Assembly: GCF_022045235.1 (NCBI RefSeq)
Contig: NW_027266273.1
Coordinates: 17,608,001-17,672,000 of the forward strand
DNA length: 64,000 bases
Source of the DNA: Haliotis cracherodii
Taxonomy: Eukaryota
Reading direction: 5' to 3'
Within the stretch, counting starts at the first letter, position 1. Every line of letters begins with the position of its first letter. Below are positions 1 through 64,000 of the stretch, one piece after another. The notes beneath the pieces were generated by a model that was not told the origin of the DNA, searched no databases, and saw nothing but the letters and a program-made list of their open reading frames with translations. Both the position numbers and the translations under genes were made by a program.

Positions 1-11970: not shown

Positions 11971-14047
11971 TTTAGTATGGCTTGTCGTACTGGATAAAGG
12001 TGTCAGGCTCAAAACATTATTATGAAGTTTTCATATTATCAATTTGTGTTAAGGGTTGGCTAAAATGGGGTGTTCGTGTTAGTGTTCTGTGCATTGCCGA
12101 TTGCCTGACTTGCCCCCGCCATGACGTGGATGGTTGCTCATGGTTTCAAACACTGGTCGGCGTGACATAGTTTGAATGTTGATTCTCAAGATCCCCCAAG
12201 ACATTAACTTGTCGAATGACCCTGCCTCATTTGTAAAACGGAATTTAACATCACGTTTAGGGTATGCACAAGCTAAGTATATGTCATTCATTGTTCCGTT
12301 TACTGACTTGACAAGCAGCCTATTGTGACGTTTCATATATGAGATTGAATGTTACACGGCTGATCTGTAACCTACGTGAATGGAATCTTCACAAGCATAG
12401 GACTATTCCAAGCCGACACAGTGCTGCCGTTGAGTAGCAGGTAGATATAGCGTTTTGGCCCAGGCCCTTCAATGTCGCCATAACACGGCGTGCAAGCAGA
12501 AGGGGTTGTTAGATGGCAATAAAAAAGACATCTATCATGTCCTTGGTAAATGTTTTGGAGTTGCATCGATACTCAAATGTAATCCTGAAATTACAATATT
12601 TGCTAAAAGGAGTGAATGAATGTTGTTCGCCAAAGCCAGCAACATACAAGCCAAATTACAACCTCACGTACACACTAGTCAACCAGTGGTTGATAACATG
12701 ACCAACTATACACGCCTTTATAATTCTAACCATCCATTCCTCATTCATGGCCCTCATGGCGAAGCTGCCCAGCAATGCCCATGGGGTTCACATCCTTCGG
12801 AAATAACACTGTAGCATTTTGGGACCGATCACAACAGGGGCTTGGCTTCCTATTTTGTTTTGTTAGATTCAAAACAAGCAATTGTTTTCAAAGATTCAAA
12901 ACAAGCAATTGTTTTCTCTGAAAGCAGTAAAACACTCATTTTTATGGACCTACAACACAAATGTTCAGGAAATCCAGTAAACAGTTAGTTTCGTGAAAAA
13001 TAATTTAGGTCCAGTATTTTCAGGAATACGGCATTTTTTCAAGGAATTCCCAGCTCCGATTAATTTTCCCAACACTCGATGGTTAGTAACGGTAAACACG
13101 AAATCGATTCCTTTGACGTAGCCATATACTTAAATCTCGGTCTAAGCCAAGCCAAGGTGTATGATAAAGGTGTAATATCAACTACACTTTCCAATGCAGA
13201 TAGATCTTCACTAGTACTCTCGATAGCTAGACTTCAGCAATTCTATGATAATTCTGTTATACCCTCGTGAATATTTGATGAGCGAACAATTTAACTGCCT
13301 TTTCTATTCATGGCTTGCAAAATTATGCGTCCATAGTTAACAATGACCGGAAAGTTCACTTCAATGCTGAGCCTTTATGTTCACTGTTAAAAGGATCGAA
13401 AGTCCCTCTACCTTTGGATAATCACTGAATGCAGAAAATAAGAAAACAACTGATGGCGAAACTAAATTTGGTTTCTACTTTATATGAACGTTGGCTCTCT
13501 CTGACACATGCCTCCTTTCAATCTGACGCCTTAGTACTAGTGGCGCACGACAAATACCATTGAATCAATGTCAGGGACGTGATCACTTAATGGCTAGATA
13601 CATTGAGAGATATAATTTACGCTCATATTGATAGTCTCGACGTATTCGCTGAAAAGCCTTGCTTCAGCGTTTGCATAATAACTGAACATATTACTTCCAC
13701 ATTTAACTGTCGCTTCTGTATAACAATACACTGTATTGTAACTAATGGTATTCTATAGCTCGCTGTGCAGCTATGAAGAAACTATCAACATACATTAGGA
13801 GATTGAGTTGTGTTTGTGAGTGCCATTTACACCAGCAACGGAGAGACAGACACAACGTGAGTGACTAGTTATCGAGCGCAAAGGGTGAGTTCGTTGATTG
13901 CTCTGTGTGCTGGTATAGTGTTAGTGAAGGTAAATGTTACACCACTGGCCACTGGCCAGGGTTACAAGAATGCCAAATAGCAAAGTCGATGTTTCACTAA
14001 AAAACATATTCTGACGTGGTCTGACGTTTGTTTCGTTTACCGCATGT

Positions 14048-14335
14048 AATGGCGTTTAACGTCGCGTTCACGATTATTGCGATTATATCGCGATGTGCAT
14101 GCACGTGCGTGTGTGTCTGCTTGTCCTTGTCCGGACTGATGCCGATTTATAGTGCTAGCACACTGAGATACCATGCCGCAGTTTAACATGAATACCCCAC
14201 TCAGACACAGTATACTGACTCCGAGCCGACAAGTCCTTGTTTTAGCCCCTTTATGCCGAGCGCCAGGCATGGTAACAAGGGTACCATCTTATGACGTCTT
14301 TCGGTATGACGCGGCCGGGGATCGTACCCCAGACC
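14048..14335 (-). mobile_element. SINE family A (diverged)
   Basis: Reverse complement of the 3546-3882 body. Confidence 0.8.
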
Positions 14336-14623
14336 ACGGAGACGATCTCAGGTTCTGCTCCATATCAAATTCCAAATTCTTTTGATGTAATGAACCTTGA
14401 AAAACTTATATGCGTAAGTATTTCCAAAACGTCTGTTGTCATGTGACATATCGGGCACGAGTGGCCAACTGGTCAGCGCCGTCATGCCAAGACACGATGA
14501 TCTTGGGTTCGAATCCCACTTTGGCCCGATTATAATAATGATGTGAAACACCCTAATTTCATAATTTAATGGTTGACCATGATAAAAACTACAAACTCCT
14601 TTTCTTTCAGATAAAACGTTTCC

Positions 14624-16750
14624 ATGGCAGCAATTGAAATGGACACAGTGGCGGGCCTAACGGGGTTCACAGACGCGATGAAATGCGTGTTTAATCTCCA
14701 CAAGCAGTACAAGGCGAAACTGGCTGCCAGAACAGACTCTTCATGGAACAATGAGTCGGTTGTCAGGGAAATCGCCACGGGGCTAACTCCCGAACATATG
14801 CTGATGTTCAACTCCAAGAACAGTAAAGGGAATACAGTGCTGCACTGTATAGCGGTGTACACTAAGAAACAACCCCAATCACAGAAGCTGCTGGAGCTGT
14901 TTGATCTTGTCATCCTATTGTCACCCTTCTGGTGGCGTCAGGAGAATGAGCTGCAGGCCCCTGAGGATGACAAAACACTTCAACGTTACAAGCGGGATGC
15001 TGTTCGTTTTTTAACCACGTCATTAAAGAATGGTGACCAGCTGTCTGTTCTTGAGTTGGCGTTCCAAATAGGGGCTACATCAATAGTAGAGAAACTGATG
15101 AAGATGGAACAGGTGACGTGTTCACACAAGATGTACGTCAAGGACGTCTCTTACAGATGGTATGACATTACCCATATCACTCCTCAGACAAGCATACAGA
15201 CAGGCACGGAAGCCAATCAGTGCTGTTTGGAAGGGCTAGTTTCACACTTACCGGACACTACAAATGACATACTGAACTTGCCACCTGTGCAGAAGATCGA
15301 ACAGATGTACAGCTCAGTCGCAGCTAAGATATACGCTGTTATCACATTAGTGCATGTCCTGTACATGACAGCATTTAGTGCTATCTGTTGCTTGTTGATG
15401 GAAAGAAGACAAACAGTTGACAAGGAGCCCATTCGAACAGTATTAGCCTTCTACTCCGTAGGTTTGATTGAACCCATATTAATAATCGCGTACTGGCTCC
15501 ATCGGATGTACAAGAATGTCGACTGCCGACCACGGTGCTGTTGCATGACCTGTTTCCACTTTTCCAAACCTAATACAGAGGTGACCTTGGTCTACGTCCT
15601 CAAGGCTTTTGCATGGCCAATCTGCTACATGACATTTGTATGCTTAGTACTTGCGTTTATGATCACGTTTTTGATCCAAGGATCCGGTGGAATACATTAT
15701 CTGATGTCTGTGACACTATTGTATGGTTGGTTGCTAACGTTTGCCTTTGCTAAAGGAATAAGGGGAGTTCGCTTCTTCCTCAACGTTATGTTTAAAGAAA
15801 TCCTTTTGGATGTGGTGAAGGTCATTTTGGTCTATGTGGTCTTTCTACTGGGGTTTGCTCTGGCCCTGCACTCACAGTTCTTGGATGCCCCGAACACAGT
15901 AGCGAAGTACAGAACACCTCTCCAAACGATGTTCCTTCTCTTTAACGTCATGCTGGGGATAACGGAAATGTGGGATGGAAATATAGAGGGACAACTAGAG
16001 GCTAGTGGAACGGCACCTGTATTCAGTCAACTCTTGTACAGTGGCTATATTGTGCTTGTAACCATCTTGCTGTTGAACCTTCTGATAGCCATGATGGTTA
16101 AATCCTACACCAGTGCCAACTACGAACACCCAGTGTCGTGGAAAGTGGAAAGCATCCAACTCGGACTGATGGTTGAGAATGCCGCCCCTTGGCTGTCGAG
16201 GCTGCTTGGTACAGGGTCCATTCATTCTGGGAGGGTCTTCGACGACGACACAGATCCGGATTTGCACGTATGGTACATTCAAGTGGGACACGAGAAGAGC
16301 GACTACAGAACCACGGGCAGGCGTCCTGAAAGATATGCTGTGACGCATGTCGAGGACAAGAGCGAATGTTTAACCTGTAAACGCCGTGGTGGAGGGAGCA
16401 ATTCGGAAGACTATGACAGACTCAGAGACAACATTGAAGCACTAGCGCACATTATGAATACCAGTACATCGGAGCTTGAAAACACGGTGAATAGCAGAAT
16501 ATCCTCTACAAAAAAATCGGTACATAAAACCAGAAAACTGGTTGTGGATGATGTTCAAAAATTGAATCAAAGGTTTTCGAATCTTGCTGAGAGTGTTGAG
16601 AATGCATTGACAAGAATCGCCGATATACAGGCGACATTGAAAAAACAAGCAGTACATAAGAAACAAGCAGAAACGAAGGTTGCCGTTACACCATCAGTCA
16701 CAAGTGAGGGAAAAACAGAGCCAAACAATGCCGCAAATGCTTGGACATGA
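14624..16750 (+). CDS. TRPV-like cation channel, paralog 2 (708 aa, single coding exon)
   Basis: NSKGNTVLHCIA ankyrin, YDITHITP linker, 6 TM, pore TMFLLFNVMLGITEMWDG, S6 YIVLVTILLLNLLIAMM, WKVESIQ TRP-box, C-terminal coiled coil. Acceptor tttctttcag at 14610 is followed by an in-frame TAA, so ATG 14624 is the start. Confidence 0.93.
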   Translation: MAAIEMDTVAGLTGFTDAMKCVFNLHKQYKAKLAARTDSSWNNESVVREIATGLTPEHMLMFNSKNSKGNTVLHCIAVYTKKQPQSQKLLELFDLVILLSPFWWRQENELQAPEDDKTLQRYKRDAVRFLTTSLKNGDQLSVLELAFQIGATSIVEKLMKMEQVTCSHKMYVKDVSYRWYDITHITPQTSIQTGTEANQCCLEGLVSHLPDTTNDILNLPPVQKIEQMYSSVAAKIYAVITLVHVLYMTAFSAICCLLMERRQTVDKEPIRTVLAFYSVGLIEPILIIAYWLHRMYKNVDCRPRCCCMTCFHFSKPNTEVTLVYVLKAFAWPICYMTFVCLVLAFMITFLIQGSGGIHYLMSVTLLYGWLLTFAFAKGIRGVRFFLNVMFKEILLDVVKVILVYVVFLLGFALALHSQFLDAPNTVAKYRTPLQTMFLLFNVMLGITEMWDGNIEGQLEASGTAPVFSQLLYSGYIVLVTILLLNLLIAMMVKSYTSANYEHPVSWKVESIQLGLMVENAAPWLSRLLGTGSIHSGRVFDDDTDPDLHVWYIQVGHEKSDYRTTGRRPERYAVTHVEDKSECLTCKRRGGGSNSEDYDRLRDNIEALAHIMNTSTSELENTVNSRISSTKKSVHKTRKLVVDDVQKLNQRFSNLAESVENALTRIADIQATLKKQAVHKKQAETKVAVTPSVTSEGKTEPNNAANAWT

Positions 16751-16940
16751 AAACGTATTCGAGGTTTTCATCATCATATCTGCACATATGAGAGACTTGT
16801 TTGATGACTCTTTCGCTATGCTTTTATTTAATTATCTATGATTGAAGTAGTCAGTGATATAGCTAACTTCCAAGGCCATTGTTACCCGCAACGACAAAGT
16901 ACACGTGATACTGCTGCATACCATTTCTTCTAAAGAGAAG

Positions 16941-17098
16941 GGGCGGTCGGGTAGCCTAGTGGTTAAAGCGTTCGCTCGTCACGCCGAAAACCCGGGTTCG
17001 ATTCCCGACATGGGTACAAAGTGTGAAGCCCATGTCTGGTGTCCCCCGCCGTGATGTTGCTGGAATATTGCTATAAGCGGCGTAAAACCATACTCACT
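16941..17098 (+). mobile_element. SINE family B in the probable 3' UTR of TRP paralog 2
   Basis: Complete family B copy. Confidence 0.88.
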
Positions 17099-18339
17099 CT
17101 ATCTTCTACAAAGAAACTAAATAGGAAAGTAGTGACTTGTTATTCCCTTACTGACTGTGATACCACGAGACTGATATGGTTAACTTAGCCTTTATTTTGT
17201 AAACTATTTTCTTTCCCCGTGAAATGAAAAGAATGACACGAACTATTAATAATTGCTTTATTGATTCTTAATTTTGAAAAGGGTGTCATTATAGGATACA
17301 AAGTTTAAGAAAACTTTATGACCATAAATATTACATATTTTAGTTTTATTAATAGATACTTATATAGTGTGTGATCTAGTATAAAACCGACTGTATAAAG
17401 CATCATGCCATTATGGGAGCGTCAGAGTAGTTATAGTGGTAGTGAGAGGATATACTAAAGTATGTATCTTCATAACTACAGTGGCTATAGTTGGATCTGA
17501 ATTTTGCTATATATGTTGCTGTTTATGCTTGTTGCACTGTATAACAAAATAAACAATCTCATAAACATTGTTGGTATAGTGTTCTACTGATGTGGACAAT
17601 ATTTCCTTTTGATATGGATTTTATTAGCCAAAGGCCTTCCCAACCAGGGCTGTAAACAAAGCTCATGGAAGCTATCTTAAAACACCTTAATCTTCTCCAA
17701 TGAATAAAACTGGTTTTGATGACGATGCTGATCTGGATGAGATAATGTGAGCAATGTGCCTCTTAAGTACTTTTATCATTGTTTGTGATCTTACGAATTA
17801 TGAAGCTCTAGTATGTTTTCACGTGACATATATGATAGTTATGAAAACAAATCAAAGTCCCTGCCCGGAGACTCATTCTGTCAACCACTGGTTTAGCAGG
17901 CTAGACTAACGTTATTTACAGACCGATGAACATGAAACCCTCACTCACTCACTCACTCACTCACCCATCCACTCATTCACCCACCCACCCACTCACTCGC
18001 TCACCTGGCCGTGCTAACATACGGTTGTAAACTACCGCTAACGTTCCCACGACCTCCTGTTTTCATAACCTGAATGGTTAAATCTCCAACTTGGGAACTA
18101 TTTACGTTCTTACACTTGCAAATCCGATCTCAAGATTTCTCTAGATTAACATAGCAGTTTTCAGGTGGTATAAATACAACCATTATTTTGTACAAGCGAT
18201 TTATAACTTCAATTCATTGAGACTTGAATGAGAGCCTGAATGAAATGTAAGCCTGCTGTTATATTCAAGGCAAGTGCGTGAATGTCATATCTGTCAATGG
18301 TCGTTTACTGATTCGGCCTTCTGTTGATAGTTCATGATC

Positions 18340-18512
18340 ATACACGCATACACATACACATACAGAATACACGCACGCACGCAACACGCACACACGCACA
18401 CACTTATTTATACACACATAAATGCATGCAGGCAGACACACATACCGATATACGCATGCAGACACACGCACACGCACACGCACACGCACACGCACACGCA
18501 CGCACACACACA
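18340..18512. repeat. (CA)/(CACACG)n microsatellite
   Basis: Directly visible. Confidence 0.9.
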
Positions 18513-19000
18513 TGTAATTGGTTAATACTATCCAGTGTGTGGCATTTCACGGTATTGTCATGGTACTTTTGTCCTACCCTCCGACAACAATGATATTACA
18601 CAAGTATTGGTACATCAGTGATTGATAATGACATTTATTTATAAACATCAATGAAGCAATAGGGGGCCCAAGTCTGAAATTCGCTCCGCAGAGTTGCACC
18701 CCTTGGGTGTGCTAGGATCCTGTAATTGTAGGTTCGAATCCCAGAGTCGGTCTGATTGTGATCCTTGGTTTGCGCCAAGTAGAATCTATTTCGACAGAAA
18801 ATCTAGTCTTGTTATTCTCTTGCATTGACAATTTATATATATTTGTGATCAACAAACCCGTTATCCTCCAATACATGTCTCACTTAAGGCTTTCTTCAAA
18901 TAACTGTAATAAGATACAAAACTTTCACTCAGACATAATACGATGTAAACGGCTAAATTAGCGTGACAAGATCTGAAAAATGTTTTGCCGATGTAAAATT

Positions 19001-19250
19001 TTGTTTGTTTGTTTGTTGTATAACGCCCTCAGCAATATTACAGCTATATTACGGCGGTCAGTAAATAATCGAGTCTTGGCCAGACAATCCAGTGATTGAC
19101 ATCATGAGCATCGATCCACACAATTGGGATGCGATGACATGCATCAACCAAGTCAGCGAGCCTGACCACCCGATCCCGTTAGTCGCCTCTTACAACAAGC
19201 ATAGTCGCCTTTTACGGCAAGCATGGGTTGCTGAAGACCTATTCTACCCC
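19001..19250 (-). mobile_element. SINE family D
   Basis: Matches family consensus. Confidence 0.85.
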
Positions 19251-19360
19251 GCGATGTAAAATTGTTTTAGCAAATGTCTTTTTTTCACTTGGGTACTGTA
19301 CAACCCCAGATAGGGTTATATTAAATTTAGTAAACACAGGCAGTACTGATACTGTACCGT

Positions 19361-19519
19361 TGGTCGGGTAGCCTAGTGATTAAAGCTTTCGCTCGTCACG
19401 CAGAAGACCCGGGTTCGATTCCCGACATGGGTACATTGTGTGAAGCCCATTTCTGGTGTCCCCCGCCGTGATATTGCAGGAATATTGCTAAAAGCGGCGT
19501 AAAACCATACTCACTCACT
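19361..19519 (+). mobile_element. SINE family B
   Basis: Flanking repeat actgtaccgttggtc. Confidence 0.85.
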
Positions 19520-19888
19520 GTACCGTTGGTCCGGTTAGAGGTGACGAAATGAGGATCGAGGGAACACCATGTGTGCCTGGCCTGATTGCGTGTAATCACA
19601 ATCTGACAATATGGTGTTGCTAATGCGTTCAACCTCGTGCACTGATTACCTGGTCCAAACTCGATCGTTAATATGCCGCTGTCGTATAGGTAATGTATTG
19701 CGACGTGAAACAATTCATTACGCATTCGCTAGTCTGGAATCAGTTTGTTGAGGTAGATGGATTTTACGCCGCTTCCTCTAGCCTTTTCACGACCGCAAAC
19801 AAAGCATTCGTAATATACGTACATTATATCTAAATGAAGTTTTCTGTTCAATCAAGGATTTCCTGGAAATATATATTGGTCATTTATA

Positions 19889-20160
19889 GTGAGTGAGTTG
19901 GGTTTAACGCCGCTTTAACAGTAGTATAGTTATATCGCGGCGTGTCAGCTTAATGTGGGAGGAAAGCCCGAAGTGATGCAGGTCTCAGACGTTTATCACT
20001 CCGGTGAAACCCACGAGCACGGGTATGGGGCTGACAAAACTAGAAACATAATCGGGGCGAACCGGGATTCGAACCCACAATCATAGGTTTCTGGCGTGCC
20101 CAAGGGACGCAACTCTGCACAGCGAATCGCGGCGCACTGGACGACTGGACCACTCGTGCC
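19889..20160 (-). mobile_element. SINE family C
   Basis: Matches 8324-8600. Confidence 0.85.
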
Positions 20161-20450
20161 CACCACTAAAACGAAATCACGACACAATTGAATTGATATG
20201 AAGAACAACGAAGTGTTTATTTTCTACACAATGACCGCCATGATACGGTATAGGACTCAAGTACCGTTATACAACGACTGCATGGCACAGACGCAGGGAA
20301 CAATACCTGAGGTGGGTGAAGATACATAATAATGTAACATCAATGTAACATCACCCCATCCTCTCATTACAAAGACTCGTCTGTGTCCAAAACCTCCCGG
20401 AGTGTCCCAGTGACTATAGGAACCAGAGTATGTTCGGGCGCGGTGAACTA

Positions 20451-20994
20451 CATCTTCCCGAGGCAAGAGAGTTAACTGACTTTAAAAGTCCATTTTCTAC
20501 CCTAGCCGATCAAGGCTGGAATTACTGGGCTCGATCGTAGCGCCACCAGTGGCTGTTGCCAGTTATGTCCCTTCTAAGCCTCTCCTATGGGCCAATCAGA
20601 TTCCACCTCTCGTATCACTTACGTTTGCTTCACACAAAATGGTGGCGCCCAGTCAGGACGATCTGATCTATAATCAAGATCTATATTGTGATAAAACGGG
20701 TCTTACATCGTGAAATGCATCAAATCACGTGAGCACCTTGATTAAAAACAGGAAAAGATTTGGAAAATATCTGCTGACAACGAGTTGGCGGTGCACATGC
20801 TTTGCAAATTCTGCAATCGATCGAAATCTACATGACAGTTTACGAACCGGATTTCGATTTCGTTGCGCGATTTTGATGGGACTACGCATAGACTCGTTAG
20901 TCCAGCCATAATGTAACTCCATAATACCAGCCTAGTTCGGCAAGGGTGGAAATGGACTTTTGTAGTCAGTTAACTCTCTTGCCTCGGGAAGATG
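20451..20994. mobile_element. MITE family E (~540 bp, ~60-bp TIR, CAT...ATG termini)
   Basis: catcttcccgaggcaagagagttaactgac ... gtcagttaactctcttgcctcgggaagatg. Confidence 0.88.
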
Positions 20995-21828
20995 CTGTTG
21001 GGCAGGATACGCTCAGCTTTTCGCCAACACCTGCCATCACCACCAGTAAATAGTAATTCATACAGGCATGCTCATGATATAGTAGGATTCGTTCAATGGA
21101 CTCTGCTTTCAACAGATCGTCTAATGATTATGTAAAAGGTTTTCTCGCAGTTTACAATACTATTATGGCACTGCATTGGGAGTTTGAAATTACTCGTACC
21201 AACCACATTGCCTCGTTCTTACAGTTATTACTTAATATTGATGCAACATTTCACGTAATGTTACTGAAATAGGGCCGAGGTGCTGTTGTTCACCCGGTAT
21301 ATTCGGAGTGAGCGGAATCTGTAGTATGAACCCCAATGTTCGCCAGCAAGTAAGGAAAGTGTGGTTGATCACTGCGGTCTGGTTCATAAGAAATCTCTGC
21401 CAAAAGCAGAGTCGATTGTACGAATCCGAATCTCACCACATTTGGTAACGTTGTTTCTTAGATGATTTTATGTTCACATCATCGAAGTTGAGTGCAGATG
21501 ATCATGCGCATAAAGTTTCTGCTTGATCTCTGAAGTCTAACAAACGGCCAAAATTGGATTTGACTCAGATCTTACAAACGTTATCAAAACGTTACAAGGC
21601 TGAAAACAGTCGCCGAAACACTCAGTCTGCAAACATAAGGTCCAAAAGACAACTATGATACCCGTATCAAATACATCACCTTTGAAAAACCATTTCTTGT
21701 TTATCATTTTTTGCCACCATCAAACATGGGTGAATATTTTTTTGCCCTACAGTTTATCTCCAGTTCATAATAAACTAATTTAATTCCTCAAAGCATAAAA
21801 TAAAGGATTCTTTTGACTTTACAATCAT

Positions 21829-22060
21829 ATTTGTTATTTAACGCCGAACTCTTCCTAACATTCCTCTTATATGACAGCGGTCTGTAACAAATCGAATTTG
21901 GACCAGACAATCCAGTGATTGGCATCATGTGTTTCGATCTACGACGAAAGGACGACATGTATCATTCAAGTCAGCGAGCCTAGCCACCAGATCCCGTTAA
22001 TCGCCTCTAATGACAAGTATGGGTTGCCTAAGACCAATTCTAACCTGGATCTTCACGGGT
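21829..22060 (-). mobile_element. SINE family D (diverged)
   Basis: Similarity to family consensus. Confidence 0.75.
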
Positions 22061-22351
22061 CTTATACAAGAATGAATATTGATGTTAATGTTTCAGATTC
22101 TTAAACCTCTTGTTTTCTTAGGGGACGATTCTTAAAGATTCATGAATATTGATTTGATTTATTACAAAAAAATATATGTTCTATTTCAACGCCCTGAACT
22201 AATCTTAGTCATGTTATGTATGGGTCTGGGGATGTTACTTAAATTTCAGGTTAATTCCTTACGCCCATTAAGGAGAAGTGTGCGGAACGATGGTCGGTCG
22301 GTAAACTCGTCACGTCGTAGGCTAACTGGTGAGCTATAGATATGGAATTAA

Positions 22352-22512
22352 TGAGTGAGTATGGTTTTACGCCGCTTTTAGCAATATTCCAGCAATATCA
22401 CGTCGGGAGACACCAGAGATGGGCTTCACAAATTGTACACATGTGGGGAATCGAACCCGGGTCTTCTGCGTGACGAGGGAACGCTTTAACCACTAGGCTA
22501 CCCGACCGCCCC
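22352..22512 (-). mobile_element. SINE family B
   Basis: TSD tggaattaatgag. Confidence 0.88.
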
Positions 22513-22598
22513 TGGAATTAATGAGAACAAGGAGTGACAGACAACATATACAGACACACAGTGTTAAGTACTGAAGAAACACGCTCACTACTGTCGGA

Positions 22599-24669
22599 TC
22601 AACTTCTACGATTTGTGACCTTCACGTGACATGTCAAAGGAGCTCTTAAACGGCACGTGATTGTGACGTCATAGGACTTCTTGGATTCCACAGTGCATAG
22701 CCCGTACACATACGGCGGCTTGTCAAACATCCCAGAGTCCATGTATGCCTTGGCCATTCCGATAGACTCGGTAAACAGCACCTCGGGAAATAATTTCTGG
22801 AATTTCTGCAAACTGGTCACCACGTCTGACTCATGCTCCTTCACAGCAATCACTTCCAGCAATGTCTTCCTGTCGCCATCTCGTTTGCGTTCAATCGTGA
22901 AACCAGCACCTTTGGCTTTCTTGGTTCGGTACAAAGCTCGAACATGGCTGACACTTGAGATGTTCTGCATCTGTGCGATGTTGAAGGACAGCTCCGTATT
23001 TAGCATCTTTTGCAGTTTCGTATTTTCTATGTGAGAAAGTGTTAAACTCGTTATTCAAATGCAGAGTTAGGAAAGTGGCATGTTATTGTTTTAGCACAAT
23101 CTTGGTCAAACCAATGGATGTTACGTTCTTGTCGATAGTAAACCTAGGGCGTGTATGATTTAAGGTCGCCTTTAGCAATACCCCGTCTTTTCACGGCCGG
23201 GGGCACCAAGAAAGGGTGTGTTTGTTTGGTTTAACGCCGCACTCGTAAATATTCAAGCTAATCGAGTCTGAACCAGACAATCCAGTGATTGATATCATGA
23301 GCATCTATCTACGCAATTGGAATATGATGACATGCATCATCCAAGTCAGCGAGCCTGGCCACCCGATCCTGTTAGTCGTCTCTTACGACAAGAATAGTCG
23401 TCTTTTACGACAAGAGTGGGTTACTGAAGACGTATTCTACCCCGGATCTTCACGGGTCGAATCGAACCTTGTATTCGGCTTGGATAGCCAAGACTTTAAC
23501 CACTGTACTACCTCATCGTTCCAAATACGTCTCGAGTGCATGGAATTATGAAATAAAAAGAAACTCACTTTTCCCCGCAATGGAAAGTTCAATGGGATAG
23601 TGGTCGCTGACATCTTCGGCCTGAAACAATGACAAAGTACATAACGTTTTAAAAAACACAACGTAACACCTACTTTCGAACAAGTTTGGTAAAAATGTTG
23701 ACAGTTAATCATCGAAACAAGCGAGCCTGTTTGATACTACATAAACTATAAGCCGGAGGGAAACACTCACCTCTTCCTGGGAGAGACTGAACTCCGTGTC
23801 AAAGCGGAACACCTTGCAGCTGCCTGGAACTATGTTGGTCTTCAGCTGGTGCCCGGTCACGACAAACCTGAAGTACCAGTGACAAGGCGTGACAAGGTGT
23901 GACATATATACTTCATTGTGATATAGGGCTATCATATATCCCAACATTTGATCAGCAACCCATGCTTGCCGTAAAAGGCGACTATGCTTGTCGTAAGAGG
24001 CGACTAACGGGATTGGGTGGTCAGGCTCGCTGACTTGGTTGATGCATGTCATCGTATCCCAATTGCGTGGATCGATGCTCATGATATTTATCACTTGATT
24101 GTCTGGTCCAGGCGCGAATATTTATACAGACCGCTGGCATATAGCTTGAATATTGCTGAATGCGGCGTTAAACAACCAACCAACCCAACATTTGATTTGA
24201 TATGGGGATACGATATATCCCTACATTTGATGGCGATATGAGATTTATGACATTAATGTATCTCTTCACTTGATCGATGAAATCGGGGTACCATACCCCT
24301 CTACCTACACATACATAGTGCCATATCTCGACGTCCAGTATGGTAACGTGTAACACATTTTGAGTGGAGACATACAGTCTGAAAGTTTAAAAATATTTTG
24401 TCACGTATGTGAATTTATAAAGGTATTTGAAAGTTTCGTCTCTTCAGTTAGTAATAAGGCAATGTTTATTATATATTTTCTTGAACACAGATAACCATAA
24501 CTAACATTACAGATGCTGTGAATTTGAAATGTAGAATCCGTGTATCCAAATGTATGTTTGTAAAAGTAGATTTCAGAATTACCCTTTGGCAGTTGTAAAA
24601 TAAATATACTGCCGGACAAAAGAAAGTATACACCTTTTTTTTATTGTGGCTAAAATGACATGCTTATTC

Positions 24670-24702
<33 letters not shown>

Positions 24703-27700
24703 ATGGTCAAATCCAATTGTATGTTTTCTTCTGGCCGGCAGTTAATATTTAAAGATATTGTATCACGTCCTTGGTGATTTTTCAATGTCAAGAATCGAAC
24801 CTGTCGTAGCTGCAGTCGGTGCTGCTGACGGTGGTGTCTGCGTTGTCCTTGATGAGCCAGGTGAAACGACGATCACTCCTCAGGGATATCCTCTCCCAGT
24901 CTGAGCCGGACACGAAGTCGCCGTCAGCGTTGAAGTCGCCTGCGATGATGATGTTCTGTCGGTGAGGAAATAATCATACAAGCCAAATTTCATCACTTAT
25001 TGTTTTTCAAACTTTCATTTGAGATGCACCATAGGTAATCTTATCACTCTGATTGTATACAGTCAGTCAGTTCTCACTAAATGCATGACGTAGGTTGTAT
25101 GGAGGAATCGCAGTGTAAACCTAGAATACTACCTGTTACGTTTTGAAACAACGCGTGGACGAAACATTTTACACCTGTCAATTGCTTACGGAAAGTTTGG
25201 TTTCACGCAGCTTTTAGCATCATTCCAGCTATATGACGGATGCCGGTAAGTAATCGACCCTGGACAAGATAATCCAGTGATTGATATTATGAGCAGCGAC
25301 CTATGCCGTCGGCGTACATCTTCCCGAGGCAAGAGAGTTAACTGACAATAAAAGTCAAGTTTCCACCCTTGCCGAACTAGGCTGGTATTATGGAGTTACA
25401 TTATGGCTGGACTAACGAGTGTATGCGTAGTCCAGTCAAAATCGCGCACCGAAATCGAAATTCGGTTCGTAAACTGTCGTGTAGATTTCGATCGATTGCA
25501 GGATTTGCAAAGCATGTGCACCGCCAACTCGTTGTCAGCAGATACTTTCCAAATCTTTTTTATGTTTTAAATCAAGGTGCTCACGTGATTTGATGCATTT
25601 CGCGATGTAAGACCCGTTTTATCACAACATAGATCTTGATTATCGATCAGATCGTCCTGAATGGGCGACACCATTTTGTGATACGAGAGGTTGAATCTGA
25701 TTGGCCCATAGGAGAGGCTTAGAAGGGACATAACTGGTAATAGCTACTGGTGGCGCTACGATCGAGCCCAGTAATTCCAGCCTTGTTCGGCAAGGGTGGA
25801 AACTGGACTTTAAAGTCAGTTAACTCTCTTGCCTCGGGAAAATGTCGGCGTACGATGATATGCATCAACCAATTCATCGTGGCTGATCACTCCATCCATT
25901 TGATCGCCTCTTAAGACCAGCATTGTATTGGTGAATATATATTCTAACCCGGAATCCCCAAGAGGTTCTAGAATGTTAAGATTGGCGAATCCAAAACTGG
26001 GCTTCAGACACGGCATCGTGTGGGAATGGCATCTGATTCTTCAGGGAGTCAGGCTACCCCACTTGTTTGTTTGTTTGTTTGTTGTTTAACGCCGCACTCC
26101 AATATTCCAGCTATATGACGGTGGTCTGCAAATAATCGAGTCTAGACCAGACAATCCAGTGATTGGCATCATGAGCATCGATCCACCAAATTGGGACACG
26201 ATGACATGCATCAACCAAGTCAGCGAGCCTTGACCACCCGATTCCGTTAGTCGCCTCTAACGACAAGCATAGTCGCCTTTGACGGCAAGCATGGGTTGCA
26301 TGGGTCACGGGTGATCACCCCACCGGTCCAGCTGATGCCATGTGTATCATTACGGAAATGTTCACTTCCAAAGTTGGGCAAGCTTCGTATAGGTCTGCTG
26401 CCTAGTTCAACTCACCTCGATGCCCCAGTGTTTCTTGGTTGCTTCCCACACGTGCACGAGGGCGTTGATCTCAGCTACAGCTTTGCTGGGCGACGTGTGG
26501 ATGGCGATAATAGCAAAATCGTCAATTTCTACAACAAACATTTGCAGTGAGTGAGTATGGTTTCACACATAGTAATCATATCGGGAATCGAACACGGGTC
26601 TTCGGCGTGACGAGTGAACGCTTTAACCACTAGGCTACCCGACCGCCCCCCATATATTTGCAGGCTGAGAAAAAGTTCTGCAGTATTTTTTGTTGGCTGT
26701 TATATTATTTCTATATACTACTAAATGACAACACATTTGAAACGCACAGTTGTTCAACAATCCACATAATGAAATACACATGATATGCAAGGCTGACGGT
26801 GGTTGAAAGTAAACTTGTAATACATTGTTCTAGATATTCACCATATGTTTACACTTTCTTATATCACGAAAATCGATTTGTGTATAATAACGAAGAGAAT
26901 GGTTGTGTCATCTGATACATTTGTTTGTTTGTTTGTTAGTCGTTTAACGCCACACTCAGCAATATTCCAGCTATGTGACGGCGGTCTGTAAATAATCGAG
27001 TCTGGACCAGATAATCCAGTGATTAATATCTTGAGCATCGATCCACACAATTGGAATACGATGACATGCATCAGCCAAGTCGAGGAGCTTGATCCAACGA
27101 TCCCTTTAGTCGCCTCTTACGACAAGCATAGTCGCCTTTTTGGGCAAGCACGGGTTGCTGAAGGCCTATTCTACCCCGGATCTTCTCGGGTTGTCAACAG
27201 TTTATCTACCAGCAACTGCATTACCGAACCAACGTACCCAAGTTTGGACACGTGAACCTGACGGCGTACGGTTCTCTCTCGAAGGAGTCCGTGCCGTCAT
27301 CGACGCCGTCCTCGTACTGGTAGCTGCCCACGATCTGGACTCGACTGGGTCTAAAGACAGAAAGTATAAGTCATGATTTCGGACTAAGTACTAATAGTGA
27401 TGATTTTTTTAAAAACAACTAAAGAAAGCGTTTTAATCTTGTTATGAAACTGAATGTGTTCCAATGGTATGTCATATGACATTTCTGTCAAAAGCAGAGT
27501 CGATTATACGGTTTCGACTACATCGTGAGCATGTGTTATGTATCACTATCAAATAGTGATGACACCAGGTGTTCGCGAAAAGGTGACCGTGTCCGGCCCC
27601 TCCGGTGACACCCGTCACAAACACATACAAAGGCGAATCAATTGTTCACCTGAAAGACACTGGAAGTCAAACTAGGGAATTGCATCGGACATAATTGTCT

Positions 27701-30700
27701 TCACTCATGTATGAAATTTTGAAATGGCATCCGCATGTCTACCAGTTTTGCTGAGGCCTCGAATATTGTAACCTTGAACAAAAGTTGTGAAAAGTAAACA
27801 CCAAAATTGATTGTTGGAAAGTTAAAATCATCCCTCTTGTCATACAGTATCCGGAGAATATAATAAGTCAAAGTCTGATTTGAATAAAAGTGCCTCTGAA
27901 AACCTCGAAGTCCGTTTTCACGCGTTGTAGTCAAGCCTCTAGAGTTGAAGTTTTAATCCAAGACTTGCTAGATATGATTCAAATGAACAATTAAATTAAA
28001 TTTCAGAATGGTTCTATAAAACGTCCTCAAAAAGGACCCTTAAAATGCCTTGTCATTTTCGTCTTTCAACCTTGCATTATTCGCTTAGTGCATCTTCCCG
28101 AGGCAAGGGCGCTGACTGACTATAAAAGCCGAGTTTCTACCCTTGCCGAACTAGGCTGGAATTCCGCGGTTACATTTTGGCTGGACTAACGAGTCTATGC
28201 GTAGTCCAATCAAAATCGCGTTCGTTAACAACATAATTTCGGTTGACTGAAGAATTTGCAACGCATGTGCACCGACGTGTGGGCATCGACAGATATTTTG
28301 CAAATATTTTCATGTTTCTAATCAAGGTGCTCAAGTAAATTTGTCCACTTCGCGAGGTAAGACCCGTTTTATCACATAGAGATCTTTATTATCGATCAGT
28401 TAGTAGGTGAGAGGGACTCACCTGTAGAGGAACGCGTACTGTTCCTTCGAGACGGTCCTTCCTAGCCTCTCGCTCACATCGGCCACGAAAGGGTCATCGG
28501 GGTCGACTCTGCAACACAGCATTCAGTGTGTCAGTTTCAGTCAAACACTTCAGAACTATTTGATTTAAGAAGTGCATTTGTGATCCTAGAGAGTTGTCAT
28601 GTCGACGACACGATCCTTATAAAAATAATACGCTGACACTAGTCCATTCCATAATGTTCAGTCACTATACAAAGATAATAGGCTTCTTCATCAAACTGGC
28701 GTTTGTTGTTTCGTCTTACAGAAAGGCACATATATTTGACAATTTACTTCCCTCAAGAAGTGGTGAAAGTGATATCAATACGATATCCTGGCTAAGTATT
28801 GTGAACATTCAATGATAACTACATTCATAAACGTTTATGGGGGCACAGTAGAGATTCAGTACTCAATTCCTGCCTATTTAGAGCATGATATGGAAAAAAA
28901 CGTTTGTAACATCTGCTTCATTGAAAGATGCTGCTGAATATTTACACGCTCAGCTTCGTCTTCAACTTTCATTCCAATTAACAGTAGATCAAACTGCTTC
29001 AAACAAACGTTGGTGTGCTTCATGACACGTTTCATCAGTTGAGAAGGAGGCGGCGACTCGGAGTTCACTACGATTAATCAGGGGAGCTTACAGCAAGGAA
29101 ACAGTATACGACCTTACCTCTTCACTGTAGACTGTTGATGGCGTTAGGCCATGTACAGTATAGAAGCGTACTTGTTCAACATGGTGAGTGTAAGATCACG
29201 TTACAGGACGTAAAGAGATCTACTTGTTCATCATGAGTTACTGTTAGTTCATGTAACAGGACGTCTAGAGGCCTACTTGTCCAGCATGATTTACTGTTAG
29301 TTCATGTTACAGGACGTCTAGAGACCTACTTGTTCATCATGAGTTACTGTTAGTTCATGTTACAGGACGCCTAGAGGCCTACTTGTCCAGGATCTTTACT
29401 ATTAGTTCATGTTACAGGACGTCTAGTGGCCTACTTGTTCAGCTTGAGTTACTGTTAGTTCATGTTACAGGACGCCTAGAGGCCTACTTGTCCAGGATCT
29501 TTACTGTTAGTTCATGTTACAGGACGCCTAGATGCCTACTTGTCCAGCATATTTACTGTTAGTTCATGTTACAGGACGCCTAGAGGCCTACTTGTTCAGC
29601 ATGATTTACTGTTAGTTCATGCTACAGGACACCTACAGGCCTACTTGTCCAGGATATTTACTGTTAGTTCATGTTACAGGACGTCTAGAGGCCTACTTGT
29701 TCAGCATGATTTACTGTTAGTTCTAGAGGCCTACTTGTTCAGCATGATTTACTGTTAGTTCTAGAGGCCTACTTGTTCAACATGGTGAGAAGGTTGTCCA
29801 GCGCTGTCTTCCCCTTGTCTCGGATCTCCTGGAGCAACACCAGGTCATATCTGTGCACCACCTGCAGCAAGAGGAGACCCTTAGTTCATCCTTCTACATG
29901 AACAACCGAGTCCCAATGCATAGGTCTTTTGCGAAGACACAAGTACTCTCTGTGTGACACATGCTACTGACAACGCAAACACTTGGGGTGGTATAGTCAC
30001 TCAGGGGAGGTACAAACACTTGGGATGGTATAGTCACACAGGGGCGGTACAAACACTCAGGGTGGTATAGTCACACAGGGGCGGTACAAAAACTCAGGGT
30101 GGTATAGTCACTCAGGGGCGGTACAAACACTCGGGGTGGTATAGTCACTCAGGGCGGTACAAACACTCAGGGTGGTATAGTCACACAGGGGCGGTACAAA
30201 CACTCGGGGTGGTATAGTCACTCAGGGCGGTACAAACACTCGGGATGGTATAGTCTCTCGGGGCGGTTCAAACACTCGGGATGGCATAGTCTCTCGGAGC
30301 GGTACAAACACTCGGGATGGTATAGTCTCTCGGGACGGTTCAAACACTCGGGATGGTATAGTCTCTCGGGGCGGTACAAACACTCGGGGTGGTATAGTCA
30401 CTCAGGGCCGTACAAAAACTCAGGGTGGTATAGTCACACAGGGGCGGTACAAAAACTCGGGGTGGTATAGTCACACAGGGGCGGTACAAACACTCAGGGT
30501 TGTATAGTCACCCAGGGCGGTACAAAAACTCAGGGTGGTATAGTCACACAGGGACGGTACAAACACTCAGGGTGGTATATTCACTCAGGGGCGGTACAAA
30601 CACTCAGGGCGGTACAAACACTCGGGGTGGTATAGTCACACAGGGGCGGTACAAACACTCAGGGTGGTATAGTCACTCAGGGGCGGTACAAACACTGGGG

Positions 30701-32006
30701 GTGGTATAGTCACTCAGGGGCGGTACAAACACTCAGGGTGGTATAGTCACTCAGGGCGGTACAAAAACTCGGGGTGGTATAGTCACACAGGGACGGTACA
30801 AACACTCAGGGTGGTATATTCACTCAGGGGCGGTACAAACACTCGGGATGGTATAGTCACTCAGGGGCGGTACAAACACTCGGGGTGGTATAGTCACACA
30901 GGGGCGGTACAAACACTCAGGGTGGTATAGTCACACAGGGGCGGTACAAACACTCAGGGTGGTATAGTCACACAGGGGCGGTACAAACATTCAGGGTGGT
31001 ATATTCACTCAGGGGCGGTACAAACACTCGGGGTGGTATAGTCACACAGGGGCGGTACAAAAACTCAGGGTGGTATAGTCACACAGGGGCGGTACAAACA
31101 CTCAGGGTGGTATAGTCACTCAGGGCGGTACAAAAACTCAGGGTGGTATAGTCACTCAGGGCGGTAGAAAAACTCGGGGTGGTATAGTCACACAGGGGCG
31201 GTATAAACACTCGGGGTGGTATAGTCCTTCGGGGCGTTACACACATTAAAGATGGTATAGTCACTCGGATGGTATAGTCACCGAGTGTGGGTACCGCCAC
31301 ACACACTCGGGATGGTATAGTTACTCAGGGCGGTACAAACACTCGGGGAGGTATAGTCAATCGGGGTGGTATAGTCCATCGGGGCGGTATACAAACTCGG
31401 GATGGTATAGTTACTCAGGGCGGTACAATCACTTGGGGTGGTATAGTCAGTCGGGGACGATACAAGCCAGCCGGGAAAGAAAGGTGACTTGTTGACTGCT
31501 GAGCCCCAATCGCCCTCCTCCAGGCTTTCTTCTGGCTATGCCCATCCAGCTCCCCCCCCTTCCGTGAATACAGTGTGGATCAATAAACAGGTTAGCTGCA
31601 TTGAAAGAACACATAAAATAGTCGCATCCACCTGCATAACAACAGAATGTGCGACACGCTAGAAAAAACATCGCGTCGCAGTCAATAGAACCTGCTGGTA
31701 ACAACAGAAATATGGGGTGGTTCCCCTTGCGCCTGTATAGGCACAATAGCCGCAGAAGACGCTGAAACACCCTGGGTGACCTATTTTCGTTGATTGTGTA
31801 TTGTTTTCAGGTCCGTGGTTCGAATCCCATCGCGTGAATCGGAAATGTTACGGAATCTACATCATTGTTATATGAAACAGTCGATGAACTTACCTTCGAA
31901 ATAATACTGGTGACATTTTTGTTTTTCATCTTCTTCCTCCCAAACACCTGTATGTTGAATGCCGCCACCCGCAGGGGAGGGGCAGCGAGCGCGGGGATGG
32001 AGTCAT
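22599..32006 (-). CDS. DNASE1-like: Deoxyribonuclease I family protein with C-terminal extension; exons 31894-32006, 29773-29861, 28422-28508, 27238-27350, 26416-26528, 24801-24955, 23771-23867, 23569-23620, 22599-23026; first (signal-peptide) exon not found
   Basis: LRVAAFNIQVFG, YDLVLLQEIRD, SERLGRTVSKEQYAFLYR, DSFEREPY, IHTSP, AGDFNAD, WLIKDNADTTVSSTDCSYDRFVV, VSDHYPIEL. All introns are GT-AG with consistent phases. N7, E39, E78, H134, D168, N170, D212, D251 and H252 equivalents are present. Confidence 0.95.
23220..23458 (-). mobile_element. SINE family D
   Basis: Matches consensus. Confidence 0.8.
23950..24185 (+). mobile_element. SINE family D
   Basis: Matches consensus. Confidence 0.85.
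25317..25844. mobile_element. MITE family E with 8-bp TSD, inserted in an old SINE D copy
   Basis: TSD tcggcgta at 25309-25316 and 25845-25852; internal orientation opposite to the 20451 copy. Confidence 0.9.
26063..26305 (-). mobile_element. SINE family D
   Basis: Matches consensus. Confidence 0.85.
26920..27191 (-). mobile_element. SINE family D
   Basis: Matches consensus. Confidence 0.85.
27720..27870 (-). mobile_element. Penelope-like element RT fragment (decayed)
   Basis: LYDKRDDFNFPTINF-GVYFSQL resembles the PLE motif YDKRDDFNFxIVNFP...YGVYxSQL. Confidence 0.65.
28091..28398. mobile_element. MITE family E, truncated/diverged
   Basis: One TIR (catcttcccgaggcaag) plus internal homology. 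Confidence 0.75.
29168..29790. repeat. 53-bp minisatellite reiterating the DNase I exon-end/splice-donor sequence
   Basis: Unit ctacttgt(t/c)cagcatgatttactgttagttcatgttacaggacgtctagaggc, period 53 (29221 to 29274), ~11 units. Confidence 0.9.
29975..31470. repeat. 36-37-bp G-rich minisatellite, ~40 units, in a DNase I intron
   Basis: Unit gtacaaacactc(a/g)gggtggtatagtcac(a/t)caggggcg. Confidence 0.95.
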
Positions 32007-32280
32007 CTGGGAGGCAAACAAAACGTGATATGAATGTTAATCGATACGACAGGGGATAGGAGTAGGGTAAATGTTTTATTACATATATGTGGTCTGTAAG
32101 AGGAACGAGTATTGTCGCTGACATGTATTACACATTTACTGAAACTCCTAAAATTATCGATCTCGAAATTCAGGGCAAATTCCAACAATTATTTAAATTT
32201 GAGTGCTAATGTAATTCAAAATATCCAAAATAGCCCACACGCTCAGCAGTACTTAAATATATATAGTGAGTGCATTAGAC

Positions 32281-32441
32281 TAAACGTGCTGTGTTTTCAA
32301 TGTAGAGGTAGGTTACCTGTAGATTTAACCCCGCTAAATTGAATTTGGAAACGAACGCGCAGTGTGAGGTTTCAAATGTTAAATTTAGCGCGGTTAAATC
32401 TACAGGTAATCTAGCTCTACATTGAAAACACAGTACGTTTA
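32281..32441. repeat. Foldback / hairpin element with ~70-bp arms
   Basis: taaacgtgctgtgttttcaatgtagag..ttacctgtagatttaacc is mirrored by ggttaaatctacaggtaa..ctctacattgaaaacacagtacgttta. Confidence 0.8.
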
Positions 32442-33871
32442 TCTCCATTCTACCATGACTAAATAATATATAAAACGCGAACTCTTTGGTCTTAGCAAAT
32501 ATAATGAGTGAATCGACATGGGTTGAGTCCAGTGTTTTGAGTGGGTTATCGATCTGAATTACGGAATCACTAAACAAATTATGGCCTGTATATACTCAAG
32601 CAGTGTGTTTACACCGTAATACTTCACTCGAACATATGACAGGCATTGAAAGCATATAAGCACGGCCCCCTGGTAAGCTAACATGAGGTGGGCATCCGTA
32701 AAGAAAGCAGAGCAAGCTTTGCAAGGCTTTCGCTCGACATCGCGCGTCACCATTATGACGTCATATCGGTCATTGTGACGCAAAAGATATGACGTAACAG
32801 TCGTATATAGAAAAGCGCCAAAATTCTAAGCTCTCTGTTGTCTCCAAAACGTAAATACATTCCCTTTGTAGATTTCTGTGGTGTTTTCTGCATGAAATGT
32901 ATTGCCACACATCCTTTGAATATTTCAGTAACCGCATCTGTGCATTTTGCAACCTGTTATTTTAGATATAATTATTCAAATATGCCTACCGACAATGACT
33001 GAAAATAGTACTATTCTATGAATATTAGCTTCCGCGGTGATGCGGCTGTCAAACCAGATGTTTCAATCAGAGGGGGTTTATTGTGATTTAATAGCCTCTG
33101 ATTGACCAATCAGAATCGGGTAAATTTCAAATTCATGGTAGAATTAGTTAGTGAGTATGATTTTACGCCGCCATTAGAAATATTCCAACAATATCTCGAC
33201 GAGGACACGAGAAAGGGGATTTACACATTGTACCCATGTAGAGAGTCGAATCTAGGCCTTCGGGTAATGAGAGAACGCTTTTACTACAAAGCTACCCTAC
33301 TACCCTCTTTTCATAGAGAAAAGATAGGTTTAAACAAGACAATCACTAACAGTAGGTCTCATGTATTTTCCGCTGTTGAATTCACTCATTTGTATAAATG
33401 GTATTTCTTGTTTATTGTTTAACGCCTCACGCAATATTCCAGCTATTTAACGGAGGGCTGTAAACAATCGAGTCTGAACCAGACAAACCAAGGGTTGATA
33501 TTATGAGCAACGTCACGCGCCGTGATGCTGTGACACCTATTCAATTCTAACCCAGAGACCCCACGTTGTCTGTCTCACAGAGGTAACCCAGCAGCGTTAA
33601 CGTTGCAAGGGTTGTTGCATTATCCAACCAAAGGCTTAATCCCCTTTCCCTTGTCCGTGCACTGGTAACCACGGTGATAAACACATAACACAACCGATGT
33701 CACCTGTCCTCCGTCAGAACACAGCGGACATTGATCCCACCAGCAACCACCATACAGATAAATGAGAGACGTCCCGTCGACCGTCAACCTTGCACATGGT
33801 CTGTCACACAGTCCCTGCACCATATTAGTTCCCTCCCGCCCAGCCCTATCTGTAATGCTATAGCTCTACAT

Positions 33872-34146
33872 GAGTGAGTGAGTGAGTTGGGTTATGCGCC
33901 GCTTTTAACAGTATTCAAGTTATATCGCGGCGTGTCAGCTTAATGTGGGAGGAAAGCTCGAAGTTACCCAGACATTTACCACTTCGGTGAAACCCACGAG
34001 CACGGGTGTGGTGCTGACAAACCGAGAAACATAATCGGGACGAACCGGGATTCGAACCCACAATCATAGGTTTCTGGCGTGTCCAAGGGACGCAACTCTG
34101 CACAGCGAATCGCGGCGCCTTAGACGACTGGGCCACCCGTGCCCCT
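33872..34146 (-). mobile_element. SINE family C
   Basis: TSD tagctctacatga. Confidence 0.88.
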
Positions 34147-34979
34147 AGCTCTACATGAAGCAAGTCTTGAGTTCCACTGGTTACATTTAAATCTCTCATC
34201 TCACCGGGGTTACTATTTAATTTAAATTCAGCTGCTTGTTTCTATCAAAATTATATAATTTCAGATACTAAGCGTTAGTGTACTTTGCATGTGGAATCTG
34301 AAATCGTCTTGTTCACGAATAATGAAATAACCGGACGGCTGCAGACGGCTACAGAGGAGAAGATAGAGGCGAGGGTTCGAGGTGTGGGTGATGGTTTGGG
34401 AGTGAGGATCGGGCCGGGGTAGATTGGGCCGGACCGGGGAGACGTTCGTCGTTGTACAAAGAGCTGATTGTACATTTTTCAATTTCTGACAACTGAATAA
34501 TATTTGTGTCGATGAATGGTTTCTTTTGAGTTGACGATAGGCATGACGAGGTTCCGTCAAACATAGAACATCGAAGGTAAAATGAATAGCCGGGGATAAG
34601 CAGTAGTCACAGGTTCAGGCTAAAATATAATCCTTTGTACCCGTTTTAAACCCCGCGCCACATTTATTGGTCCATGACTGCCGGGAAGCTTACAGGTCTT
34701 CGCGCTTGCCTCGCTTTGCGTTTTACTGTGTGAAAGTTTAAAATTCTAGTGGTATTTACCGCGATTTCAAAGTGCATTGCGTTTTACTGAGGGTTAGTTA
34801 TAAACCTCTTCGCATTGCCTCTATTTTAAAGTGCATTACTTAAGCTGGTTTTGTTCCCTGATCCTTCCATGTATTTAGTTATTAATAAAACAGAGTTTGT
34901 TCTTACTTTGTTATCACGCTGCATGGGATTAACCGTTACTGTGTGTATAAACGCGCTTACAGTAGTTAGTGACTGATAC

Positions 34980-35493
34980 TAAAGTACTCACGGAAATGAA
35001 AAAAAAACCTGTTCTCAAATTAAAAATCGACACAAAGTGTTACGTAACTGTAAATACGAAATAACAAAACAACTCGAAAAGTACTAGTCTGGATTTGCTA
35101 GTTTGATCTCAGTGAACAATACAAAATGTACTTTACAGGAGGTAATTTGTCGGCACTTTCAACATTCAAAAATAAAATAACATCCAAATTGACATAGCAG
35201 AAACAGACTATAGGCATTATGCACCTGTTCTCACCTGTCGTCAAGGTGTCATAGGTCACCTTGATCTACTTACACCTGGTTATGCCCTGTTTCACAATAG
35301 TCTGTTTTATTCACATTTTTACACACTTTTACGTGTAAAAAGGCATAAAAACATTTGATACGCTGTATTTGTGCCACGGCCCAATTAGTACTAATTTAGT
35401 TGTTTGAATATTTACATATTTTGTATATTAACTGCATTTATTTAAGATCTGAGGTCGAAAAAACAGGTTTTTTCCATTTCCGTGAGTACTTTA
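34980..35493. mobile_element. MITE family F (~510 bp, TIR aagtactcacggaaatg, TA-flanked)
   Basis: TIRs at both ends; inverted copy at 62538-63050. Confidence 0.88.
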
Positions 35494-36296
35494 ATGCATA
35501 TTTTTGTTGATGCTATTATGATAATATTTTTAAATATTCACAGTGGAATAATTAATGTTTGGAAATATTGGAGGATGGGTCTGTACAATCTAGTAACATT
35601 AATTGCAACATAATGCGAGTCACAAATACCGAATATCAAATACAGTTTCCACTGTGGGAAGACAAAATGTCTCTGAAAATTTGCAAAATCTTATCACACG
35701 CCCAAACATCTCATTGCTTTTAGACCAGGGGGGATTATCTCTCACAGGTTAGTCCTTGCCTCACTTAGTAATACAACTTCTAAATGCCTCTCAAAAAAGG
35801 TATTGAGCTGTCATTGAGTACTATAACTCAGGATGAATGTGTATCTATGATCATGTGAATTGTATTCGCTATATCCAAATGTACGAAAGCTCACTAACAT
35901 GTAAGTAAACTCAGTTCACTGAAATTTAAGTACGTAATTGAGACAATCGCAATGACCAGTTAACAAGAAATCACTAAGATAATAATTGATAGTGGGAAAG
36001 CCAAAAACATTATTGCAAAATGGCATTGCACTTGTGTGAATGTCGAATATATTCCCAACGGTCGGTGTGGCCGTAGCCTTGTATACCAGTGTTTTAAGTA
36101 CCGAGTGAAACGAACTCGGTGACACCATGCACTGGAAATGTTGTTTTGTTTCATGTCAAACAACTTTCATCGCTTCTGATGATGTTATCACCACCCAGAA
36201 CTATTAGCCGTTCTGGAGCCAGGGGCAACCAGATGCTGTCAGGTGGGCGCCTGTTTTTGTAGTATGTGTTGTTGGAGAATCGTTTGTTCAAATGGT

Positions 36297-36342
36297 TATT
36301 CATATTCATATTCATATTCATATTCATATTCATATTCATATT
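36297..36342. repeat. (ATATTC)n microsatellite
   Basis: Directly visible. Confidence 0.9.
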
Positions 36343-37694
36343 CCCCCCTCCCCCGGCCGTGTCTGCCCCTTTCACATAGATACAAGTGTACAGTTTTATA
36401 TGACAGTGAATGCATTTCCAGAAGTACGTACTACATTCTAATTGGACAATATAAGCAACAAATATGATCTCGTTTGACTGGACATGAATAAATTGACTTT
36501 ACCCGATTGACCGGTTGACCTTTATCTTATCTATGTATAATGAAGCTGATACTTAATATGGACAGATATCATGTCGCTTGGAGCGTCAATCAGCAATCCT
36601 TAATTACAAATGATGGACAACGTCACAAAGGACGGACAGGTCAAGCTGGACACTGAATTATCTAATATTACATTTATTGCGTGACGTCAGTGCGCCAACT
36701 GTGCTTCACGATCAGGTTTCAACGATTTAACTTCTAACTTTATATTTCTTAATGCTTATTAAGTATTATTCCGTGTGTATATTTTGTAAACGTCTACATG
36801 TAAAAGTAGTTTATGACAGTAGTTTTATATGATCTGATAGTTCATTCGTGACCAACTTGTGTTATTCCCGGACAAGTCTTCTTGCAGGTTACGGATGGGG
36901 CGAGCGGTGACGAATGCTGATAGATCGATCTGTGGAAGTGTACAGCTAATAAAAGATTGACCCTTGCTGTCTGTTATTGTTTTCTAATCGCCACTCATTA
37001 CTGCTTTACCTTTTCTAAACAATAGATGGTGGCAAACTGACGAGACCCGGATCACGTTTCATAAATGACGATACAGTTTCACAAGATGTCCATTTTCAAT
37101 AATAGACGTCGATAGAACATCAACAACATTGCCGATAGGACATACGTACATACGTGGAATCACAGGTGCGGAAACGTCCCGTCAACATTATTATCTCAAG
37201 GAAACAATTGTCCATAATGGTGCCTATGTGACGACATTATTGAAACACTGTCTGGAACTAACCTTCCAACGCCGCTAGTCTTTTTGTCCCTCGTCTTGAG
37301 GTAGCCATGATGTATCCACTGATAGTATGGACGACAAGCGATTGGTTCTGGGGAATATTTCGATTATAAAAAGGGAAGCCCTATTCACACGAGGTGACTT
37401 TTCCCCGGGGGGAGGGAGTCAGGTACAAAGGACATATTCATAAGGGTCGCGGGACAACTGGTTTCACCTGTTTTTTATCTCGAGGGGGCGCATAAGGACA
37501 CGTGGGTCATATATCATATGATTCTGGACGTCGACTTTGTCAAGTGATAAATTATTGCTGTGCTTGAAGAAATAACTGTATTTACACTGTTAATAACAGG
37601 GCAAGGCTTTATCGTGTTAATGTCTCTGAACATGGTGTATGAAGTTAGCATTTGTTACACAGGGATTAGTACTGCCAATTATACTGGTTTTCAA

Positions 37695-37696
<2 letters not shown>

Positions 37697-37776
<80 letters not shown>
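37697..37776. repeat. (TA)n microsatellite
   Basis: Directly visible. Confidence 0.95.
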
Positions 37777-37778
<2 letters not shown>

Positions 37779-38306
37779 GGTTGGGTGAATAGAAATTCTG
37801 TAATAAGCTTGTTTGTATATGTGTTTTTCTTTCCAACAACCGTGAACTTCCGTCATGCTGCGCTGAGACAGAAACAGTCCGATCATTCTCAGTTCAAGCC
37901 TGAAAAGTTTCTCAGCGCCAGTACCTGGATTCCCCATCTCTAATCAAACTCTGCCCCTCACTGCAGATAATCCAAGCGTACCGAATATCGCGGTTCAGCG
38001 CACAGTGCGAGGTCAGGCAGGAAACGCTTCATATTGGTGAAGCTTATGAAACAGCTGGGATCGCGAGTGTTTGGTAATAACATATCATGGTGTGGAGTGC
38101 AGGAGGGGTGACGCTTTTAATTTGATGAGTCTTCGGCAGGGAATATGTCCCATCCGCTGGTATGATAGTATAAAATGAGGTGCTTGATAATTTCGGCGAT
38201 TTGGAAGACATTGGTAGTTTGGAATTCGTATCCTCATATCTCATGTTTTTTGTAGACCATTGTGGAATGTAAATACGTAACATTATATGTAATTGTTCTG
38301 TACAAC

Positions 38307-38315
<9 letters not shown>

Positions 38316-38364
<49 letters not shown>
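38316..38364. repeat. (CT)n microsatellite
   Basis: Directly visible. Confidence 0.95.
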
Positions 38365-38368
<4 letters not shown>

Positions 38369-38740
38369 TGACGTATAAGTTCATTAAACAACATAATACC
38401 CCGACTCTTGGCTAGGATATTCAAGCAATTAATATGTCACATATAATCCTCTCTCTCCTTGGAGAATCCATGAAGGCTGACATAAAAGTCATAACAACGG
38501 GTAACATTTCTGTGTAATAAATAATAAATTCCTTAAATATACAGTGTATACACCACAACATGGTCTTGGTGAGACTGCGCGAGAAGTTGCTTTTAGTAAC
38601 ATAAGAAAAATGATAGTTTAATATTGAGTCACACAACAGACCGTTATGGTGTACACACTATAGTATATACCAGTATTACTTAGGTGTGCTTGGTACGTAC
38701 ATGGTTAATGAATTCAGTACACTCAGTTGTCTGAGCTGAG

Positions 38741-39000
38741 AGGGCACGGGTGGCCCAGTCGTCTAAGGCGCCGCGTTTCGCAGTGCTGAGTTGCGTCCCT
38801 TGGGTACGCCAGAACCTATGATTGTGGGTTCGAATCCTGGTTCGCCCCGATTACGTTTCTATGTTTGTCAGAACCATATCCGTGCACATGGTTTTCACCG
38901 AAGTGGTAAACATCTGATACCTGCATCACTTCGGACTGCCACTCCTCGATATGACTGGAATACTGTTCAAACCGGTGTTAAACCCAACTCACTCACTCAC
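38741..39000 (+). mobile_element. SINE family C
   Basis: Matches consensus with internal deletion. Confidence 0.82.
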
Positions 39001-39601
39001 TAAGCTGTGATATTTTAGCATATGTATATTATAAGAAGATGGTTCGAATGTTTCCCTTTTTTACATCACCGTTTGAATTAATTGATATGTTATTTTCATG
39101 TTTTAATTGGTCTTTTATAACCCAAATTGTGTGGCCCATGTTCATCATTGTAGAATGTATATAAGTAAAAATATATGTAATTATTTGTACAACCTTTGAG
39201 ACCAGAATATATACGTTAACACACAAAGTGAAAATCAATTCTTAAATAAAACACCGAACGGAGGATAAACCAATCGGGGCTACGCTCCTCGTGGTTTATT
39301 CTCATTGCTATGTTTTATTGAACGATAATCAACACACATTCGTCGTTTATTTCTTAAATATAGTAATGTTTGAATTTGGCGCTACCGTGATTATAAGGAC
39401 GACCAGCACACCAGTCCGCACTGGAACCCATTTCCTTCCATTGTGACACTATCAGGTACATTAAATCATTAAGAAGGTAAGAATAATTATATCTTTAAAA
39501 AGGATTAACATAAATATGCACTGCTTCTTACAATAACATTACATGTGGCATGATAAAACATATTTTCGTGGAAGACTTAAATGATAATATGTCCATTATA
39601 T

Positions 39602-39806
39602 ATTGTTTATTATTTAACGCCGCACTCAGAAATATTCCAGCTATAAATAAGTGAGTCTGGAAAAGACAATCCAGTGATTGACATCCTGAGCATCGATCGG
39701 TCCACGCAATTGGGATAGGATGACCTGTATTAACCAAGTCAGCGAGCCTGACCACCCGATCCCGTTAGTCGCCTCTTACCACAAGCATTGTGGCCTTTTA
39801 CGGCAA
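39602..39806 (-). mobile_element. SINE family D (partial)
   Basis: Matches consensus. Confidence 0.78.
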
Positions 39807-39987
39807 GTATATATATTAACACAGACTGTTCGGTTGAATTCGGAATCCTCGGGAAACTGATAATTTGCTAGTGGTTTGTGATTATGAACGACGATAGATC
39901 ACTAACATATTTCCCGAAAAAAATCAGTGACCGTTTGTCGTCGATGGTAGCCATGATCAATCCAACGCCGGGAAGTTGCCATGTTGA

Positions 39988-40290
39988 GACCATATTGTTT
40001 TTAAAAAAAGTTGTTGAGTAGGTTATCTTTTGATATATGTTTAGGACAAAAACGTCTGAATAAATAACTAGGTATACATAAGACTTAAGAAAATTAAACA
40101 CAGATGAACGAATAAAGCGCAAAAATGTGCATCCGCGAGCTTGAGCTGTCACTGTGTGGCCGGGCCATTTCCAACATTCACGGCCGAGTCTTCTTTGCGT
40201 TTACGGAAGTGGACGAGAATTGCCGATTGCATCAGCGCGTGACGAGATGACGTCACTGATACGCGCCTTCAGGTGAATTCAATAAGCCGT
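39988..40290. repeat. Unclassified interspersed repeat fragment; second copy at ~56799-57095
   Basis: gaccatattgttttt..taggttatcttttga..ataagact..gagatgacgtcac is shared by both loci. Confidence 0.7.
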
Positions 40291-40325
40291 TTCTCTACGG
40301 TAGAGGCCGCCCCTCACACAACTTA

Positions 40326-40488
40326 GTGAGTGAGTATGGTTTTACGCCGCTTTTAGCAATATTCCAGCAATATCACGGCGGTGGACACCAGAAACGGGCT
40401 TCTCACATTGTACCCATGTCGGGATTCGAACCCGGGTCTTCGACGCGAAGAGCGGACGCTTTAACAACTAGGCAACCCGACCGCCCCC
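40326..40488 (-). mobile_element. SINE family B
   Basis: Flanked by ccctcacacaact repeat. Confidence 0.85.
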
Positions 40489-40540
40489 TCACACAACTAA
40501 GGCATCTTACGTGTTTAATTTTGAAGGCATTTTATTTAAG

Positions 40541-40900
40541 ACATTGAACATGATACCTTGTACATTGTTCATTTTACACGGTACGTTTGACATGGTACAT
40601 GATTCCTTACACATGGTATATTTGACATTGTACATGATACATTGTACATGATTTATTTTACATGGTACATTTGACATGGTACATGATTCATTTTACATGG
40701 TACATTTGACATGGTACATGATTCATTTTACGTATACATGGTGCATTTTACATGGGAGATGATACATTGTACATGGTCCATTTTACATGGTACATTTGAC
40801 ATGGTACATGGTTCATTTTACATGGTACATTTGACATTGTACATGATTCATTTTACATGGTACATTTGACATGGTACATATGACATGGTTCATGATGCAT
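40541..40900. repeat. Degenerate tandem repeat built on acatggtacatttg / acatgattcatttt
   Basis: Directly visible. Confidence 0.85.
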
Positions 40901-41019
40901 TTTCGTGGCACATTATATAGTTTACATGAAAATGGGATATTATATATAGTGACATCGAATTGCCGTAGCGCATAAATCATACCACGTGGTACAGGAAATG
41001 TCATTCTGCATTAAAGGTC

Positions 41020-44000
41020 TCATTCATAGCTGATCTGATCTAGACGGTCCATCTCATTGCAAATTTCCGACAGTGATTTCGGGTTGTTTCTCCCAATTGT
41101 TAAAATATAGTTTGCTACATTCGTTGCGGTTTTCTGAGATAGATCACACTCTATATCTGTCAGTTCCTTTGTGAACAACCTGACACATGAATCTTCCACC
41201 ACCTGGTTATGACGGATGGGGACTCCAGGTGCTATCTCACGTGACATGCTCCGAAGCATCGGTAGCAGTTTCCGCAGTGCCTCTGACTGATGCTTTCCAT
41301 GATGTATGACGCTATTCAAAAGTTCCTGAACAATGGGCCGGTCGCGCTCATCTACCTGCTTCAATTGCTCCAGCAGGTGCTTCAGCATCATCTCCCTACC
41401 CTCTGTCTCTCGGTTGACGTGTCTAGATGGAACCATTCCTGGAGTCCAGCATCCGTCAGCGGCGTCCCGTGTTGGTGTGCCATCTCCACCTGTCTTGAAG
41501 TCCATATTCTCATGTGCAGTCGTGCATTCCTTGACCTGATTCCCGAGTCGGATGTCCTTTGTATCCGGATGCTTGCTGCTCGCGTATTGTGCAGATGCGC
41601 AACCTCCGGTGCCACCATTCAGATGGCTTCCACCTGTGTCAAATGGGATTTGAACAGGCATTCCTGCATGGTCAGTATTGTCAACATCGACGCGAATTGT
41701 AGCAAGCTCATTGACACGGACTTGGTAAGGAATACTGCAAGCATCTGAAGATTTATCGGGACTTTCCCCGTGAAGAACAGGCTTGGAACATGATGCATTC
41801 TCTCCTTCTGGTGACACAATTACCCAGTCACCTTCCACCAGGTCGTCTGTATTCCCACATTCGGTTTCTACATCACACCTGTCTACTGAAAGACGTTTGG
41901 ACTGAAGATTCAAACCAGGCCTGCGAAGCTCTACACAAGGCATACATTCTTCAAGCTGAAATGAAATAATATGCTAAAAAGTATATGGGAACAATCATCA
42001 TTAAGTGTTAAACACTGAGTAGTGTATTGCAAGGATAGCTTAGAAAAGTATTATACTATTCAACTATATAATAAATATTTTATTTAGTTTCTGTTTCTTT
42101 CCCACTAAATTGCAAACGTCGAGATTTGACGACTCGTGTTCAGGTTCAGGAGGATGTCCCACTTAATCATCCTCAATGCCTCGATGTGTACATGTATTGT
42201 CATTCAGGATTAGTAGCTGCAGAATTTACTGTTTGTTTGTTTGTTTGTTGTTTACGCCACACTCAGCAATATTCCAGCGAAATGACGACGGTCTGTAAAT
42301 AATCGATGTAGGGTGTGGATTTGGCGGATTTGTAATATGCATTATATGTAAGCATATTATTACATTATCATTATACTTAGCTTGACAACGTATCGAAATC
42401 ACAGGTAACTGATTATGTATATCATGAGGCTGAGACACTGATTCACTCGTTGCTCGTTTTTGTGTGAATAGTCTGTACGTACTTACCTGAGTTTCGTCAC
42501 TTGTTCGAAACAATATTCCCATAGTATTGTACAGGACGGATAAGAAGGATGCTGAAACAAGCACCACATGCCTATGGTGATGTAGCAAAGTTGGAAGAAC
42601 TTGCATGACATAAACACATACAAGGCGTATGTACATGAAGAACGAGTGTTTACAGGATGAATAAAAAAACCAGAATAAAACTGCCCATCACATAATCTAT
42701 TACAAATTCAATGCGTTAATTTTATCGATTGGCATAAAATTGCCAATCACATTCATTTAACATTTGATCCCAATATTATCCGGTTTGAAATGATATAAAA
42801 AATGTTCTTATCATTACATCCTGAAATTAGAACTATCAACAGAACACCCAATGTCGTGCCACAAGGTACCTAGATCAATCTACTGAACAGACATCTTGCC
42901 GAGGCAAGAGCGTTAACTAACTGTAAAAGGCCAGTTTCCACCCTTGCCGAACTAGGCTGGAATTCCTGGGCTCGATTGTAGCGCCACCATCGACTATTAC
43001 AAGTTATGTCCCTTCTATATCCCTCCTATGGACCAATAAGATTCCTACTCTCACATACGATCTGATCGATAATCAAGATCAATATTGTTATAAAACGTGT
43101 CTTACTTCGCGAAATGCATCAAATCACGTGAGCACCTTGATCAAAAACTTGAAGAGATTTGGAAAATATCTGTTGACGCCGAGTTGACATGCTTTGCAAA
43201 TTCTGCAATCGTCCGAAATCGGCCTCTGGAAGATGTTGAACAGACAACTGGGATTCACTTACGTTTGCTGTTGTCGAGATGATGGTCGTCATTGCCAGAC
43301 TCTGCAGCAGCGTCTCGTGTGTGTTGTTGGTCCTGATGTTCGACCATCACGTGTTTTTCACTTGCGCTGTCAAGTCGGACTCGTGATTTCCTTTCTGTCA
43401 GTGATGTGTCTTTAATACAATCATCACGGGTTCCTGGACAATAAGACAGCAGTGATAATAGCAAAGGATGCGTTTGAGAACACACTGCACACGTACTTCA
43501 CAGGGAACATCCATATATACGATAGGGGGCGATGGGTTAGCCTAGCGATTAAAGCGTTTGCTAGTCACGCCGAAGACCCGGGTTCGATTCCCCACATGGG
43601 CACAATGTGTGAAGCCCATTTCTGGTGTCCCCCGCCGGGATATTGCTGGAATATTGCTAAATGCGGCGTAAAACCATACTCACTCACTCACTCATATATA
43701 CGATAGGGAAATGACACTGTGCACTTATCTATCACTTACCCAGCCTTGACTTGAGGGCAATGTTGTCTTCCTGTGACCCAATTCCATTAAAGTGAAAGTA
43801 GACGTGATTATCTGAAATTAAGAATGTCAGTGTTACACATCGGGATTGATACATAGTCATGGCATGGCCTAACGGGAGTACAGCTGTGTGGCGTTAGGCA
43901 ACAAACGCACACTTACTTTTATACGCAAATGGTGTAAATAGCGGGTGCTACTAATGGAGCAGGACATGCTTACCCTTTTCGCAAGCATCTGATTTGCGGT

Positions 44001-44562
44001 GATGCATTCATATAATATTCACTGCCATTTGCCTTTTACGCCTAATGGAATCTGTTTCGATGGATAACAGAGACAGGTTGATCTCTGGCATTGACGTTAA
44101 TTATATATTTAAGTATTACAATGTCTCAAGTACCAGTACTTACACGTGTTGCCCATCCCACCATGGATTACTCCACCCGTGTTGGCAGTTTCGACTGAGC
44201 CTCCTTGGACACCATGGATGGAGGTTTCTGGGACCCCCGATTTCCGACCTGATTCTACAACATCATATATTGAATCCATGATTAGAACTTATAGCTTGTC
44301 TCTGTTTCTACTTTCACTTCGAAAACATTGTAATATCTCCACGATCAATTCAAATGTACATGTAAATATGCACAAAATTAGAGGATGTATGCCATCTATT
44401 AAAGTAAAAACATAATCTGCTGTCGTAACTTTAGGTACATAATGTGTTTAAGTACTAACCATCTGGTAAGCCTCTTGAAGACACAGACCTCTCCACATCT
44501 TCGGACCTTGGGTGCAGCTCTACAACCTTATTGTATTCCATGTTTGTGCCCGTCTTCTCCAT
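41020..44562 (-). CDS. Orphan protein A (~440 aa); exons 44460-44562, 43740-43811, 43263-43409, 42487-42551, 41020-41955; disordered N-terminus plus helical C-terminal module
   Basis: Five exons with canonical splice sites and matching phases (1,1,1,0) give an open frame MEKTGTNMEY..GLPD|DNHVYFHF..|DTSLTERK..|PSFLSVLY..ETQ|LEECMPCV..QISYE*. Confidence 0.75.
42893..43230. mobile_element. MITE family E, truncated
   Basis: catcttgccgaggcaagagcgttaact TIR and internal homology. Confidence 0.75.
43525..43694 (+). mobile_element. SINE family B
   Basis: TSD atatacgataggg. Confidence 0.88.
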
Positions 44563-44870
44563 CCTTGCCTCGGGTACACTCCTGTAAAGTCTCCTTTTTC
44601 TGGTTTCTGAGGCCCTGTGTCCTCAGAGTCCTCAGAGCATGTATGGAAGCCAGTGTGCAGACAACAGATTAATAAACAAACAAACACTGTCCTTATTTAT
44701 TAATGATCAATTTCTAACTACCCTTTGTTGGCATTGAAAATAGATACTCTGTATATGCAGATGCAGTGCTGATATCACTGCATACACTCGTGATCCACCT
44801 GTAACCTTTATGTAGTCTAAACACAGTACGTTATTTTGAAACGCATAAGCGATATGCACATGTCATTTGT

Positions 44871-47266
44871 CAGTGATATACAGATATATAGAGGTGTGAG
44901 CAGGGTATTATTTCACTTGATATTGATATTGTTGCTTATTAAGTATTTTGACAAACAACTAATAAAACGAAGTCGGCTTCCTTGTTGGAACGTTTTGTAT
45001 AGTCTATTGATAAAGGTGTACGGGAAATCCCGAGTGAAATCAGCAAAGTAGGTTTAAAGATAGATCCTCTGCCGTGTACATAACCACGAACTGTCACCTG
45101 GATCAATCAATTGAGAGTCTTTTTTGGAGCATGATTCATTTGAATCTCGGACCCCGTTACCTTTTTTTTAATCTAAATTCCAAAAAAGAGCCGAGGCCCA
45201 TTTAGCATACAAGCCGTGGGCTCGCGCTCAGAATATGCTGATGTTCTCACAGTCCCCTTTCAGCTGCTTTTCATCATCCGGAATAATATTAAAAATTATA
45301 ACAGTTATCGAAACAATTAAAATAGGGATTCAGCCTCTTCTTTTGAATAACATGAATATGCTGTATCACCAATATTAATGGTAAGATTTGTTTGTTTGTT
45401 GTTTAACGTTTAATTCAGCCATATTCAAACTACATGACGGCGGTCTGTAAATAATCGAGTCTGGACCAGACAATCCAGTGATTGACATGAGCATCGATCC
45501 CTGCAATTGGGATACGATGACATGCATCAACCAAGTCAGCGAGCCTTACCACCCGATCCCGTTAGTCGCTTCTTACAAGCATAGTCGCCTTTTATGGCAA
45601 GCATGGGTTGCTAAAAACCTTTTCTACCCCGGATCGTCAAGGGTAGTTAATGATACGAACAACAAATAATGATACAATTAGTATTTAAATTATAATGAAT
45701 ACCATGCCACGTAGCTTCTGTGCTTCATGAAAACATTATATTACGGAAAGTAATGCTTGCGATATTGAACTACATGTGTTTAACGAATACGCAACACGCA
45801 CAGAGGGAAATTTTATACTTTACTTCATTTCTTTATTTCATTTTTAACATTGACCTATGTTTACAGACAGGGTAACATCAAGTACCATCTTTTAACGTCT
45901 TTTGGTATGACGCGGCTGGGGTACGAACCCCGGACCTTCCGCTCTCCGGGCGGACGCTCTACCATTAGACCACGGAGGCGGTCTCAGTGATATTCAGATA
46001 TATTAGAGGCGTGAAAAGGGTAATATTTCACTTGACACTGATATTGTTGCTTATTAAGTAGTTTGACAAACGACTAACAAAACGAAGTCGACTTCCTTGT
46101 TGGAACTTTTTGTATAGTCTATTGATAAAGGTGTACGGGAAATCCTGAGTGAAAACAGCAAAGCAGGTATAAAGATAGATCCGTCTGCCGTGTACATAAC
46201 CACGAACTGTCACCTGGATGAGCAATCAATTGAGGGTCATTTGGGAGCATGACTCATTTGAGTCTCAGACCCCATTACCTTTTTTATCCAAACTCCAAAA
46301 AAGGACCGAGGCCCGTTCAGCATACAAGCAGTGGGCTCGCGCTCAGAATATGTTCATGTTCTTATAGTCCAATACAGGACTGTTAATAGCCCGAGGCGCT
46401 ACGTCTTTTCAGCTGCTTTTCATCGTCCGGAATAACATTTAACACTATAACAGTTATCGGAACAATTAAAATAGGGATTTAGCCTCTTCTTGTGTAAAAC
46501 ATAAAGAGGCTGTATTACGAATAGTAATGGTAGAATTGTTTGTTTGTTGTTTAACGCCATATTCAAGCTTTATGACGGCGGTCTGTAAATAATCGAGTCT
46601 GGACCAGACAATCACGTGATTGATGTCATGAGCATCGATCCATGCAATTGGGACACGATGACAAGCTTAAGCATCAATCAAATCAGCGAACCTGGCCACC
46701 TGATCCCATTAATCGCTTCTTACAATCAAAGTTGTTTTTTATGGCAAGCATGGATTGCTGAAGACCTTTTCTATCCCGGATCTTTACGGGTAAATAATGA
46801 TAAGAACAACATATAATAATACAATTATTATTTAAAGTAGCTCCGACGTTCATACAGTTCGGCCCTCACTCTACGAAGGTTCATACTCCAATGAACTCAC
46901 ACAAAGTGAATGTCAATTCTTAAATGTGAGTGAGTGAGTAGGGTTTTACGCGGCTTTTAGCAATATTCCAGCAATATCACGGCGGGGGGACACCAGAAAA
47001 GGGCTTCACATATTGTACCCATGTCGGGAATCGAACCCCGGTCTTTGGCGTGACGAGCGAACGCTTTAACCACAAGGCTACCCGACCGCCCTAATTCTTA
47101 AATGAATACCATGTCACGGAGCTCAATTCGATACATTACATTATCGAAAGGAATGCTTGCCTGTCCGATGCTATAATGAACTACATGTGATTAACACGCA
47201 CACGCACAGCAGGAAATGTTATACTTTACTTCGTTTCTTTATAACATTTTTAACATTGACCTATGT
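44871..47266. repeat. Direct tandem duplication of ~1 kb (44871-45860 and 45985-47266); each unit contains a SINE D
   Basis: Both units start cagtgatat.cagatata and end ttgacctatgt. A SINE A 5' fragment (45866-45984) is at the junction; SINE B (46927-47092) is only in unit 2. Confidence 0.88.
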
Positions 47267-47339
47267 GTATATGGTGTTTTACTTTATCGTAAAGATATCA
47301 CAACAGTCATTGAATAACGCTTGAGATGTGTTGATAAAA

Positions 47340-47900
47340 GTGAGTGAGTATGGTTTTACGCCGCTTTTAACAATATTCCAGCAACATCACGGCGGGGGAC
47401 ACCAGACATGGGCTTCACACTTTGTACCCATGTTGGGCATCGAACCCGGGTCTTCGGCGTGACGAGCGAACGCTTGAACCACTAGGCTACCCGACCGCCC
47501 CTTCTCTTTAGAAGAAACGGTATGCAGTAGTATCACGTGTACTTTGTCGTTGCGGATAACAATGGCCTTGGAAGTTAGCTATATCACTGACTACTTCAAT
47601 CATAGATAATTAAATAAAAGCATAGCGAAAGAGTGATCAAACAAGTATCTCATATGTGCAGATATGATGATGAAAACATCGAATACGTTTTCACGTCCAA
47701 GCATTTGCGGCAGTGTTTGGCTCCGTTCTTCCCTCATTTGTGACTGATGGTGCAGCGGCAACCTTCGTTTCTGTTTGTTTCTTATGTACTGCTTGTTTTT
47801 TCAATGTCGCCTGTATATCGGCGATTCTTGTCAATGCATTCTCAACGCTCTCAGCAAGATCCGAAAACCTTTGATTCAAATTTTGAACATCATCCACATC
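47340..47900 (-). pseudogene. 3' fragment copy of TRP paralog 2 (last ~69 codons, 3' UTR and SINE B)
   Basis: DDVQNLNQRFSDLAESVENAL...AANAWT* is nearly identical to the paralog 2 C-terminus; nucleotide similarity extends over 16540-17098. Confidence 0.92.
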
Positions 47901-47902
47901 CC

Positions 47903-48262
47903 GAGGTGAGGTGAGGTGAAATGGGGTTTAACGTCTCGTCCAAGATTATTGCACTTATACAGCGACGTGCATGTACGTGTTTGTGTTTGTGTGGCTGCTT
48001 GTACTAGTCCGGACTGATGCCGAGTTATAGTGCTAGCTCACTGAGATACCATGTCGCAGTTTAATATGAATACCCCACTCAGACACAGTATACTGACTCC
48101 GAGCCGACCAGTCCTTGTTTTAGCCCCTTAATGTCGAGCGCCAGACAGGGTAACAACAAGTACCATCTTTTAACGTCTTTTGGTATGACGCGGCTGGGGA
48201 TCGAACCCCGGACCTGCCGCTCTCCGGGCGGACGCTCTACCACTAGACCACAGAGGCGGTCT
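47903..48262 (-). mobile_element. SINE family A
   Basis: Complete copy, imperfect TSD gg(t/a)tgtgga. Confidence 0.88.
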
Positions 48263-49055
48263 CCACAACCTGATGACAATTGAGAATGATTTTATAGGTC
48301 TACCCCGTACTGTAAACTACTTGTGACGCTCGTTTATCTCATGGGTGCAACATGTGGGTGCATTCTACAAATATCACCTGGGGAAAACCCTTCCTCGCGG
48401 TTAACCTATATTACGCTGGGCATGCCCATTCTTTTATTTTCATGAGTCATGGTTAATAATACACATAAGCTGATATAACGTTACTTGATAAATATATACT
48501 TTGATCGGTAAATAGTAGAAATATGCATGAATAAAATAAATAAATAATATCTGACATACCTGACAAATATGAATATTAAAGAAGAACATAAAGATTAACT
48601 TTCGATTCCTGAAAATGAAATCACCGAACCCGGTGGGCTCAAAGGTTATCTAATTACTTTGTCATGACAATATCTATACCTAACACAATGCTCCACAACA
48701 TCATACATATTAATGTCTAAGCTTTTAATGATCATACTAATATTTAAAAGTACTGAATAGTTAGTTTCACACCGTTGTGATACGCCCCAGACGTCGAGCC
48801 CCGACACAAACTTTAAAATATTCCATTGAGCGTCCATATGAAAGAAAATTCCTTTAAGTGTACATTAATTTAAATGTCATTTCAATATTATCTAGGCGTA
48901 GATAATTGACATGCAAGTCCAGCAGTGAAACAAATAGATAGTTTAAACAAGAGAGTGACGTAACAGATATGTATTAATTAGCTTTGATGCACAGAGCGTC
49001 TTTCTTCAGTGAATGCTATTCCATTCCAAACGAGTCGATATTTCTAAAATCACAA

Positions 49056-49495
49056 GTGGATCAGTCGTCTAAGGCGCAGCAATTCGCTGTGCACAGTTGC
49101 GTCCCTTAGACGTGCCAGGGATCGTGGGTTCAAAATCCAGAACCGCCTCCGTGGTCTAGTGGTAGAGCGTCCGCCCGGACTAGTACATATTAAACTGCGG
49201 CATGGTATCTCAGTGAGCTAGCACTATTAATCGGCATCAGTCCGGACTAGTACAAGCAGCCACACAAACACACACACGAACATGCACGTCGCTATATAAG
49301 TGCAATAATCTTGGACGAGACGTTAAACCCCATTTCACCTCACCACCTCAAAATCCAGATTCACCCTGATCATGTATCTAGGTTTGTCAGCACCATATCG
49401 CAGCTCTTACCTGTAATATTTCGAATTCTGGATTTCCTCCCACATGAAGCTGATATGGCGTGATATAACTGAAATACTGCGTTAAACCAAACACA
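49056..49495 (+). mobile_element. Old SINE C interrupted by an internally deleted SINE A (49142-49349)
   Basis: TSD aaaatccaga flanks the A copy. Confidence 0.78.
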
Positions 49496-49780
49496 AACAC
49501 AAACATTTGCGTAAATATATGCACAATGAACAGGATACGATTGTGAAGGTAGTTTTACAGATAAGGCCTTGATGTCATATGCCGTACATAGAGCTTCGAC
49601 TCTCTCCCGGGGAACGTACTCATTTGGGAAAAGCCAGGGCATGTGTCTCTGTATTTAAACACGTGGGTCAGGATAACCGTATCGCTGGGGTCGGGTTGTT
49701 AAGTAGGACCCTCAGCCTTTTATCGCAACATATGACAGCCCTAACAGTGATAACAAAGTGCCTGTGATAACAAAATTCGC

Positions 49781-50140
49781 CGACCGCCTTGGTCTAGTGG
49801 TAGAGCGTCCGCCAGGAGAGCGGAAGGTCCGGGGTTCGATCCCCGGCCGCGTCATACCATAAGACATTAAAAGATGGTACTTGTTGTTACCCTCTGGCTC
49901 TCGGCAATAAGGGGCTAAAACAAGGACTGGTCCGCTCGGAGTCAGTATACTGTGTCTGACTAGCGTATTCATGTTAACCTGTGGCATGGTATCTCAGTGA
50001 GCTAGCACTATAAATCGGCATCAGTCCGGACTAATACACGCAGCCCCCCCCCCCCCCCCACACACACACACGTACATGCACGTTGCAATATCAGTACAAT
50101 AATCTTGGACGCGACGTTAAACCCCATTTCACCTCACCTC
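49781..50140 (+). mobile_element. SINE family A
   Basis: Complete copy. Confidence 0.88.
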
Positions 50141-51024
50141 AAAATTTGTCTGTCAGAATAATACTTGAACCTGTCGAAGGTATGTACGTATAATAAATGT
50201 AGCAATCTAATACGTACAAATTCGATGTGAAATATTAAATATAAGTATATGCGTCATGGCAGAAATATATCATAGATGTGTACCGATGTATATTACTCAA
50301 TATTTGATAAGGATCACCACTTTAAAAGGTGATGTGTCAATTGTAGCCAAAGTAGCCAAAGACATGTTTATTGAACAACAAGTTCGTTGTCATGTGCAAC
50401 ACAATACCCACAAATAACATGTGGCCAGAAAATCAGTCACATCACCCAACAAAATGAGGGTACCTGACCAAAACTGATCCATTACGAAAACGAAAACATA
50501 TCAAAACGTGATCCTCAGTTACTGGCTTTGATTGTTATAGAACATGGCGGACTAGTTCCATTGTCGGAATCGGAATTTCGACATGGTATCTATGCAGATA
50601 AACAAACTAACACAAGATGCGTGCCCACAAACAAATATGCCTTCTATTGTTTATTTTGTTATAACTAGCTGAAGTTCAGAAACTAACTGGCAATGATGCC
50701 ACCTTTGCAGTGGATACTGGCATAATTAAGGGTCTTTAAGCATATTATTACAGAGACCAAGTATACCGATTGACCACCAGAGATTTGACAACAGTGCACA
50801 AAGTAGAAGAAGAAGAAGTTTATTTCTGTATAAAGGCCACAGGCCCAGGTACAATATAGATACATGTGTTATATACTGGTGCTGGTACAATAACAAGAGG
50901 CACAGAGTGCAAATAAAGTGCAATTAGAATTATAATAATGAAGAAGAACGTAAAGATAGGGCATCTTTCATGTATTTAGCACATAATGACCAGGTTTCAA
51001 TGGTAGACGTTTGTATTAAAGTTC

Positions 51025-51306
51025 TGAGTGAGTGAGTGCGTTTGGTTTAACGCCGTTTTTAATAGTATTCCAGTTATATCACGGCGTGTCAGCTTAATGT
51101 GGGAGGAAAGCCCGAAGTGATGCAGGTCACAGACGTTTACCACTTCGGTGAAACCCACGAGCACGGGTATGGTGCTGACAAACCTAGAAACATAATCGGG
51201 GCGAACCGGGATTCGAACCCACAATCATAGGTTTCTGGCGTGCCTAAAGGACGCAACTCTGCACAGCGAATGGCGGCGCCTTAGACGACTGGGCCACCCG
51301 TGCCCC
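51025..51306 (-). mobile_element. SINE family C, left arm only
   Basis: TSD aaagttctgag; empty site at ~61962-61972. Confidence 0.88.
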
Positions 51307-51983
51307 AAAGTTCTGAGGGAGTACTCATTTTTTAAGTTACTGTTGGGAAAATATGTGTCTTAAAATATCATAGGTTGGGCATACTTACCCTAGATACACC
51401 CTCCCGCCTACCTATATTTTTCATAATTTGTAATTCTCCAATTCTTTATAATGTTAAACAGCTCCTTTGGTCTCTTTGGTGTATATGAGTTGCGAAAGTT
51501 GACTTTATAGTGGAGTAAAAATCTAATTTTGAATGTTCATTTAACTTATATATACAATATAATAATATGTAATATATATAATATATATAATAATAATATA
51601 TAATAACACATATCTATACAACTGAAAACTCTACTTGGAAGGCCCATAACAAAGGGAATATATATTCCAGCATTTCAAAAGACGATAAACGAATCTTTGC
51701 TTGCTGTGATCTGTGTATGACTAAAATATGTGATTATTTACAACATTAAAACGTCCTATTATGAATGCAAAATACATGTATTTGTTAAAAGAATGAATTC
51801 TATAAAATAATTTAAATCTAAAGCGTACAATGATTCATTATAGTACCTCAAAGATTGATTTTAGTTCACCCTTTGTCTTACAAATAGAACCATACTTATG
51901 CTATCTATGACAGAAGTTAAGGTGATAAATAGGGCTGACACATTTTGATATCAATAAGCAATTTCGGCGTTTCAGTGTTCAAA

Positions 51984-52132
51984 GTGAGTGAGTGCATGTA
52001 GCAATATTCCAGCAATATCACGGCGGGGGACACAAGAAATGGGTTTCACACATTGTACCCATGTGGGGAATCGAACCCGGGCCTTCAGCGACGAGCGAAC
52101 ACTTTAACCACCACACTCCACCCACCGCCCCA
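51984..52132 (-). mobile_element. SINE family B shared by both arms (partner 61110-61265)
   Basis: Same position in both arms. Confidence 0.8.
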
Positions 52133-52719
52133 CGTGATCAAAGTTCTTAGAGGGAAAAAGGAACACCAACTCAGTACTTTGGGGTATATACACGTTTTAT
52201 TAATACAAGTAGCTATGTACAAGAAGGCATATATGTGCTGGCTGGGCTAAGAGCAATTCCAATCCTAGAATATTCATCCATTGTACTTTTCTCCATTCCA
52301 TTATGATAAATATGCTTGACCAAATTTGTCACCAATCAAGTAAAGTTGAAGTTACTATCACATAGATTGCGATTGGCGTCTTCTCCAGCGGTTGGATTCA
52401 GTGTGCTCATCATAATAGAATAACGTAGAACACAGGATTGGGGGAGGCCATATGGTTTCAATAACATCAAATTGCTAATAACATCAAAGGCATATGACAA
52501 AGAAGATGTAATAAATATAAAAATAAACTAACAAATGAAAAAAGAATGTATACACAGTTTAGGTTGTCTGACAATAGGGGTAAAATGCATTAGAAAATGT
52601 AAGGATTAAGATATCACGTTTTATATCACTTTTCATGTGTCTGTACAAGATCACATAAAACAAAGGTGTTATTGCTAATATTTGACATAGCACGTGCAAA
52701 TACATGACACCCATAAGAG

Positions 52720-53950
52720 GTGGCGCTCGTTTTAATTTGAGCAAAAAGATCCTTTATCTGCTTCATGGGCATGTCTGCATCTTGCAATGTATTACAACCT
52801 GGAAACATAATGCATTACTGTTAGTCCATCTATCTCAATAACATCAGTAATATTACCATATCACATGTATCAACACCAAGTTACAACACCATTTTCATAA
52901 TCATAAAAAAATGCTAAACGAATAGTCCATTGTACGATTCCGACAATGACTTAAATATGTGTTAGCCAATCTCTAACAAAACGTTCCTGCAAGCCGTAAA
53001 CATGTTTTGAAATGTTATCCATATTGCAGTTGTTTTCCATTTAAAACAATTCCTGTAACAATTCACTTTTGATTTAGTACTGTAATAGAAGTTTATCATG
53101 TGTAATACTATTGTGGTCATGGAAAGATAGTCTGTGCACTTTAAATACATATTTCACTATTCTGCAAAAGGTACAGTAATAGTAATAGCCCATCAATAGT
53201 TGAATAACGGAATACATTTAACTAAACTAAACTTGTTTATGGTTAGAAAACGTTGTTGATGAATAGCAAATCCCCCAAACATTGATGTTAAAAATATATC
53301 ACATGATCTGATTTGATAAAAGTGTTCACGTCCATCAAAGCTATGCGATATTATTTGACAAATATTAATCCGGATGCTGAAAACCACAAAATGATTTGTT
53401 GTTTAGTTATAACCTGGGGACTCGTGCATATTCCATGCAGAACTTACTAGGAAAGACCCTGCCAGTTTGGATCCATCCATATACCCTCCTGACGCCCCTG
53501 TCGTCATTGTTGTGCACAGCTGTTCATCCTGAACTGATGAAGCCACATTGTGTACATTTTCTAAAACTAATCAAATCTTGAATAATGATATCTTACAAGC
53601 GCATTACAACAACTCCATACGATAACGTCCAAGACATCAAAAACTCAAGCTAGGTAACTTTATAACTGTTTGTCTTCACACCCCTCTTGAGGCGTCAATC
53701 ACTAAAAGTAATCATTATATTGATCCATTCTCGATTAATTAAGCAAGCACAATCACAAAGGAATCTTAGACATCCATAGCATTAATGCATCTTTGTCTAT
53801 GCCTATATACAGTGAAACACCGAAAGCCTATCTACCTGTGGGATGGGGCGTCTCCTGTGTGTGTCTCTGTGCCTCTTCTAAGGCCGGTGCCACTTCATCC
53901 TTACCCGCCAAGACATCAGGTAAATTGCGTTCTTCTCCTGTGTGAACCAT
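52720..53950 (-). pseudogene. Deleted copy of orphan protein B
   Basis: Exon 1 is intact (MVHTGEERNLPDV..). Exon 2 lacks ~28 nt. Exon 3 jumps from KQIKDLFAQIKTS directly to sequence matching 60515 onward (~970 bp deletion). Confidence 0.88.
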
Positions 53951-55399
53951 TCTGAAACACCGAACACATGTGATAAGCATATTGAATGGCGTTGAGTTGA
54001 AAATCGACCCACGCAATTGCACGAGGACATGCAATCAACCAAGTCAGCGAGCTTGACCACCCGATCCCGTTAGTCGCCTCTTACGACAAGCATGGGTTGC
54101 TGTAGACCTTTTCTAGCCCGGATATACAGGGGTGGGGCATGTGAGTACTTTAGACAACAACATACGGCTTGATTGATAATAAATAGGAGCTAACGACCCA
54201 CAAAGTGATGTTTTAGGAGACTTGAGGTCCACTTTTAACCATGCTTTACATCGATCCTATTAATGAGAGAGCGTGAGTGACGAGAGTTTTTTTACTTGCC
54301 AGACCTTAAAATGAAATTAATACCTTGACCTATGTTGAGACTTATCTGGTAAGTGATGCAGCTGTAGTTGTTACAGGTAGATGTGTCATCAAGCGTATTC
54401 CTGACAGGAGCAACACCAAGACAACACAGCTCCTCTACCTCAGACTGAATGTCAACACAGCAACCACAATTACACCTGTAACATTATTGCATCAGGAATA
54501 TTTATTTTCATGATTTACACTTTGTTTAAGTATACAGTTCATTACCAGGCCAAGGCATATAAATTAATATCAAGTGAAAACAATTTTACATTTTTACTAA
54601 GGGATATGCAATTAATAATTACAACACAGGGTATCTGACTTGAAGTATCCATGATGTCCGAATGATAAAACATATTTTAAAATGCCAAGTAAATTTTAAT
54701 AGTGGCACAAACTTATGGTTACTGTTAGGTCTATTTAAGAGGTATCAAATATCTGCCTGAAGAAATTTTCCAGTGACCAGTTATGCTGGGGTATGTAACA
54801 GTTCCCCAGCAATGTTGCAATAGCTTTGTTGTTATTCCGTGGTGAGAACAAGCCAATAGTATAAACAATGATCTATTAAACTGATGTCAAACAAAACACA
54901 AAATATTGGGACTCATCTGGACCGTCTTTTCAAAAGGTGCTAGTCGCGTACAACGGGTGGCAGATCGGACAGCCGATTGAACACGACATTGAACAATATG
55001 ACAGTCGTTTTGAATATGAATTTGGATCTTAAATATTATTTCATAGATCTGGAGAGGTGAACATGTGGCTCTTGTCAGTATGTTTACAATCGGAAACAAC
55101 GTGTTGACTCAGCAGCCTGCGGGACGAACACCTAAATCGTGTTACGCAAAGAGTAGCAACGGTTAGCGACATATCTATTTGTTTATTAAAATTGCCATGT
55201 AGCCTTCGAAGAAGCCCATCGTGTGGTGAGGATAGTGAAACATTTTTTATAAGCTTGGATTGGACGATATTGGCATGGAATCGTGACAGGGTGGCACGTG
55301 ATAAAAGGTTAAAGAAGAGTATGGGTTAAGCTACCAGGCATGGCAAATATCTCTAAGAATACGTTTCGCTTCTGGGGGTGTACATTAACAGGACCGCGC

Positions 55400-56360
55400 G
55401 TCTGTCTGGGCAACGTGAGAGTTATGTACTGGAGCATTGTCTTGCAGGAGACGGACACTTTTGGTCAGGATGCCATGCCCTTAAGCTTGATAGCGTCCTG
55501 CAATTTCCGCAGCAGTGAAGCATAATAAGCTCCTGTAATTGTGGTACCCTTTGCCAAGAAATCCATCATCACTACTCCGTGCTGGTCCCAAAACACCGTG
55601 AGCATGGCCTTGCCTGCAGAGGGTTGGACACGTGCCTTCTTTGGGGATGGTGACCCCACATGCTTCCATTGCATCGACTGAACTTTACCCTCAGGATCAT
55701 AGTGATGGACCCATCCTGTGTGATAAGTCTGTCACAAACGTTTGCCTGTTGTTGTTTTTTGGCACATATCCAAAAGATCCTTTGAGCAATTGACTCGTTC
55801 CTGCTTTTGGAAAGGTGTGAGCAACCTGGGAGTCCATCGTGCAGACACCTTATGCATGTTGAAATTGTCATGGATGATTTTTTCCACAGACCCTATACTG
55901 GTCTTGACATCTTATGCTAACTGGCGAACAGTTATACGTCGGTCTGCCAAAATGGCGGTCTCCACTTGATGGATAGTGTCCTCATCAATGGCTGAATTGG
56001 GGCGACCCGGAATGGCAGCTGTTTCCACAGATGTCCGACCACACTTGAACTGGCGATGCCAGTGTTTAACAACGTCATATATTAGGGCATCTTCCCCATA
56101 AGTTGCTTTCATTTCATCGAAAGTTTATTTTGGTGTGCGACCTTTCAAATATAAAAACCTAATCACTGCTCGGTATTCTACTGGCTCTATTGTCACACCC
56201 TACTCGATCATAACACCTGTATAAGTGGTAAGATTAATAGTTCGGTGCTGCAAATTCAGACATAACCCATAGCTACATGTATCATTACACATGTGAAATT
56301 TCAAGCAAATATGATAACCCTAAGTGGTTGAGGGGAAATCTTTAATGAACACCCCTCGTA
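55400..56360 (-). mobile_element. Decayed mariner (DD34D-type) transposon, 3' truncated
   Basis: Terminus TA-cgaggggtgttcattaa. Translations include YRAVIRFL, GRTSVET..GRP, DRRITVRQLA, KVSARWTPRLLT, VHHYDPEGK.QSMQWK, SAGKAMLTVFWD, LLQDNAPVH, with stops and frameshifts. Confidence 0.92.
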
Positions 56361-57847
56361 CACTGAGCTGTAATGAAATATTTAGGCCAAGTTTATTCTT
56401 ACCACAGTGGCCTCGTCGGTTGTTCAGTAGATGGGTCGGAGGCCGATGACACGAATAAAAGGTCTTCGCTTGATTCCTCTTCGTCACCATACCTTGACTT
56501 TATCTGGCAGTTCTGGAAATTTTCTGGTGAAGGTACTTGATATCTTTTGCGTTGAGAATAGACAGGAACCCAGTTGAATTGTCACCAATTACGTCATAAT
56601 CTAAGGGGGATAACTCAGGTCTGTTTAGCTCGGAAAACGAAGGCCTCATAACGGCATATCATTTTCACACTGTTGTGAGCTTCCTACGTTCACTGTGAAA
56701 AAAATGAGTGTATATTTTCAAACACTGATACAAACTAATTCTAAAATTGCGTTTTGTTTACAAAAAGAAAGAAAGTGATTTTTGCGTGTACACTTTGAGA
56801 CCATATTGTTTTAAAAGGTTGTTGTGTAGGTTATCTTTTGAATATATTTAGTACAAAAACATCTAAATAATTAACTAGGTGTATATAAGACTAAAGAAAA
56901 TTAGACACAGTTGAACGATTAACGCGCAAAAATATGCATCCGCGAGTTTGTGCTGTACACTGTATGGCCCATTTCCTACTTTCACGGCCGAGTCCTCTTT
57001 GCGGTTACGGGAATGGGCGTGAATTGCCGATTGCAATTGCACGTGGCGAGATGACGTCACGGATACGGTATGTCCTTCCGGTATTGATGATAACCTATTT
57101 TTAGATCGTGGGCCTTCCCACATTTTACACAAGGCGTTGGGACATCGAGGCAACAACGTTAACACGTCTACATATTGTCTCACCGTTTGACCGCTGAAGA
57201 CAGCAATCGAATAAGATTTACCTCTAATTTCCCATGGAATTCAAGTTTATACCGGTACAACTAAATCTCTCTGGATGTGTTCACGAGAGAGGTAAGCACA
57301 ACCTTTACTGAGTGTAACCCACATGACATGAATTCATACCTCCATGTCATGTTCACACAATTCATTTTCTGTTCACAATAGTAGTATCCACCATTAATGT
57401 CCCAGATTGCCTTGTATATCGTCTTTCTAAACGACAATCTCTTTATTAACATTCCTTGCTTTAATTGGCTTCTTCCCCTCGGAATATCTCAAGTCTCAAC
57501 ATAGGTCAAGATGTTAATTTCATTTTAAGGTCTGGCAAACTACTGTTTACTTCGCAAATCGTTACTTTAACCATTACCTACTAATTCTGTAGCATTCTGA
57601 ACGTATAACATTATAAAGAAATTTAGCATGCATACATTAACCTTGATGAGAAAAATGACACATATCTAAATATAAATATGCAAATGTAAAAAAACTCTCG
57701 TCACTCACGCTCTCTCATTGATAGGATCGATGTATAGCATGGTTAAAAGTGGACCTCAAGTCTCCTAAAACATCACTTTGTGGGTCGTTAGTTCTCATTT
57801 ATTATCAATCAAGCCGTATGTTGTTGTCTAAAGTACTCACATGCCCC

Positions 57848-58062
57848 ACCCGTGTATATCCGGGTTAGAATAGGTCTTCAGCAACCCATGCTTGTCGTAA
57901 GAGGCGACTAACGGGATCGGGTTGTCAGGCTCGCTGACTTGGTTGATTGCATGTCCTCGTAAACCAATTGCGTGGGTCGATGTTCTTGATATCAATCACT
58001 AGATCGTCTGGACCAGATTCGATTAATTACAGACCGCCGTCATATAGGTTGAATATTGCTCA
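57848..58062 (+). mobile_element. SINE family D (truncated partner at ~54000-54125)
   Basis: Matches consensus. Confidence 0.82.
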
Positions 58063-58291
58063 ATATCTGCTATATCCATCTAGGACAAACTGAAATTCAA
58101 ATGTTTTGTGTTGGAATTGTCCTGGATGGATATAGCATGTATATAGCATGTATATATAGTTTAATTGTTCAAAGTAGATATTGTGCAGTCTGCTTACAAT
58201 TTGATGAACCCCTTAACATTCCTGGCACACAACATCGTATTCCAACTCAACGCCATTCAATATGCTTATCACATGTGTTCGGTGTTTCAGA

Positions 58292-60449
58292 ATGGTTCAC
58301 ACAGGAGAAGAACGCATTTTACCTGATGTCCCGGCGGGTAAGGATGAAGTGGCACTGGCCTTAGAAGAGGCACAGAGACACACACAGGAGACGCCCCACC
58401 CCACAGGTAGATAGGCTTTCGGTGTTTCACTGTATATAGGCATAGACAAAGATGCATTAATGCAATGAATGTCTAAGATTCCTTTGTGTTTGTGCTTGTT
58501 TAATTAACCGAGTATGGATCAATATAATGATTACTTTTAGTGATTGACGCCTCGAGAGGGGTGTGAAGACAAACAGTTATAAAGTTACCTAGCTTGAATA
58601 TTTGATGAATGTCTTGGACGTTATCGTATGGAGTTGTTCGCCTATCTGCTTGTAAGGTATCATTATTCAAGCTTTGATTTGTTTCAGAAAATGTACGCAA
58701 TGTGGCTTCATCAGTTCAGGATGAACAGCTGTGCACATCAATGACGAAGGGGGCGTCGGGAGGGTATATGCTTGGATCCAACGTGGCAGGGGCGCACCAT
58801 GGAGATAATTACATTCTGTACTTTCCAAGTAAGTGTTGCATGGAATATGCACGAGTCCCCTTGTGTTGACCAGGATGAATTTATAACTAAACAACAAATC
58901 ATTTTGTGGTTTTCAGCATCCGGATTAATATTTGTCAAATAATATCGCATAGCTAGGGGATGTGAACACTTTTATCAAATCAGATCATGTGATATATTTT
59001 TCACATCAATGTTTGGGGGATTTGTTATTCTTCAACCGACAACGTTTTCTAACCATAAACAAGTTTAGTTTAGTTACATGTATTCCGTTATTCTTCTATT
59101 GATGGACGTATTACCTTTTGCAGAATAGTGAAATATGTATATAAAGTGCACCGACTATATTTCTATGACCATAATAGTATCACACATGATATAATTCTAT
59201 TGCAGTTGTACACAAATCAAAAGTGAATTGTTACAGGAATTTTTTAAATGGAAAAAAACTCTGCAATATCGATAACAGTTCAAAACATGATTACAACTTG
59301 CTGAAACTAGAGATTGGCTAACGCATATTTAAGATATTGTCGGAATCGTACAATGGACTATTCTTTTAGCATTTTTTTATGATCATGAAAATGGTGTTGT
59401 AACTTGGTGTTAATACATGTAATATGTTAATATTACTGATGTTATTGAGATAGATGGACTAACAGTAATGTATTATGTTTCCAGATGCAGACGTACCCTT
59501 TAAGCAGATAAAGGACCTTATTGATCAAATGAAAACGAGCGTTTCTTCCACCAGGACTGCACAGAATCAACCGTGCCAAACTCCTATGACTGACAAGGGA
59601 AACGACAATGCTGATGAACACATCACGAGTGGGGTCTCATATGCGGAACATGAAGAGGAACACCTGATGACAGATGAGGAACTCTACTTTCACCTTCATC
59701 AGTGTCACATCGATGTAAGTGATGAGGACATTAATGCCTTAAAGGATGATGAGGTGTATTGTTATATTGTGGATTTCCTTGCGTGCTACAATATCAGGAG
59801 GTCAGGACCAAGATGTGATTCCACCGCATTGGGAGTTAAGATGAGAAATACAGTGATTCACCATACACGTAACAAGATAGACCCGCCCAATGCTGCAACA
59901 GAAGAAACTACTTCAGATGTCAAACTTAAGTTTAATGTCAAAGGTGGGAAAGATTCCGGGAAGCAGGGAAAGGACCTTCTTGATGATGTCGACTCAGAGC
60001 ATCTGATGGAAGATTGTACAATTGCACCAACACAACTACATGGACTTAATGACATCCCTGGAAGATGTGTGGAGTTTACATATGATTTGAGATGGATCCA
60101 GTCTCGCGCAGTGAGAGTCATTACCAGGCACAATGTGGAAAAAACTGTTGAGATAGGAAAATTACTTTCTTTAGAAAAAGTGCGCAATGTTTTCTCATTT
60201 TTGGACGCTATTCTGACTGAATTTGATCAACATTGGACTACGCGCGGTTCAGGGTTTTATCCACTTCATCCTGAATCTATTTCAGAAATTATCAGAATTG
60301 ATTTGAGAGACATTCAGAACATATTAGTAAGAGTGAAAACTAAACAAAATGTCGAATTGATTTTGCAGATTAGTGCCATGAAACCATCAAAGATCAAGAT
60401 TCAAAAGATCGAACATTTTCTGTCTGGCATGCTTTTAGAAGAATATTGA
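58292..60449 (+). CDS. Orphan protein B (~406 aa); exons 58292-58406, 58688-58828, 59485-60449; C-terminal duplicated helical module
   Basis: Canonical acceptors (gtttcag, gtttcag, tttccag) and donors (gtagat, gtaagt), both introns phase 1, open frame MVHTGEERILPD..PHPT|ENVRNV..GAHHGDNYILYFP|NADVPFKQIK..MLLEEY*. Confidence 0.8.
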
Positions 60450-61570
60450 GCGACACAATTACATCAATTGATGATTGGGTCATATGATACACCATGTCGT
60501 CAGTACTGCCCTGTCACTTCCTATGGGTGTCATGTATTTACACGCACTATGTCAAATATTAGCAATAACACCTTTGTTTTGTGCGATCTTGTACAGATAT
60601 ATGAAAAGTGATATAAAACGTGATATCTTAATCCTTACATTTTCTAATGCATTTTACCCCTGTTGTCAGCCAACCTAAACTGTGTATTAACCTTTTCTTC
60701 ATTTGTTAGTTTATTTTTATATTTATTACATCTTCTTTGTCATATGGCTTTGATGTTATTAGCAATTTGATGTTATTGAAACCATATGGCCTCCACCAGT
60801 CCAGTGTTCTACATTATTCTATTATGATGAGCACACTGAATCCAATCGCTAGAGAAGACGCCAATCGCAATCTTTCTGATAGTAACTTCAACATACATAG
60901 ATCAGTGACAAATTTGGTCAAGCATATTTATCATAATGGAATGGAGAAAAGTACAATGGATGAATATTCTAGGATGGGAATTGCTCTTAGCCCAGCTAGC
61001 ACATATATGCCTTCTTGTACATAGCTACTTGTATTAATAAAACGTGTATATACCCCAAAGTACTGAGTTGGTGTTTCTTTTTCCCTCTAAGAACTTTGAT
61101 CACGTGAGCGGTGGGGGGATAGTGGTGGTTAAAGTGTTCGCTCGTCGCCGAAGGCCCGGGTTCGATTCCCCACATGGGTACAATGTGTGAAGCCCATTTC
61201 TTGTGTCCTCTGCCCTGATGTTGCTGGAATATTGCTACATGCAGCGTAAAACCATACTCACTCACTTTGAACACTAAAACGCTGAAATTGCTTATTGATA
61301 TCAAAATGTGTCAGCCCTATTTATCACCTTCTGTCATAGATAGCATAAGTATGGTTCTATTTGTAAGACAAAGGGTGAACTAAAATCAATCTTTGAGGTA
61401 CTATAATGAATCATTGTACGCTTTAGATTTAAATCATTTTATAGAATTCATTCTTTTAATAAATACATGTATTTTGTATTCATAATGGGACGTTTTAATG
61501 TTGTAAATAATCACATATTTTAGTCATACACAGATCACAGCAGGCAAAGATTCGTTTATCGTCTTCTGAA

Positions 61571-61940
61571 ATGCTGGAATTTCTATTCCCCTTACTATGG
61601 GCCTTCCATCTATGTCTCAAGAATAGTTTTCAGTTGTATAGATATTTGTTTTATATTGGTTGTAGAATAAATGATCATTCAAATTTAGATTTTTATTCCA
61701 CTATGAAGTCAACTTTCGCAATTGAACAATATTTGCTTCATATACACCAAAGAGACCAAAGAAGACGTTTTACATTATTTAGAATTGGAGAATTACAAAT
61801 TATGAAAAATATAGGTAGGCGGGAGCGTGTACCTAGAAACCTTAGATTTTGTCGTTTTTGTAAACATATTATAGAAGATAAGTTGCATTTTTGTTAGTAT
61901 GCCCAACTTATGATATTGTAAGACACATTTTCCTAACAAT
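61571..61940 (+). mobile_element. Non-LTR retrotransposon (CR1/L2-group) ORF2 3' fragment; partner at ~51320-51680
   Basis: FTLFRIG..IGRRERVPRNLRFCRFCKHIIEDKLHF resembles the GRxxxxPRxxRxCxxC..EDxxHF C-terminal motif. Confidence 0.7.
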
Positions 61941-62537
61941 AACTTATAAAATGAGTACTCCCTCAGAACTTTACTTCAAACTTCAAACATTGAAACCTTG
62001 TCATTATGTGCTAAATACATGAAAGATGACCTACGTTCTTCTTCATTATTATAATTCTAATTGCACTTTTAATTGCACTCTGTACCTCTTCTAATTTTAC
62101 CAGCACTTTGTATATAATACATGTATCTATATTGTACCTGGGCCTGTGGCCTGTATACAGAAATAAACTTCTTCTTCTACTTTGTGCACTTGTGTCAAAT
62201 CCTGTAAATAGATATGCTGGGACATCTATTGGGATTTCATACCCAAGTGGAAAACCAGGATGAATGTACATAGTCAATGAGTCCGAAAGATTCTATTTAG
62301 GAAGAAGGGATCTCTGGTGGTCAATCGGTATACATGGTCGCTGTAATAATATGCGTTAAGACCCTTAATTATGCCAGCATCCACTGCAAAGATGGCATCA
62401 TTGCCAGTTACTTTCTGAACTTCAGCTAGTTATAACACAATAAACAATAGAAGGCTTGCATATTTGATTGTGGGCATGCATCTTGTGTCACTTTGTTTAT
62501 CTGCACAGATAGAATTCTGATTCCGACTATGGAACTA

Positions 62538-63050
62538 AAAGTACTCACGGAAATGAAAAAAACCCTGTTTTTTCGACAACAGATCTTAAATTATTGCAGT
62601 TAATATACAAAATATGTAAATATTCAAACAACTAAATTAGTACTAATTGGGCCGTTGCACAAATACAGCGTATCAAATGTTTTTATGCCTTTTTACACGT
62701 AAAAGTGTGTAAAAATGTGAATCAAACAGACTATTGTGAAACAGGGCATAACCAGGTGTGAGTAGATCAAGGTGACCTATGACACCTTGACGACAGACGA
62801 GAACAGGTGCGTAATGCCTATAGTCTGTTTCTGCTATGTCAATTTGAACTTAGTTTTATTTTTGAATGTTGAAAGTGCCGACAAATTACCTCCTCTAAAG
62901 TACATTTTGTATTGTTCACTGAGATCAAACTAGCAAATCCAGACTAGTACTTTTCGAGTTGTTTTGTTATTTCGTATTTACAGCTATGTAACACTTTGTG
63001 TCGATTTTTAAATTAAGAAAAACAGGTTTTTTTCATTTCCGTGAGTACTT
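62538..63050. mobile_element. MITE family F, right arm only
   Basis: Inserted at the TA of ggaacTAgtcc; empty site at ~50549-50559. Confidence 0.9.
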
Positions 63051-64000
63051 TAGTCCATCAGGTTCGATAACACTCAAAGTCAGTAACTGAGGACCACGTT
63101 TTGATTTGTCTTCGTTTTCGTAATGGATTAGTGTTGGTCAGATACGCTCATTTTGACGGGTTATCTGACTGATTTTCTGGCCACATGTTATTTGTTGGCA
63201 TTGTGTCGCACATGACAACGAACTTGTTCATTAAACATGTCTTCAAGCAACATTGTCTTTGGCTACTTCAACAGATGCACACAATTTGACGCATCACCTT
63301 TTAAAGTGGTGGTCCTTAGCAAATATTGAGTAGTATACATCGGTACACATCTATGATATATTTCTGCCGTGATGCAATTACTTGTATTAAATAAATCACA
63401 TCGAATCTGTACGTATGGCATTGCTACATTTATTCATACAACATACACACCTTCAACAAAGTATTATTCTGACAGACGAATTTTGAGGTGAGGTGAAATG
63501 GGGTTTAACGTCGCGTCCAAGATTATTGCAGACAGACAGACAGACAGACAGACAGACATGCAAATTTATTCGGTACTACAGGCCACCGGCCCATAATACA
63601 ACGGAAATATACTGTATATATATTTGCATGCTGAGGAGATTTGATAATGATTTGCCGTTCAACACAGTGTTTCCGTTCGAATATTCATGACTTGGAAGAG
63701 AAATTTACCTAAGCCTTTTATAATTTGTTCGTTTTCAGCTGACGTAAGTCTTATATATATGTAATTCTCAATAGAGGGAGGGGTAACGAGACACTTGGGA
63801 AAAGAGTTTCTTCTTGCTCTAGAATACTGGTCACAAATTATAAGAACATGGACTTCATCTTCAACATGGTTATGTCCCTTTGAAAAACAGAAAGTGCAAA
63901 CACGTTCATTATATGGGATGTTGTTGTGACGCCCCAGTTCAACAGCAAGTCTAAAAATGATTACACCGGAACATGTCTAAAAGTCTACGTTGGTACGAAG

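Follow-up and report, generated by a model that had tools for sequence, protein, structure and literature searches.

The window analysed here, a stretch of 64,000 nucleotides from Haliotis cracherodii, carries two paralogous genes for TRPV-like channel subunits, TRP1 and TRP2, together with a fragment of the latter (Table 1). The open reading frame of TRP2 extends from 14615 to 16750. A protein identical to TRP2 is present in the public collection, where the closest named orthologue is that of Haliotis rufescens (708 aa, 97%) and where the full TRP1 protein has 667 aa; TRP1 and TRP2 are 48% identical over 480 aligned codons. A third short abalone paralogue, with 54 residues before its GNT motif, is represented by five records (four NCBI models plus one Logan contig of 1,988 bases), all of 609 aa, and its H. 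asinina and H. rufescens versions are identical at 258 of 290 residues in the membrane region. Public annotation lists the short genes as TRPV5/6-like with the same starts, so the proteins themselves are not new records. Pfam recognises Ion_trans in TRP2 (E 8e-11); the same scan found no ankyrin families in TRP2, TRP1 or the 609-aa paralogue.

Table 1. Features of the TRP1–TRP2 region, in positions of the window.
Feature	Positions	Strand	Remarks
TRP1 coding sequence, first 612 of 667 codons in the window	1..1836	-	paralogue of TRP2
Splice-acceptor-like site, 8 bases ahead of the TRP1 ATG	1845..1856	-	candidate, from sequence only
Pyrimidine tract, splice acceptor AG (14609-14610) and in-frame TAA (14612-14614)	14598..14614	+	ahead of the TRP2 ATG
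TRP2 coding sequence	14624..16750	+	one open frame, 708 aa; TRPV-like channel subunit
Two kept degenerate ankyrin-type repeats, residues 69-159	14828..15100	+	repeat scan, predicted model
Linker beta-hairpin, helix-turn-helix, S1-S6, TRP helix and C-terminal beta strands, residues 166-555	15119..16288	+	TRPV-type core; model and fold match
Cys cluster in S2-S3 loop, residues 301-310	15524..15553	+	sequence and model
End of pore helix and selectivity filter, residues 441-452	15944..15979	+	alignment
CxxC, residues 582-585	16367..16378	+	TRP2 only; low-confidence loop in model
C-terminal helix, residues 595-681	16406..16666	+	predicted parallel homo-oligomeric coiled coil
Orphan copy of the TRP2 3' end	47342..47901	-	560 bp, 96%; last ~70 codons, 3' UTR and repeat; repeat element at boundary

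An earlier note, made from the sequence alone, had described the pair as a divergent TRPV-like subfamily retaining only the last two or so ankyrin repeats. This description is borne out: a repeat scan gives one or two repeats, and the AlphaFold model of TRP2 (mean pLDDT 80.4, pTM 0.72, 108 sequences) places three N-terminal helices ahead of two ankyrin-type helix pairs (residues 72-107 and 142-159), which we take to be the equivalents of TRPV1 repeats 5 and 6. These are followed by strands (166-181), helices (201-217) and, behind the membrane region, further strands (533-555), so that the prediction includes six transmembrane helices, a pore loop, a TRP helix, a linker hairpin, a helix-turn-helix and a C-terminal strand, as in TRPVs. 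All 47 Foldseek matches listed are TRPVs, the best being TRPV6 (E 8e-14). In VIA-align the best match is TRPV1, with 452 residues aligned through TRPV1 residue 752 (Z 19.8, rmsd 5.3); TRP2 residues 62-68 lie at TRPV1 277-283 and the N-terminal helices reach back only to about residue 230. The ATP site of TRPV1 lies within residues 115-211 (PMC9149226), and in TRPV3 repeats 2-5 together with finger 3 contact the next subunit (PMC6719031). Both sites are outside the aligned range and are thus probably largely absent from TRP2.

By sequence as well as by fold, vertebrate TRPV1-6 and insect Nanchung/Inactive are the best solved matches to TRP2, at about 20% identity, and share with it the linker beta-hairpin, the helix-turn-helix, S1-S6, the TRP helix and the C-terminal strands. 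Unlike TRP1 and TRP2, however, they have six repeats, the TRPV ATP site and the finger-3 interface. Because the short proteins are TRPVs by fold but, with one or two repeats, lack the six-repeat ankyrin domain, they are better viewed as a variant than as canonical TRPVs. Nor do they resemble TRPA proteins in the features expected of that family: TRP1 and TRP2 do not have its 14-18 repeats, and TRPVs rank above TRPA1 as the closest match to the core (for TRP2, E 2e-14 against TRPV6 and 1e-7 against TRPA1). The one TRPA feature of TRP2 is a C-terminal coiled coil, and this is a prediction.

That coiled coil was predicted from four copies of TRP2 residues 590-685, which form a parallel in-register bundle with a score of 0.48, compared to 0.01 for the best of three controls; runs agree in at least 96% of contacts, with pLDDT of at least 77. 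In the calibration, which used two copies only, 21 of 30 solved homo-pairs passed the mark and none of 23 single chains did; among eukaryotes the figures are 17/29 and 0/30, for animals 7/16, and for eukaryote pairs without an older solved relative only 1/7. The prediction supports self-association of the TRP2 helix, while the pass may in part reflect memory of solved bundles. Long relatives of the short proteins (see below) also carry a coiled-coil-like helix at the C-terminus: the coiled coil of TRP2 would therefore be inherited, TRP2 having only lengthened it. In TRP1 the coiled-coil-like stretch comes, by eye, to about 25 residues, and this much shorter tail weakens the idea of a coiled-coil contact for TRP1. 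The cysteine cluster, the CxxC and the coiled coil that the earlier note had listed for TRP2 are all present, although the helix measures 87 residues rather than about 100. The cluster in the S2-S3 loop is a putative acylation or redox site; TRP1 has a smaller Cys pair at this position.

The filter motif NVMxG(I/M)TEMWDG is found in both TRP1 and TRP2, while the 609-aa group lacks it and has G(G/V)VEMF. HMMER aligns MLGITE of TRP2 with TIGMGE of TRPV2: compared to the TRPV filters of the GMG(D/E) or TIIDG type, TRP2 keeps the glycine and the glutamate and has threonine instead of the second glycine. Judged from this alignment, TRP2 looks to have a modified TRPV1-4 filter. Both the TRP-helix tryptophan and the gate motif of S6 are intact. 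Of 98 relatives, 93 have the glycine and 74 the acidic residue; the residues found at the site of Thr447 include G (45), A (18), D (13), S (9) and E (7), and one long relative has GITD. The pore had been called unusual, which is correct for Thr447 and for Trp450, both rare among the relatives (Trp450 occurs in 1 of 98); otherwise the filter lies mostly within the variation of the clade.

A profile built from nine short proteins was searched against 1.84 billion representatives and gave 86 matches under 1e-30. The best non-abalone matches are proteins of ~1,200 aa (about 1,150-1,260) that align only from their residue 600-700 on; they come from bivalves, gastropods, a chiton, a cuttlefish and an annelid, and bear the automatic names TRPA1-like, ankyrin-3-like or uncharacterized. 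In the repeat scan, 41 of these long relatives score 12-18 repeats, an abalone group with proteins of 755-759 aa scores 5-7, the short group 1-2, and each of two TRPV6 controls 6. The model of one long relative has about 19 helix pairs in front of the same core and a C-terminal helix of 69 residues. For the membrane part of the long proteins the best solved match is TRPV5/6, and TRPVs again rank above TRPA1; for the ankyrin part alone it is TRPA1, and the clade does have the repeat number of a TRPA. Six repeats, which the earlier note had taken as the baseline, are therefore not the appropriate reference for the pair, whose nearest relatives are these 12-18-repeat proteins. These long-ankyrin TRPV-like proteins – among them Pomacea XP_025080554.1, Ruditapes XP_060555490.1, Pecten XP_033732060.1 and sequences from Solemya, Liolophura and Dimorphilus – form the parent clade of the short genes, to which they are 25-34% identical over the last repeats, membrane core and tail, but from which they differ in their repeat number and in a filter that is mostly IGMG(E/D).

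Phylogenetic relationships were derived from 48 of 93 first-aligned rows and 474 columns, which begin at the last repeats and end with the C-terminal strands; TRPV1-4, TRPVL and TRPA1 are not among the rows. TRP1 and TRP2 are sisters (support 100/98), in agreement with the local duplication previously proposed for them. They are joined by the 609-aa group (100/99) and then by the 755-759-aa group (100/99). This abalone clade sits inside a clade of 25 rows (100/99) and, with it, inside a long-ankyrin clade of 35 rows (99/99); a fast tree of all 93 rows agrees with the nesting. On this tree, whose basal fork is open, TRPV5/6 and Nanchung/Inactive fall in a clade separate both from the short genes and from the long-ankyrin clade as a whole. 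With short forms nested among long ones, change probably went towards loss: the two ankyrin repeats of TRP1 and TRP2 are likely what is left after abalone-specific loss from an ancestor with 16-19 repeats. The two-repeat forms may have arisen via a six-repeat form or by independent loss of repeats. Of 24 pairwise tests on the first 54-87 residues, a single one produced a match (z 6.0, 609-aa group vs Pomacea), which profile tests did not confirm, the score in these being reached by 13-95 of 200 shuffles. Among the non-abalone matches, six short proteins (P0079, P0081, P0085, P0103, P0128 and P0247) also start 54-74 residues before the GNT motif. They were considered as independent losses and set aside: those scanned keep an extra repeat, and those in the tree fall elsewhere. 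They may be partial gene calls.

The 755-759-aa group includes a gene known from Haliotis discus hannai, Hdh-TRPV-like_29 (Kim and Sohn 2026, PMC12980990). Its published qPCR primers, once translated, match the proteins of 755 and 758 aa at residues 419-422 and 458-461; this spacing fits the stated product of 137 bp and, together with a cluster member of 759 aa, identifies the sister gene of the short group as TRPV-like_29. That survey gives it two exons and six repeats, classes it as TRPVC/D-like, and reports it as hepatopancreas-enriched and up-regulated under heat and cold (PMC12980990). It shares with the short genes the paucity of introns, the core and the C-terminal helix, and differs from them in length, in its roughly six repeats and in its filter (FGMSE), identity being 32%. 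The group aligns to the long profile in two pieces, from which we infer the loss of some 300 profile positions at the N-terminus and of an internal block of ~130. No protein of 667 or 609 aa occurs among the TRPV rows of the survey (PMC12980990). Its Hdh-TRPV-like_27 (708 aa, two exons) was considered as the orthologue of TRP2 and rejected, though not firmly: four repeats are listed for it, and its scaffold neighbours are of 756 and 735 aa, whereas searches with TRP2 gave no such close paralogues.

A two-repeat N-terminus could also be the product of incomplete gene models, with upstream exons adding ankyrin repeats through another acceptor. GNTVLH begins at residue 69 of TRP2 and GNTILH at residue 88 of TRP1, as expected from the start some 65-90 residues ahead of this motif that the earlier note had given. 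The TAA that it had placed directly behind the 14610 acceptor is present and in frame, and the candidate donor at 3335 does lead to an in-frame stop, eight codons before the TRP1 ATG. All four GTRAG donors that were tried upstream of TRP2 lead to the TAA; with nine of ten donors upstream of TRP1 the frame stays open for at most 21 codons, and with the tenth for 52. A search of the 64 kb for an ankyrin-coding exon elsewhere (tblastn with 11 proteins and two profiles, six frames) found none, and other genes flank the starts of both TRP1 and TRP2 within ~3.5 kb. The orthologues in H. rufescens have equal lengths (708 and 667 aa), the record of the TRP1 orthologue in H. rubra starts at the same place, the Logan contig matches the NCBI models of the 609-aa paralogue in length, and the first 68 residues of TRP2 are identical to those of H. 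rufescens at 67 positions. On the other side of the balance, public gene models can have a common bias, 13 more AG dinucleotides fall within the first 215 bases of the TRP2 frame, after the TAA and ahead of the GNT codon, and a 5' exon is absent from the read contigs, where repeats swamped the tables of joints and loose ends over 18 kb. Contigs from four of four runs, presumed to be RNA, cover parts of the TRP1 and TRP2 frames without skips. One of these runs (X2) contains a spliced contig of a gene neighbouring the TRP genes, and contig 29 of another (X7) matches 14609-15035 and leaves 16 of its 443 letters unmatched at the acceptor end. Given the lack of an upstream ankyrin exon in the window and the same starts across Haliotis, incomplete models are very improbable.

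Two further explanations concern the history of the pair. The single coding exon had been attributed to a retrogene origin, in the belief that canonical TRPVs are multi-exon. For abalone this premise fails: in the H. discus hannai survey, six of eight TRPV rows have one to three exons, and TRPVL (959 aa) has 25 (PMC12980990). The main argument for a retrocopy specific to TRP1 and TRP2 is thereby removed. A 5'-truncated retrocopy followed by local duplication would yield the intron-free coding region that both genes indeed have, as well as the truncation, and an acceptor lies just ahead of both ATGs; but the few introns of the sister gene and of the other abalone TRPV rows predate the pair and no intron-rich parent was found. 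A poly(A) remnant or a target-site duplication would hardly have outlasted a divergence with dS above 1. We consider such a retrocopy improbable, and it would be compatible with either of the functions discussed below. That TRP1 and TRP2 are merely decaying duplicates without function is hardly credible. The H. rubra record of TRP1 has a frame shift near residue 250, which may reflect either a faulty assembly or a broken allele; the orphan fragment in the same window is a relic of local duplication (the regions upstream of TRP1 and TRP2 have only a repeat element in common); and the terminal branches within the short group are long (0.47-1.27). Yet frames of 609-708 codons are open across species, the fold of TRP2 is predicted with confidence, and over 480 codons dN between TRP1 and TRP2 (0.44) is far below dS (1.66, near saturation). 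The most constrained part is S5-S6 with the TRP helix (dN 0.27, dS 1.18).

We therefore favor, with a probability of about 0.6, the reading that TRP1 and TRP2 are conserved abalone paralogues that keep the last two repeats, likely by loss of the others, and that they likely form tetrameric non-selective cation channels held together by the core and the predicted coiled coil. The tetramer would be held by the membrane core, with the predicted C-terminal coiled coil possibly taking over the cytoplasmic contact. If the repeats that carry the ATP/calmodulin site and the finger-3 contact in TRPV1-4 are absent, as the alignment implies, gating would depend on membrane-level inputs – lipids, temperature, and the redox state or acylation of the cysteines between S2 and S3 – and not on ankyrin ligands. 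The kept filter glycine and glutamate would point to a Ca2+-permeable, non-selective pore, like that of TRPV1-4 and not of the TRPV5/6 type. Precedents can be found for channels and for silent subunits alike. Human TRPA1 deprived of its ankyrin domain is reported to remain responsive to heat and cold (PMC9576766); in vertebrate TRPVs the interface between the beta-sheet and ankyrin repeats 2-5 controls gating (PMC6719031), and a TRPV1 isoform in which repeat 6 is disrupted stays inside the cell and is dominant-negative (bioRxiv 2025.01.24.634766). The last two observations make a silent subunit plausible. The short proteins would then act only in heteromers, with TRPV-like_29 or with each other, which they would tune or suppress, a role in line with the lack of a finger-3 interface and with a clade-wide C-terminal helix that could pair paralogues. 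The preserved filter residues, S6 gate motif and TRP-helix tryptophan, the strong constraint on S5-S6 and the retention of three short paralogues all speak against this role, which we regard as unlikely though worth serious consideration.

A broader proposal, to which we give somewhat less than even odds, is that molluscs and annelids possess an unrecognised TRP subfamily with a TRPV core, 16-19 repeats and a coiled coil, which abalones cut down to six- and two-repeat forms, and that the two-repeat forms work via the coiled coil and gate without a finger-3 interface or an ankyrin ATP site. Debate over the role of the ankyrin domain in the assembly and heat sensing of TRPVs still relies on engineered mutants. 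The abalone genes and their relatives provide a natural series on one membrane core, with ~16-19, ~6 and ~2 repeats. Should the two-repeat forms conduct, the ankyrin interface would be dispensable for a TRPV-type channel; should they be silent, a modulatory subunit would have genes dedicated to it.

Lineage-specific divergence of TRP channels is common in molluscs. A literature search, with most subscription papers outside its scope, returned no description of the short genes or of the long-ankyrin clade. A published group of comparable proteins is the gamma-TRPV clade of a cephalopod survey, mollusc-only TRPV-like proteins outside TRPVA and TRPVB that include H. rufescens members (PMC13402157); its listed members, compared by accession, are longer (803-899 aa) than TRP1 and TRP2, and neither the short genes nor the known long-clade accessions occur among its 13 H. 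rufescens and 11 P. maximus rows. The text passages available from scallop, oyster and pan-animal surveys (PMC8539334, PMC8004665, bioRxiv 2021.11.14.466824) contain nothing on ankyrin-poor TRPVs, and these surveys may include long-clade members under other names. As far as these rows go, the comparison suggests that three genes with a heat-induced sister are absent from abalone TRP inventories. The data also suggest that many mollusc proteins automatically named TRPA1-like or ankyrin-3-like are in fact of the TRPV type. TRPA1 has a C-terminal coiled coil and resembles the long-ankyrin clade both in this and in repeat number; in its atlas features, one long relative lies nearest to the pyrexia/TRPA1 clusters.

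Outside the window, ~1,200-aa channels of molluscs and annelids (sequences P0070–P0253) combine a TRPV-type membrane core with 12–18 scored ankyrin repeats, and carry the automatic names TRPA1-like or ankyrin-3-like; as a clade, these channels are possibly new to the literature. An additional divergent TRPV-like clade is formed in the tree by four further sequences (P0152, from the annelid Paralvinella, P0154, P0168 and P0182; support 100/99), in which recognisable ankyrin repeats are few and the pore region is of the NVVT(D/E)LD type.

Loss of sequence is evident in the abalone sister gene (P0074, P0222, P0223 and P0318), which lacks a block at the N-terminus as well as an internal one: the latter corresponds to ~4 repeats, and its absence results in one fused repeat. 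The TRP1 orthologue of H. rubra (P0096, XP_046543014.1) has a start identical to that of TRP1 and a frame shift near residue 250, reflecting either an assembly error or a broken allele.

Features of the window other than TRP1 and TRP2.
Feature	Position	Strand	Remarks
Spliced gene, two parts	5564-6126 + 10346-11274	+	Between divergent TRP1 and TRP2
Open frame, 151 aa	22599-23054	-	
Two tandem-repeat arrays	29143-31465		GC elevated, skew strong
Open frame, 317 aa	41020-41973	-	
Orphan copy of TRP2 3' end	47342-47901	-	560 bp; 96% identity to 16540-17099
Repeat element	47909-48261		On 5' side of orphan copy
Inverted duplication	51390-54295 and 57686-61836		86-95% identity between arms
ORF, 326 aa	59469-60449		Inside arm 57686-61836

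The two parts of the spliced gene are joined by one contig of sequencing run X2 (presumed RNA), with ~216 extra letters in between; the splice-site dinucleotides are GT at 6127 and AG at 10344-10345, and the match to a TIR domain is weak (E 0.008). Sequence comparison within the window revealed no further TRP pieces adjoining the orphan copy of the TRP2 3' end. No clear Pfam family was found for the 326-aa ORF. A Pfam search with the 317-aa and 151-aa open frames gave no family above cut-off; these two are probably exons belonging to other genes.

What the first reader, a model, noticed from the sequence alone, without database searches (positions are those of the whole stretch)
41020..60449. 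Two orphan genes share an apparently undescribed, tandemly duplicated helical module
Protein B has an internal repeat: RCVEFTYDLRWIQSRAVRVITRHNVEKTVEIG..KVRNVFSFLDAIL vs SISEIIRIDLRDIQNILVRVKTKQNVELILQIS..KIQKIEHFLSGML. The C-terminus of protein A aligns ungapped to the second copy: DSCVRLFTKELTDIECDLSQKTATNVANYILTIGRNNPKSL vs ESISEIIRIDLRDIQNILVRVKTKQNVELILQISAMKPSKI (9/41 identical, same hydrophobic register). A also has a weaker upstream copy (ELLNSVIHHGKHQSEALRKL vs NVANYILTIGRNNPKSLSEI). Both genes have small phase-1 5' exons, long disordered N-termini and one large last exon. This suggests a fast-evolving local gene family with a new small helical interaction domain.
Basis: partly seen in the sequence, partly recalled or inferred. 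Interest (0 to 1): 0.75.

Follow-up and report, generated by a model that had tools for sequence, protein, structure and literature searches.

The report
Abalone-only proteins with tandem terminal module
Two neighbouring abalone genes encode mostly unstructured proteins that end in a conserved two-unit module with no match in the domain and structure libraries searched; they are likely distant relatives and likely act as signalling scaffolds, possibly through a short self-assembling (RHIM-like) motif near their start.

Summary
The window is Haliotis cracherodii DNA. A (485 aa, minus strand) and B (412 aa, plus strand) equal database proteins. Their relatives were found only in Haliotis, or on one unnamed contig. 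B's internal repeat is real (z 9.35, 0 of 1000 shuffles). A's C-terminus models as 3+3 helices (pLDDT 69). The claimed A-B match is weak. The 9/41 identity is chance-level (97 of 150 shuffles) and the shared hydrophobic register is not above chance. A profile of A's second unit against both B units is borderline (E 0.007, 3 of 600). B shows beta-type periodicity that A lacks, and B's model is unusable. No family cut-off or significant fold match was found: the NURR lead failed, and the BTB-hairpin and histone-fold leads stay weak. New here: both proteins carry a colinear N-terminal Gly-rich motif resembling a degenerate RHIM (strict core not met). All 7 A-family proteins keep a W-type LIR motif. 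An inverted, broken copy of B lies between the two genes. Best reading: a young birth-and-death family of cytoplasmic adaptors. Shared ancestry about 0.55-0.6; amyloid signalling about 0.2.

The parts
44460..44562 (-). Gene A coding exon 1 (aa 1-34, phase 1)
44144..44254 (-). Gene A exon 2 (aa 35-71, phase 1-1); holds the Gly-rich motif
44160..44213 (-). A N-terminal motif, aa 49-66: two G-[VAI]-x-x-G units 13 residues apart (RHIM-like, degenerate); continues into exon 3
43740..43811 (-). Gene A exon 3 (aa 72-95, phase 1-1)
43263..43433 (-). Gene A exon 4 (aa 96-152, phase 1-1)
42487..42551 (-). Gene A exon 5 (aa 153-174, phase 1-0)
41020..41955 (-). Gene A last exon (aa 175-485 + stop)
41815..41832 (-). 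W-type xLIR motif in A (aa 216-221), kept in 7 of 7 A-family proteins
41230..41394 (-). A unit 1 (about aa 362-416), predicted three helices
41023..41199 (-). A unit 2 (aa 427-485), predicted three helices; borderline similarity to the B units
50097..54343 (-). B': inverted copy of gene B, about 84-96% identical. It has a 28-nt frameshifting deletion in exon 3 that removes the motif core, has lost about 970 bp of the last exon including both module units, and no copy of exon 1 was found
57275..57291 (+). Gene B coding exon 1 (aa 1-5, phase 2)
58291..58406 (+). Gene B exon 2 (aa 6-44, phase 2-1)
58688..58828 (+). Gene B exon 3 (aa 45-91, phase 1-1)
58750..58824 (+). B N-terminal Gly-rich motif, aa 66-90; aa 66-83 are colinear with A aa 49-66; 17 of 25 identical to H. 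asinina vs 24 of 56 and 14 of 53 in the flanks
59485..60449 (+). Gene B last exon (aa 92-412 + stop)
59649..59804 (+). Conserved acidic island in B (aa 147-198; 29-30 of 52 identical to H. asinina and H. rubra), no family match
60066..60230 (+). B repeat unit 1 (aa 286-340)
60273..60446 (+). B repeat unit 2 (aa 355-412)

Best explanation
A and B are Haliotis proteins with a conserved two-unit C-terminal module on a long, poorly conserved chain, and they are likely old paralogues that likely work as cytoplasmic signalling adaptors. SHOWN: gene structures; B's tandem repeat; conservation of the module (64-74% identity to H. asinina or H. rubra) and of B's N-terminal motif above their flanks; a W-type LIR motif at the same place in all seven A-family proteins; local duplication and loss (B'). 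PREDICTED: A's two units fold into one six-helix, 3+3 domain. INFERRED: (1) the module arose by internal duplication before A and B split, and B's units diverged towards a mixed alpha/beta pattern; (2) the packed two-unit domain is the partner-binding end; (3) the N-terminal N-x-x-G-phi-x-x-G motif would let the proteins co-assemble through short beta-strands, as RHIM adaptors do, clustering the C-terminal domains on flexible tethers; (4) A's LIR would tie such assemblies to ATG8 for turnover. Steps 3 and 4 are the least certain (about 0.2 and 0.4).
For: B repeat. A model pLDDT 69, pTM 0.64, helices 2-15, 20-39, 41-57 | 73-84, 91-107, 110-127. A2 vs pooled B units: E 0.0068, 3 of 600 shuffles; HMM scores of the five A2 sequences were beaten by 6-23 of 638 decoy windows and 3-4 of 100 shuffles. 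Leave-one-out A2 vs A1+B: E 0.0034, 0 of 150. Unguided MAFFT puts all four units in one register. A second region, the N-terminal motifs, aligns ungapped, 7 of 18 identical, E 0.042, 15 of 200 shuffles. Same order of parts in both proteins; genes 13 kb apart here and on same-length contigs in three species. xLIR in 7 of 7 A-family proteins, with an acidic upstream context in 6 of 7 (pattern as in PMC5119064). No signal peptide or membrane stretch seen by eye.
Against: All direct A-B pair tests are non-significant. The borderline values come from regions chosen by eye, among many comparisons (8 alone). Leave-one-out fails for A1 (118 of 150) and for B (12 of 150, in another register). B segments have 170-degree moments of 0.35-0.58 (17-residue segments) and up to 0.83 (11-residue windows), with 35-47% V/I/T; the matching A helix has 0.02-0.11. 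The low-confidence B model puts strands in unit 2. Intron phases at the last exon differ. The strict RHIM core is absent; B of this species lacks even the loose core. The three H. asinina A models start downstream of the motif. A profile of the B motif found only 3 of 1189 candidates, all B family. Any xLIR arises by chance in 18-30% of shuffled A-family proteins, and the stricter test was defined after seeing the motif. B has no LIR at a conserved place.
Confidence: 0.4

Rival explanations
1. A and B are unrelated neighbours. A ends in an all-helical domain; B carries its own tandem alpha/beta repeat. The likeness is a chance amphipathic pattern, and the Gly-rich stretches are low-complexity linker.
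For: Chance-level pair tests; beta periodicity in B only; strands in the weak B model; different exon numbers and last-intron phase; no cross-hits in searches.
Against: A2 vs B-unit profile, 3 of 600 and 0 of 150; colinear N-terminal motifs with the same 13-residue spacing; the B motif is conserved above its flanks; same layout and linkage.
Confidence: 0.35
2. The unit is a decayed piece of the BTB C-terminal / 3-box helical hairpin, so the proteins would act as Cullin-3-type adaptors or decoys.
For: Pooled B unit vs fetched BTB-BACK sequences: E 0.021, 28 columns, 3 of 100 shuffles (10 sequences); E 0.055, 30 columns, 2 of 100 (24 sequences). A short strand before the hairpin would fit B's mixed periodicity (inference).
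Against: The lead was recalled and tested after the fact; it weakened with more sequences; A2 does not match (91 of 100, 28 of 100); no BTB or BACK Pfam hit; the N-terminal two thirds of a BTB domain are absent.
Confidence: 0.1
3. The two units form a shortened, fused histone-fold-like handshake dimer that would bind chromatin factors or histone chaperones.
For: In the second-look alignment the only rows with more than 100 aligned residues are fused H2A/H2B dimers and the SOS histone domain: 4m6b_D Z 4.3, 109 aligned, rmsd 4.5; 8zvy_A Z 3.9; 5chl_B Z 3.5; 1q9c_C Z 2.9. Foldseek TM(query) 0.42 for 5chl_B at E 6.5.
Against: Z is far below the tool's noise level for helical bundles. The central helices are 17-20 residues in the model against about 29 in histones (recalled). 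Only 1 of 20 profile comparisons with fetched histones reached E under 0.05 (A1 vs H4, E 0.038).
Confidence: 0.07
4. The unit is a diverged hnRNP Q/SYNCRIP acidic (NURR) domain and binds RNA.
For: A resemblance recalled from memory at the C-terminal helix of each B unit; hhalign pairs B1's last helix with the NURR one over 15 columns.
Against: Against 51 fetched PF18360-type sequences (4 of them checked by Pfam): E 0.35, 33 of 60 shuffles for pooled B units; none of five unit profiles above chance; four-unit profile 63 of 100.
Confidence: 0.04

Closest known systems
RHIM / cRHIM adaptors (RIPK1, RIPK3, Drosophila Imd and PGRP-LC; fungal PP and bacterial BASS3 motifs)
   Same: Short Gly-anchored hydrophobic motif in a poorly conserved region, joined by a long linker to a small terminal domain. 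The loose [VI]-x-x-G core (PMC9387487) is met in A and in three of five B variants; the H. asinina B core reads G-I-H-F-G.
   Different: No central Gln: the G-(I,V)-Q-(I,V)-G core (PMC7885112; bioRxiv 2020.01.06.895854) is absent. No Pfam RHIM hit. No kinase, death, TIR or PGRP domain. Amyloid formation untested.
Death-fold adaptors (DD, DED, CARD, PYD)
   Same: A's module is predicted to have six helices and sits at a terminus.
   Different: Built as 3+3 long helices over about 125 residues; only a sub-cut-off Dark_CARD hit on B2 (14.1 bits vs cut-off 25).
BTB C-terminal / 3-box / BACK helical hairpin (PF00651, PF07707)
   Same: T-x-x-N-V helix start and a hairpin pattern in the B units.
   Different: No BTB core, no significant match, and A does not follow.
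Selective autophagy receptors with LIR motifs
   Same: Conserved acidic W-x-x-V motif in a poorly conserved stretch of A.
   Different: No known cargo-binding or oligomerisation domain; B lacks the motif; binding untested.
Tandem histone-fold domains (H2A/H2B fusions, SOS histone domain)
   Same: Two three-helix units packed as one pseudo-dimer; near-whole-length but weak structural alignment.
   Different: Shorter central helices, no sequence signal, Z at noise level.

Membership tests
RHIM / cRHIM motif | Central G-(I,V)-Q-(I,V)-G core (PMC7885112) | tested here: not met
   No Gln at the centre in any of 5 B variants or 4 A proteins that have the region; regex scan of the window's six frames found none
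RHIM / cRHIM motif | Loose core VxxG or IxxG with invariant Gly (PMC9387487) | tested here: inconclusive
   Met in A (P0005, P0006, P0007) and in B of H. asinina and H. rubra; not met in B of H. cracherodii or H. rufescens, which have Ala. Chance of such cores is 0.02-0.22 per protein
RHIM / cRHIM motif | Match to the Pfam RHIM model | tested here: not met
   No RHIM hit for 9 full proteins or 4 motif fragments; HMMER filters drop weak matches
RHIM / cRHIM motif | Flanked by unstructured regions (PMC4262963) | not tested
   No disorder predictor was run; the flanks are polar and poorly conserved
RHIM / cRHIM motif | Forms cross-beta fibrils and seeds a partner | not testable with these tools
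   Needs bench work
Death-fold superfamily | Six-helix Greek-key bundle superposable on DD/CARD/DED/PYD | tested here: inconclusive
   A model has six helices; best structural Z 5.2 to generic bundles; B model unusable
Death-fold superfamily | Pfam score above a curated cut-off | tested here: not met
   Dark_CARD 14.1 bits vs 25 on B2 only; nothing on the full proteins
hnRNP_Q_AcD / NURR (PF18360) | Profile similarity over the domain | tested here: not met
   hhalign E 0.15-0.51 for five unit profiles, 10-51 of 60 shuffles as good
BTB-BACK proteins | Complete BTB domain | tested here: not met
   No Pfam BTB or BACK hit
BTB-BACK proteins | 3-box-type helical hairpin | tested here: inconclusive
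   B pooled unit E 0.021 and 0.055; A2 no match
Histone fold | Handshake dimer of alpha1-L1-alpha2-L2-alpha3 units | tested here: inconclusive
   Z 4.3 or less, 103-109 residues aligned, rmsd 4.4-5.2
Histone fold | Sequence similarity to core histones | tested here: not met
   1 of 20 comparisons at E under 0.05; the set held H3 (two), H4, H2B and a linker-histone-like protein, while H2A was not extracted
LIR-containing proteins | xLIR pattern (PMC5119064) | tested here: met
   7 of 7 A-family proteins at the homologous position; the pattern has low specificity
LIR-containing proteins | ATG8-family binding | not testable with these tools
   Needs a pull-down or peptide binding assay

The most novel reading that the evidence does not exclude
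A and B are a molluscan pair of amyloid-signalling adaptors. They carry a Gln-less, two-unit RHIM-like motif that co-polymerises, a new two-unit terminal domain in place of a death domain or kinase, and, in A, a LIR that sends the fibril to autophagy. This would supply RHIM-type signalling in a phylum where RHIM-bearing PGRPs and Imd were reported not found (PMC9835746).
Probability: 0.18. Interest if true: 0.75.

Novelty: new variant of a known kind. Interest (0 to 1): 0.42.

Why it matters
At minimum this is an unannotated, genus-restricted small domain that arose by tandem duplication, in a gene cluster that is visibly gaining and losing copies: a tractable case of domain birth. If the N-terminal motif proves to be a functional RHIM-like amyloid, it would extend amyloid immune signalling to molluscs and give a testable candidate pathway in farmed abalone. 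If A and B are unrelated and the motif is linker, these are two ordinary orphan genes.

Tried and rejected
Family and sequence searches. Pfam on last exons, 9 full proteins, units and islands gave no hit above a cut-off for A or B. PHROGs best E 0.013. PDB sequence searches gave only chance-level hits: Dps E 0.02, 'centriole protein' chains E 0.041, prion protein E 1.5. ESM Atlas gave no usable hit for either module. The HMM of four B units over 1.84 billion representatives gave 2 hits, both B family; no such search was left for A.

Folds. The B model (pLDDT 36.8) is too poor to use, so its fold searches were set aside. For the A model, Foldseek found nothing at E 0.001 or better in PDB or BFVD. 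No death-fold, NURR or BACK chain appears among the 50 VIA rows shown; this absence excludes nothing. Complex prediction of B unit 1 with B unit 2 gave no answer (score 0.02, alignment not used).

Leads. NURR was rejected by profile test. A DnaD-like resemblance (recalled) was not tested beyond Pfam and PHROGs. A short B-motif-like hit at 36870-36908 has no splice context by eye and is treated as chance.

Expression. 19 of 24 listed runs hold B's last exon, with no RNA holder listed. Read laying could not be done, so splicing rests on the database gene models. No whole genome was held, so paralogues outside the window could not be mapped. dN/dS was not computed because no orthologous DNA was available.

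Literature and earlier findings. A search for six gene or protein identifiers found 0 papers; seven topic searches listed no paper on these genes. Four look-ups of earlier scan findings returned nothing.
Full report
IDENTITY AND GENE STRUCTURE. The two large ORFs (41023-41973 minus; 59469-60446 plus) match database proteins named as uncharacterized Haliotis cracherodii proteins at 100% over the searched regions. Splicing six exons for A and four for B at GT-AG sites reproduces P0005 (485 aa) and P0001 (412 aa) exactly. Intron phases are 1,1,1,1,0 for A and 2,1,1 for B, so 'phase-1 5' exons' is right for most but not all introns. Relatives: 4 of 73 candidates for B and 5 of 123 for A, all Haliotis (cracherodii, rufescens, rubra, asinina) except one unnamed Logan protein, P0002. 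An HMM of four B units read against 1.84 billion representatives returned only P0002 and P0003. In three species the A-type and B-type proteins lie on contigs of identical length, and the cracherodii accession numbers lie within five of each other.

THE REPEAT IN B IS REAL. Units aa 283-343 and 352-412 score z 9.35 (0 of 1000 shuffles), hhalign E 9.4e-7. Both units are conserved: 38 of 55 and 43 of 58 identical to H. asinina, against 14 of 53 and 31 of 77 in linker regions.

THE A-B LINK IS BORDERLINE. The quoted 9/41 is counted correctly but is what chance gives: 97 of 150 shuffles for identity, 10 of 150 for score. BLASTP, all unit pairs (z under 2.5) and full-length profiles (E 0.32) are non-significant. 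The hydrophobic register is not above permutation, though that ungapped test also misses B1-B2. Pooling both B units helps: A2 aligns over 31 columns at E 0.0068, 3 of 600 column shuffles, and A2 against A1+B gives 0 of 150. The reverse tests fail: A1 118 of 150; B 12 of 150 in another register. A second region gives a separate hint. The N-terminal motifs (A 49-66, B 66-83) align without gaps, 7 of 18 identical, each with two G-[VAI]-x-x-G units 13 residues apart; 15 of 200 shuffles did as well. Taken as independent, the two would combine to about p 0.003 (my arithmetic, Fisher's method), but both regions were picked by eye among many comparisons. I put shared ancestry at 0.55-0.6.

FOLD. A's module (5 sequences) models at pLDDT 69, pTM 0.64 as six helices in two groups of three. 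That supports an internal duplication in A that sequence alone does not prove. B's model (4 sequences) is unusable at pLDDT 36.8 and places strands in unit 2. Independently, B's most conserved segments show beta-type periodicity and 35-47% V/I/T, whereas A's matching helix is helical in periodicity. 'Helical module' is therefore supported for A and open for B. The A model has no significant structural match: best Z 5.2 among 48,161 chains. A second look showed weak near-whole-length alignments to fused histone H2A/H2B dimers (Z 4.3 or less), without sequence support.

KNOWN FAMILIES TESTED. I recalled a likeness to the SYNCRIP NURR domain and fetched sequences to test it: 117 loci, 53 with a long enough motif-bearing stretch, 51 distinct. 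Four were checked by Pfam; three pass the PF18360 cut-off and one matches below it. No signal above shuffles was found. A recalled likeness to the BTB C-terminal hairpin gave E 0.021 with 10 sequences and E 0.055 with 24 for B, and nothing for A2. It remains a weak, after-the-fact lead.

(1) The N-terminal Gly-rich motif. In B it is conserved like the folded module: 17 of 25 vs H. asinina, and 13 and 15 of 25 vs two H. rubra isoforms, against 27-48% in the flanks. It meets the loose RHIM core of PMC9387487 in A and in three of five B variants, but never the strict Gln-centred core of PMC7885112. Its profile finds only the B family, and the H. asinina A models lack the region. It is RHIM-like, not a RHIM. 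(2) A W-type xLIR in all 7 A-family proteins, with W218 and V221 invariant in the five aligned. Chance of any xLIR is 0.18-0.30 per protein; a stricter rule set afterwards gives 0.007 or less. (3) A conserved acidic island in B, aa 147-198, with no family match. (4) B', an inverted copy of B at about 50,100-54,340. It has a 28-nt deletion in exon 3 that removes the motif core and shifts the frame, has lost about 970 bp holding the whole module, and no copy of exon 1 was found. P0002 begins with sequence that matches B' (26 of 31) yet keeps an intact module 96% identical to B's, so an intact B'-type gene likely exists elsewhere. Together with two A-type proteins per species this indicates birth-and-death turnover.

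MECHANISM. The layout is short motif, long variable linker with linear motifs, and conserved terminal domain, with no signal peptide or membrane segment seen by eye. That is the layout of a cytoplasmic adaptor. I commit to adaptor function with the two-unit domain as the binding end (inferred), possible co-assembly through the N-terminal motif (about 0.2), and ATG8 linkage for A (about 0.4). The neighbourhood adds little: a TIR-like ORF scores below Pfam's cut-off (E 0.0076) and two TRP-like channel ORFs lie 24-40 kb away.

PAPERS. PMC4262963: parts 1-2 of 4 of the text read. PMC9387487, bioRxiv 2020.01.06.895854, PMC7885112, PMC9835746 and PMC5119064: passages found by term. All others: search listings only. 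Figure alignments and supplements of the RHIM/BASS papers were not seen and may bear on the motif comparison. The histone helix length, the DNase I label and the propensity scales used in scripts are recalled.

VERDICT. A real but modest finding: a genus-restricted tandem module without a known family, certain in B, predicted in A, and probably but not demonstrably shared. The more interesting possibility, RHIM-like amyloid adaptors in a mollusc, is not excluded but fails the strict motif test. Interest 0.42.

Noticed in passing
window 50097-54343 (-): Inverted broken copy of gene B; the large deletion lies between two short CTTCC words in B (seen by eye). P0002 looks like an intact gene of this type.
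   Followed up: partly
window 1-1926 (-) and 14615-16747 (+): Two long uninterrupted ORFs (642 aa, open at the window edge, and 711 aa) of TRP/polycystin-type ion channels (Pfam Ion_trans, PKD_channel).
   Followed up: no
window 5571-6194 (+): TIR-like ORF below the Pfam cut-off (TIR_2 E 0.0076).
   Followed up: partly
window 31810-32127 (-): Exon-sized stretch that looks like the start of a DNase I-type protein (recalled label; Pfam did not confirm it).
   Followed up: partly
window 22602-23054 (-): 151-codon open frame with protein-like composition and no Pfam match; it was the top decoy for the B-unit HMM at 4.5 bits.
   Followed up: no
window 58759-58779 (+), B aa 69-75: Seven residues of B's motif are identical to a stretch of mammalian prion protein, and the motif profile's only PDB hits were prion proteins, at E 1.5 or worse; probably chance.
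   Followed up: no
P0004 vs P0012 (H. rubra LOC124253302): Isoforms with two diverged N-termini, each with its own version of the Gly-rich motif, spliced to one shared remainder: likely duplicated 5' exon sets.
   Followed up: no
window 29161-29784, 29976-31465, 40540-40928: Tandem arrays of 53-bp, 37-bp and 7/14/21-bp-based units; the last sits just past A's stop codon.
   Followed up: no
G003 (L173-L186), G005 (L125-L164): Two genome bins held as prokaryotic contain a repeated eukaryote-type histone gene cluster (G003) and many BTB or BTB-BACK genes (G003, G005): likely host contamination.
   Followed up: no
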